From: Eledone cirrhosa
Lineage: Eukaryota
Direction of reading: 5' to 3'
Length of the DNA: 64,000 nt
Assembly: GCA_964016885.1 (NCBI GenBank)
Contig: OZ024742.1
Coordinates: forward strand, 217,186,001 to 217,250,000
Shown: piece by piece, positions 1-64,000 of the stretch
How positions within the stretch are numbered: the first letter of the stretch is position 1
Layout: every line of letters starts with the position of its first letter
Notes under the pieces: model-generated
Databases searched by the model: none
Told to the model about the DNA's origin: nothing
Seen by the model: only the letters and a program-made list of their open reading frames with translations
Made by a program: the position numbers and the translations under genes

Positions 1-2614
1 CATCCACTTCTTACTTTCAGTAGAATGAAAAAAAAAAAATTTTCATTGAAAAATCTTTAAGAAATAAAATTAATTTATTCAGTCTCATTTTTAAATGTCA
101 GTCAATTCTTTTATTATTTCTTTTTTTTTTTTTTTTTTTCCTCTTTTTATTTTGGTTCATAGTTAAATTGAGTATATTGAAATTCATTTCAAATACATAT
201 AGTTTGGCTCTGGTTGTTTTAGAGGTTATTTTTTTTTTTTTTTTTTTACAATGTCATAGAGTGATACTGGCAAAATCAGTAGAGCAGCAGACAAAATGCC
301 TTGTAGTATTTAGTTCTATCCCTTTATATTCTGAGTTCAAACCTTGCCGAAGTCAACCTTTGATAAAATAAAGTACCAGTAAAGTACTGCATCAATGAAA
401 CTGACTTATCCCTCCTCGCAAAAATGTGCCTAAATTGGAAATCATTATTATTGTGGCAAAAAAGCTGGACAGGCCAAATGATTCACAATATTTAGTTTCT
501 TGAAGTATGTGGCTTAGTGGTGAAATTGCAATTGTAAAGTTGTTCAATTCCTGGACTGGGTGGCACTTTGTGTCCTTGAGCAGGACACTATTTCTCGTTG
601 CTCCAGTTCAATCAGCTGGAAAAAAATGGATTGCAACATTGGTGCCAAGCTTTATCAGCCTTTCCCAACATCATATAGTATATGTATGTATGTGTGAGTA
701 TATATATATATAGTGATATAATGTATGAGTTATGATGACATTGGTGCCAAGTTGTATCAGCCTTCGCCTTTCCCTTAGACAACATCAGTATCATGCAGAG
801 AGAAGACTTGCATGTATGGAGGACTGCTGGTCTTCCACAAATCTTGTGCCTCAGAAAGGTGTCAGTCAGTCACTGGTCCAAAATACATGGCCAGTCATGA
901 TCAAGCTTGAAGTGGGGAGGCTTTCCTTTTCCTTTTGTGATAATAATGATACCTTACTTAGATTGATAGATTTGAACTGGAGCCTAAACTGACAAATAAA
1001 TACTGTAAGTCATTTAGTCTGGCACTGTAACATGTTTACTATAATAACAGTTCTAGCATAGTCACAAGGCCAAACATTTCAAGAACGGGGTCAGTCAATT
1101 AAAGCAACACCAGTACTTGACTGGATCTTTATTTCATTAACACTAAAAATGATGGAAGGGCAAAACCAACCCTGAAGTGATAGGAATTTGCAGTATATAT
1201 ATTATTAATGATTATCAGATTAGACACAAAGCCACAAATTTTGGAAGAACCATTGAATTGATTCCAGTACTTGGCTGGAGCATATTTTATCAACCAACAG
1301 GATTTTAACTCAGAAGGTAAAGAGACAACCAAATATGCAAAAGATTTTATCCTTTACCTATACTATTTCTTCCAACCACCATCCTAATACTATTAATATA
1401 ATTGTTTCTACTTTTGGCACAAGGCCAGCAATTACCCAGTAGATTACTGGTACTTTATTTTATCGACCCCATAAGGATGAAAGGCAAAGTTAACCTCGGC
1501 GGGATTTAATAGCTTCTTAACTAGACACAAAATTAGAAATTTAGGGAGAGAGGTTAGTAGATGAAATTGGCCCCAGTATTTGACTGGTTTATTATTTTAC
1601 AATACCCAGAAAGATGAAAGGCAAGGCTGACCTTGGAAGGATCTGAACTTACAGTGTATATATATATCACAAGCCAATTTGTTTGTCACTCTACCAATTA
1701 TGCCATCCAGCACCATATTTTCATACTTACTAATAACCAATTGTGTAAAAAAGTTTTCTTTTAACAAATACTACCTCAAAATAGTGAATAGCAAATCTAT
1801 TCAGGTTTTATGCTGCATCATTTTTTTGTGTATGTATGTATGTGTGTGTCAGTACATGTGTGTTATTGTTTTCATGATTATCCTCATTTTTACATCTGCT
1901 TTTCTATATTTGCTTGGGTTAGACAAAGCTTTTTCAGACAATTTTTCTATGGTTGGATACCCTTTCTGATGATAGCCCATACAGTTTTCTAAGTAAAAAT
2001 TTACATTACCCTATATATACTATTGTATATTTGTGGTAAAGTCTTTATCTTACATAATTATCTTACATAATATCGAACCTACAAGATTTTGATGTTATTT
2101 ATTTTGAGAACAATGCCTTAACATTAGTTTGAGCGGCCAGTTACGGCCAGTTTAAACAGAAAGAAGTGAGAGAATTCTGGCCAGATGTGGCTGGTTTAAG
2201 TGCTAAAGGGTTAAGTTCCTAAAACTTTTACAGTGACTCAAGAGACTAGAGTTCCATTCTCATGAGCAGATTAAACTGAAAAGTTACTATGAAACCTCAG
2301 TGAGGCAACAATATAAAGGATTAAAAAAATTGCTTCACTATATATACGGGTCAGGGCTCCATAGTAACTTTTCAGTAAAACGAGTACACTTGAGCATGAA
2401 ACACTAGGCTCTTGTTCAGTGATGTAGTAGCTTCATGGTTATAATTAAATATATATCCTTGAATTCATATACTGTTTTTTTCCCTTTTATACAACCAGAC
2501 CCATATAATGTATGTGTGTGTATATATATTTATATCCATGTGATTTTGACGGACTGAGTACGCAATATCAAAGTAGAGTTTAATAGTATTCTTTATTATG
2601 GTTATGTGATGAGT

Positions 2615-2663
2615 CTTATTACTCAGGAGTTTCACCTGTGTACTCATAGGATCTTCAGATAAG
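2615..2663 (-). ncRNA. Type-I hammerhead ribozyme, left arm of a palindrome
   Basis: CUUAU CUGAAGA U CCUAUG AGUA CACAGG U GAAA CUCCUGAG UA^ AUAAG: stem I CUUAU/AUAAG, intact core, GUA site, one mismatch in stem II. Confidence 0.75.
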
Positions 2664-3045
<382 letters not shown>

Positions 3046-3058
3046 TATAAATATATAT

Positions 3059-4061
3059 TGTTATACTTGGGAGAGGGTCATATTGTTGTAATACTATTGC
3101 CAGAAATAATAACAGAACACACTCACTGTTCGGTTGGTTTTCTTTTTCGCTTCTGCATCTTTTATATCTCCATAGTTAATTCATTTGGCCATCAATGTTT
3201 ATCACTGACTGAGCAACGGTCAAAAATACAGATATAAATATATATAGTCTAACAAAGTTCTTTCGTTGCACATCTGCAACATCATCAGTTTCCCCCTACT
3301 ATATTGTATTGTATTGTAATGTCTACGCCATTTTTATATTATCTATTTATTTATTTATTTATTTATTTATTTTTGTCTCCGTCTCTGCGCATGCATTTGC
3401 GTGTGTGTATAGTGTTTGGTGTGTGTGTTTTGGTTTTTGTATTCTACCTGTTTATTAGTGTGTTTATATGTGTTTGTTGTTATTGTGCTTGTGTATATAT
3501 TTATTTATTTATATTTCTCTTAAGTCAGTATTGTTTGTTTGGGTGTTGTTATGCCAGTCATTTTTTCTGTTTAGCTTTGGCTTTCTAAGCTCTATTTCGT
3601 TCGCTTCTCTGATTTGCCTACCTGTTGGGTCATTTCTATGTTTAGATATTATTTTAATTTCTATGTTGTCTATGTTACTGTCATGTTGTTGTCTGGCATG
3701 TTCGTATAGTACTGAACCGTTTTTTGTCCTTTTAATTCCCCCAAGTCTTGGTCTATTCTTTCTCCTATGCTTCGAGCTGTCTTACCTATGTATGTCATTG
3801 TCATATTTCTGCAAGTACCCTCTGTGCATCTTATGCTATAGACTACATTTCTAGTTTTACAGTTTATCTGGGGGTTTACTTTACATATAACACATTTCTC
3901 ATTAGTACAGTGGGTTTTCTTAAAGGGGTATGTTTTTAAATGAATTAACTATGGAGATATAAAAGATGCAGAAGCAAAAAAGAAAACCAACCAAACAGTG
4001 AGTGTGTTCTGTTATTTCTGGCAATAGTATTACAACAATATGACCCTCCCCACGTATAACA
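3059..4061. mobile_element. Non-autonomous TIR DNA transposon, Ginger-like
   Basis: ~130-bp terminal inverted repeats (3059-3186 / 3938-4061), TGT...ACA termini, ATAT on both sides (possible 4-bp TSD), non-coding low-complexity interior. Confidence 0.65.
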
Positions 4062-4213
4062 ATATTTGTTTCGACACGCGATTTCATATCAAAAACCTCG
4101 CAAAACAAATTGATCGCCGTCATATATATAATATATCGTAGTGTAGTTTGGTAAAGGATATCCAAAGCTAGAACACTCAATCTGTGGAAAGAGCTTTATA
4201 TGGATATTTATTA

Positions 4214-4315
4214 AACTATGGTGTCAATACAGGCTGATAAAATAAATGCTAGTCTCAGTGAAAGATCTGAGACAGTAGTGTGGTGAAACAATTGTACCTA
4301 AATGACACCATAGTT
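4214..4315 (+). ncRNA. Hammerhead-like motif with long stem II and extended stem I / inverted arms
   Basis: aactatggtgtca..AGG CUGAUAA [gtctcag..ctgagac hairpin] U GAAA C AAUU G UA^ CCU..tgacaccatagtt. Preceded (4135-4195) by a diverged version of the tail of the 2843/37572 elements. Core is G8>A. Confidence 0.6.
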
Positions 4316-5461
4316 AATGTTAAATATATGTGGGGGTGGGGTGGGGGGTATATACACAGCCATCCAATTGGCAAATTTATTCCCAAAATATTAAATCCTT
4401 TTCTGCTGCCCATTTCCATTCAGAGGAACAGAAAAATTTTTTTTTGAATAATTGTGTGCAATCATAATCAGCATTTTACAACCACTTTTGTCATGCTTTA
4501 TACTTTTCTCTTGTACAAAAGTGTATTATTGAAACGCTCGTGTGTGTGTGTGTGTGTTGATTTATTAAATTAAAATCATCTGAGTCTCAGATGATTACTT
4601 AGAGAAGGAAACAGGATTAGTCATGTAAGAGTCATTAATTTAACTGAAAATATAACTACTCTACTTCATATATTCAGTATTTTACCTTAAATTGTTGTTT
4701 TCTGCATTTCATATGGAAACACCAACTGGAAAACCTGTCTAGCCCAAGCCGGCAAGGGGAAGCAGATGTGAAATGATGATTTATTAACTTGGACTGAGAC
4801 CATATGTGCATGGATGAATTATGAGTAACGTAAATGTTCAACCCACATGACTCTCACAGCAGGACACACATGAGAATAGTTCGATTAGTCTCAACTGATT
4901 ATCACCATGTTATAAAATGTGTCTACAAGTGTTCATCCTACATAGAGAGGAAACACCTGAGAACCACTTAAGAACAATGCTATAAGTAACAGGTACTTAA
5001 TTTACTGATTTACATATCTGTAGACTTGCTGGCAGCACATAAACTAAAGTAATGAGACAGTGTGTGTGTGGATAAATTGTGAAAAAGTTCACATGTGCAT
5101 GTTTAATATACATTCAATGATTGGGCTCTCTCAGCAGGATAATTGCAAGAACAGCTTGAATTGTTTTATCAAGATTTAAGCTGTGTTCTCTCTACAGAAT
5201 GAACTTAAGTATACATTCTAGACAAGACAGCAATAACCAGATACATCTAGTCAAGCTGATATCAGGTTCACTCAATAGAGAGAATTCTTGGATTTAACTA
5301 TAGGATCTATTTACACAGTAAAGCTGAATGTATCTTTATCAGACATACAGATGCAGAATTATTCACAATTTATATATATATATATATATGGGAATGAAAG
5401 AAAGAGAGAAGAGTGCATGAATCTTGATACATATATACATACAAAGTGCATACATATATGC

Positions 5462-5536
<75 letters not shown>

Positions 5537-5770
5537 TATAAATATAGATTTAGCAAGAATCGCATTTCAGTGGGTAGAAAAGGCAAAACGAAATGCAGAA
5601 ATCAGAAATAATGCTGACAAGTGCTCCATGGTTAAAAAAAAAACAGAGCTAAACAATATGTTAAGAGGCCATTCAAAACAGACTGAAATAGTGGTCAAGA
5701 AAGCATCAACCACCTAAGCCAAAAAGCAAATCAAGCTAAACAGGTCAAAACAAAATAAATGATAAAAAAT

Positions 5771-6349
<579 letters not shown>

Positions 6350-7428
6350 CAGATATGTACATAATAACACATGTACATAGACATATACTATGACATATAC
6401 TCAGGAAACATTTTTTTTAAGTTTTTTTACCAGTACTTTGTTTACTTACCAAGTGGCCCAGGAAACTCTTAGGAACCCATGCTAGCGTGGAAGATGGACG
6501 TTAAACGATGATGATGATGATGTAACTCTCCCAAATATACCTATATGTTAATAACATTACTATTTAAAGTAACTTTCCCAAATATATCTATACCTTAAGA
6601 ACATTACTATTTATCATAACGCTGCTAGGTATGTCTATATGCATTAAAAAAACCACTGCAACAAATGAATGCCAAACCTTGGAATTATGAGTAATGATGC
6701 AACATTTCATGCTCATATTACTAAAGTAGCAGCAACCTTCAGACAACTGACAAGGAAACAGGAACTTTGGGAACCTGGGAAGGCATTCTCAGTTGTTTGG
6801 GAATATTGCACCTAGCTCTGGTTGCCTTTTTAACCCAACAATATTCCAATAATGACCTTTCATAAAGAATACTGCTTCAACCAGCCAAATTAGCAACTGT
6901 AAGAGATTAAAAGATACCAGTCTTTTACTCTGTAGACCAGTCATGGGCAAACTGCATCCCACAAGTCACAAGCGGCCCATTTGGCTTTCTGAATGGCATG
7001 CCTATTTTTTAAATTGCCTTGAATTTTTTAGTAGTGTGGCCTGTATTATGATGAGCCACATCCTATGTGGCTCACTGCTAAAAAAAACATTTTACCATGC
7101 CTGTTCTAAACAAAGAAGGATAAAGTACAGTTGTCTTTGTTTGGAAAATATTAGGACTTGGGCTAAATTTTGCCACTGAAAATTACATAAAACCAAGGTC
7201 TGAATGTCACTCCATAGATATAGGAATATCCTTGGACTCTAGGAATCTCAGTAGTTTAACATTTTTGACAAGGCAAATCTGCATGATATTACATGTCAAT
7301 ATGTTCAAACTACACTGTTCAAGATTTTAGTCGAATGAAAATCTGAGGTCTTCAGCATCAATCTCATTTACTTACTAGATACCTGTAAACCCAACTACAG
7401 CAATAACAATGCTAGTGCCAGCATGTGC

Positions 7429-7464
<36 letters not shown>

Positions 7465-7824
7465 TGTGTATATACATAATCACATATATTCAAACATACA
7501 TATACATAAATACACACATACATTATATATCTTTATATATATATATATGATGCAAAGTTAAGGTGTTTGGGAGTGTAAAGTTTCTGATAAAAGAAACAAA
7601 AGCAATTTTAGAATTAGCCATTTGCCTGTCAATGAAATTCTGGAGATACTGCCAGCAGCTTTAGATCCATAAGATTAACAAAATGTACATCACTTCTTTT
7701 TCACTCATTTTTTTTCTGTTTCTTTTTGTTTTATCACTGTTGTCTTCTCTCATTCAATTATCTTTTAGATATTTTTCACTAGTCATCAGAGTATAAATTT
7801 GAACCTGCAAACCAAATGTCACTG

Positions 7825-8136
7825 GTTGAGATCACAGCATCAAACACTGGGAACTCGACTCAAGATATGTTGAGATCACAGCATCAAACACTGGGAACTC
7901 GACTCAAGATATGTTGAGATCACAGCATCAAACACTGGGAACTCAACTCAAGATATGTTGAGATCACAGCATCAAATACTGGGAACTCAACTCAAGATAT
8001 GTTGAGATCACAGTATCCAACACTGGAAACTCAACTCAAGATATGTTGAGGTTAGAGCATCAAACGCTGGGAACTCAACTCAAGATATGTTGAGATCACA
8101 GCATCAAACGCTGGGAACTCGACTCAAGATATGTTG
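7825..8136 (-). repeat. 7 x 44-bp tandem repeat containing the last MBTPS1 codons and stop
   Basis: Units start at 7825, 7869, 7913, 7957, 8001, 8045, 8089. On the minus strand each reads like CAT ATC TTG AGT CGA GTT CCC AGT GTT TGA (HILSRVPSV*) + tgctgtgatctcaa. Confidence 0.95.
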
Positions 8137-8407
8137 CATCTTTCGTACAAGAGACTTCTTCTTCTTTGGTCGAGGTTTGTGCTTGCAATACTGATTGATG
8201 AGAAACATCAAGACAAGCAGAGTAGTTACAAATGCAAACACAGGATAGAAACCTAAGCCATCGTACACTAGAGGAAATTCTATTCTATGTGTTTCAATAA
8301 CTGGGATTGCTTTATCAGGAATCTTCATTGGAAAATTATGTGCATTTCGCCAATTAGATTGTTGACCAATATCAACTGACAAGAGTTTTGGTTGCTGGAA
8401 CAGATTC
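8104..8407 (-). CDS. MBTPS1: Site-1 protease, last coding exon (juxtamembrane region, TM helix, basic cytosolic tail)
   Basis: tatacag|G acceptor, phase 2. Encodes (S)NLFQQPKLLSVDIG...YPVFAFVTTLLVLMFLINQYCKHKPRPKKKK...VPSV*. KLL-S (the human shedding site), PVFAF TM start, RPKKKK and terminal PSV match S1P. Confidence 0.95.
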
Positions 8408-8538
8408 CTGTATATAATTAAAAGAAATTAGCCAAGTTAATTCACAAAACAAAATACATTTTTAAAATACATTTTTTTAATAATTGGTGAAAGTGGAAAT
8501 TTAAATAATCTATCAAATATTTTAAAACCCTATCAAAA

Positions 8539-8592
8539 TCTTAACTATAATAAAGAAAGGAGTGCAGGACTGCGTCCAGAATATATTTTTTT
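8539..8592 (+). mobile_element. 5' end fragment of the same Helitron family
   Basis: tcttaactataataaagaaaggagtgcaggactgcgtccagaatatattttt matches the reverse complement of 55075-55123. Confidence 0.7.
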
Positions 8593-8870
8593 AAAGTAAT
8601 TATATTTATTTAAAAACCTTCCATTATAATTTTGTTAAGTATATATATAATATATCTTCATCTTCTTTGTCCACTTATATATATATATATATATATGTGT
8701 GTGTATACATACATAACGCATGCTAGCATGGAAAGTGAATGTTAAGCGATGATGATGATGATATACACACACACAAACATATATATATATATATATATGC
8801 AAGCGTGGAAGATGGACGTTAAACGATGATGATGATGAGTATGATGATGAAGATGATATATATATTAATG

Positions 8871-9010
8871 GAGGCACATGGCTTAGTGGCTAGAGCATTG
8901 GCCTTGCAATCGAAAGGTTGTGAGTTCAATTCTCAGACTGAGTTATGTGTTGTTTCCTTGAGCAAGACACTTTATTTCACATTGCTCCAGTTTACACAGC
9001 TGTAGAAATG
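8871..9010 (+). mobile_element. tRNA-derived SINE with CORE-like domain
   Basis: A box tggcttagtgg, B box gagttcaattc, then ccttgagcaagacactttatttc; related copies at ~505-660 and 22983-23180. Confidence 0.75.
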
Positions 9011-9354
9011 AGATGATAGGGACTGGGGTCCCTATCATTCCACTGTAAAGTGGACGTGTAGGCGCCACGGAAAAAAAAGCACCCAGCACTCACTGTAAAT
9101 GAGGTTGGTGTTAGGAAGGGCATCCAGCTGTAGAAATCAAGCCAGAATCAGTTCCCGTCCCACCCTTGCAAGCAGGGAAAAGCAGACGTAAAATGAAATG
9201 ATGATGAATGATGATGATATATATATCATCATCGTCATTTTATGTCCACTTTTCCATGCTTGCAAGGGTGGGATTGGTCCTATTCAGCACAGCATCTCTC
9301 CACTTGTCACGGTCCTTCGTCATCATCTCCATGTGTGTGAGAGAGAGAGAAATC

Positions 9355-9820
9355 ATCAATTCAGTGTTCATGTCTACATGTACCTATAGTCATGAATCTT
9401 GGGTAATGGCCAAAAAAATACAATCACAAATACAAGTAGCCAAAATGGGGTTCCTCCAAAGAGTCTTTGGGTAATGCTACTTGATAGGGTGCATAGCTCA
9501 AGAGATCAAGGAGTCGCTCCAAGTTGAGTCACTACTTCTCAAAATCGAGGGATCGTAGCTCCAGTACTATGAACATGTGATTAGACTATCTAAGGAAAGA
9601 GTCGCTGGACAGATTTTAGAGGCAAAGCTAACCAGCAGGAGACCCAGAGGTAGACTATGAGCAAGATGGTTGTATAACATCCATGAACTCAGTATATCTC
9701 AATCGGGGATTCAGCTAGATTATTTGCAGACAGTTACGCTGGATAGGACCCTCTGGAAGGAATGTCATGACTCTGCCCCAACAATCCTCCAAGGAATAAG
9801 TGGACAAAGAAGATGAAGAT
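9355..9820 (+). mobile_element. Degenerate RTE LINE 3' end (second family)
   Basis: TYSHESWVM motif; homologous to ~38690-39119; ends ggaataagtggacaaagaagatgaagat. Confidence 0.8.
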
Positions 9821-10929
9821 ATATTATATTATATATATACCTAACAAAATTATAATGGAAGGTTTTTAAATAAATATAATTATTTTAAATAAACAGTTTT
9901 GTACCATAGAATTAGGGGCAGTTTAAAGCAGTTTGTTATTAAAAGGGTTAAAAAAGATGGATGTATGTTTGTTTTTGAATAAAATATTTTACATTGGTAA
10001 AAAGAACTTTTAATAAAAAAAAAAAATCAATAAAACAAAAATGTATGTATGTATACTGTTTTGGATAGTTTTTCAAAATATCAAATAAGCCATTCTTTGC
10101 TTTGAATTTATTCAGCTGTTAAAATGCAGTCATGCATTAAATTATCAGTAATTCTAAAAGGTTGTTTACTCTTTCAATGTCAGAGGCTTCGTACTGAGTG
10201 CTCACTCACTCAATGTTTGGCTGTTTTTATGCCTGATTAAATATAAACCCCATCTCTGTGTGTATAGAGGAGGGTGTGTAGAGCAGAGGGTGACTGTATG
10301 TGCGCTTGTGTGTATGGCAGAGAGTGACTGAGTGCATTGGCTTATATGTGCATGTGTATGATTTTGTCAGGTCGCTTTGAGTGCTACTCTCAACATGAAA
10401 TAAATTAGTCTGTTACATGATCAAGTTGATGGTAACTAAACTGGCCCCCTCACCAGACTAAATTAGCAAGGAGGGTTACTAGAAAGCCAGCAAGACCCAA
10501 AACAAGACCTGTCAAAAAAACAAATGAACCTCGCATAAGATCAATGACTATCTAGCAATAGTTTGTGGGGACATAAAAATACTCGAGATGGTGAATGAGT
10601 GCTCTGTATGACCACTTTTGAGTAATAAGACCCCTATTTCTTGTCAGAAGATCTGTCTAGGAGAATGATAATCTAGTGTAAAACCTGAGGATTGTTTGGT
10701 TACTCGACATTCCAACTAATGTTGAACCACTGGATCTAAAGCTGTCTGAAAAGTGATTCCAGTTCTGTGCACAGTTTATTTGTTATAATAGATTTCTCAC
10801 AGAGGAACTTTGCAGAAACAAACAGGCAACAGACCTTTGTGTTGGTCATTGTTACTGGGATGCTTGACGTATCTAGTATGTCTACAATGCAGTTTCATTA
10901 CTGTTAAGGGCACAAAAAGTAAGCTTTAG

Positions 10930-11295
10930 AATAGGAGGGAGCAGTCACACTTCTCCAGGTGTAGTACAGGAGGGAGCAGTCACACTTCTCCATCTGAAGA
11001 ACGGGAGGGAACAATCACACATGGAAGTAACTCTGTTATACTGGAAGGAGCAGTCACATTTCTCCAGCTGTAGTATGGAAGGAAGCAGTCACAGTTCTCC
11101 AGCTATAGTACGGGAGGCAGCAGTCACACTTGGAAGTAAGCTGTAGTACAGGAGGGAGCAATCACACACCTCCAACTGCAGTATGGGAGGGAGCAGTCAC
11201 ATCTCTAGCTGTATGGGGAAGCTGTTATATGGGAGGGAGCAGTAACACTTCTATAGCCATAGTACGGGAAGGGAGCAGTCACACTTCTCCAGTTG
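10930..11295. repeat. Degenerate ~35-bp tandem repeat
   Basis: gggagggagcagtcacacttctccagctgtagta repeated ~9-10 times with indels. Confidence 0.85.
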
Positions 11296-12980
11296 CCTGC
11301 ACAGCTGCATCTTCCATTGCTAATGCTCTTTGAGTAGTTTGGTCTGTGTCTAAGAAGGTATTGTACTCAGACTCAAGTTGACTTCCACTATGTATATATA
11401 TGTGAATGCTGCCGTCCATTTGGTAAATTTATTCCAAAATACCAAATCCTTCATTTTTCTTTTACAGTAATTCAGTTCAATGCAAGAGAATAATGAACAA
11501 CGATGAAAACACTTTGCAATATGAATAACTGTGAAAGTCTGGGCTCTATTATATAATTTTCTGCTAGCAACAATTGTAACAGCTGTGTCAAAGACATGAC
11601 AACCTCCCTAGTGGTGATGTCACAATAAAATGTGCTTGGTAGATCAAGAGAACATGTGTGTAAGCATGATTCAAGCACTCACCAGAGTGCGAGAAGGAAT
11701 GTAAGCAAGATGTGAGCCCCAGTCAATCTGACTGTTTGAGTAGTCAATAGCTCCACTTGAGTAGTAACTTGCTCTGTCACAACTCGTCCAACACTTGCTA
11801 TCAAAAAGAATGAACATTAAACGATGATGATGATATTTCAAAGTACTGAGACAGCATATATGTGGCTAAATTGTGAATAAGTTTGCAAGCATGGGTTCAA
11901 ATAATATGACTATCTGCAGGACAAACTGAAAAAGTATCAATTGGAAATTACTGTCTTATCAACAGTTTCTACACATGTCCATTTTACAGAGAGAGAAATC
12001 AGAACTGCTTAGAGCTACTTAATCAAATATGCTACAAGTAACAAGAACATATTTTGTTCATTTGCATATGAGGACATTCAATGTTAGCGCATAAATTTAA
12101 CTTAAGAACTGTGACTGAGAAAATGAGTGTGGGTGGGTGTGTGCATCTGTATGGTGGATGTGTGTGTGTCTTTGTGTATGTGCATGTGTGTGGCTGGGTG
12201 TGTGTGTGTGTGTGTTTGCATGTTCTACCAGGATATAAAGATGTCACTGCATGTGTACTAGTGACTTTTCTGTTGAAAGAACAAAATAGTAAAATGGAAA
12301 AAAAAAATGTTTTTACCCATGAGGTCTAATTAATTACAGTCAAACAAAAATGCAGACTGAAATTAATTGGAATGTATTCACTGGAACATTTCAGAAATAA
12401 ATCCAAATACCCAGACGTTCATAATGTGACTGTGCTAATAATTCTAACATTTGCACAAGGCCAATAATACAGGAAAGAACAAAGTCGATTATATCGACCC
12501 TAATACTTAACTGGTACTTTGTTGTGTGGTTTAAGTGTCAAGCTTAATCTCTCTGAGGACCACATGAGGGGTGCACATGTCTGTGGAATGCTCAGCCACT
12601 TACACGTAAATTTTAAGAGCAGGCAGTTCAAACATTTGATGAGTAATAATAATTACTATAGGTGGCACCTGTTTGAGCACCGTTTGCTTTTACATGAATT
12701 AAATTTTCAGTGTTAAAAGTATGTATTAACACAGACATATAAAGGGTATTTATATTAAAAATGAAAGAGCAAAGTTTCAGTTTAACATATTATATTTATA
12801 AGCATGCATAACATATTTCGTAAATGACCAGCTTGGAACCTTCTTTGATTACAATCAGCTTCAACTCTGGTAATTTGTGAAATGTGTTACATGTGATTAT
12901 GAATAAAATATGTTAATCTGAAACTTCATTCTCTCAGAGAGAGAGTGTGTGTTTATAGAGGAGTAAATTGCAATACTCAC

Positions 12981-13107
12981 GAAGGGGCTGATATGTTCAG
13001 GAGGTGTGGAGCTGCCCAGCTTTGATGAGGGCAGGGTGGCAAAGGTCGAGGCTTGGGATTTCCTAAGTGTCCTTCCAGAACTTTTGAGTAGCGGTGTAAA
13101 TGGTTAC
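12981..13107 (-). CDS. MBTPS1: Site-1 protease, penultimate coding exon
   Basis: catttgtag|GT acceptor, TC|gtgagt donor; 127 nt, phase 1-2. Encodes (G)[41 protein letters not shown](S), close to recalled human [27 protein letters not shown]; phases join both neighbouring exons. Confidence 0.96.
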
Positions 13108-13675
13108 CTACAAATGAATGAGAGAGAAGACAAAAAATTGAAATTCTAAAATATCTCAATCAATATCACAATCAATATCCAAGTACAATGGTTAGGATTC
13201 CTGGCTTTCACCAAGGCAGTGTTGATTCAAATTCCAGCATGAGAATAACATTTTAAAGTCAGCACCTCAACATGAATACAGGACACTTGCTGGAACTGGT
13301 AAAAGTGATACATAACATATTGCCATGCGTGACATAGAGTGTATTTGATGTAGATTATTGGTAAAATATCTGCAGGGTGTGAATGTCTGCAAAGTATTAA
13401 TATATGTAACATGGGTCATATGACAATAAAAAGAGTGTTGCACAGTAATAATGTGATATAGGTCATTGATATAATGTCTGTAAAATTTGATATGGATTAT
13501 TATTATAGTAACTATTGAGTATGATACAGATATCACTGTTGCAATGTCTACTGGGATAATAAAACACAGATCAGTGATTCATCTTTAGAACTTGATATAA
13601 ATGTTCAGTAACATATCTAAAGTAAACAGTGATATTTGTGTACAGTGAATGAGATGAGTCATTGAAAGAATATGT

Positions 13676-15508
13676 TGAATATGAACAGATATTACTGGTA
13701 TAATGTCTGTAGACTGAATATGAACAGCTATTACTGGTATAATGTCTGTAGACTGAATATGAACAGATATTACTGGTATAATGTCTGTAGACTAAATATG
13801 AACAGCTATTACTGGCATAATGTCTGTAGACTGAATATGAACAGATATTACTGGTATAATGTCTGTAGACTGAATATGAACAGACATTACTGGTATAATG
13901 TCTGTAGACTGAATATGAACAGATATTACTGGCATAATGTCTGTAGACTAAATATGAACAGATATTACTGGTATAATGTCTGTAGACTAAATATGAACAG
14001 ATATTACTGGTATAATGTCTGTAGACTAAATATGAACAGCTATTCCTGGTATAATGTCTGTAGACTGAATATGAACAGATATTACTGGCATAATGTCTGT
14101 AGACTGAATATGAACAGCTATTACTGGTATAATGTCTGTAGACTAAATATGAACAGATATTACTGGTATAATGTCTGTAGACTGAATATGAACAGATATT
14201 ACTGGTATAATGTCTGTAGACTGAATATGAACAGATATTACTGGTATAATGTCTGTAGACTAAATATGAACAGCTATTACTGGTATAATGTCTGAAGACT
14301 GAATATGAACAGCTATTACTGGTATAATGTCTGAAGACTGAATATGAACAGCTATTACTGGTATAATGTCTGTAAACTGAATATGAACAGATATTACTGG
14401 TATAATGTCTGTAGACTAAATATGAACAGCTATTACTGGTATAATGTCTGTAGACTAAATATGAACAGATATTACTGGCATAATGTCTGTAGACTGAATA
14501 TGAACAGCCATTACTGGTATAATGTCTGTAGACTAAATATGAACAGCTATTACTGGCATAATGTCTGTAGACTGAATATGAACAGCTATTACTGGTATAA
14601 TGTCTGTAGACTGAATATGAACAGCTATTACTGGTATAATGTCTGTAGACTGAATATGAACAGCTATTACTGGTATAATGTCTGTAGACTGAATATGAAC
14701 AGATATTACTGGCATAATGTCTGTAGACTAAATATGAACAGCTATTACTGGTATAATATCTGTAGACTAAATATGAACAGATATTACTGGTATAATGTCT
14801 GTAGACTGAATATGAACAGATATTACTGGTATAATGTCTGTAGACTGAATATGAACAGATATTACTGGCATAATGTCTGTAGACTAAATATGAACAGCTA
14901 TTACTGGTATAATGTCTATAGACTAAATATGAACAGATATTACTGGTATAATGTCTGTAGACTAAATATGAACAGATATTACTGGCATAATGTCTGTAGA
15001 CTGAATATGAACAGATATTACTGGTATAATGTCTGTAGACTGAATATGAACAGCTATTACTGGTATAATGTCTGTAGACTGAATATGAACAGCTATTACT
15101 GGTATAATGTCTGTAGACTAAATATGAACAGATATTACTGGCATAATGTCTGTAGACTGAATATGAACAGCTATTACTGGCATAATGTCTGTAGACTAAA
15201 TATGAACAGCTATTACTGGCATAATGTCTGTAGACTGAATATGAACAGCTATTACTGGTATAATGTCTGTAGACTGAATATGAACAGATATTACTGGCAT
15301 AATGTCTGTAGACTAAATATGAACAGATATTACTGGCATAATGTCTGTAGACTGAATATGAACAGCTATTACTGGTATAATGTCTGTAGACTAAATATGA
15401 ACAGATATTACTGGTATAATGTCTGTAGACTGAATATGAACAGATATTACTGGTATAATGTCTGTAGACTGAATATGAACAGATATTACTGGTATAATGT
15501 CTGTAGAC
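13676..15508. repeat. 39-bp minisatellite, 47 copies
   Basis: Unit t(g/a)aatatgaacag(a/c)tattactgg(t/c)ataatgtctgtagac; span 1833 = 47 x 39. Confidence 0.97.
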
Positions 15509-15637
15509 TGAGTATGATACAGGTCCATTGTACACTAACAGCACCATGTGTGTGGTATGGATGAGTGGTATAACACCTTTATGTGAACGCTATAATCATT
15601 GATATGATACCATTGAGTGAAGATAACAACGAATGGC

Positions 15638-15967
15638 ATGATGATAGTGGGTGGGTCTAATAGGATGTTGTATAATGACAATAGGTAAATTTAATCGGTT
15701 GTTGTATGATGACAATGGATGGATATAATAGGCTGTTGTATGATGACAACAGGTGGATGTAATAGGCTATTGTATGATGACAATTGGTGTTTTTAATAGG
15801 CTGTTGTATGATGACAATAGGTGGATGTAGTAGGCTATTATATGATGACAACAGGTGAATGTAATAGGCTATTGTATGATGACAATAGGTAGACATAATA
15901 AGCTATTGTATGAGGACAATGGATGGATATAATAGGCTGTTGTATGATGACAATGGGTGGATGTAAC
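15638..15967. repeat. 34-bp diverged minisatellite, ~10 copies
   Basis: tatgatgacaataggtggatgtaataggctgttg recurring every 34 bp (e.g. 15807, 15841, 15875). Confidence 0.9.
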
Positions 15968-16261
15968 AATCAATCACATAATGCAATTGAATGAATGTAA
16001 AAGCCAATGTAGTTAACTTAAAACATTCAGACCACATTTGACTGCCACCTATGTATCACAAACATGACGGTTTCTCTTGTTATGGTGGGAGAGTTAATGA
16101 ACTTCATTAACCATAGAATTATGAATATAAAACTGTAATACCAAACCAATATATCTTTATAACTAACTAACAACTGTACCCAATCTTCTCCAGTTTTATT
16201 AATTCTTTTGTCTATTTTAAGTATGAACCTTTGTTAAGTTATGTTCCAACCACTAGTTTAA

Positions 16262-16432
16262 CCCTTTAGCGTTTACATTACTCTATATATATTATCGAAT
16301 CTATGAGATTTTGATGTTATTTATTTTGAAAACAATAATCTAACATCAGTATGTGTGACCAGTTACAGCCAGTTTGAACAGAAAGAGGTGAGAGAATTCT
16401 GGCCGGATACAGCCGGTTTAAATGCTAAAGAG
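16262..16432. mobile_element. piggyBac-type MITE nested in another MITE
   Basis: TTAA|ccctttagc...gctaaagag|TTAA; same family at ~1990-2214 and 28297-28515; the host element resembles 48695-48928. Confidence 0.75.
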
Positions 16433-18129
16433 TTAAAAATGGCAAAGTTATATTACTAAATCCTTCAAACTTCTTGATTATTTTCAAAATTTGAAAATCA
16501 TAGGTGTCTTTCTTGCATTGGAAATATGCCAATGAAGGGGTTAATACCTAAAATATCATTCCATTTTTATATTTTTCTTGGAAAACGTGCTCTTTCATCA
16601 AAATTCTAATCTACCTAATTACACTAAATTAATTACTTATTTAATGAGTAACTATTTCCAATGTCTATTGCAATGCTTGGGGGTATAGAATATTCTTAGC
16701 ATTTTTGTTTTCTGTCCGGAACTAAAACGATCAAATTTCAGAAAAATTTAAATAACTTATAGCATCTTTTCCTTAAAATGATGCACCCCAAAGCAAAATT
16801 TCAGCTACATAAATACAAAACCTTGGCCTACAACTTAGAATACAGACATATACATTCACTTCTATATATTAAGATGACACACATTCTATGAAATTTAATT
16901 TCAGTTATGCCATATGTCTGAAAATTAAAAAAATACATAACAACATTCCATTGAAATTAACAATGTAGCACTATCTTTTTGGCTGGACTAAAATGCCTTT
17001 TACTGTAATACTTATAGTCAGCTGAATTCATAAGATGCCACACTACAAGCTGAAAAGTCCCCAGATTATATATCACCAGTGGTAAGCTATCAAACAGTTA
17101 ATGGAGCTTGATTTACAGGCCATTCATAGCAAGTTTCTTTAGATTCTTAATTTTACCCAACATTGAAATTCCTTTGCGATTGTACAACCTGCCTGAAAGA
17201 GCATAGCAGTAATATATTCTTCAAATCACACCTTACCATCTTAACAAGACAAAGTGGAATGGCTTTGATTATAGGTCTGCCTAGCTGTGGGTTCCCTAGG
17301 GTTATGCAACATAATCGGTGTTGTGGAATAGCTATGGTAAATATATATAATTCTTAATGCTCTTAGTCCACTTTGCTGAAAAAAGTACTATTTGTATAGC
17401 CAACTGACTTCTCCACACAGCAAAAGCAGTCTTTAATTAGGGGCAGTTTTGGTATCTTATAGCACCAATTCTTTTTGTTTAAATTGTTTGTGAAGGCTTA
17501 GTCAGAGCAGAGAGCAATGTTGATAATCTCTTCAGGGCCTTTAAGACTGCTGAAGGGAAACATCATCATCGCCACCATTTAACATCCATTTTCCAAGCTT
17601 GCATGGGTTAGATGGGTTGTCAGGTGACCAGGTCCTGCTTGTATGCTTCATTCTAGTTTTGTTTCTATGGCTGGATGCCCTTACTTTGCAGACACATCAA
17701 ACCCAGCTTAACATAAAAATTAAAAATATATTAAACGGAAGAGGTGGACTGGTGCCTCTATATCTGCACTTGAAAAGTTTCTTTCCAAAAGCTGGGCAAA
17801 TTTTTTATTTTTTTTATTTATTGAAGATCAGCAATTGGCCATGCATGCAAATCTTCACACCCTACATCATTGATGTTATCAAAGGGAAAGGTAAAGGCTG
17901 ATACAACTTGGTACCAGTATCAATGCAGGCAGGGCCAAGAGATATCATAAGGCAATTCTGTCAATCCACTGCCTGGAATTAGAATTGTATTAACCCTGAA
18001 AAGATGAAAGAGAAAGTTGACCTTAAATTTGGACTCGGAATGCAGAGAGTGAAAAGAAATGCAACAAGACATTCTAGCCAACACAACAACTCAATTAATT
18101 CACAGTTTCATGATAAAGTTCTATATTCA

Positions 18130-18520
18130 AATAATTGTTTCTACTTTTGGCACAAGGCCAGCAATTAACCAGTACATTACTGGTACTTTATTTTATCGAC
18201 CCCGTAAGGATGAAAGGCAAAGTCAACCTCGGCGGGATTTGAACTCAGATCGTAAAGGGACGTAACTATGCTGGAAAGCATGTCCGACCTTTCTACCAAT
18301 ACTGCCAATTCACCGCCCTTATATATTCAAATTGTTTCTACTTTAGGCACAAGGCCAGCAATTACCCAGTGCATTACTGGTACTTTATTTTATCGACCCT
18401 GTAAGGATGAAAGGCAAAGTCAACCTCGGCGGGATTTGAACTCAGATCGTAAAGGGACGTAACTATGCTGGAAAGCATGTCCGACCTTTCTACCAATACT
18501 GCCAATTCACCGCCCTTATA
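18130..18520 (-). mobile_element. Two head-to-tail tRNA-derived SINEs (Meta-domain-like)
   Basis: Each has an A box (gaattggcagtattggtag), a B box (gagttcaaatcc) and gcctttcatccttacggggtcgataaaataaagtaccag; tatattcaaat flanks and separates the copies. Confidence 0.85.
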
Positions 18521-20925
18521 TATTCAAATATATTCAAATAATGAAAGTTATAAACAGTTCTAAACAGAATTTATAGTAAACCAAACTTGAACATCCTCCT
18601 CACTTCTGACCCCACAAAGGTTGAATCATTAGAAAGGGAACACCAAAGTTCTCGTTGAATACTGTAAAAATCACTAGAATTGGTAGGCACATGGTCTGCA
18701 TTAGTATAAATTGGTCTACCAAAAACTTAAATGCCCACTTCATCTCATGGCAAACCAACATGTACCAAAGCATTCTATCTGATGTTCTAACAACTCTACC
18801 AATTTGCCACCTCATACTCTATGTAATGAATCTTTAATGAATCTTAACTCTATAACTGTACTGAAGCTGGTATAAAATATTTTCAGTTATTTCTAAATTT
18901 TCAAAGACCTGTTAATTTCTAATCTAGCCAAATAACTGTTTCAAAGCAAAATACTGCAAAGAAAATAGAAACTATCAGTATAAATTGGTTGGTTAGATGG
19001 TTGATACTCAAAAATTTTAAGTTTTACAGAAGGTTTTCGCTATGAAGAACAACAAAAATCAATTCTACAACTCTGCTGAAAGCAAAATAGAATATGTCTC
19101 AATACAATAGCTACAACAGAGTTTCAATCTAAATTAAGACAAAAAGTGAACTAAAAGAAATAGCAAATGTGAGCAAATGGCATGAATTTAGATAATATGA
19201 GAATGTAATGATGTACTGAATGATATGCAAAAAAATGTTGCCACTTAGTTGGAGAAAGAAAACAAAAAACTCAGAGGGAACTGGTAGCAAGTTTCAAAGA
19301 AAAGACAAGCTCCTTAAATTCACATTATTGATCTCACTGTATCATTTTAACAGTTATACATCTCTTTTACATGAGACGGTCATCTCTAAGTTCCGCTCAT
19401 CTCTAAGTTCAAATAAATATATGAGCGAAGGGAAATAACTTAAGTAGGCCAATGGCATGAATTAGATAAATTTAAAATCCGGAGTACTGACTGCTGTATG
19501 CTAAAACATTCTACTATAAATTACAACTGGCCAAAACTCTTCATAACATTTTTCTACATGTAAAATCTCTGTCAACTGATTGAGCAGACTTGAGTTTGGC
19601 TGAACTTCGCTGATGAGGTCCAATGAAACCAAAACATGTCTGCTAACAAAGATCAGACATCCCCACTAAGTATGTAAATCAATCTTTTTGTGAAACTATT
19701 TCTAAATGTCTTGAAATTATTTCCTCTCTTCTATAAGAGTTGTTAATTGCCACAAACAATTTTTTTCTTTTGTTCTTTCTCTCTCTCCAATTAAATGAAA
19801 ATTTTTCACAGATGTTCAGTACATGGCCCATATATGATTTATATATCATAAATTTGAATAATTCCATTTTAAATCCTGTAGCGAAAGAGCATTGCAATTA
19901 TATGCTCAACATACAACTAACAGCTCAAATTTCTGAGACATAAGCAGTTTTTGTTTCTCAAGCCAACCGAGGTCAGACAAAACAGACACAAATCAATGGC
20001 TGTGGCAGACAGACAACTCATGGCTTCGTAGTCAAGTTGTCCTAGATATTGCCTTGCATTACAAAGATATTTCTATTTAAAATAGTTCAGTGAAATTAGT
20101 GAAATGAGCAAGAAATAATTACTACGATCATTATCATCATCACCATCATTTTTTACATCTTCTTTAGCATGCTGTCATGGTGTGGATGAGACTTTTTGAG
20201 ATAATTATTTTACAGTCAGACATCTTTTCTGATGCCAACCAATACTTGAACCTCATACATCAAACCACTGATCAATGGGATATTGTTTATGAAAAACACA
20301 AATACCACTAGCTGTCTAAACAATGTCAATGTGAAGACATGCAGAGACCAATGGGCAGATGCACACATGCATACACAAAAACACAGTCTTTGAAAGGCAC
20401 TCTGTTAAAAATGAAAAGAAATATCATAGTAAGATAAACAGTACTCTGATGTATTGAAAAGTGGCTCTTACTGAACTAGTTCTGTTTCTGTTAATTAATA
20501 AAATGACAGATTGCATGTTCCTAACATATATGTTGCTGGTTAGGTTTGGTCAAGTACCTGTATGTATGTGTATGTTTATGTGTGTATGCATTTGTAGGTG
20601 TGTGTATGGTGTGTTTATATATATATATCGTATTAACCATGCTAGTGTGGAAAAATGGATGTTAAACAGTGATGATGATAAAGTTCAAGAAATTCATTTG
20701 CTCTTATGCTGATTACATACCTCTTCCCTCATATCTTTCAATTTTATTCAGTTTTTAACAAGTCATTTCAATGTGTAACTATTTTGGTCACTCCCACACT
20801 TGGACCTAACCTAGCCAATACTTATATCTGAGTTATGCTACTTTCCAAGATTTTAACTAAAAAGAAAGAAAAATGACCAGTCCTGTAAAAGTAATTTTCC
20901 AATAAATTTATATATATATATATAT

Positions 20926-22874
20926 TTTGCCAATGTTCTGCGACGGGAAGATCAGAGGCGTGCGGTGTTCCACATTGCAAGGCAGTGTGTCAATGCAAAT
21001 CAGGATGTTGTTGGTGATAAATGTGTCCGGGATGATGCCGGTGTACTTAGTGTCACGAATGACCAGAAAAAGGAGGCCTGGAAATGTCATTATGAGAGAC
21101 TGATGAATGTGGAGAACGAATGGGAGAGAGAGAAATTACCCTTGGTAGATCCGACAGAGGGACCAGCTATTGAGATTGACGAATATAGGGTCCAAGAGGC
21201 GATTAGGGAAATGAAAAATGGTAAGGCGGCCGGACCATCGGGAATAGTTGCTGAGATGCTGAAGGCATCAGGGGACGTAGGCACTAAACTGGTTGCACGC
21301 ATAATCAATCAGGCTATATATGGTGGTGTCATACCCAAAGACTGGTGCAGCAGTATTCTCATAAATTGCTACAAAGGTAAAGGGGATGCTTTGGAGAGGA
21401 GCAATTATAGGGGTATAAAACTGATAGATCAGGTTATGAAAGTGGCAGAAAGGATTTTAGCACAACTAATTAGAGAAAGGGTCAAACTAGATGAGATGCA
21501 GTTTGGTTTTGTGCCTGGGAAGAGTACAACAGATGCCCTCTTCTTGGTGAGACAAATGCAAGAGAGGTTCTTAGAGAAGAATAAGCCACTATACTTGGCC
21601 TTTGTTGACCTAGAGAAGGCCTTTGATAGGGTACCCCGATCTGTCATCTGGTGGTCCCTAAGGAAGCTGGGTGTTGAGGAATGGCTTGTAAGGACAGTGC
21701 AAACTTTGTACAGAGGTACTCTCAGTAAAGTCAGGGTAGGAATGGAGTTTAGTGAGGAATTCCAGATACAAGTAGGAGTACATCAGGGTTCGGTCCTCAG
21801 CCCGCTCTTGTTCATTATAGTCCTCCAAGCCATAACAGAGGAGTTTAAGACTGGCTGTCCATGGGAACTTCTCTATGCTGACGATCTGGCTCTTATGGCA
21901 GAATCAGTAGAGGAGCTAGAGAATAAATTCCGGCTATGGAAACAGCAGTTGGAAGCAAGAGGACTGAGAGTAAATCTAGCTAAGACAAAAGTGTTGATGA
22001 GTAGAAAAGAGGACAAAACCCTGATTCCGTCAGGGAAATGGCCATGTTCGATATGCAGAAAAGGAACTGGCATAAATTCTATAAAATGCACACAATGTAG
22101 GTCCTGGGTACACAAGAGATGTAGCGGGATAGCAGGCAAACTAACAGGTAGGGAGAAATATGTATGCAGTAGATGTACAGGGAAATTAGACAGTAGAAGT
22201 CGCACTGATAGACACATTTTTCAAATGCGAGAGGGCGCTATAGAAGTGGTGGATAGCTTCCGGTACCTAGGAGATCAGATTAGCATGGGAGGAGGGTGTT
22301 CCGAGGCCATAGTATCTAGAATAAGGACGGGTTGGAAGAAGTTTAGGGAGCTGCTTCCTCTGTTGACGAAGAAGGGTTTCTCCCTGCGTACGAAAGGCCG
22401 GTTGTATGATGCCTGTGTGAGGAGCGCGATGCTGCATGGTAGTGAGACATGGGCAGCTACCGCAGAAGATATGCGACGGCTGGAGAGAAATGAGGCAAGC
22501 ATGCTCCGTTGGATGTGCAGTGTAAATGTGCGTGAACGACCCAGCATAAATGTGTTGAGAGAGAAACTGTGTCTGAGAGGGATAGAATGTAGTGTACGGG
22601 AGAGGAGACTGAGGTGGTATGGACATGTGATGCGCATGGAGGATGACCGATGGGTGAAGAAGTGCCAGGAAATGCCAGTTGAAGGAAGACGTAGTAGAGG
22701 TAGACCACGAAAAACATGGGCGGAGGTGGTGAGAACAGACCTCAGATCATTGAAGCTCACGGTGGAGATGACGAGGGACCGTGACGAGTGGAGAGATGCT
22801 GTGCTGAATAAGACCCGTCCCACCCTTGCAAGCAGGGAAAGGCGGACGTAAAATGATGATGATGATGATGATGA

Positions 22875-22878
<4 letters not shown>
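20926..22878 (+). mobile_element. RTE-clade LINE, 5'-truncated, young; uninterrupted RT reading frame (20926-22851) with an internal PHD finger
   Basis: QFGF, FVDLEKAFD, GVHQGSVLSP, LLYADD, FRYLG and RLRWYGHV motifs; C4HC3 finger; (GAT)n tail; inserted in (TA)n. Confidence 0.95.
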
Positions 22879-22919
<41 letters not shown>

Positions 22920-24003
22920 CATCATCACCACCACCACCACCATCATCATCATCGTTTAACATCCATTTTCCACGTGTATGGTGTGTGGCTTAATGGTTAG
23001 TTCACGATCATAAAGTCCTAAGTTCAACTCCCAAACTGGATAATGCGTTGTATCCTTGAACAAGACACTTTATTTCAAATGGCTTCAGTCTACTCAGCTG
23101 ACAAAAAGTTGTACCTGTAATTCAAGGGGCCAGCCTTGCTACATATAGTGCATGTGCCTGTAGAATGCTCAGCCACTTACATGATGGAGGTCCTACACAG
23201 AGACATATATATGACAAGATTATGCACAGTATCTCTCAAACAATTTCACTCACAAGGCTATAACAGAACACACTTGGCCAAAGTGCCAAGTATTGTGATC
23301 AAACCTGAAACCATGTGACTGCAAAATAAACTTCTCAACCACACCTGCAGAAATAGCCAAACCATTCTAAGAAGGAATTCTTCTTAAGTTAACAATCTCA
23401 GAGTTTTCAAACAACCCAGCAAGCTAATGAAATTGCAATCAATTAACCACGGACACCATGTCATATGTAGATACAAGCTGGACATTAAACCAACACGCAA
23501 TTTAACCAATTGCAATTCACTGGAAAGAGTCATGACTTTTTCCTTCTCGGCTCACAGGTCATCTAAACATCAACCTAGATTATAAGATCACCTACACTGA
23601 ACTCTGCCAGGAGTTGCGACCAGCAGACAGTACCAGCAATGGAAAGACCATCGGAAACATGTTTTACTTGGTCTGATCAGATGATTGGCCTTCTTCTGCC
23701 AGCGATTTACGACTGGTAGATAGTATCAGCAATGGGAAAATAAAAGGAAACGTTTTTTTGGAGGTCCAATCTGACGATTGGCTACATTGAACTAATACAA
23801 AATCTAGGAAGGCCTATAAAGGCTATGTACACTCTCCTACTATGACTGTATTTTGCTATTCCAACAACTATAATATTACTAAAACTGAACATTTCCATAT
23901 CAGTATAAGTTTAAATAACAAATAGCCATATGTTGCTAAAGCTTAAGTAAATTTATTTATTCCACATGCTACCACCTTAAATGAAACTTAAGGGTCAGTC
24001 TGA

Positions 24004-24300
24004 CTCATGGTCCCAGTAGACAGGATAGAGAAGACATTGTTCCAGAGGATGGCAAGAGATAAACACTGGAACAACTATTCCACATTGTGGGGTCTGTGCT
24101 TGCGGGTAGCTAACTCTGCTCCGATATCAGTAAATAGGGATGTCTTCTGTGGGCCAAGAACACCGGAAGTCTCCACTGCCACAGACTCAACCACAAACCT
24201 CTGAGGGAGCAGCTGATACTCTAACAGTTTGCCCTCTTTGGCCTGGTGGGCAGCAAAGCCTGGGCTGATAGCTGAATGCCCAACACCATTTGCAGTGGTT
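24004..24300 (-). mobile_element. Degraded CRE-like non-LTR retrotransposon C-terminal REL endonuclease fragment
   Basis: ..AAHQAKEGKLLEY..FVVESVAVETSGVLGP..LFTDIGAELA..*LFQCLSLAILWNNVFSILST resembles the recalled CRE/SLACS-type PVAVETSG...LFQRLSIAIQRGN signature. Confidence 0.7.
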
Positions 24301-27300
24301 ATATTGTTACTATGAAGATAAAACATGCAAATGGTAAGAATGATTACTCTACATAAATTCAGATTAAACAGAAAACAAGAAATCGTAATATGAAATATGT
24401 TATTGTAAAATTCATGCATTTACCAACTATTAAAAACTTGGATGTATAGAACAGAAACATTTTAAAATAGTGACATATGGAAGTTTTAAAGCTGGAGCTA
24501 CAACTAAGTTGTTAATTCGTGGGAGATGGGCATTACGTTAAAACTCCATCAATTTAACCAATTGCAATACACTGGAAAAAATCCATGATTATTTCCTTCA
24601 TAGCTCATAGTTTATTGACAGGTATCAGATTACATTGAACTAATTCAAAATGTGAGAAAACCAATAAAGGTTATGTGCACTCTCTTGCTTCCTTGAGTTA
24701 TATCAAACATTTTTTGATAATTAAAAATTAAAGAGGCAACCTACATCTCTGAAAAGTACCATCACAGCAATGATGTGGTGTCTATCTTAGACAATATATC
24801 TTATTTCCTATAAATAACATTGATTATATACCCCCTACTATACATGTCCAAATTTGCAGTTTTGATAAAATATGCAATGTAGTTTCAAGTTAAAAAAAGA
24901 GTTTACCTGTACCTGCTCTAACTTCAAACTTACACTAACATGGAAGAGAAAGCAGACCAACAAATATAAGGGAGTATCTATGTAGTCACTTTTCAACATG
25001 CAAGAAATGGCAATTTTTACTCAATAATATGGTCCTCAATATATTGTCAGAAAAAAAGATGATGGTCACAACTAATTCAAATCTGACATGGGAGCTAACC
25101 AACAACAAAACAGACCGACAACCTAAGGTAACTGCCACACAGTTGTTCAACCTGCTAGAAATAGCAGTCAGGTTTCTTCCCAAATCACATCCTATCTTTA
25201 AAAAAGAACATCTTTCATCACAGTTCTGCTTTATCATGACTGACTTGGGGCTACACAACGACCAAAAGCGGGTTGATGAGAATAAAAATGATGGTTACTA
25301 TCACTTCTATCTATTTGGAAGGTAGAAGAGTGAAGTTTAAGGAAAACACGTCTGCTACATTGAACAGGCTAAATGAATATACATAATCTTTCTTACCACT
25401 ATCATCATCTTCATTATTGTCATTCATAAGCTATTGCATCATTTATCACCTGTATCTGTTTTATAAGGTCCTATGGTTTTGACAAATGCACAAACTTTTC
25501 CCATATTAACTTTTGTGAATTAACAGCTTCATCTTTGATGTTTTATCTGCTACAATATGTTTCAAATGAGGTATGAGGTGTCAAGGAGGCATAGTACCTT
25601 TGGTAGGGCTAAAAAAAAAAGCAGCAATAACCAGCAGTATCACTGTGAGACACATATCTTGGGGTAAGGTGAGATATGAAGATCGCTCTGGTCATCCAGT
25701 TCACGACAAGACTTAAACTTCTTGCAACAACAAGCAGATGGCATACATTTCATTGCAAAAGTTGAGATATCGTACATATCTGCAGCAATGATATACCCAA
25801 CTTACATAGCTTTTCCGCATATGAAGGAAGACAGAAGGTATAGTACAGGCAGTAGCAGTCCCAATACACCAGTTGCCTAGGCAGAGGTGTCCTCCATTGT
25901 TGAAGTTCTTTATGAAATGCTGTCAGTGTTTAAACAGAGAAGGTTTGGCCATCTTTGAAAACAAAGGATGACCAAAAAGACATCTCAATTAGTTGATTCT
26001 CTGATTGTTTTCAGATGCCCATATATTTACATGGATAAAATGTCACTAAGGTGCAAGTTGGTGAGTTTAAACTCATTCTATCATCATCATCATCAGATAT
26101 GTATATATGTTGAAATAGTTTAGACCCGAGTCAGCTCTGATTAAGCGGGTATGATCAAAGGTATTCCAGCCTTGGCTACCACACCTTAATTTCAGGTATA
26201 GTGCATCTAGAACCTCATTATCTAATATCTCCTTCCTTTAAGATGGTAAGGTGTGTTTTGGGGAGGAAATTGGTGCTTTTTCTAGCAAGTCAAGCAATTA
26301 TGTAAAGGCTCCCACTTTGATTCTTGCATATATGTAAATATATGAGGCACCTTATAACAATCTGTGACTGAACAGATCAAAATATTGAGTAATAGATCAA
26401 ATAAGATCAAATTCATTGACAGAAGAATTTAAATTGTTATAATTCATCTAAAAAAATGGCAATCTGCATATATTTTTAATATCATCCTCATACTTATTTA
26501 TTTTTGTTTTAAGATCTATTTTTCATTAAATTTTGCAATGTAGCAACTTTATTTACAGTAGCCCTATATACAACCACTTATGATGGGATGTTCTAAGATA
26601 CAATTAAACACTGCATGTCAATGTGCAGTGTGAGTTTCAACTAAGTTCAGATATGGTACATCTGGAACAATATAGGGGCTCACAAGTGGTCATTCAACCC
26701 ACTACATGCCTGCTGCATGTCTACTCAATCATGGCTCACCAGGAGCTACATGAAACACACATATAAGCCCATATATATTGACATTTAGAAGATGAGAATG
26801 CAATAAAATGTTAAAATAATTATATACAATAAATAAAAGTGTGTAGCTTAGAGACTAACAATAGATACACTTCATAAAAATGATAAATATGTGATAATAA
26901 AAAAAAAACTCAAAGATAATTCTTAACATAGCTTGTTATAATTATGAAGAAATTATAGAAATTCAATGCCAAACCAATAAGAATAGAATGAAAGAAGGAG
27001 AAGGATGAGTAGCAATTTTAAATAATAGATGTCTAAATCAAGAACAACTGAAGACAGATATAAGTGCCATACTATAAAGCCAGAATTTTAAAAATGAAAA
27101 GCATGTTGATTCTTTCATTAAGAATAGTTAAAAGAGCTATATACAATGACAGACTGACACCTACACAGTGAATTATTTGTAAGATATCAAATATCAATTT
27201 TAAAACTTCTCTATTGTCAACACATCATCTCAAGAGACATTCTTGTAAATAATAAAATAAATATGATCAAAATTAGTACTTTATTCACAGAATGAATTCC

Positions 27301-28296
27301 ATGCAAAGTTATTTCTTGTTTACATTCTTATTTTATTTTTACAAATAAGAAATTAAAACAAAAATACATTTGACAATGGCTAATTTCTGTTATTATTTAT
27401 TTTAGGATTTGGCAGAATCTATAAAACATAGGACAATACACCTTGCTAAATTTAGATGTGGCTTATTACATTCAGCTTCAAATCTCACCAGGTTGGACTG
27501 ACTTTCATCCTTTCAAAGACAATAGAATAAGTATCAGTCAAATACTTATCAATATATTTGATGTATATTCTAAATATGTTAGAAACCATTACAATTACTA
27601 TTAATATGACAAAGAGTACCCAGTCCACCCTGTAAAGAGGTTGTTTTGTTGACACAAAAACAAACACCTTGTCCACCCTGTAAGGTGGTCGTGCAGATGA
27701 CATGATGATAAATTACCCAGTCCAACCTGTCAGTGATTTTGGTGCCACAATAAAAAGTATCCAGTCCATGTTGTAAATATGGTTGATGTTAGGAAGGGCA
27801 GAAACAGTTCTGTATGAACAAGATGTGGTTAACTGATCTGACTTGTCTCACAATGGGACAACTTGTCTAAAAATAGACGTTAAACGATGATGTCATAGGG
27901 CGAAAGGCTGGCTCTTTGGATTCATTATGGCATATTCCCGCCAGACCTGACTTCTGCAGAAACACAAGTTTTTTTATATTTTTAAATATTTACTTATTTA
28001 TAAAAGGTTTTTTTTTTCTTGCCAGAATATGAAAAAAGACAGAGCATTTTAATTGAACAAATTTCTGATATTTTATTTGTATTTCTATCTAGAATTTGAA
28101 TGAATTCTTTTACTCAATAAATCATAAAAAATATTTGTTACTCATAAAATCATTAAAAATATTTGTTACTCATAAAAATAATGATATATGGTAAGAGAGA
28201 GAAAAAATCCTTTAAAAATTTTGGAAAATATACTATGGGTTTATAAACAGAAACTTTATGGAATTCAATGATTTAAATCTAAAGAATAACAATTTA

Positions 28297-28515
28297 ACCC
28301 TTTAGCATTTAAACCGGCCATATCCGGCCAGAATTCTCTCACCTCCTTCTATTCAAACTGGCCATAACCAACTGCTCATACTGATGTTAAGGTATTGTTC
28401 TCAAAAGAACATCAAAATCTCATAGATTCAATATTATGTGAGATAATAATGTAAGATAAAGCCTTTACTGCGAAAATATAATAGTCAATATAAAGTAATG
28501 TAAATGCTAAAGTTA
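28297..28515. mobile_element. piggyBac-type MITE
   Basis: ttaa ccctttagcatttaaaccggcc...taaatgctaaag ttaa. Confidence 0.72.
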
Positions 28516-28724
28516 ATTTGAATTATAACCCTTCTTGTTTAAATAAAACCTTGATATATGACCTTGACACAAATTTTTTTTCAAATAAGTTTATCTCAAT
28601 TTCATTTGATTCATTTCCGCTCTCTTTCATTCATTCTTTCCCTTTTCTTTAGATTATAATATCTATGATTGCAATTTGTTGCTCTTCAGTTTATTTACAT
28701 TTCATAGCATGAAAGATTCTCTGC

Positions 28725-28801
28725 TTAGGTGCCTTCAGTCATGAAGTTCAGGAGGGAATTATTGCAGGACCCACTTTGAGCAAGAAATCTACTCGCAGTC
28801 A
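28725..28801 (-). other. Candidate alternative terminal / poison exon of MBTPS1
   Basis: Long polypyrimidine tract + CAG (ccttttttcttcttctttatcag). In phase with the 43089 donor it reads (V)TASRFLAQSGSCNNSLLNFMTEGT*. AATAAA lies ~30 nt past the stop (28690-28695), overlapping a possible gtaaat donor. Confidence 0.35.
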
Positions 28802-31800
28802 CTGATAAAGAAGAAGAAAAAAGGTTGAAACAAAAAAGTTAAATTAAGTTAAAATTAATGATTCACTAAGATTATATAAAAAATTCTGGCTTTTCATTCC
28901 AAGAAAAGAGAAAAGTGTAGAAATACAATCTTTTGGTTTCAAGATAAAATAGAATCAATTCCATTTATGTTTTAATTATCAACATACTGGTATGAATAAG
29001 ATGAGTGGGTTTTGCAATACAGTATAACTTTATTTTCCTCACAAATCAATGAGAACCTCTACCCAGTCATTCAATCAGCTAGAAATAGCAGCATATTCTC
29101 TCAAATTCCACTTCACCATCTTAAAAAGTGAAAGGAAGGATACATTGTATAATGTAGTCCTAGATAAATTGTTTCTGAAAAGTAAAAAGCGAAGCTGTTC
29201 ACACCTGGAATGCAATCCATCTTAAGTGTTCTGGATCAAAGCTAAACTGCAGCTAAACAACAGCAATTCCATTTATCTTCATTCTGAGTCACCTTATCCA
29301 TGAGATCCAAAGTTCTTAGATTGACCTTCACCCACCTGTCAACTCTCTCCATCCGACAGAGAGATCTCGCACCCATTTTGGGGTGGGTGAGAGATGTCTT
29401 AACTTGTGAAAATGGGTATAGCTTTCATTATGTAAAATCTCCTCGTTTTGGGGCACTTTTTTTTCATGGTACTCTCTGTTTAGGTTTTTAGAGGTTGGCA
29501 GGTCTGCCTTCATATTCTCCACATTCAACTACAACAGTTTTTATCCTGCACACATTATCTCTTACATTACATGTCCCAAACAATGCAATCATCTCCTCTA
29601 TGCACACCATCCAATTTAAAAGAGAAGGCTATATAGAATAAGGTAGTCCAGGATATAAAAAAAGACAAGATAGTCACAACTAGAACATCTTTCATCCTAG
29701 GTCTAGGGTTAAACAATAACAACAGATACTCATCTACTTTCTCAGCTCCATTAGACTCAGCCTTTCATATGAACTAATGCTGCACATTTAATTTTCTTCA
29801 GCATTCATATAAAGATAACTAAATAATTAACTTTAAAAATTAATTAACTACTCGTATCTGCTGCAAATAATATAAAACTTTAAAAAATAACTGTATAAGA
29901 ACTATTCATGACAATTTTAAAAGGGTTAACTCATTCAAATAGATAAACATCAAGTTAGTGAAAACAGAATATTAGAAAAATTAAATATTAGATGATATTA
30001 AGTAGGATTGACACAGAAAGATGACTGTTTGGTGACAGAGTAATCAGTTGCCAGCTAAAATGTTTACCATTCTGAAATTTCAATAACCTTGTTTAATAAA
30101 CAGACAAGTGGACGGATTGACTGACTTGCATACACACATACGCACATACACACACGCACATACATTCACACACACTCAAACAATATCAATGATCCGATGC
30201 AAATTTGAAGGTAAACAAACCAATCTAAGACACAACAAACAATCTTCTAATTCAAAGTTCAACATAATCTTTTTAAAAGGCAAAAAAAAAAACGTAATAA
30301 TATATATATTTGTAATAAAAAAACAAAAACAAAATCATTAATAATTATTTTCACACATAATTGAAATGGAAGTCAAGCATCAAATATTTTTATTTATTTC
30401 AACTGAAGAAATTCATTTTGCAATCACCTGGTTCTGGGTTTGCTCTTGATGTGCAGCACATTGGACAAGTGCCTTTAACAGTAGTGTGTGTGTGTCTGTG
30501 TTCTGCCAATATGTGTCAGCAAAATATGTAAACATCAGCAAGTGTTTGAAATGAAGAGATTTTATGGTATTTGTTCCAATCAAATTGCAGAGACAGCCAG
30601 TCTTGTCACTTTTGCAATCATAAATACAGTGATCTAGTGATTGGCCTGTTAGAAACTGATAACCAACAATACTATTGTTTACAACGTGTACAATAAAAAA
30701 TATCAAATATAAACTATTTGCAGTCTGTGATTGATACCCATTAATGGTTGGTTAATTAGAGCTAATAACTTCATGAGAAAGAAATGAGGGAATGAGATCT
30801 GTAGAAATTCAGTTATTTCCCAAGGACTGAAAGCTGATTTCCCACAATGCTTTCCCACAATGCTTTTTCCATGACAAAAAGCACGAAGTGCACCCTGTAT
30901 GCTGATCCGATGCCACAACAAAAACACGCAGTCCATCCTGTAAGTTGGTCGTGTTTGTGACACAAGAAAAAGCGCCCAGTCCACACTGTAAGGTGGTTGT
31001 TTCTGTACCACGATAAAAAGCACCCAGTCCATACTGTAACATTGTTGGAGTTTGTAAAGGCATCCAGCTGTAGAAACGAAGCTAAAATACAGATCTATAG
31101 GAGCATGATGTGGTGGTCTGGGCATGACTTGTCTCATAACATGACAACCCGTCTAATCTATGCAAGTGTGGAAAAATGGACATTAAACAATGATGATGAT
31201 GTAAGCAATGTAAGTGAAATGAGGCATATGTAACCAGGTATCAAAACTCAGTGACAAAACCAGTTCACTAGAAACTCATTTACTTCAACCCTACAGTTAG
31301 CTGTGAGGTATTAAATACAGAATTGGTAATTTTCAATGCAGGTGAGAGGTGTCAATCGTCTTGGTTTAGATTGATTTAGCTGATAAGTGAAGCTCACGCC
31401 ATATACTAAAGAGATTTAGTCACATTGGTGAAGTGAAATGGCTGCAACCACAAATATATTACATTTTTAGTAGTTTAGACCAGTGATGTACAATATGGTC
31501 CAAATGGTTTTGGTGGGCCAGGGCACGTTTTATATCATATTATATTGCATAATACAATTAGAAGGAAATTTCATATTTAGTGGATTACTAAGTTTTCCTA
31601 ATGAATTTTATGGACCACCTTCTAAAAAATGTCATGTATCATTAGCTTAGACATGTAGTTCTTAACCATTTTTGCTCCAGGCCCAACCACAACACCTCAA
31701 AATTTGTTATGCCCTCTGTAATATATAAACATATTTGGTATTAAAATGGCAACATAATTTTTTTTTAAATTGCCTTAAAAAAATATTTGAATATGCACTC

Positions 31801-32889
31801 ATGTTCAGAAATACTGGCTTTGGCAGCAAAAAGAAGGGCATGCCGATGACCTCTGCAAAGCCTCCAAGAAGTGGGGAGGTGAGGAAAGAAATCCATGGTT
31901 CACAGGCTACTACAGTAAGAAGAAAGCAACACATCACAATCCTGAATTTTCCTCAGAGAGTGATCACTAGAAGCACACAAGAACCAGTTGTAACACACAC
32001 ATATTGTTCCAGATGTACCAGTTGTGACATACATATACATTGCTCCAGATGGACCATGCCTTGGTGATGTTGCTGCTAAAAACCAGGCAAAGGGTTAGGT
32101 CAACTACCCAAATACTTATAAAATAATTATAACAATACAGTTAGTTATAATTTATTTAGTATGCATAATGTGGTGAATTAAGAGAAGAATGGTGACTCAG
32201 TGTAATAAAAGTAAACATTACTGTCGATTTTATTACAGCTAACACCATCCAGCAAGACATATTTTACTTAGCAATAACTTTCCCTCATACTATCTCAATG
32301 TTAAAGAATTGTAACAACATAAATTGTTATACATAATATAACACAAGTTTATCTTTATTTCATATTCATATATTATAATAATGTCTTATTGAGGAGATGA
32401 GGTAGAAGAAAAGTACTTGTGCATTTGTTTTTAAATACACTCTTGCAGATATGTAGCAAACTATCTGAAGTTCCTTACATTACTCTCTAATTTTTTTGGT
32501 AACAGACCATGTCACCTCAATTATTTTTTTTATGTCAATCTCAGTATTTGCTGAATTAACAAAATTCAATGAAGATAAAATAACAAAAATAAAATAATGG
32601 AACTAAATCTAAATTTCAATACTAATCCAAGACTAATGCACTGCAACATACAGAAGCTAAGACTATGTACCAATAACAAAAATAAATGCTCATTATCCAA
32701 TGTATCCTTTCAGTAGGGTGTGTGATTTGAAAGAGATTTAGCTGTTATTTCAGCATAACTGGCAAACACTGGTCCTGTAAAGTGATGGTCATGAACTTTT
32801 ATGTACTAGAATTTTTTTCAACACGCTGCCGCATATGTGTATATGTGTGTGCATGTATGTATGTGCATATGTATACATTTATATGTATG

Positions 32890-33278
32890 ATGGGTTTGTC
32901 TCATTTGAGGCAAGTTGGGTTGGGTGACCATGTCTCATTCGTATAGGACTGTTTCTGGCTGGTTTTCTACGACTGGATGCCCTTCCTAACACCAATCACA
33001 TTTCCAGTGTGAGCTGGGTGCTTTTTGTCGTGATACCTACATGACCACTGGATGTTTTGTGGTACCAACAAAACTTTACAGAGTGAGGGTGGTATGGGCA
33101 ATAGTGGAAGGGAGGTGTAGGAGGTGTGGAGTGTATATTGGATTAAGCGGTGCCTACTGAATGTAAATTCAAGTCCGTGCACAAGGGAAGGTGGGTCTTC
33201 TGTATGACTGCATAGCGCCAAAGATCTCGATCCTGTGTCATTGTCTTAGAGAGGTTCAAGTGTGCAAGGTCAGCTTTT
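32890..33278 (-). mobile_element. RTE LINE 3' end with 3'UTR (family of 50303-53155)
   Basis: VIKADLAHLNLSKTMTQDRDLWRYAVIQKT C-terminus followed by the same UTR modules as 50370-50790. Confidence 0.8.
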
Positions 33279-33454
33279 ATCACAGACACACAACAATACA
33301 CACTCAGACATACATTTACACAAATACACATATATTCACACAAACACACACACACACACAGCATAGTAAATGAAACACCTGCCACTGTTTTGCTATAGTT
33401 TTTTTCACCATCCTCTTCCTTCCTTTTAGACACACATACTCCTACGTCAAAAGT

Positions 33455-35966
33455 ATCAACCCTGACTTCATTACAGTCACGGAAACTTGGGCACATCCCT
33501 TACTCTGTGATGGGGTTTTCAGCATAACTGGCTACAACCTGTTTCGTAAAGACCGCATTAATCGTAGTGGTGGTGGTGTAATGGTCTACGTTCGGTCAAA
33601 TTTGTCGGCAATTCCTTGTGTTGATTTGAACCAATCACAGCAGGAAGTTTTTTTTCTGCAACATACGTATGACCATGTCAACACTGCTACTTGGAGTTGT
33701 TTACCGTCCCCCAAATTACCATCAGGACACTCAACTTTGTGATATCCTCAGAGCTGCTGCCAGGAAGACAGCCACTTATGTTTTTATTGCAGGAGACTTC
33801 AATCACCCTGAGATTGACTGGGAAACCTTTCGTTGGCTGCCAAGTACAAATGACTTCCTTGAGCTAGTGCTGGACTCGAATTGGTCCCAAGTAGTCACCT
33901 CCCCAACAAGAGGTGACAACACTTTGGACCTACTCTTCACCACTACTCCTGAAACGGTCATTAGTGTTACTGCAGAGGAACCTTTAGGTGACTCTGATCA
34001 TGCTATGATCATTGCCAATCTATCCCTCATGGGCAGTAACAAGAACCACAACCATCTCCAAACTGCTCACTTTAACTGGAATAAAGCAGACTGGAACTGT
34101 TACTGCACCGAGCTGCAACGTCCAAACTGGCTTGAGTTCTATGACTCTGGAGATGTCAACACTGTACTCCAGAACATCCTGAGCTCAATATGAACAGCAT
34201 GTGCAGCATCAGTGCCATGTAAGCGGAAAAAACATCCCAAAAGTGCAATTTGGGAGACTGCAGCAGTCTGTCTTGCCAGAAAAGAACGTCGCAATGCTGA
34301 ATGTGAGTACAAACTGCACAAATCAGACATCAATAGGAAGAGGCGAAATAAATCGTCCAACCACCTCAAACAGGTGACAAAAAAGGCAGTGCTTCAATTA
34401 GCCTTGACAGTAAGGTGTTCTGGAAGTATGTTCACTCAAAGCAGAGGCCTCACTCTCCAGTTGGTCCTCTTCACAATCCCCACACAAGCCAGGTTACTGA
34501 CGACCCCAAGGAATGTACAGCGCTCATTGCTGAATGTTATGCAGGCATTTTCACTATTGAAGACCAGAGTGTACCGTCTCCACCACCTATGACACGGGAC
34601 TCTATTACAACCATGGAATTTACACCTGCAATGCTGCGACATCACCTAAAAAATAAACGCAACCATGCCTCTCCTGGTCTTGATGGTGTTACATACCTGC
34701 TTCTTAAACATGGTGGGTACTTCCTTCTGCACCAGCTATCACGCTTCTTCCAATTCTGTCTGAACAACAGTGCTACTCCAGAACAGTGGAAAACTTCCAG
34801 TGTCATTCCTCTGTTCAAAAAGGGTGACCGCACAATCGTCCAGTCAGTCTTACTAGTTGCATTGCCAAACTGATGGAATCCTGTGTCAGAGAAACACTTT
34901 GGAACTTCTGTAACTCTCAGTCTTATCCGGCCCTCGCAATTTGGATTTATCCCCAACTCCAGCTGCTGTGATCAACTTATCGAGTTTCTTGAAGACATCA
35001 CCCGGATCACTGATGGCAGCTCATGGGTGGATGTTGTTTACCTTGACTTTGCGAAAGCTTTCAATTCTGTGCTACACAAGGCTTATGGCAAAACTCTCTG
35101 CAATGGGTGTGAAGGATGATCTTTTTAACTGCTTGAAGTCCTTCATTCTCAGTCGAAGAGAGGTAGTCACGGTTCTGGGACAGCATTCCTCACCATATGA
35201 GATGTCATCTGGTGTACCACAGGGATCTGTTCTTGCCCCCCCCCCTTTTGTTTGTGGAATATATTAATGACATAGATGCTAACTTAAGGAATGCCACAGC
35301 ACTAAAGTACGCAGATGACATCAAGCTTTACCTTGAGATAAAAAGGACAGATCCTGAACACTATAGATCTTGCTTGCAGTCTGACCTTGACACAATGCAA
35401 CAATGGATCTCAGACTGGCAACTCAAGCTAGCTGTGGACAAGTGCACATACTCCCTCCACAGCACTAATATCAAGAAGTCTTCTTGTGAACGTGACCTGG
35501 GCATTACTGTCAGCAGTGATTTGTGTTGGACGAAGCACATCTCTAAAATTGTCAAGAGGGCTGGAGGGTGTCTTAGCATCACTCAGCAAGACCTTTGTCA
35601 GCCGCTCTCCAGCTATCTATTTAAGGCTGTACATGGCTATGGTGCAGCCACACTTAGAATTTGCATCACCAGTCTGGAACCCCTATCTTGCTCAGAGTTG
35701 CTGAAGCATGGAACAAACTACCTGCATCAGTTGTTAGCTGTCGAGACACTGCATCCTTTAAAACCTCCATGCTTCCCGAGATTCGCCAACACTACACCTA
35801 ATGTTCCCCTTCCACCCACACACACACATGTATATCATGACTCATACACTATTCACTTCCCTGACATTTGTATATTATTCTATGTACTATACATGCACCT
35901 TTGACGAGTTGTAGTGCACCTGAGCACTTTACACAATAATTTCATTATTATTATTATTATTATTAT
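33455..35966 (+). mobile_element. CR1-clade LINE, degraded (APE + RT)
   Basis: VYRPP, GDFN, TRGDNTLDL, GDSDH (APE); QFGF, YLDFAKAF, GVPQGSVL, KYADDIKL (RT); several stops/frameshifts; (ATT)n tail at ~35943-35966. Confidence 0.9.
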
Positions 35967-37409
35967 ACATTCACATAAATACACACACACCAACATTGTG
36001 TGATGGACAGAAGTTGCTCAAATTTATGTATAGATGGAACAATGTCAAAGATATAATCGAGATTGTAATTACTATCCATTATGGGAGATTACCACTTTAT
36101 TAAATAAACTTTTATTATTAATTTTTTTTTTTTCAATACAAACATTATCAAATATTTTTCTTTCTTTTTTTTAACACAAACATACATACTGAGGGCAATG
36201 AATATCTCTGAAGAAAAGCAACACAAGAGCAGCTTTAGTAATGCATAATATTTTCTTCAAAGCCAGTTAGATTTGCTTTGCCAATGCCCTAACTGGAATG
36301 AGCATCAAAGAGAATTGATAAAGGTGAAAGCTAAAAGTATTTACAATCTTGATTATATTTCAATAATGAAAATATTTAAAAAACAGAAGTATCCCTTTTG
36401 TTTTTTAATTGCATCTTCACATCTCCTAAGTGAAAATATTTAAAATCTTGATTATATCTCTGATTTATGACTATAAATCCACCAGTTGCACTCTTATTCT
36501 CAGTGGGTCAAGCAGCCGCATAATGGCTGGTTTGATGGTCACTTTGTTGTTGTTTAGCCCCAGGTCAGTTATGTTTGAGAAAACCCATTATCAAAGGTTC
36601 CTTTGTTGGTTTCATTATCATTGTGTTGTTAGTTTTGTTTAGCCTCTGGCCAGCCCTGATTAGCATATATCAAGGATATTCTAATCATGATTATCCCATT
36701 TGTTCATATGAAGGCCATTATATTAGCCAATGTGTCATTCCTTTGTATAAGACAGTAGGGTGTGACTTGAAGGAATATGGCTGATGTCTCAGTGATTTAA
36801 AAAGTTGGTTCTGTCGCTATGATAGTGTAAATATGACATGAATAAAGTTTTGCACATATATGTGTCTTGTCTATATATGCATGTGTTTTGTATGTGTGTG
36901 TGTGAGTCAGTGTATCTGTCTCTTTTCATATTTGTTTCTATGAGCATATCATAGTAACATGTGTGTATGTGTTTTATAATGTGCATGTGTATGGTGAATG
37001 TGCCTATATATTATTTGTGTGTGTGTGTGTATGAATCTGTTGTAAGTGTTGAATGTGTTTGCACAAGTTTGTGATTAGTCATGTGTGTTTTTCCTGTATA
37101 TGTGTTGAAGACTTGCATTTGTATGTGCTTGTGCACACTCATGTTTCTATTGTCTCTTTTCTATCAATGGCTGCAAATGACTTTTCTGTATTGATTTATA
37201 TAAGAAAAATATAACCATTCATTTTGAGGGTTCCAGTCCAAGAAATGTACTGGAAGTTATTTCAGGCAAAAAGGCTAGTTTTTTAAGTATATTAGTCAAA
37301 ATATTTTTACAATACAATAGACTACTTTTGCTAATTTCCAAGAACATACAAAGAGAAATATGAACAAAGATAGTATATAGATAAATATGTTTACATAAAT
37401 AGCATAAAT

Positions 37410-37450
<41 letters not shown>

Positions 37451-37571
37451 GTGTGTACTAGCAGGGAAAAGTTGACTGAAGAGAAAGGACTGTTCATTTT
37501 TCTAGGGTTTTTTTCCAGTGTCTTGTATACCCTCTTATTTTTATTCATATATATATATATATATGGAGAGA

Positions 37572-37755
37572 GGTAGTACACTGGAAGGTAATATCCATAG
37601 TGGTAGAGCACTCAGTCCATGGGACGAGTTAGGTAGAAGTGGTTACACAACAGTTAATTCACCATACCGAGAACAAATGTTTCACCTTAGAGCTGAGGAT
37701 CCGCTAAGGTGAAACATTTGTTCTCGGTATGGTGAATTAACTGTTGTGTAACCAC

Positions 37756-37760
<5 letters not shown>
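37572..37760. mobile_element. Second copy of the palindromic HHR element, opposite orientation, intronic, in (TA)n
   Basis: Reverse-complement match to 2843-3045; perfect 57-bp arms 37634-37690 / 37704-37760; flanked by (TA)n. Confidence 0.75.
37690..37725 (+). ncRNA. Minimal hammerhead ribozyme
   Basis: GAG CUGAGGA U CC GCUAA GG U GAAA C AUUU G UU^ CUC. Confidence 0.65.
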
Positions 37761-37830
<70 letters not shown>

Positions 37831-38218
37831 CCAAGCCAAAATCAGTTCTGTATGAGCAAGGCATGGTCATCGGACCTGGCATTGCGCACAACAGGTCAAC
37901 TCATCTACCCCATGCTAGTGTGGAAAGATGGACATAAAACGGTGATGATGATAATACGATTAAATATATATGTTTGGGTGCATAAATGAGTGAAACAAAA
38001 CTCAATACATGAGTGATGTGTGGTGAGAGGCAATGATATTCACTGAGTGATAAAAAAGTAATACTCGTCAAAGTACAGAGAAGATATAGGAATACAGTTT
38101 TATCCCGATGAAAAGCTTTTTCCATTTTAGCTAACATACGATATCACCACTTCATAAGTTAGACGAAACAGAAAAGCCCCTACATTGGGATAAAACCACA
38201 TTTATTTATATGTAAGTG

Positions 38219-38253
<35 letters not shown>

Positions 38254-39119
38254 TCTCCTGTTCAATATTTTCATGAACAGGATTGACATGCGCAGCCTAG
38301 TTGGAAGCAATATTATGACTGGCAGGTGTAGAATCAGTCAGATGGAATTTGCAGCAGACATGGTATTTCTTTAACTCTACAGAAGGTGATTACCGACTTG
38401 CACTTGATAGATTTGATGCCAAGTGCTGCTCGGCTGGAATGAAAATCAGTGCTGTGAAAACTAAGACACTCATCCTTTTAAGGAAGCCTACACAGTGTAC
38501 TCTACATGTGAATGGAGTTCCACTGAAGCAGGTAGAGAAGTTCAAATATCTTGGAGCCGTGTTTGTAAGTGGTGGAAGGAAGACAAAAGGCTGAATTAAG
38601 TGTAAAGATTGCAAAAGCGGGTGCAGTAATGCCCCAGCTTCAACATTTGGTAATTAGAAGCAGGTATGTGTAAAAGCCAAACTCGCTGGCTTCAATTCAT
38701 GCCAACCCTTACCTATGGCCATGAATCTGGGGTAATGACTGAAAGAATATGATTGTGAATAGAAGCAGCCAAAATGGTGTTCTTTTGAAGGGTCTTTGGA
38801 GTAACGTTACTCGATAAAGTGCATAGCTCGGAGATCAGATTCGGTCCAGGTAGATCACATTCCGGTACTATAGGCATGTCGTTAGAATATCTTAGGAAAG
38901 AATCGCTGGACAGATTTTATGGGGAAAATCCAACTAACAGGAGACTCGGGTGTAGACCCCAAGTAAGATGGTTGGTTAACATCCATAAGCTTGGCTGGTC
39001 TCACCCAGAGATCCAGCCAGATCAGTTGGAAATGGCTGCTTCTGATAGGACCCACAGGAAGGAATGTTTGAGGACTGCCTCCATGACCCTCTCAGGAATA
39101 AGTGGGCGAAGAAGAAGAT
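38254..39119 (+). mobile_element. Degenerate RTE LINE 3' part (second family)
   Basis: FADM, GMKISAVKTK, VEKFKYLG motifs; (GAA)n-type tail followed by (TA)n. Confidence 0.85.
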
Positions 39120-42039
39120 ATATATATATATCCATATAAGTGTGAAACCTGGTCATAAAATCTAAAAGTCAATAATGGTTTCTGATTGAGCCACATGGCC
39201 AACAATTTTGAGGAAGGTGAAAATCAATTAAATCAATCCCAGTGTGTTACTGATACCTCACCAGGATTTGAACTCAGAATGTAAAGGGACGTCACTATAT
39301 GCTGTAAAGCATGTTGTCTGATGCTCTACTGTGAGTTTAATTACAACAAAAATCTGAAAAAGAATACTTAGTCATCACTATCCCACTATCCCATCTATAG
39401 GAACCTGGGCGGTGTGAGAGAATGCTCTCTGGCATGCAGAACCCTAGGCATAAAATGGTGGTGGTGACTAACAATGGCACCCAGCTGAGCACAGGTGCTG
39501 AATAGACAGAAAAGATTTTTTTGGTTGACCTTATAGTAAGTTATAATGAAGTTCTTTACATACATAGACACACATACTGGCTCGCAATTACTGATACATA
39601 TAGTCATATACAGAGGAAGCTTACATACATATACAGAAATTTGTAAAGCTCTATGAGAATATACATACACATACATTTAAACACAAGTACCTCAGAAAGA
39701 GAGACAAGATTGCAAGTACACACACACAATCACACAAACACATATGCATATACATGTGGTTATACACATGGTCTATTTTATTTATATATATACACACACA
39801 CACACACACACGCTCTCAGACATATGTACATTTATATACAGAAACATATATATACACACACAAACACAGAGATAAAGCAGAAGAATTAACACAAATAGAC
39901 AACTGGAATAGATAGATGCCATGTAAAATAACTCCTTTAGCAGAGGTCAGGTAAGAGTGTTATTTGCTAAATATACTGCAATGCTATTTCAAATGTTATT
40001 TGTCTAGGTTATTTGCTGATGTTATTTGCCAAGCAATGTTATAGACACCAACAACATACTCACTAGAAGAAAAGAGAAAAGTGCAGTGAATAACATACTG
40101 AATGCCGACAATCATTAATGTCTGAATCTTTGGGGGTTTCGTTTAATGTTGGACTTTGAAAATCAAAAATAAAAAGTATTGGCACAGTTTATATGGCTTA
40201 GAAAACCAGAGAGGTAACCAAGAGGTTGATGTTCCTAATAAAATCAACTTCCAAGCTTGTTGCATTCATTACAGAAATATTTAACTCTCACCGTCCAGCT
40301 GTACCTAATGTTAAACGTTACTATTGTTTAGCACACACACCCATTTCCTTCTCCAAAGTCAGCCCTCACAGTGCAAACATTATGATCAAAAGCATACCAC
40401 GTTGGCTATTCAGATTACCCCAATTCCCAAGTCAGCCATCACTGTGCAGACCTTGTGATCAAAGATGTACTCTTGGCTATTCATTCTCCACGGCATTGTG
40501 TATCTCGGACAATATAGTCCTTCTCTTAAGATGCTATGGTGTAGTTTGAGTGAGATTTGGCTGCTACATCTAGCAAGTTAAACAACCATATAGAAATCCT
40601 TTTATTAGCTTGCCTGAGTATCAACAGGTAACAGACAGTATATTTCAGCACTATATGCAGCAACAGTAATGTGGAATTAACGAACATTATTTCATCAGCT
40701 TGCAGTACTGAATTCAATTCTCCTACTTGCAGTAGGCTTGCATCCCATACAAGGTGACATTTATTTCTCATCTTTATACTATGGATCCAGAAGAATATTT
40801 GCTGAGCAGGTTAAATCTAAATGTTCAATGAGTGCTTCAATGCCATAGATGTTTCCAAGTAAAGCTGATATAGGACACAGTAAGTAGAAAAGTTTTGTTA
40901 TCCCTTACTATGTTAATCAGATTCCTCAAATATTCAGCTAAGATATAGAGAAGGCAAAGTCAATGTTATTGTATTTCTAACTAAAAAGCCAATCAGTCCA
41001 CCTCACTGAAAATAAGAAACAAAGCTTATTGCAGTCAAGAGCAGAAATACTGCAATTCATGTGAATTTTGTTCAGTGACATTGATGAGTTAAAGAGTTTG
41101 TATTAGCATGCAGAAAATAATGAAAACTCATCCCAGTGTATTGTTCCATGGAAATCTTACAGATAAACAATCTATACAAACACCAGAAGACATTAATGAC
41201 ATTTGTTTGTCTTTTTTAATTAAAACTTTGACATTTTAGCAGGATGTGTTGCTAAAACAAGGAACAATATCTAACATAGAGGTTCATTCAAATACCAGTA
41301 TCTTCTCCACTAACAAAAACAAAACAAAAGGGGTATAAATATAATTTTGGCACAAGGATGAATGTGTAGTTTGCTTCAAGTTTGATCCCACTATATTGCA
41401 CTTTGAGCAAGTGTCTTCTACCAGAGCCTTGGGCCAATCAGACTTGTGAGCGAAATTTGGTAGACAGAAGTTGTTTTTGTTCAAGAGTGGTAAACTTCAT
41501 CCATCACGTGGTTTGACACCACCACCTGGCCCTTGGCTACTTTTACTGCAATCTTTGAAGTCATGTCTCAAAGCTGACAATAACTCCCTCCTTTCATCCC
41601 ACCAAACATGAAGTTCCTGAGGAGAGTCAAGCAATGTGCACATTGTATGATGATCAACCTCATTTAACATCCATTTTCCCTGCGAGCAAGGGTTGCATGG
41701 ATTGTCCCAAACCAAGTCAGTACTTAAAGCTACTGACCTCTCAGATGGGCTTGGAGCCCGCATCTCGCTTACATATAATCCCACACACTACTAAGTGTAT
41801 TTTAATGTGGCACCAGCACTAGAGAGGCTGTCATGTATTTGGCACAACTGAAAAGTCCTCCTGACCCTTTGTGATAGAGGTGTTCTATGGCTGGATGTCC
41901 TTCCTATTACCAACCATTATCATGTCACGACCACCAGAAAGGTTAAGTCCTTGACACAACTAGAAAATGTTCTCAACCCTATTTTTGGAATTTTTTTATA
42001 GCTGGAAACCTTTCCTATCACAAACCACCTTAAGAATGA

Positions 42040-42457
42040 AAAGTGCAATGTTGCATGGCAATGAGATATGTGGTGAATGCAGAAGATATGCGACTGTTGG
42101 AAATGAAGCAAGCATGCTCCATTGAGTTTGTAATATTAATGTGTATGAATAAGCTGAGAGAAAAACTGGGTATAAAAAATCAGATGTGTGCAAGAGAGAA
42201 TACTGTATAGGTGATACATATGGATGATGAGTATTGGTTAAAGAATTGTCGTGAGATAATGGAAGGAAACCACGGTAGAGGAAGATTGAAGAAGACCTGG
42301 GCAAAAATTGTGAAAGTTAATCTCGAAATGCTGAACTTCACAAAGAAGATGACAAAGGAACGCAACAAAGGGACACAATGAGTGAAGGCATGCTATGCTG
42401 GAGAAGACCCATCAAACCCATGCAAACATGGAAAAACAGCCATAAAATGATGATGAT
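42040..42457 (+). mobile_element. Degraded RTE LINE 3' end (family of 20926-22878)
   Basis: gcagaagatatgcgac..aaatgaagcaagcatgctcc homology and (GAT)n tail. Confidence 0.75.
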
Positions 42458-43088
42458 GAAAATAATGCTTTATTTGTTTTACATCCATTCTTCCAAGCAG
42501 GCATGAGTTGGACAAAGGCCAGGGCTTCTAGTTTCATACAGTGTTATATGATTGAGGGAACAAAACACTTGAACAGAACACCAGTCCAATGCAAAGTTAA
42601 CCCAAACTGGTACTCATTTTAAGCTGAGTGGAGTGGAGCAACATGAAATGAAGTACCTTGCTCAACAACACAATGCACCATTTGGTCTTGGGATCAAATG
42701 CCCAATTGCACAACTTTGAAACCAGCACCTAAACTATTAATTCCATGAGGCTTCACTTTCGTCTAACCAAACCATTAAAAGAATAGTAAACAAGAAGATA
42801 TCATTTATCCTATCTTAAAACATTAAAACATTCTAAACTAAAGAAAAAAAAATCAAATGTATTTTTTACTTCTGAAAGCCAAAGCAATGTAGATTTCTTA
42901 CATAAGCTGCTCCCTAAAACTTAAGACATGTAATGTTCATGCTTTTCTAGATGAGATAAATGGTATAAACTAAGATATAGAGAAAGCTAATTAACAAAAA
43001 TTAAATGAAAGACAAATCAAAATATAAAAAAAAAAAGAACAAGCTTCATTAAAAATTAATAACAAAGAAAAAATAATGAGTTATTAAC

Positions 43089-43211
43089 CTTCCATTCTTT
43101 CTGGTAGATTCACTCTAGGCCAAGAGGATCGCTTTTCATAACCTTGAAATATTGATGGCAAAGTCTTATGAGCAGTATATTCCAATAAAGCTTTTAACAA
43201 CCAAAAGCAAT
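43089..43211 (-). CDS. MBTPS1: Site-1 protease (SKI-1/S1P), third-last coding exon
   Basis: ttttttacag|AT acceptor and G|gttaat donor; 123 nt, phase 1-1. Encodes (D)CFWLLKALLEYTAHKTLPSIFQGYEKRSSWPRVNLPERME(G), matching recalled human S1P DCFWLLDALLQYT...PERMEG. Confidence 0.95.
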
Positions 43212-46200
43212 CTGTAAAAAAAAAAAATAAAACATGTCAGTAATCTAAACACCTCACACATGCAATTTAATGTTATTTTTATTCAAAGGTTCTGGCAAGA
43301 AATGTCATTGCCAAGCATAAGCAAATACAAAGAACCATTCTCCAGTGGCATAGCAGTACCAATAATTCATACAATCATACATACATCTATATGAAATGTT
43401 GGAAACCAGAGGAGGTTCCAAAAACTTGCTGGTGAAGGTGATCAAAACAAAGTTAAGGAAAAAAATGGAGAGAGTGAATTAGAAACATTATACAAAGAGA
43501 TTTGTAAAATTGTCTAAACATAAAGATATATAATTAATACACAGTAAGTGTAACAAGATATAAATAAAACAAGGTATATACAGATACATTAAGGGTTGTC
43601 CACAGATATGTACTCTCGAGTTCCAAATAATGAGGGGGGGGGGCATTTGCTTAAATTCTTATAACTGTGCGGGAGGAGGGGAATAAACGGGGGGGGGGGG
43701 GGGGGGGGAATTGGTAATTGTATAGTGTGTGTTCGTAAATATGGGATTTCTTGTAATGTTCTTTATTTTTTACATATATAATGTATTTTTAATATCAAAT
43801 AAAATTATTATTAGATTCCCCAGCTGCTGTATCGATATGAATTACTTACAATAAAATTTGGCCAGAGATAGATTAGCAAAATTAAATGGGCAGGAGAGGG
43901 GGGGGGGGGTTAATCTGAAAAATGAATAAGCGGGAGGATGATTACTCAAGACCTGAAAGTAATTGAGAACCCATTGGTTAGGTTCTGCTAGAGGATGCCA
44001 CATCCCTGTCTGCTTAGCACTGTTTTTACAGGGATTTGGTGCACACAAAATTGCCCAGTAACATCTTTTGCATGCAACAAGATGTAAAGAAGTCCATGTC
44101 CACTGAATAATACAGTTTTAGCTGGTAATAGTACACTAGTATTGTTTTCCCCAAATGTCATTTGTGTGTCTTGTATATTCAAGTTCTAACTGGTTTTCAA
44201 CAATTTGCATATCTAGGTTATATCCATCATATCACAACCACAGTTCATTCATGAGGCACTGATTTGACTTTTGAACAATTGAATTACATATTGCCGTTCT
44301 TGTTCCTTTCTTGAATTTTGTGTGTCTTTAGATTAATCTGGATCCTCTTCCCCCTTTCTTTTTTGAACTTTCACACTTTCTTCAGGCTTCTATTGCACGT
44401 CTATTGTCACAAGATGATAGAGTGGTGTTGTTGGTTGGAGGAGGGGAGGGCTCCTAATTGTTACTTCTGGAACTGAGAACAAGGCAGTTTCTCCGATCAC
44501 TTTCAGTGCAGCTTGTTGTTGCTGATGAGCACACTACTAAATCAACTATCTTCAAACCCGGAGAGCCAATGGGCTTTGCCAAATTTAAAATGTCCAAGAT
44601 GCTGTATGTCACAAAAGTATCTCTACGACCCCACCAGGAGTTGACACCATATTAAAATTGACTGATTTTCAGCTGTCATCAGGTGTCTTATACCTGTGTA
44701 CATAGTACTGTGTGTGTGTATGTTTGTATGTATGTGTGAACCCATAACTCCTAATGAAGTTGTAGGGGGTGTTGTAGTGTCATACAGTGTTTCTTGGGAA
44801 TTTTTAAAACTTGGAAGAGCCCATCACCTCTCCAGGTTTGAACACAGCCTATTTCTTCCAGAGAAAGAGAGAGTGATAGAGAGAAGTGAGAAAGAGATAT
44901 ATAGGAAGAAATGACCACAGTACTGAACTGGTACTTTTTTTTATTGACTTCAAAAGGATGAAAGGCAAAGTTGACTTCGGTGGGATATGAACTCAGAATA
45001 CAGAAGGCTGGAACAAATACCACAAAGCATTCTATCAGTCATACTAATAACCCAGCCAATTCCCCACCTACATAGTACTATGTACACATTCTGAAGTCAC
45101 CTGATGATAAACCTATCGAAACAGTGTCTAGATCATCATCATCATCACCGTTAAATGACCATTTTTCCACGTTGGCATGGGTTAGACGAGTTATCATGTT
45201 GTGAGCAATGCCAGGTCAGGTGACCATGTGTTGCTCATACAAAACTGATTTTGGCTTGATTACTACAACTGGACGCCTTCCTAACACCAAGTACATTTAC
45301 AGTTAGTACTGTAGATGTAAATATTAAAACATCTCTAATGGCAAGAGGTTAATAGTTTTTTTTAAATGCTCATTTTATTAACATATACTCAACTCAAAGA
45401 TTTAGCTATTTAAGGTGAATTAGTGTTAACATGGTCAGACGAGGATTTAGGACCCACTAACATCATGTTTTCCCAATGAGCATCATTAATATAGTCTCCA
45501 ACCCTCATTAGTGAAGATGGGAAGAGACCAGACCAGCGTTAACATATTTAATGTCTAGAACATGCATTTAATTTCAATTTAATTTACTCAAACCAAGCGA
45601 GGTATTAAAGCCACTGAAATGCAAAGGGTTACTGATTAGGGAGAAGGACGAGAAATGGCAATTGATGTTACTTCTGCAAATTGTAGTGATCAAAAAAGCA
45701 AAAAGGTTGGAAGAGAATTCCATATATAAGATGTATGAGAGATGAAACTATCAAAATAGAATGTGTGATTACATTTAGGAACTTCAACTGCAGAGGGGTG
45801 AGACATAGCTGCAGATCTGGTACTTCATTTAAACTCATGAAGACAAGGCAACAATGAAGAAAGCTCATCAGAACAATTTCCATGAAAATATTTATAGAAA
45901 AGACACAGAAAGGCAACATTTTGACAGTGTGATAGTAATTAAAGCCAACATGATATTATGCATGTATTCTCCAATAATATACACTACCTAGCTCAAAAAA
46001 AAAAAAAAGAAAGAGGTTCTACAAATATTCTATAAGCTGTAAAATATCTACTTTAAATCTTTTGCATATTTCATAATTTGTAAACTTGTCAAACCTATTT
46101 CAACATGGGGATTTAAAAGCAACAACAAAACTAAAAAGTTAAAAATAAAAATAAAATTAGACAGGGGGAGGGGTGGAATGATTAATTGCATACTAAACAA

Positions 46201-47028
46201 AGCACTGAAAAGGTTTTCTTTACTTTATTTTGTCTAATATTCATGTCAGTCAGTATATCTGATAGTTGAGGAGTAAACACAGTTGATGTAACACAGTCCA
46301 GACATTAAGTGAAATCTTAGCACCAGTCACAAGAGAAATCAATTCCTCTTAATTTGATCATTAATCAAAATAGCTGTGACTGACTCGAAATCAAACAAAG
46401 TGTGAGGTGGGGGGGGGGGGTGTAAAGAATGGTAAAGATGAACAAGTAAGAGAGAAAAGAAGATATAAAATGGGAATAAAAAAGATGCCCAGAGCAAATA
46501 GAAAGCAAATACATTCCTAAATCAAAGCAGGAATTATAAAAATTATTTTTATTTTTATTTATTCATTTTTTTTTCAAATAAACATTTTAAGGTAAACTGT
46601 AAAACTAAAAACAAACTGCAAAATTGTTTCTAAGGTAAATTGTGTGAAACTATTGAGTTAAACTGAAAAATTATTAAATCACATTATTAAAATCATGGCA
46701 GTTAGTTCAAGAAACAGCAAGACACCAGTATCATGACACTATGGTACAAGTTCCAATCCTGCCTAATCAAAAGAAATTGTTACCAAATACTATCATTAGT
46801 TTCACTGTTAGAGAAGAAAATTGGTTGGAAACGATACTGCACTAGAATGTCATCCATTCCATCGGAAGTCAATAAAATAAAGCAGCAGTTTCCACCACCT
46901 AATGTCTAGACACCTCTACAGTCTTTTACAAAAATGAAAGGATACATTGGATGACATAGTTGGAGACAGACTATCAGAAACAATGAAGTGGTCATGGTGA
47001 GAACAGTTTTGGTAACAGATCATATAAG

Positions 47029-47445
47029 CATCACGACAAACAGCACCCAGTCCACACTGAAAAGTGGTCGTGTAGGCATCACGACAAAAAGCATCCCGTT
47101 CACACTACAAAGTGGTCGTGTAGGTGTCACAACAAAAATCACCCAGTCCACACTGTAAAGTGGTCGTGTAGGTGTCTCGACAAAAAGCATCCAGTCCACA
47201 CTGTAAAGTTGTCGTGTAGGTGTCACGACAAAAAGGACCCAGTTCACACTAAAGTGGTCGTGTAGGTGTCACGACAAAAAGCACCCAGTACTAACTGTAA
47301 ATGAGGTTGGTGTTAGGAAGGGCATCTAGCTGTAGAACCCAGTTCTGTATGAGCAAGACATGGTCACCTCACCTAGCTTTGCCCACAACAGGACAACTCG
47401 TCTAACCCATGCTAGCGTGAAATAATGGACGTAAATCAGTGATGA
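47029..47445 (+). mobile_element. RTE-tailed short element with ~5.6 x 48-bp internal tandem repeat
   Basis: Unit tgtcacgacaaaaagcacccagtccacactgtaaagtggtcgtgtagg, then gttaggaagggcatc module and RTE tail cccatgctagcgtg..ggacgt. Related copies at 9040-9215, 27605-27892 and 30870-31200. Confidence 0.8.
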
Positions 47446-48694
47446 TAATTTGTTTATTGTACATTTCAAACATGTTTGAATTCCCTCACTCATACTTCTT
47501 TTCCTTCATTATCCCTTACTCAGCCATAATACCTCTCCCTCATTCAACCAAACACATACACTCCTTCCCTTACAGTTACATATGCACACACATACATACA
47601 CAAACCCCTGCACTCAATCAATCCCATATCCACACAGTTTCTCTTTCACAATCCCTCCTTCATTCAACTAACCACACGGGCTGCCATATACCATCACTTA
47701 ATTACACACACACTCACTCACCCAAACATATATAAACTCATACTCCATCCTTCGCCCAGCCAATCACATACTCCCACTTTCAGTCACAGACTCTCACTCC
47801 AACAATTACATATGCAAGCATGCACAAACACACACACAATCACATATGCAAACAATCTCTCTTACACACACCTCCACTCATGCAATCACATGCACCCACT
47901 TCCTCACTCACACACATACTCAGCCATAGCTACATACTCTCCATTTAACAATACTCTCCATGTCTATAATTTATGCCTTATAATGAGATCAATTCACAGT
48001 ACTCAATATTTTCATACAGATATCAAAAACCACAAATTTTAATTATATTTTATTTAAATTTTGTTACAAAAAGCTATCGTTATTTAAAACAACAAACAAC
48101 AAAACATCTTTAAGTAAACTTAAATCATGGAATATTGTTGTTTTTGATGGGGGGAGGGGGTCAGTTAATTCAAATAGAAATCTCTTAAACAAGTTAATTG
48201 GCTGAATATTAAAGAGCGAAACATAACAAAAAATAAAGTTCAAATATGCATACACACACTAACTTCAAACAAAATTCTTTGATTTCTTTCCTACACATTA
48301 AAACACACATGCATTAAGAAAGATCATAAATATAATTAGAACAAAACACACACAGACATTACCTATAGAGCACATACATAAAACTCATGCAGAAATACTA
48401 ATGCACACATGTATACGTATGTAGATGAATGTGCATTAGAAAGATTATTCCTCTAAAATACTAAGATAATATAACTAATTTGTTTCAATTAAATTCCTCA
48501 TTAAAAATGACGAAAATATCTAATATTCAGCACCTGAGTTTTGAAACAACATTTTAAACTTTATTTATTTATTATTGTTATTATTTTCATCATTATCATC
48601 ATCATCAAATATCCACCAAAATAGAATCTCATGAAAACTAGCTATAATACTAATGACCTAACAGAATATCAAAGATCAAAAAAGCAAAACTTAA

Positions 48695-48928
48695 ACCCTT
48701 TTGATACCAAACCACTTGAAACTACCCCTGGTTCTATGATACAAAACTATTTGAGAGTGTTTATACTTATCTAAAAAACCTATCATAAATTTATGTGAGA
48801 AACTTTAAGTTGTGTTCCACACACCAGTTTAATAATGATAAAGTTACAAAATCCCTCAAAATTCTTGATTATTTTCTAACAATTATAGGCAATGTGTCTC
48901 TTTCATTAGAAATATGGTAACAAAAGGG
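48695..48928. mobile_element. piggyBac-type MITE (second family)
   Basis: ttaa acccttttgatacc...ggtaacaaaaggg ttaa; partial copy at 49961-50300. Confidence 0.65.
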
Positions 48929-49229
48929 TTAAGTGTTGGAAATATAGTTTCTCATAAACCTATTATACTGATGAGAGACAAACCTAAGACAAACTTTACC
49001 ATACAATGAGGGGAGAAGAATATTGGACAGATCATCACACAATATTAACAAAAGTCAGATTGCATGTATGCTCCTTACAACATTCAAGAACACCAAACAC
49101 TCAATGCTTGACAATCTCAATATTAATAAGAATTTTCATCATTCTCTAGCTGTCAAACTGCAAGTTTCAAAGCCACACATCACCTCAAAAGCTTTACACT
49201 ATGAGATGCTATTGAAGGCTATCAATAAG

Positions 49230-49560
49230 CTCAGATCTGAACTGATCACTGAACTATAGTATACTGATGACAATGTTTTGGCAACTTACACTCTGGATGC
49301 TCTACAAACCACCATCTCAGGAGTTGTTACAGCTGGCAATTAATAGCCAGAAAACTAGGATCATCTGTCCATAGCAAACTATACCATGATGGTACAACAG
49401 CAACAACTAACTGCATTTTCATAATTCAGATACGTAGGCAACATAATTTCTGATGACTGCACATTGGACAATGAGATTCTAAACTGCCTCTGACAGGCTT
49501 CTGTAGGCTTTGAAAGTCTCAGAAAGGGTTTTTTCTAAAAATCACAATTCTCATATGCCA
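49230..49560 (+). mobile_element. Degraded RTE (BovB-like) RT fragment
   Basis: ITEL*YTDD..LQT..INSQKT..FRYVGNIISDDCTLDNEI..QASVGFESL. Confidence 0.6.
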
Positions 49561-50084
49561 GACAGTTAGTGTATGGGTGGTATAAGCCATGGACAATATA
49601 CAGTTGACACAGTGAAGTCTTTGAGGTCTTTAGCAACCATAAACATTTAAGTGCATGTTTGTTTAGGTGTAGGTGTGCATGTGTGTTTAGGTGTAGGTGT
49701 GCATGTGAATATACACATATTCTCTTCTTGCAGATTCATTTGAGTTCTTGCTGGTCACTAATAAAATGGCATAGCATTTTTGTTTAAGTTAAAACAGTTC
49801 CTTCTTTTGTGAATGTGTGTGTAAAAATGTAGGTGTATAGATATACTTACACACATGTAATGAATGTATATGTGCATGTGTTGCTGGTATCCTGTAGCTT
49901 GTGAGATATGTATCAAAACACAACTTTTGGCTGACATGAGTGTCTATTCCAAATTTCTATTTAACCTTTTTCATACCAAACCACCTGAAATCCCTCATAA
50001 TTTTACATTACAAAGATATTTTAAAGTGTTTATATTTATCTAAAAATGTTACTTTATGTAACAACCAAATGCCGACTTAATAAT

Positions 50085-50272
50085 TGTTTCTACTTTTGGC
50101 ACAAGGCCAGCAAATACCCAGTGCATTACTGGTACTTTATTTTATCGACCCCGTAAGGATGAAAGGCAAAGTTAACCTCGGCGGGATTTGAACTCAGAAT
50201 GGCAAGGGCCGTAACTCTATGTGTCAAAGCATGGCATCCGACCCTCTACTGATACTGCCAATCCACCGCCCT
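50085..50272 (-). mobile_element. Full-length tRNA-derived SINE (same family) with 18-bp TSD
   Basis: TSD aaatgc(c/t)gacttaataat at 50067-50084 and 50273-50290. Other copies at ~1400-1507, 44915-45068, 53999-54187, 57950-58160 and 61650-61765. Confidence 0.88.
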
Positions 50273-50302
50273 AAATGCTGACTTAATAATGATGAAGTTA
50301 GT

Positions 50303-53155
50303 TCATCATCATCAACGTTTAACGTCCGTGTTCCACGCTTGCATGGGTTTGGACGAGGGTTTTCCCACTTGAGGCAAGAGTGATTGTCTTGCTCGCATAG
50401 GACTGTCTGGCAGGTTTTCTACAGTTGGATGCCCTTCCTAACACCAACCACATTTACAGTGTGGGTCTGGGAGGTTTTTACCGTGTTGCCTACACGGCCA
50501 CATTATAGCGTGGACTGTGTGTTTTTTTGTCGTGACACCTACACGATCTCATTTGTTTTGGCCTGGATGGTGTGGCACCAACATAACTTTACATAGAAGG
50601 GGGCGGTGTGGATGGGGTGGGGTGGGGTGGTGGGACGGGGGTGTATTTTGTTAGAGATGCCTACTGACTGTAGTAGGTTTTACTATGTATTTAGGTAAGG
50701 CGGGTCTTCTCTATTACTGAGTACCGCTAAAGGTCTCGGTCCAGTGACATTGTCTTGGAGAGGTGTAAGTGTGTGAGGTCGGAGTTTATTAGCTCGTCCC
50801 AGGTTTTTCTAGGTCTGCCTATTCCGTGGCTACCGTCTATCTTTATTGCCCTTCACTTTGTTATACAGCTATCGACTTTCATGCGCATCACGTGTCCATA
50901 CCAACGTAGCCTTCTCTCGAGTAAACAACATCTGATCTCTCTTATTTCTAATTTTTTCCTTAGTTCGTTTATGCTTTGCCGTTCACGTATATTACTATTA
51001 CACATCCAGCGGAGCATGCAAGCTTCGTTCCTCTCTAGTCTGCGTATATCCTCTGCACACAATGCCCAGGTCTCACTGCCATGCAACATTGCTGTTCGTA
51101 TGCAGGCATCATACAACCTGCCTTTCGTTTTTAGGGAGAACCCTTTAGCGGCTAATAGTGGTATAAGCTCTCTGAACTTTTTCCATCCAGTTCTGACTCT
51201 AGCTACTGTACTTTCAGAGCACCCTCCCCCACTGCTGATTTTGTCACCCAGGTAACGGAAGCTGTCCACTATTTCTATAGAGCCCTCTGCGCAGTTGAAA
51301 GAGCTAGTATTTTGTGGGCACTTGCTGCTACTTATTGCACCAGAGCACCGGCCACATGTGAAATCTATGTTCTTAGTTAGCTTACCTGTGATCCCACTAC
51401 ATCTTTTATGCACCCATACTTTGCATTTCTGACACAAAATGGAGTTTCTACCTACGCCTTTCCTACACACTGAGCATGGCCACTTCCCGGAAGGGACCGC
51501 CGCCTTATTTTCTTTCCTACAAACTAGAACTTTGGTCTTAGCCAGATTAATTTTAAGGCCTTTTGATTCTAGGCCGGGCTTCCATGTTTGGAATTTCTTC
51601 TCTAGCTCGGCCATTGATTCAGCTATGAGTGTTAGGTCGTCTGCGTATAGGAGTTCCCATGAACTCCTCTGTTATAGCCTGAAGGGCAATAATAAATAGT
51701 ACGGGGCTGAGAACAGAGCCCTGATGGACGCCAACTTTTACGCTAAACTCTTCACTATATTCGTTGTTAATTCTAACCTTGCTGACTGTTTCTTTATACA
51801 TGGCTTGTATAGCTCTCACAAGCCATTCGTCGACACCTAGTTTTCTAAGGGCCCACCAGATAATGGAACGGGGGACTCTGTCGAAGGCTTTCTCCAAGTC
51901 GACAAAAGCTAAGTAGAGGGGTTTACTTTTAGCTAGGTACTTCTCCTGTAGTTGTCGTACAATGAAAAGAGCGTCTGTGGTACTTTTGCCCGACACAAAC
52001 CCGAACTGCATTTCATCTAGGTCAATTCTCTCTCTGATTAGTTGCACTATTACTTTTTCCGTGACCTTCATGACCTGGTCGATTAATTTAATGCCTCTAT
52101 AGTTACTCCTATCTAGGGCTTCTCCTTTACCCTTATAACAGTTAACGATGATGCTGCTATGCCAGTCCTTCGGAACAACCCCATTCTGTACGACTTGGTT
52201 AACTATCCGGGTGACCATGGTGTGTCCCACCGTGCCAGATGCCTTCAGCATCTCAGCAACTATTTCCGAAGGCCCAGCCGCCTTACCCGTCTTCATATCC
52301 TTGATTGCCTTACTTATTATACTACCCTCTACTAACACTGCTGGTCCCTCTATTGGGTCGATGTGGGGGAGACTGTCTTTCTCCCATTTATTCTCCTCAT
52401 TTAGTAGCTTTTCATAGTGACACTTCCAAGCTACCTTCTTATCAGCGTCGGTGATGGCAAGTACGCCGTCATCATTAAGTACACACTTCTCCCCGACAAT
52501 ATCACGGTTTTCCTTGGCACATTGCCTAGCAATCCTGAACACCTCACGTTTTTGGTCCTCGCGTTGTAGAACATGCTTGAACTTTCTTTCCTCTGCTTCC
52601 CTTCTTGCGAAGTACACTTGTCTCCTAGCTTCCCTCCTGGCCACTTGATAGTCTTCTCTACTTCCCCCATCCCTCCATACTTTCCAAGCCTGCTTTTTGG
52701 CCTTAATTGACCCCTCCACCTTACTGTTCCACCACCATGTTACTCTCCTCCTGCCTACAGGCCTGCTCCAGCCACAGACTTCGTCTGCCACCATCAGCAG
52801 GTTTGCTTTCCGGAATTCCCACTGTCCCTCTATATTGTCCGACTCTAAATGCTCTTCCTTACTGTCGAAAGCATCAAGTAATATGCTTTGGAATTTATTT
52901 CTGGCTGTGGGGGTCCTTTAGCTTCCATATTTTTCTCCTGAGGATAGTCCTCTTCTGCTGTCGAGTACGTCTCGTCCTGACTATGAGGTCGCTAATTATC
53001 AGTCTATGTTGGGAGGTGCATTCTTCATGGGGGAGGGATTTAGTGTTTACAACAGACACTCTGTCACGTCTTCTGGTAAGGATATAATCTACCTGGCTTG
53101 TGTGTTCCCCGGATCTATAGGTGATCAAGTGATTGTCACGTTTTTTGAAGTTATA
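50303..53155 (-). mobile_element. RTE-clade LINE (related PHD-bearing family), 5'-truncated in the APE domain, disrupted
   Basis: TYRSGEHTSQVDYIL/SQHRLII (APE C-term) and RT motifs. Frameshift near 52920, 14-nt deletion of KTGCP before WELLYADD (~51660), stop at 50853. Long 3'UTR ends in a (GAT)n tail. Confidence 0.93.
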
Positions 53156-53524
53156 TTACTAAATTCTACCAACATTCTTGATTGTTTTGAAAATGATTTT
53201 AGTAGCGAAAGTAGATGAGTTAAGCTACCCGTAAGTCATCGATGAGATGTACACTCAGTGAACCTATTCAGAAGTTACTACACTTACTCTCAAGATCTAA
53301 TTATTTTTATTGCTATTTTATTACTATTTAGTAGGTATTGTCTGAGTGATATGATGTACTAATTGTACTGACTTTATGTCTCTTCCTCTATCCCTCCATA
53401 TAACAGATTCTATTAGGGTAATTATTGATTTGGAAATTACCAGTGATGGTTAATATATTCCTAGTATTCATATCCAAGTAACAGATCTCTTCATAGGTCT
53501 AATCTAGTATATGAAATGCTGATA

Positions 53525-53980
53525 CTACCACTGCCACTGAACAAACATTATAGGATATGGTCTTATTGAATGCAGACAGCTCTGACTTCCGTGCCTTCTA
53601 AAACCTACTGATGTATTCCTTTGTCACTCTAGCTTTACACACAGCACTAATGTATGCACTATTCTCATTAAATCCAAGATATTTGTATCATTCATCATTA
53701 GAGACAGGGGAGATAGAAAATTCATTGATATATTTATCCATCATCTCATCAAGAATCTTTCCTCAAATAACTATTAAATATGAACATTTATCTATCCTGA
53801 CCAAACTACATCCTTATGTCCCATCTAACTATCTCAAGAGGTCAGGAATATCACCTGAAGACAACTTCAGGTCATTAACAAAAAAGGTATGGGTGATATT
53901 GATTTTCCTCTTCAGCAGATCCTAACATGTAATCTGGACACTTCCTCAATAAGGATGATAAAGGATTCACTGCCAGGCAA
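53525..53980 (-). mobile_element. Degraded R4/Dong-like non-LTR retrotransposon RT fragment
   Basis: Minus strand reads CLAVNPLSSLL..ITHTFFVNDLKL..YKYLGFNE..KEYISRF*KARKSELSAFNK, with stops and frameshifts. Confidence 0.65.
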
Positions 53981-53998
53981 TTAACATTATAAATTATA

Positions 53999-54187
53999 GG
54001 GCAGTGGATTGGCAGTATCGGTAGAGAATTGGACACCATGTTTTGCAGCGTAGTTACAGCCCTTTATGATCCGATTTCAAATCCTGCCGATGTTAACTTT
54101 GCCTTTCATCCTTACAGGTTCGATAAAATAAAGTACCAGTAATGCATGGGTAATTGCTGGCCTTGTGCTAAAAGTAGAAACAATTAT
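53999..54187 (+). mobile_element. Full-length tRNA-derived SINE (same family)
   Basis: gggcagtggattggcagtatcggtag...tttcaaatcc...gcctttcatccttacagg...aaaagtagaaacaatta. Confidence 0.85.
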
Positions 54188-54194
54188 AAATTAT

Positions 54195-55510
54195 TGTCTC
54201 CTCCTTTTTCTTCATTACCGACTTATTCCTGACAGGGTCATGGGAGCAGAGTCCTCAAACACTCCTTCCAGCAGGCCCTGTCAGAAGCAGCCATCTCCAA
54301 CTAATCTTGCTTGGAGCCTACTCTTGGGTCCCCTGCTGGTTGAGTTTGCCCATAATATCTGTCCAGCAATTCTTTCCCGAGACATTCTAACCACATCCCC
54401 ATAGTATCAGAGCTGTGATCTCTCAATTCAGAGAAGTAGTGGCTCTACCTGGATTGACTCTCTGATCTCCGAGCTACGCACTTTATTGAGCAATGTTACT
54501 CCAAAGACTCTTCAGAGGAATCCCATTTCAGCCGCTTGTATTCGCGATCATATTCTTTCAGTCATTACTCAAGACTAGCAGAAAAACCACCCTTCGGGTG
54601 GTTTTCTGCTAGCATCTGTAGTGTACATATTGATATTATACGCAAATATATATGCATGTAGATATATGTCAAATAAAATCATAATTGAGAATATGCACAG
54701 AAATTGAAGAGAGACTGTGTTACACTCTCTTCTGCAATCAGTAAAGTAATCCATGATACATTTAAAAAAGACAATATTATATATAAACTGCATTAGGAGA
54801 AAATTAGCAACGGAAATATATGTGATATTTTATAAGTGTTATAATATAACCGGAAGTGTTGACATTTGAAAATTTTAAAGAAGGGAATCTTTAAATAAGC
54901 AATAAAATATATTTAATCAACAGTTACGAAATTTAGTACATAAATTATGTAATATTTATATTTAGTACATAAATTTAGTACATAAATTATGTAATATTTA
55001 TATTTAGTACATAAATTATGTAATATTTATATCCTTATTTATTCAAAGTAATCCAACTTATTTTAAACGGGGTAAAAAAATATATTCTGGACGCAGTCCC
55101 GCACTCCTTTATTATAATTAAGATTCATGACCACATGTAAAGGTTGGCACAGAAAACAAATTGAAGACAGCGAGTTTGGCTTTTACACCTACTTCCTGTC
55201 TGATTACTGCACCAGCTTTTGCAATTCTTGCACCTAATTCAGCTTCTTGCACCTACTTGAACTTCTCAATCTGCTTTAGTGGAACTCCATTCACATGTAG
55301 AGTGCACTGTGTAGGCTTCCTTGAGAGGACTAGTGTCTCAGTTTTAAAGCACTGATTTTCATTTCAGCCATGCAGCACTCGGCATCAAATCTATCAAGTG
55401 CATGTCAGAGATCACCTTCTGTTGAGTTAAGTAATACCATGTCGTCTGCAAATTCCATCTGACTGATTTTACACTTGCCAGTCATGATATCACTTCCAAC
55501 ATGGCTGCAC
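54195..55510 (-). mobile_element. Degenerate RTE LINE 3' part (second family), split by the Helitron
   Basis: Homologous to 38254-39119 and 9355-9820; continuous across the Helitron. Confidence 0.8.
54575..55123 (-). mobile_element. Non-autonomous Helitron (549 bp)
   Basis: Minus strand begins TCTTAATTATAATAAA and ends with hairpin gcagaaaaccaccc-gaa-gggtggtttttctg plus CTAG. Inserted between A and T of an RTE copy (catgaa|tcttgag; uninterrupted at ~9391 and ~38720), no TSD. Confidence 0.88.
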
Positions 55511-58500
55511 ATTATATATTGTGAGATGGAATGTTCCCAGTTGATAACTTAATTCAGTATGTGACTATAGTTCCTTTAATTTTTAGAGACAGCTGTGTGG
55601 ACCATGATGAATTCAGTTTATTAATAGCATCGATTACAGCACATAGTAAGTTCTGTGGTAAGGTGTAGTGTCCATGATTGAGGACAGAACCAAACACCTT
55701 CCTACAGTCTAGTGATACTGAAAGTAGACTATATACGTGTGTATAGATGTACATATGCATGCATATATGCACATATGTATGTGTGTATGTATGATATTGT
55801 GTGTATGTCTATGTATGAATATATATATATATATATATATCAATCTATGTATCAATTTATGTATGTATTAATCTGCCTATGTATGTAGTGTCAATTTATC
55901 TATCTATCTATTTATCTCACTGTTTGTCTGTCTGTATATCCCAACTATTCAGTAGTCTATCTATTTAAACAACATTTTCTTGTCTCTGTCTACTTAGCAG
56001 GAAAAGAGGAACAGACCCATTTCATGTCACCGTGCCAAAACAAAACAGACATCAATCAAAAATAAAACATCAGAAACACAAAGAATTAAAATAATCAGTA
56101 AAAAAACAACCACCTAGACTGAAATAATTAATGAATGTGAAAAAAAGAAAAACAGAAATTAGGACAGCTAGTGCAGCCATCAATAAACTCTTGACTGGAA
56201 TAACAGGAAATTTTAAGCTGGCAACAATGAAAGTTAAAGGTCGATGAAGATAATGAGGTCAAAGTATGAAACTCAGGAAATATACTATGTTAGAATTATT
56301 TCTTTTTTTATCTCCATTTATTTATTATATCACTGCCTCCATAAGATTATGTATGCTTCTACTAATTTCCATGGCATCAATTTTAATGATGTTTCTAATG
56401 CCACAAAGAGCTACCTTCTCATGATTTGATGGTACCTAGCTAGATCTAGTTTTGTTAAGTTCAGTAGCTGAGATATGAAAGATACATAAATCTCCATGGA
56501 TAAGGATAGGGTGCCCAGTCTATTGATGTTCTAAAGCTGATGTTTCCAGACGACCCACTAAATTATTCCAAACATCTAGGTTGACATATGTAAACAGAGT
56601 TGTGAGGATCTTATGATTGCAAACCTGACTTCTTAACCACTCAGCCGTACCTGCATCCACATAACTATATTAGTAATAATATATAAGACAATCAAAATAG
56701 AGAAGAATAGATGAAAGTATACATACAATAGTGGAGTTGGGAATTAGGAAGAGCTGATGATGACGATGTGTATTTATATATAAATATATATCATCACTAT
56801 TGATTTTACATTCACTTTCCCATGCTGGCATGGCTTGGGCAGAATGGTTTGAGACAACGTTTTCCAGCAAGATGCCCTTCCTGATACCAACTATTTTAGT
56901 TACCTCTTGTAACATGCAGAAATACAGTGTACCAATTTTAAAAACTGGGATACACACAGCATAGAGTATCAAAATCCTATACTAAGGACAATTTCATTGA
57001 CTGTACCTTCCCCAAAACATACGACCTTAGAAATCATTCATATGCTTTTCATCATCACTAAAGGTGTTAGATTGTGTTCTTGGTTCTTACACTTAATTTT
57101 ATGGGCTTCCGTTCATTTAACTGTTGGGAAAAAGTGCCTACTGAAATTCTCAGAATATGCCTCATCCCATGCAAGGAATGATTTTAAAAAACCTCCCCAA
57201 TGAAAGGAAACATTTTACATAAAATACAAAACAAATCTATCATCTGTAACCAGATAATGTTTATCAACGAAAACATCATCTCCATCTTCTTCATCGTTTG
57301 TACAGCTATTTTCCATGCTGACATGAGTTGGACTAGATGAGTCTGAAGACCATACCATGATCATAAGCTCTATTTTGGCATGGCCTCTACAGCTGGATGC
57401 CATTCCTATCACAAACCACTTCACAGAGTGTAGTGGATGCATTGTTCATAACAAATGTAAATGGAATGGAAACATAATAAATGAAAGCAAATTGCTGTAA
57501 AAAAAAAAAAAAAAAGATTTAAAGAACCAGTCTTTTACATCATCTTAGTAATGTGTTATATATTTGGGGCCTTGATATAGCTGGTTTCCCATCATGACAG
57601 GAACCTGCTAGCCTCAACTGTGGTGACGGGAAGCACCCAGATGGAATAACTTTTCTTGCTCGAAGAGGGTAAATCTCTAATCTGGGAGGTCACATGCTGC
57701 AAAACATTATCTGCCTCCAACCTTGTTACTTCAGTTACAAATTTGGGCACTGCAGCCCATAACACAGAAGAGTGGAGAATATCCAAATACCAGAACTTGA
57801 CCAACCACTTCCTTTACACTCTAAAGTGGTTGGTGTTAGGAAGGGCATTCAGTATAAAGGGCGAAAGGGTCAAAATATGGTTCCCTGACCAGTTCAACCT
57901 ATCCCAGTATGGAAAACAGACATAAAATTATTATTATTATTATTATTGGATTAGCAGGGTCATTAAAGCATCAGACAAATACTTATCAAAATTCATTTTG
58001 GCTCTGTACATTCTGAGTTTAAATCCCTCCAAGGTTAGCTTTGCCATTCATCTTTACGGGGTCAATAAAATAAAGCACCAGTAACATACTGGGGTTGATT
58101 TAATTGACTTTCTCCTCTCCAAAAAATGATTGCCCTTGTGTCTAAATCAGAAACTATTATTATGATTATTATTGTAAAGAGGTTATGGTAATGGAGTAAG
58201 AGAAATAGTAGCACACCCTTTAAGTTGAAATCTTGCCCAGGTAAATTTTGCCTTTCATCCTTCAGGAGTCAATTCAATAGGTAGCAGTCGAGTACCGAGG
58301 TTGATTTCATTTATTGTACCTACTACCAAAAGTTATGACCTTGCGCTAATGGTAATCATTATCTGCAGCAACAATGTATCATTAAAAAATAACCTGTGGT
58401 TACTGTGTAACCTCCAGTTAATCCTCATGAAAATGTGGCATATAAGCTGTTAGTTAAATAACTAGCTGTACTCCACAGGTTCATTGTTATAGATATAGCA

Positions 58501-58518
58501 TACCATACTTCCAACTAG

Positions 58519-58930
58519 TCATCATCATCACCACCACCACCATTCTATATCTACTTTTCCATGCTTGCATGGGTTGGATGGGTCACATTCCTTTGTCGTC
58601 TCCTCTCTGAAATTCAGCAATTTATAATCAGCTCTCAATACCTCTGCCCAGGTGTTCCTTGGTCATCCTCTACCACAGCTTCTTGGTACTTGTTTACCAA
58701 GTGATCATCATTCATATGCATCACATCTCCAAACCAGTGCAGTCTTTTTTCTTGCACACTTCATCTGTTTCCTTTTATACCTAATTTTTCTCTCAGTTTA
58801 GTCATGCTTTGTCATGCATATAAACATTGTGCATCCATTGAAGTATGTGCATTTCATTTCACTCAAGCCTTCACATATCCTCTGCATTTACTAGCCATGT
58901 CTCACAACCATGCTACATCACATACACGTG
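58519..58930 (-). mobile_element. Degraded RTE LINE 3' end
   Basis: Reverse homology to 22430-22870, including the tail. Confidence 0.7.
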
Positions 58931-59231
58931 TCACACAGCTCGCCTATCATTTGTTATATACATTGGCATATGATGATTTATAATATAAGCAACAGTATGG
59001 TGGCTCTTTGTCTTTGGATTAGCTTGTGTCATGTTCCTATTTAATCCTCCCAATACATTCCCTTGGATTGCAGTCACATGGAGAAATATAGATTTTCTTC
59101 TCCAAAGATATGAAGACGGCAATGCATGTGAGAGATGTCAACTGTCCCAATCAACCCAGTTTCACTTGTGAAATGAGAATGTGTGAAGTTCATGCATGAC
59201 AAAACAATACAAATGGGTCTTCCAGCTGTTC

Positions 59232-59540
59232 AATCTTCTTCTTTGAGAGGGTCATGGGGACAGAGTCCTCAAACACACCTTCCAGCAGGTCCAGTCAGAA
59301 GCAACCATCTCCAATTGATCCAGCTGGATCTCCAAGCGAAACCAGCCAAGCTCCTGGATGTTATACAACCATCTTCCTTGTGGTTTACTCTTGGGTCTCC
59401 TGCCGGTTGGTCTTGCCTGTAAAATCTGTCCAGCAATTTTGTCCATGTGTCCTTAATATCAGAGCCATCATCTCTCAATTCAGTATAGTAACGACTCCAC
59501 CTAGAGCGACTCTCTGATCTCCGAGCTACGCACTCAATCA
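59232..59540 (-). mobile_element. RTE LINE 3' fragment (second family)
   Basis: Homologous to 54230-54490 and 38820-39100 (ILQARPTGRRPKSKP). Confidence 0.75.
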
Positions 59541-59949
59541 ACTGAATTAATTCATTGAATTATAGAGTAAATGGCTGATCATTTCACTGATATTTATACC
59601 CTTAATGTAATTTTCAAACAGAATCAGCATGACACAGTGTGTGGTAAAGATGACCCTTTGGATTAAAGATACAATCCATCTGATGGGTCCCCCCACACTT
59701 TCAGTCTACCAAATTCCACACACAAACCAAGTGTCAACCTGAGTTTATAGTAAATGATGGCACACAGAGATTGAACCCTTCACTATATGACTGCAAAATG
59801 AACCTTTTGAGCCCACTTGGCTATGTCTGCACCCATAAAAGAATATATACTATAATAGAACATACAGGGAAATAATTTCTTTCAAAACAAAGATTATATC
59901 AGGATTCAGTACATTTTAATAGATGAGAAACATATCCTTCCATTGACTG

Positions 59950-60850
59950 TAAAGTGACACCAAAGACTTAAATGAAGAATTTAGTGTGCACATAGTTGTC
60001 CATCAGTGCTCATTTCTCAGTCGCCTCCTGTTTACTAGAGTTCTCCAGGTCTTAACAGAAATGCTTAAGACCAACTATATATGGAAATTACTGTATGCTG
60101 ATGATTTAGTTCTCAAAGCTCAATATGTTGTCTAGTTAGAGAAGAAATTCCAAATGTGGAAGCAAAACCTATATTAAGAAGTTTCAAAGTAAAACTAGGA
60201 AAGACAAACTTTTAGATAGCAAGAAAGACAAGAGTCTACTGCCATCTGGAAAGCGGTCATGTTCAATATACAGAAAAAGAGTAAGTAGGAATTCTGTCAA
60301 CTATGGGTACACAAGTATAGTGGTAACGTATGCAGTCTGAGTAGGAAAACTGAACACACATGAAATGAATTTGTAGTATAGATTCACCCCATCTTTGGAC
60401 ACACCACAGAAATTAATTTGCTTTGTCCATCGAAAATCCTCTCTCTGTAAAAGATATGTTTATCCTTGAGTGACGTCCCTTTATATGCTCAGAAAGTGCC
60501 CTAGAATCAGCCAATAGCTTCTGTGATTTAAGCGACCGAATTAGCAGAGGAGAGGGTGTTGTGAAAGCATAGTAGCCAAAGTAAGAATTGGGTGGGGAAT
60601 TCCATCTTCATGTGAATGGCAGATTGCATGATGCTTATGAATGGAGTGCAATATTGCATAGTAGTAAAATATGAACATCAAATGCAAATGATGTAAGAAA
60701 GCTGCAAAAAAATGAAGTGAGCACACTTTATTTGATGTCCAATAATAGTGAGCACAAATGAGCTGAAAGAAAAACTGGGTATAATCAAAAGTAGTATGCA
60801 AGATAGAACACTGTGCTGAAAAAGACATGTGATGGAGAACAGACATCTGG
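59950..60850 (+). mobile_element. Highly degraded RTE LINE RT fragment
   Basis: WKLLYADDL, EKKFQMWKQ and PSGK remnants collinear with 21720-22640. Confidence 0.7.
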
Positions 60851-62572
60851 CTGAATAACTGTACTAGAGAGCAACTCTAGAAAGTTCCATTTATTCAAAT
60901 TACTATGTACAGAAGCATAAAACGAAAGATAGTGGAATATTCAGAGCAGAAATAATTATCATAACTATCTCCATCTGTAACAGCAGTGTTAGTAATAGTG
61001 ACAAAAATGGTGTATACTAAACTACAGGGAGTTGTACAGCAATATAACCTACTGACATTTTTTTCTCCTTATAACTTGCAAAAGATAAATAACTTAATTC
61101 ATTCACATATTTGATGGTGGTACTATGCTAAACCCAGGAGGATAAAAATCAATACAAGTAAGAATATTGAGTTAACACCAAGTAAAAGTAAGCAATTCAC
61201 TATATGATTCTGAGTTTCTAGACATGATTTCAGACCATCATAAAACCTATTCCATTAACATTATTTTAAATTCTAATGCTCTTCAAACAACATACAACCA
61301 ATAACTATTGAAAGAAAAAAGAAACTGAAGTTTGAGGTTGCATTCATGATACAAAAGTCAAATAACTAAAGTAACAACATTTTTTTTCTTTTTTTAACTC
61401 TAATACGATAGAAAAGACACCAAACATTAGTCTTCACTACCCATGACAACTGAACTCTTTAAACACTTCTATGAACTCTCTTATTAAATAATTACTGTTG
61501 TACACCATCATTAGCTTCCACAGGTCCCAAATTCCACCATCGACTCCAAAGAATACATGTACTACATTACCATTCAGTTAATCCTAACACAATCCTTTCC
61601 CAATTACATTCATACATATACTCTCTCTTCTTTAATTGACAGTGTCATTAGAGTGTCAGACAAAAACTCCTGGTAGTATTTCTTCCAGCTCTCTCTACTC
61701 CGAGTTCAAATTCCTTTGAGGTTAACTTTTCTTTTCATCCTTTCAGGATTGATAAAATAAAGAACCATTCCAAGGGCAGTGAATTGACAGAATTGTTAAA
61801 GCATCAAACAATATGCCTTGTGGTATTTGATCCAGTGCTTAGCATTTTGTGTTCAAATCCCACTGTGGCCGACATGAGTCATAAACTTAAATTTGCCACC
61901 ACCCAGCCCTTGGATACCTTTAGCAGGATCCACTCTGTTATAAGTATCATTTCGGTCAGGTTTTCTCCAGTTTGAGAATGCCTTCCTTCCTCCCTCTTGA
62001 ATACCCTAAAAAGATCATAGGTATTACACTTCTCTCCTTGAATAAACAGCAACAAAAGAAAAATTACCTTTGTCATTGCTCTCTCACTCTTCTATTCACC
62101 TACTTTGTCACATTAGCCTTGAACAAACGGAGAACAAAATAGAGAAGATTCCTTAGTCTTGCAGAGTACAGGGTAACCTCTCTGGTGCTGGTGATATGAT
62201 AAAATGTACACAGTACATTCTATAAAGTGGTCAGTATCCAACAACCTTCTGATTGATAGTCCCCTAACCTGTAGGTGACATACCTTCACATTACATATAA
62301 TAATATAATATATGTATATGTATATATATATATGTAAGTATGCATGTATACGTACATACATATATGTATACAGACGTACAGTAGCATGCACATATATATA
62401 TATATATACATATATATATACATATGCATACAGGTACACATACATATATGCACGTATCAGTTTAGCGGCGCTAACGTCGCTTTGTTCGTTTGTAAACAAA
62501 CTGAACAGCCTGAATTTATGCCATACGGTGTTAAGGCAACCACGTCACCTTTTTGTTCAACACTGACACAGG

Positions 62573-62617
62573 AACGATGTACTAGTTTCAAGCTTGTTAG
62601 CTATCATCAGCACCGTT
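62573..62617 (-). ncRNA. Minimal type-I hammerhead ribozyme, array copy 1
   Basis: AACGGUG CUGAUGA U AGCU AACA AGCU U GAAA C UA G UA^ CAUCGUU: 7-bp stem I, canonical core, 4-bp stem II plus U.U, palindromic stem III ACUAGU. GUA cleavage predicted between 62580 and 62579. Confidence 0.9.
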
Positions 62618-63038
62618 TACCCATCTGCCAGATAGTTGAACGTTCGAAAGTATATACTTTCCTTATGAAAATTAACGGCTGAGCAGCCTAATTTGCATAT
62701 TGAGTGAGTTAAATCGGTCAGGCATACCGAAAACGATAAATTGAAACAAAATGAAAACGAAATTTCATTTCTCACTCTTAGTATGGCACTTACTTAAATG
62801 TAAGTATGCATGTATACGTACATACATATATGTATACAGACGTACAGTAGCATGCACATATATATATATATATACATATATATATACATATGCATACAGG
62901 TACACATACATATATGCACGTATCAGTTTAGCGGCGCTAACGTCGCTTTGTTCGTTTGTAAACAAACTGAACAGCCTGAATTTATGCCATACGGTGTTAA
63001 GGCAACCACGTCACCTTTTTGTTCAACACTGACACAGG

Positions 63039-63083
63039 AACGATGTACTAGTTTCAAGCTTGTTAGCTATCATCAGCACCGTT
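63039..63083 (-). ncRNA. Minimal type-I hammerhead ribozyme, array copy 2
   Basis: Same sequence as 62573-62617, +466 bp. Confidence 0.9.
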
Positions 63084-63504
63084 TACCCATCTGCCAGATA
63101 GTTGAACGTTCGAAAGTATATACTTTCCTTATGAAAATTAACGGCTGAGCAGCCTAATTTGCATATTGAGTGAGTTAAATCGGTCAGGCATACCGAAAAC
63201 GATAAATTGAAACAAAATGAAAACGAAATTTCATTTCTCACTCTTAGTATGGCACTTACTTAAATGTAAGTATGCATGTATACGTACATACATATATGTA
63301 TACAGACGTACAGTAGCATGCACATATATATATATATATACATATATATATACATATGCATACAGGTACACATACATATATGCACGTATCAGTTTAGCGG
63401 CGCTAACGTCGCTTTGTTCGTTTGTAAACAAACTGAACAGCCTGAATTTATGCCATACGGTGTTAAGGCAACCACGTCACCTTTTTGTTCAACACTGACA
63501 CAGG

Positions 63505-63549
63505 AACGATGTACTAGTTTCAAGCTTGTTAGCTATCATCAGCACCGTT
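63505..63549 (-). ncRNA. Minimal type-I hammerhead ribozyme, array copy 3
   Basis: Same sequence as 62573-62617, +932 bp. Confidence 0.9.
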
Positions 63550-63970
63550 TACCCATCTGCCAGATAGTTGAACGTTCGAAAGTATATACTTTCCTTATGA
63601 AAATTAACGGCTGAGCAGCCTAATTTGCATATTGAGTGAGTTAAATCGGTCAGGCATACCGAAAACGATAAATTGAAACAAAATGAAAACGAAATTTCAT
63701 TTCTCACTCTTAGTATGGCACTTACTTAAATGTAAGTATGCATGTATACGTACATACATATATGTATACAGACGTACAGTAGCATGCACATATATATATA
63801 TATATACATATATATATACATATGCATACAGGTACACATACATATATGCACGTATCAGTTTAGCGGCGCTAACGTCGCTTTGTTCGTTTGTAAACAAACT
63901 GAACAGCCTGAATTTATGCCATACGGTGTTAAGGCAACCACGTCACCTTTTTGTTCAACACTGACACAGG

Positions 63971-64000
63971 AACGATGTACTAGTTTCAAGCTTGTTAGCT
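63971..64000 (-). ncRNA. Hammerhead ribozyme, array copy 4 (cut by window edge)
   Basis: 3' part (stem II, GAAA, ACUAGUA, CAUCGUU) is present; the CUGAUGA core would lie just past 64000. Confidence 0.75.

What the first reader, a model, noticed from the sequence alone, without database searches (positions are those of the whole stretch)
43212..64000. Sense-oriented self-cleaving array inside a giant intron of MBTPS1
Seen: exon 43089-43211 is internal. I found no upstream S1P exon (expected ...YGDSNCLD...) in 43.2-64 kb, so the array should be intronic and its HHRs are on the transcribed strand. Inference: each nascent S1P pre-mRNA would carry >=4 self-cleavage sites. The host promoter would drive retrozyme RNA production, and splicing would have to survive co-transcriptional intron scission (exon tethering), or the cleavage could dampen S1P output.
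Basis: inference. Interest (0 to 1): 0.75.

Follow-up and report, generated by a model that had tools for sequence, protein, structure and literature searches.

The report
Self-masking ribozyme palindrome in MBTPS1 intron
This repeat really lies inside a long intron of an octopus housekeeping gene, but it is one half of a 12.7-kb mirror-image insertion of a very common jumping element, so its likely self-cutting RNA motifs are predicted to be zipped shut by their own mirror copy rather than to cut the gene's RNA.

Summary
The upstream MBTPS1 exon lies 25.9 kb beyond the window, so the 466-bp hammerhead array is inside a 46,644-nt intron. Beyond the window it turns round: 13.6 units with hammerheads on the transcribed strand, then 13.7 inverted units. 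Together they form a 12.7-kb palindrome with 2 mismatches in 6,326 bp. It belongs to a family with 10,384 exact ribozyme cores in this octopod genome. Such back-to-back arms with two fixed ends in (TA)n are the family's usual insertion form and match Penelope-type priming. Polymerase makes the antisense arm first, so all 13 sense hammerheads are predicted to be paired (-80 kcal/mol each, against -21 for a ribozyme dimer). The motif is also of the weak, likely dimer-dependent type. Most likely: a young passenger insertion that makes a long intronic hairpin, with little intron cutting. 'Sense-oriented' has no meaning for such an element. No cleavage, circular RNA or effect on MBTPS1 was shown. 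The equal arm lengths are unusual and unverified by reads.

The parts
43089..43211 (-). MBTPS1 exon downstream of the array (DCFWLL...PERME)
43212..64000 (-). 3' part of the 46,644-nt MBTPS1 intron. It continues beyond the window to extended position 89855 (extended = G000:C3 position minus 217186000); the upstream exon ending ..GDSNCLDNSHMLK is at extended 89856-90003
62332..64000 (-). Window part of the left (sense) arm: identical 466-bp units; outer end at unit position 251, in an AT-rich microsatellite. Beyond the window: the arm runs to extended 68671 (13.6 units); a 14-nt spacer at 68658-68671 is the palindrome centre; the right arm 68672-75056 has 13.7 inverted units with 13 complete hammerheads on +, antisense in the MBTPS1 transcript and made first, ending at unit position 310 (59-nt tail) before (TA)n
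62573..62617 (-). Type I hammerhead motif, last in the transcript; predicted cut between 62580 and 62579 (GUA|C); 19.4 kb before the acceptor
63039..63083 (-). Type I hammerhead motif
63505..63549 (-). Type I hammerhead motif
63971..64000 (-). Fourth hammerhead motif, cut by the window end (complete to extended 64015); nine more complete ones follow to extended 68209

Best explanation
This is a young, palindromic insertion of a high-copy non-LTR retrozyme family in an MBTPS1 intron, likely written by a Penelope-type reverse transcriptase, and its hammerheads are predicted to be paired shut in the host pre-mRNA, so that it likely behaves as a passenger that forms a 6.3-kb hairpin rather than as a cutter. 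Shown: intronic position, palindrome, family size, two fixed outer ends (unit positions 251 and 310), (TA)n target. Inferred: both ends of a cut in (TA)n primed cDNA on a circular or multimeric retrozyme RNA at the two start sites and ran round it about 13 times; the mirror symmetry here may come from fold-back of one strand. Predicted: in a back-to-back element either transcription direction meets the antisense arm first; the sense arm then zips from the 14-nt turn as it leaves the polymerase, before two hammerheads 466 nt apart can pair into the dimer they likely need. The intron stays mostly continuous and is spliced out with the hairpin.
For: Palindrome: (6,326-bp arms, 2 mismatches). Family: 10,384 cores; 1,091 exact copies of a unit-specific stretch. 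Architecture is family-wide: 30 of 54 other elements divergent, 0 convergent (one of the 30, L078, is a doubtful call); 22 of 28 complete inverted ones have one end at 230-256 and one at 300-311; 11 of 21 elements in 20 hand-picked young loci divergent, 0 convergent. Raw short reads of another individual show many opposite-strand joints inside the unit (run X21). Penelope enzymes extend both strands from two start sites that bound the 'tail' (PMC11167929, passages) and leave inverted 5'-truncated copies (PMC8557442, passages). Energies: monomer hammerhead fold -2.0 against -9.5 for a non-catalytic fold; double hammerhead -20.8; duplex with antisense -80.3; 594 pairs in 1,200 nt around the turn. 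Unit duplex -852 against -156 and -123 for the single strands. One-pair helix III and U.U in helix II go with 6-22% monomer cleavage in an hour in axolotl (PMC7229834). Antisense oligos block a nascent intronic ribozyme (PMC10919898).
Against: All masking evidence is equilibrium folding; no kinetics, no proteins, no tertiary contacts. The antisense arm folds on itself (-123 kcal/mol per unit) and could be protein-coated, leaving time for cleavage over the 19.4 kb to the next exon. The hammerhead core is conserved in 58-60 of 61 variants, with a G.U to U.G swap in stem I between subfamilies, so the ribozyme is probably active in its own life cycle. Equal arms are an outlier (ratio 0.996; 0.01-0.60 in 9 young inverted elements), and no listed contig bridged the centre (inconclusive). 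The partner Penelope element was not identified, and its presence rests on motifs read by eye, without Pfam support.
Confidence: 0.65

Rival explanations
1. One reading: the sense hammerheads fold and cut during transcription, because the antisense arm is tied up in its own structure or in protein. The MBTPS1 promoter then feeds monomer and circle production, and splicing depends on exon tethering or is dampened on this allele.
For: 13 intact sense motifs, 19.4 kb before the next exon; dimer fold is favourable on its own (-20.8); fast intronic ribozymes reduce splicing and slow ones do not (Fong 2009 as cited in PMC10919898); cut nascent RNA stays tethered to Pol II (PMC2288634).
Against: Every sense motif has a perfect or near-perfect complement already in the same molecule; weak ribozyme type; thousands of other copies could supply retrozyme RNA without this locus.
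Confidence: 0.2
2. The inversion is real but the symmetric 13+13 copy number or the centre is mis-assembled. If the antisense arm is shorter, some sense hammerheads would be free.
For: Identical 466-bp units are hard to count in an assembly; equal long arms were seen in none of the 9 young inverted elements; no listed contig from three runs of one sample spanned the centre.
Against: Flanks are different and collinear with the gene; the two ends are the family's 251/310 pair, which requires a turn somewhere between; no N gap; the right arm has two private differences. The contigs laid fit over at most about 60 nt and the table was cut.
Confidence: 0.1
3. The hairpin or the DNA palindrome, not cleavage, harms the allele: small-RNA-guided chromatin silencing, nuclear retention of edited RNA, or cruciform breakage lowers MBTPS1 output or deletes the insertion quickly.
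For: 6.3 kb of near-perfect duplex; large symmetric elements are rare among those sampled.
Against: Intronic inverted repeats are associated with essential, highly expressed genes in C. elegans (PMC6239182, abstract); an older inverted element persists beside the array; no expression data here.
Confidence: 0.05

Closest known systems
Metazoan non-LTR retrozymes (Cervera and de la Pena 2020, PMC7229834; Li, Clavereau and Pollet 2026, bioRxiv 10.64898/2026.07.22.740005)
   Same: Non-coding tandem units, one type I hammerhead each, 36% GC, thousands of dispersed copies; helix III and U.U features like axolotl Amex1 and Amex2; intronic copies are common (42-44% in Xenopus, though depleted for intron size).
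   Different: Unit 466 bp, just above the 150-450 bp range; insertions are often back-to-back with two fixed ends, which the passages I read do not describe ('inverted' 0 times in PMC7229834; 'palindrom' and 'antisense' 0 times in the preprint); RNA not shown here.
Penelope-like elements (Craig et al. 2021, PMC8557442; Frangieh et al. 2024, PMC11167929)
   Same: Inverted 5'-truncated copy, tail at one end only, two start sites, (TA)n targets with no readable target duplication.
   Different: No RT or endonuclease frame; arms are multimers of a small unit; tail 59 nt rather than 30-40 nt.
Intronic self-cleaving ribozymes such as Cpeb3 (PMC10919898)
   Same: Ribozyme motif on the transcribed strand of a long intron, kilobases before the next exon.
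   Different: Cpeb3 is a single HDV-like motif with measured activity and effect; this is a young multi-copy insertion with its own antisense in cis and no measured activity.

Membership tests
Non-LTR retrozyme | Short tandem units (150-450 bp), each with a type I hammerhead | tested here: met
   466-bp exact units with one motif each; size slightly above the published range
Non-LTR retrozyme | Hammerhead core and helices conserved across copies | tested here: met
   GAAA 58/61, UA 58/61, helix II pairs 95-98%, stem I pairs 1-6 87-97%; one two-sided swap. Rfam only sub-threshold. Copies were found by core similarity, which inflates core conservation
Non-LTR retrozyme | Low GC, non-coding, no LTR | tested here: met
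   36% GC; the 114-aa antisense frame of a near-identical copy has no Pfam hit; no LTR layout in 55 elements
Non-LTR retrozyme | High copy number, dispersed | tested here: met
   10,384 exact cores
Non-LTR retrozyme | Self-cleavage of the transcript | not testable with these tools
   folding energies only
Non-LTR retrozyme | Accumulation as circular RNA | not testable with these tools
   no run on record as RNA was listed
Penelope-type insertion | Inverted 5'-truncated arm adjoining the 5' end | tested here: met
   30 of 54 other elements divergent, 0 convergent
Penelope-type insertion | Two start sites with a tail at one end | tested here: met
   ends at 251 and 310 here; 22 of 28 and 9 of 9 elsewhere
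Penelope-type insertion | Shared pLTR or tail sequence with an autonomous partner | tested here: inconclusive
   two abundant RT/endonuclease-like families checked (12 and 15 loci); matches were only neighbouring or nested retrozyme copies
Autonomous Penelope-like element | RT plus GIY-YIG open frame | tested here: not met
   no such frame in the unit
Regulatory intronic ribozyme (Cpeb3-like) | Cuts the nascent host RNA and alters splicing; conserved at the locus | not testable with these tools
   no RNA reads and no relative genomes; 100% identical units point to a very recent insertion

The most novel reading that the evidence does not exclude
Back-to-back retrozyme insertions are self-muzzling: in any host transcript the antisense arm comes first. 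A symmetric one like this turns a housekeeping promoter into a constant source of a 6.3-kb hairpin RNA against a 10,000-copy family (small-RNA trigger and editing substrate), and introns tolerate an insertion only when the first-made antisense arm is at least as long as the sense arm.
Probability: 0.15. Interest if true: 0.65.

Novelty: new variant of a known kind. Interest (0 to 1): 0.3.

Why it matters
The two-armed layout links animal retrozymes to the Penelope double-priming chemistry, and gives a rule that can be tested genome-wide (arm asymmetry against host transcription direction). For MBTPS1 itself it is most likely a recent passenger; similar intronic and palindromic copies were noted elsewhere in this genome by earlier agents.

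Tried and rejected
DNA search of the own genome with the unit gave no candidates (common words are skipped); pattern search worked. Rfam: nothing at gathering score; AT-repeat miRNA hits rejected as composition. No RNA holder listed: no evidence on expression. Run X8 (same species label, kind not on record) holds unit variants but not the flank, skewed to the sister subfamily; not used as evidence. Centre check with contigs of X1-X3 and X8: no listed contig bridged it, pieces were short and the table cut: inconclusive. Search for a second copy of the left flank (empty allele) found only this locus. Editing scars: in copies at least 97% identical, outside the microsatellite, A>G 6 against T>C 16 on the ribozyme strand (p 0.056): no support for sense-strand editing. 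Near-palindromic junctions (offset up to 15 nt): 5 of 40 inverted elements, p 0.12: fold-back is not shown to be a general route. Partner Penelope element not found; Pfam did not recognise the candidate frames. No poly(A) signal or strong splice-site pattern in either strand of the unit by a crude regex. Fold-back read artefact rejected because the two flanks differ. Literature: 8 searches listed no title on octopus retrozymes or inverted retrozyme arrays (at most 20 rows of each were shown); supplements were not opened (preprint supplements are closed) and may bear on this.

Full report
Gene and position. The window is G000:C3:217186001-217250000. I fetched the next 200 kb and count 'extended' positions on from the window. 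A protein search with the exon at 12980-13144 returned site-1 proteases, the best from Octopus bimaculoides; Pfam confirms the MBTPS1 domains of P0002. tblastn of P0002 and P0003 maps the gene on the minus strand from about 166,463 to 8,107, in order. The exon before 43089-43211 is 89856-90003; residues are contiguous and the sites are GT and AG, so the intron is 46,644 nt. The host is an octopod by protein similarity; I did not identify it further.

The element. The 466-bp period is exact from 62332. It continues for 13.6 units to 68671, then reverses for 13.7 units to about 75056. The arms mirror each other over 6,326 bp with 2 mismatches around a 14-nt spacer inside a hammerhead core; this junction occurs once in the genome. 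There are 13 complete hammerhead motifs on each strand. Both flanks are AT microsatellite and differ from each other, so no target duplication can be read.

The ribozyme. Each unit has CUGAUGA, a four-pair helix II on a U.U pair, GAAA, a palindromic ACUAGU in place of helix III, and GUA|C closed by a seven-pair stem I. Rfam gives only a sub-threshold HH9 hit. Among 61 variants from fetched loci the core and helices are kept, and a sister subfamily swaps G.U for U.G in stem I. As a monomer the catalytic fold scores -2.0 kcal/mol against -9.5 for a non-catalytic fold; a double hammerhead scores -20.8. Axolotl motifs with a one-pair helix III or a U.U in helix II cleave 6% and 22% in an hour as monomers and much better as dimers (PMC7229834, section 15). 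Activity here is inferred, not shown.

The family. The 35-nt core occurs 10,384 times, the reversed control never; a sister core 5,030 times. I fetched the clusters behind the first 100 listed hits on C1: of 54 elements, 30 are back-to-back, none head-on, 24 single-armed (L078 is a doubtful call). Of 28 inverted elements not cut by a locus edge, 22 end once near unit position 251 and once near 310. In 20 loci I picked, favouring arrays, 11 of 21 elements are back-to-back and none head-on. Raw reads of another individual show many opposite-strand joints. So the inversion is biology, not a quirk of this locus. It matches Penelope elements: inverted 5'-truncated copies, a tail at one end, (TA)n bias (PMC8557442), and extension of both DNA strands from two RNA start sites that bound the tail (PMC11167929). 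Frames that look like Penelope RT and GIY-YIG endonuclease by recalled motifs are abundant, but Pfam did not recognise them and I found no partner sharing sequence with the unit.

What is unusual here. The arms are equal (ratio 0.996), against 0.01-0.60 in 9 young inverted elements; among the 28 of the first sample only short elements come near 1. Fold-back copying of one strand would explain it, but close junctions are not clearly enriched (5 of 40, p 0.12). Mis-assembly of copy number is not excluded; contigs could not settle the centre.

Consequence for the host RNA (predicted). In a back-to-back element either direction of transcription makes the antisense arm first. Here the antisense arm (about 6,385 nt) covers the sense arm (6,340 nt) except the 14-nt turn. 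Pairing a hammerhead with its complement gives -80.3 kcal/mol, and 1,200 nt around the turn fold into 594 pairs; a unit duplex gives -852 against -156 and -123 for the strands alone. Zipping can start at the turn, whereas a dimer needs two motifs 466 nt apart. I therefore expect a long hairpin and little cutting. Against this: these are equilibrium numbers, and 19.4 kb separate the last site from the next exon. If cutting happens, published work allows either outcome: tethering to Pol II (PMC2288634) or reduced splicing with fast ribozymes (Fong 2009 as cited in PMC10919898). No RNA data could be laid.

Context and score. Intronic retrozymes are common in Xenopus (42-44% of copies, depleted for intron size; preprint). 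Earlier unchecked notes on this genome report the same two-armed layout, other intronic copies and antisense masking; I had written these readings down before seeing them, and they lower the interest of this locus. Verdict: real, intronic, a variant of a known class, probably a passenger. Interest 0.3.

Papers seen: PMC7229834 passages and section 15; bioRxiv 10.64898/2026.07.22.740005 part 1 of 5 and passages; PMC8557442, PMC11167929, PMC10919898, PMC7761336, PMC2288634 passages; PMC6239182 abstract. Dye 2006 and Fong 2009 only as cited there. No supplements were read.

Noticed in passing
extended 75162-80100 (L002:1162-6100): An older back-to-back element 100 nt from the array: about 1.07-kb arms, 81% alike, with a different type I hammerhead motif (minus 75194-75253, plus 80008-80068); an endonuclease-like fragment and a LINE fragment sit in its centre.
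   Followed up: partly
window 2590-2990 and 3512-3948: Two small inverted repeats with hammerhead-like motifs on either side of a (TA)n run, next to a GIY-YIG-like fragment (label recalled, no Pfam hit) of a very abundant family, about 5 kb downstream of the last MBTPS1 exon.
   Followed up: partly
L118-L131; G000:C1:51772498-51793439: Sister retrozyme subfamily with units of about 420-430 bp, 5,030 exact cores, including a one-direction array of about 21 kb.
   Followed up: partly
run X4 laid on window 62439-62797: A run labelled as another organism holds one 470-nt contig identical to the unit at depth 7, with no variants; several other organisms' runs share 0.3-0.46 of the words. Cross-contamination is my guess; unexplained.
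   Followed up: no
window 50856-52917, minus strand: Reverse-transcriptase-bearing LINE fragment in the same intron, broken into two frames.
   Followed up: no
window 13676-15522: 39-bp tandem array, 47 copies, 95% alike, ending about 570 nt upstream of the second-last MBTPS1 exon.
   Followed up: no
L077 and L144: Inverted elements whose short arm is only the 41-60-nt tail, as expected if one primer stops at the other's start site.
   Followed up: no
young copies in L021-L151: T>C exceeds A>G on the ribozyme strand (16 against 6, p 0.056), which would be A>G on the antisense strand.
   Followed up: partly
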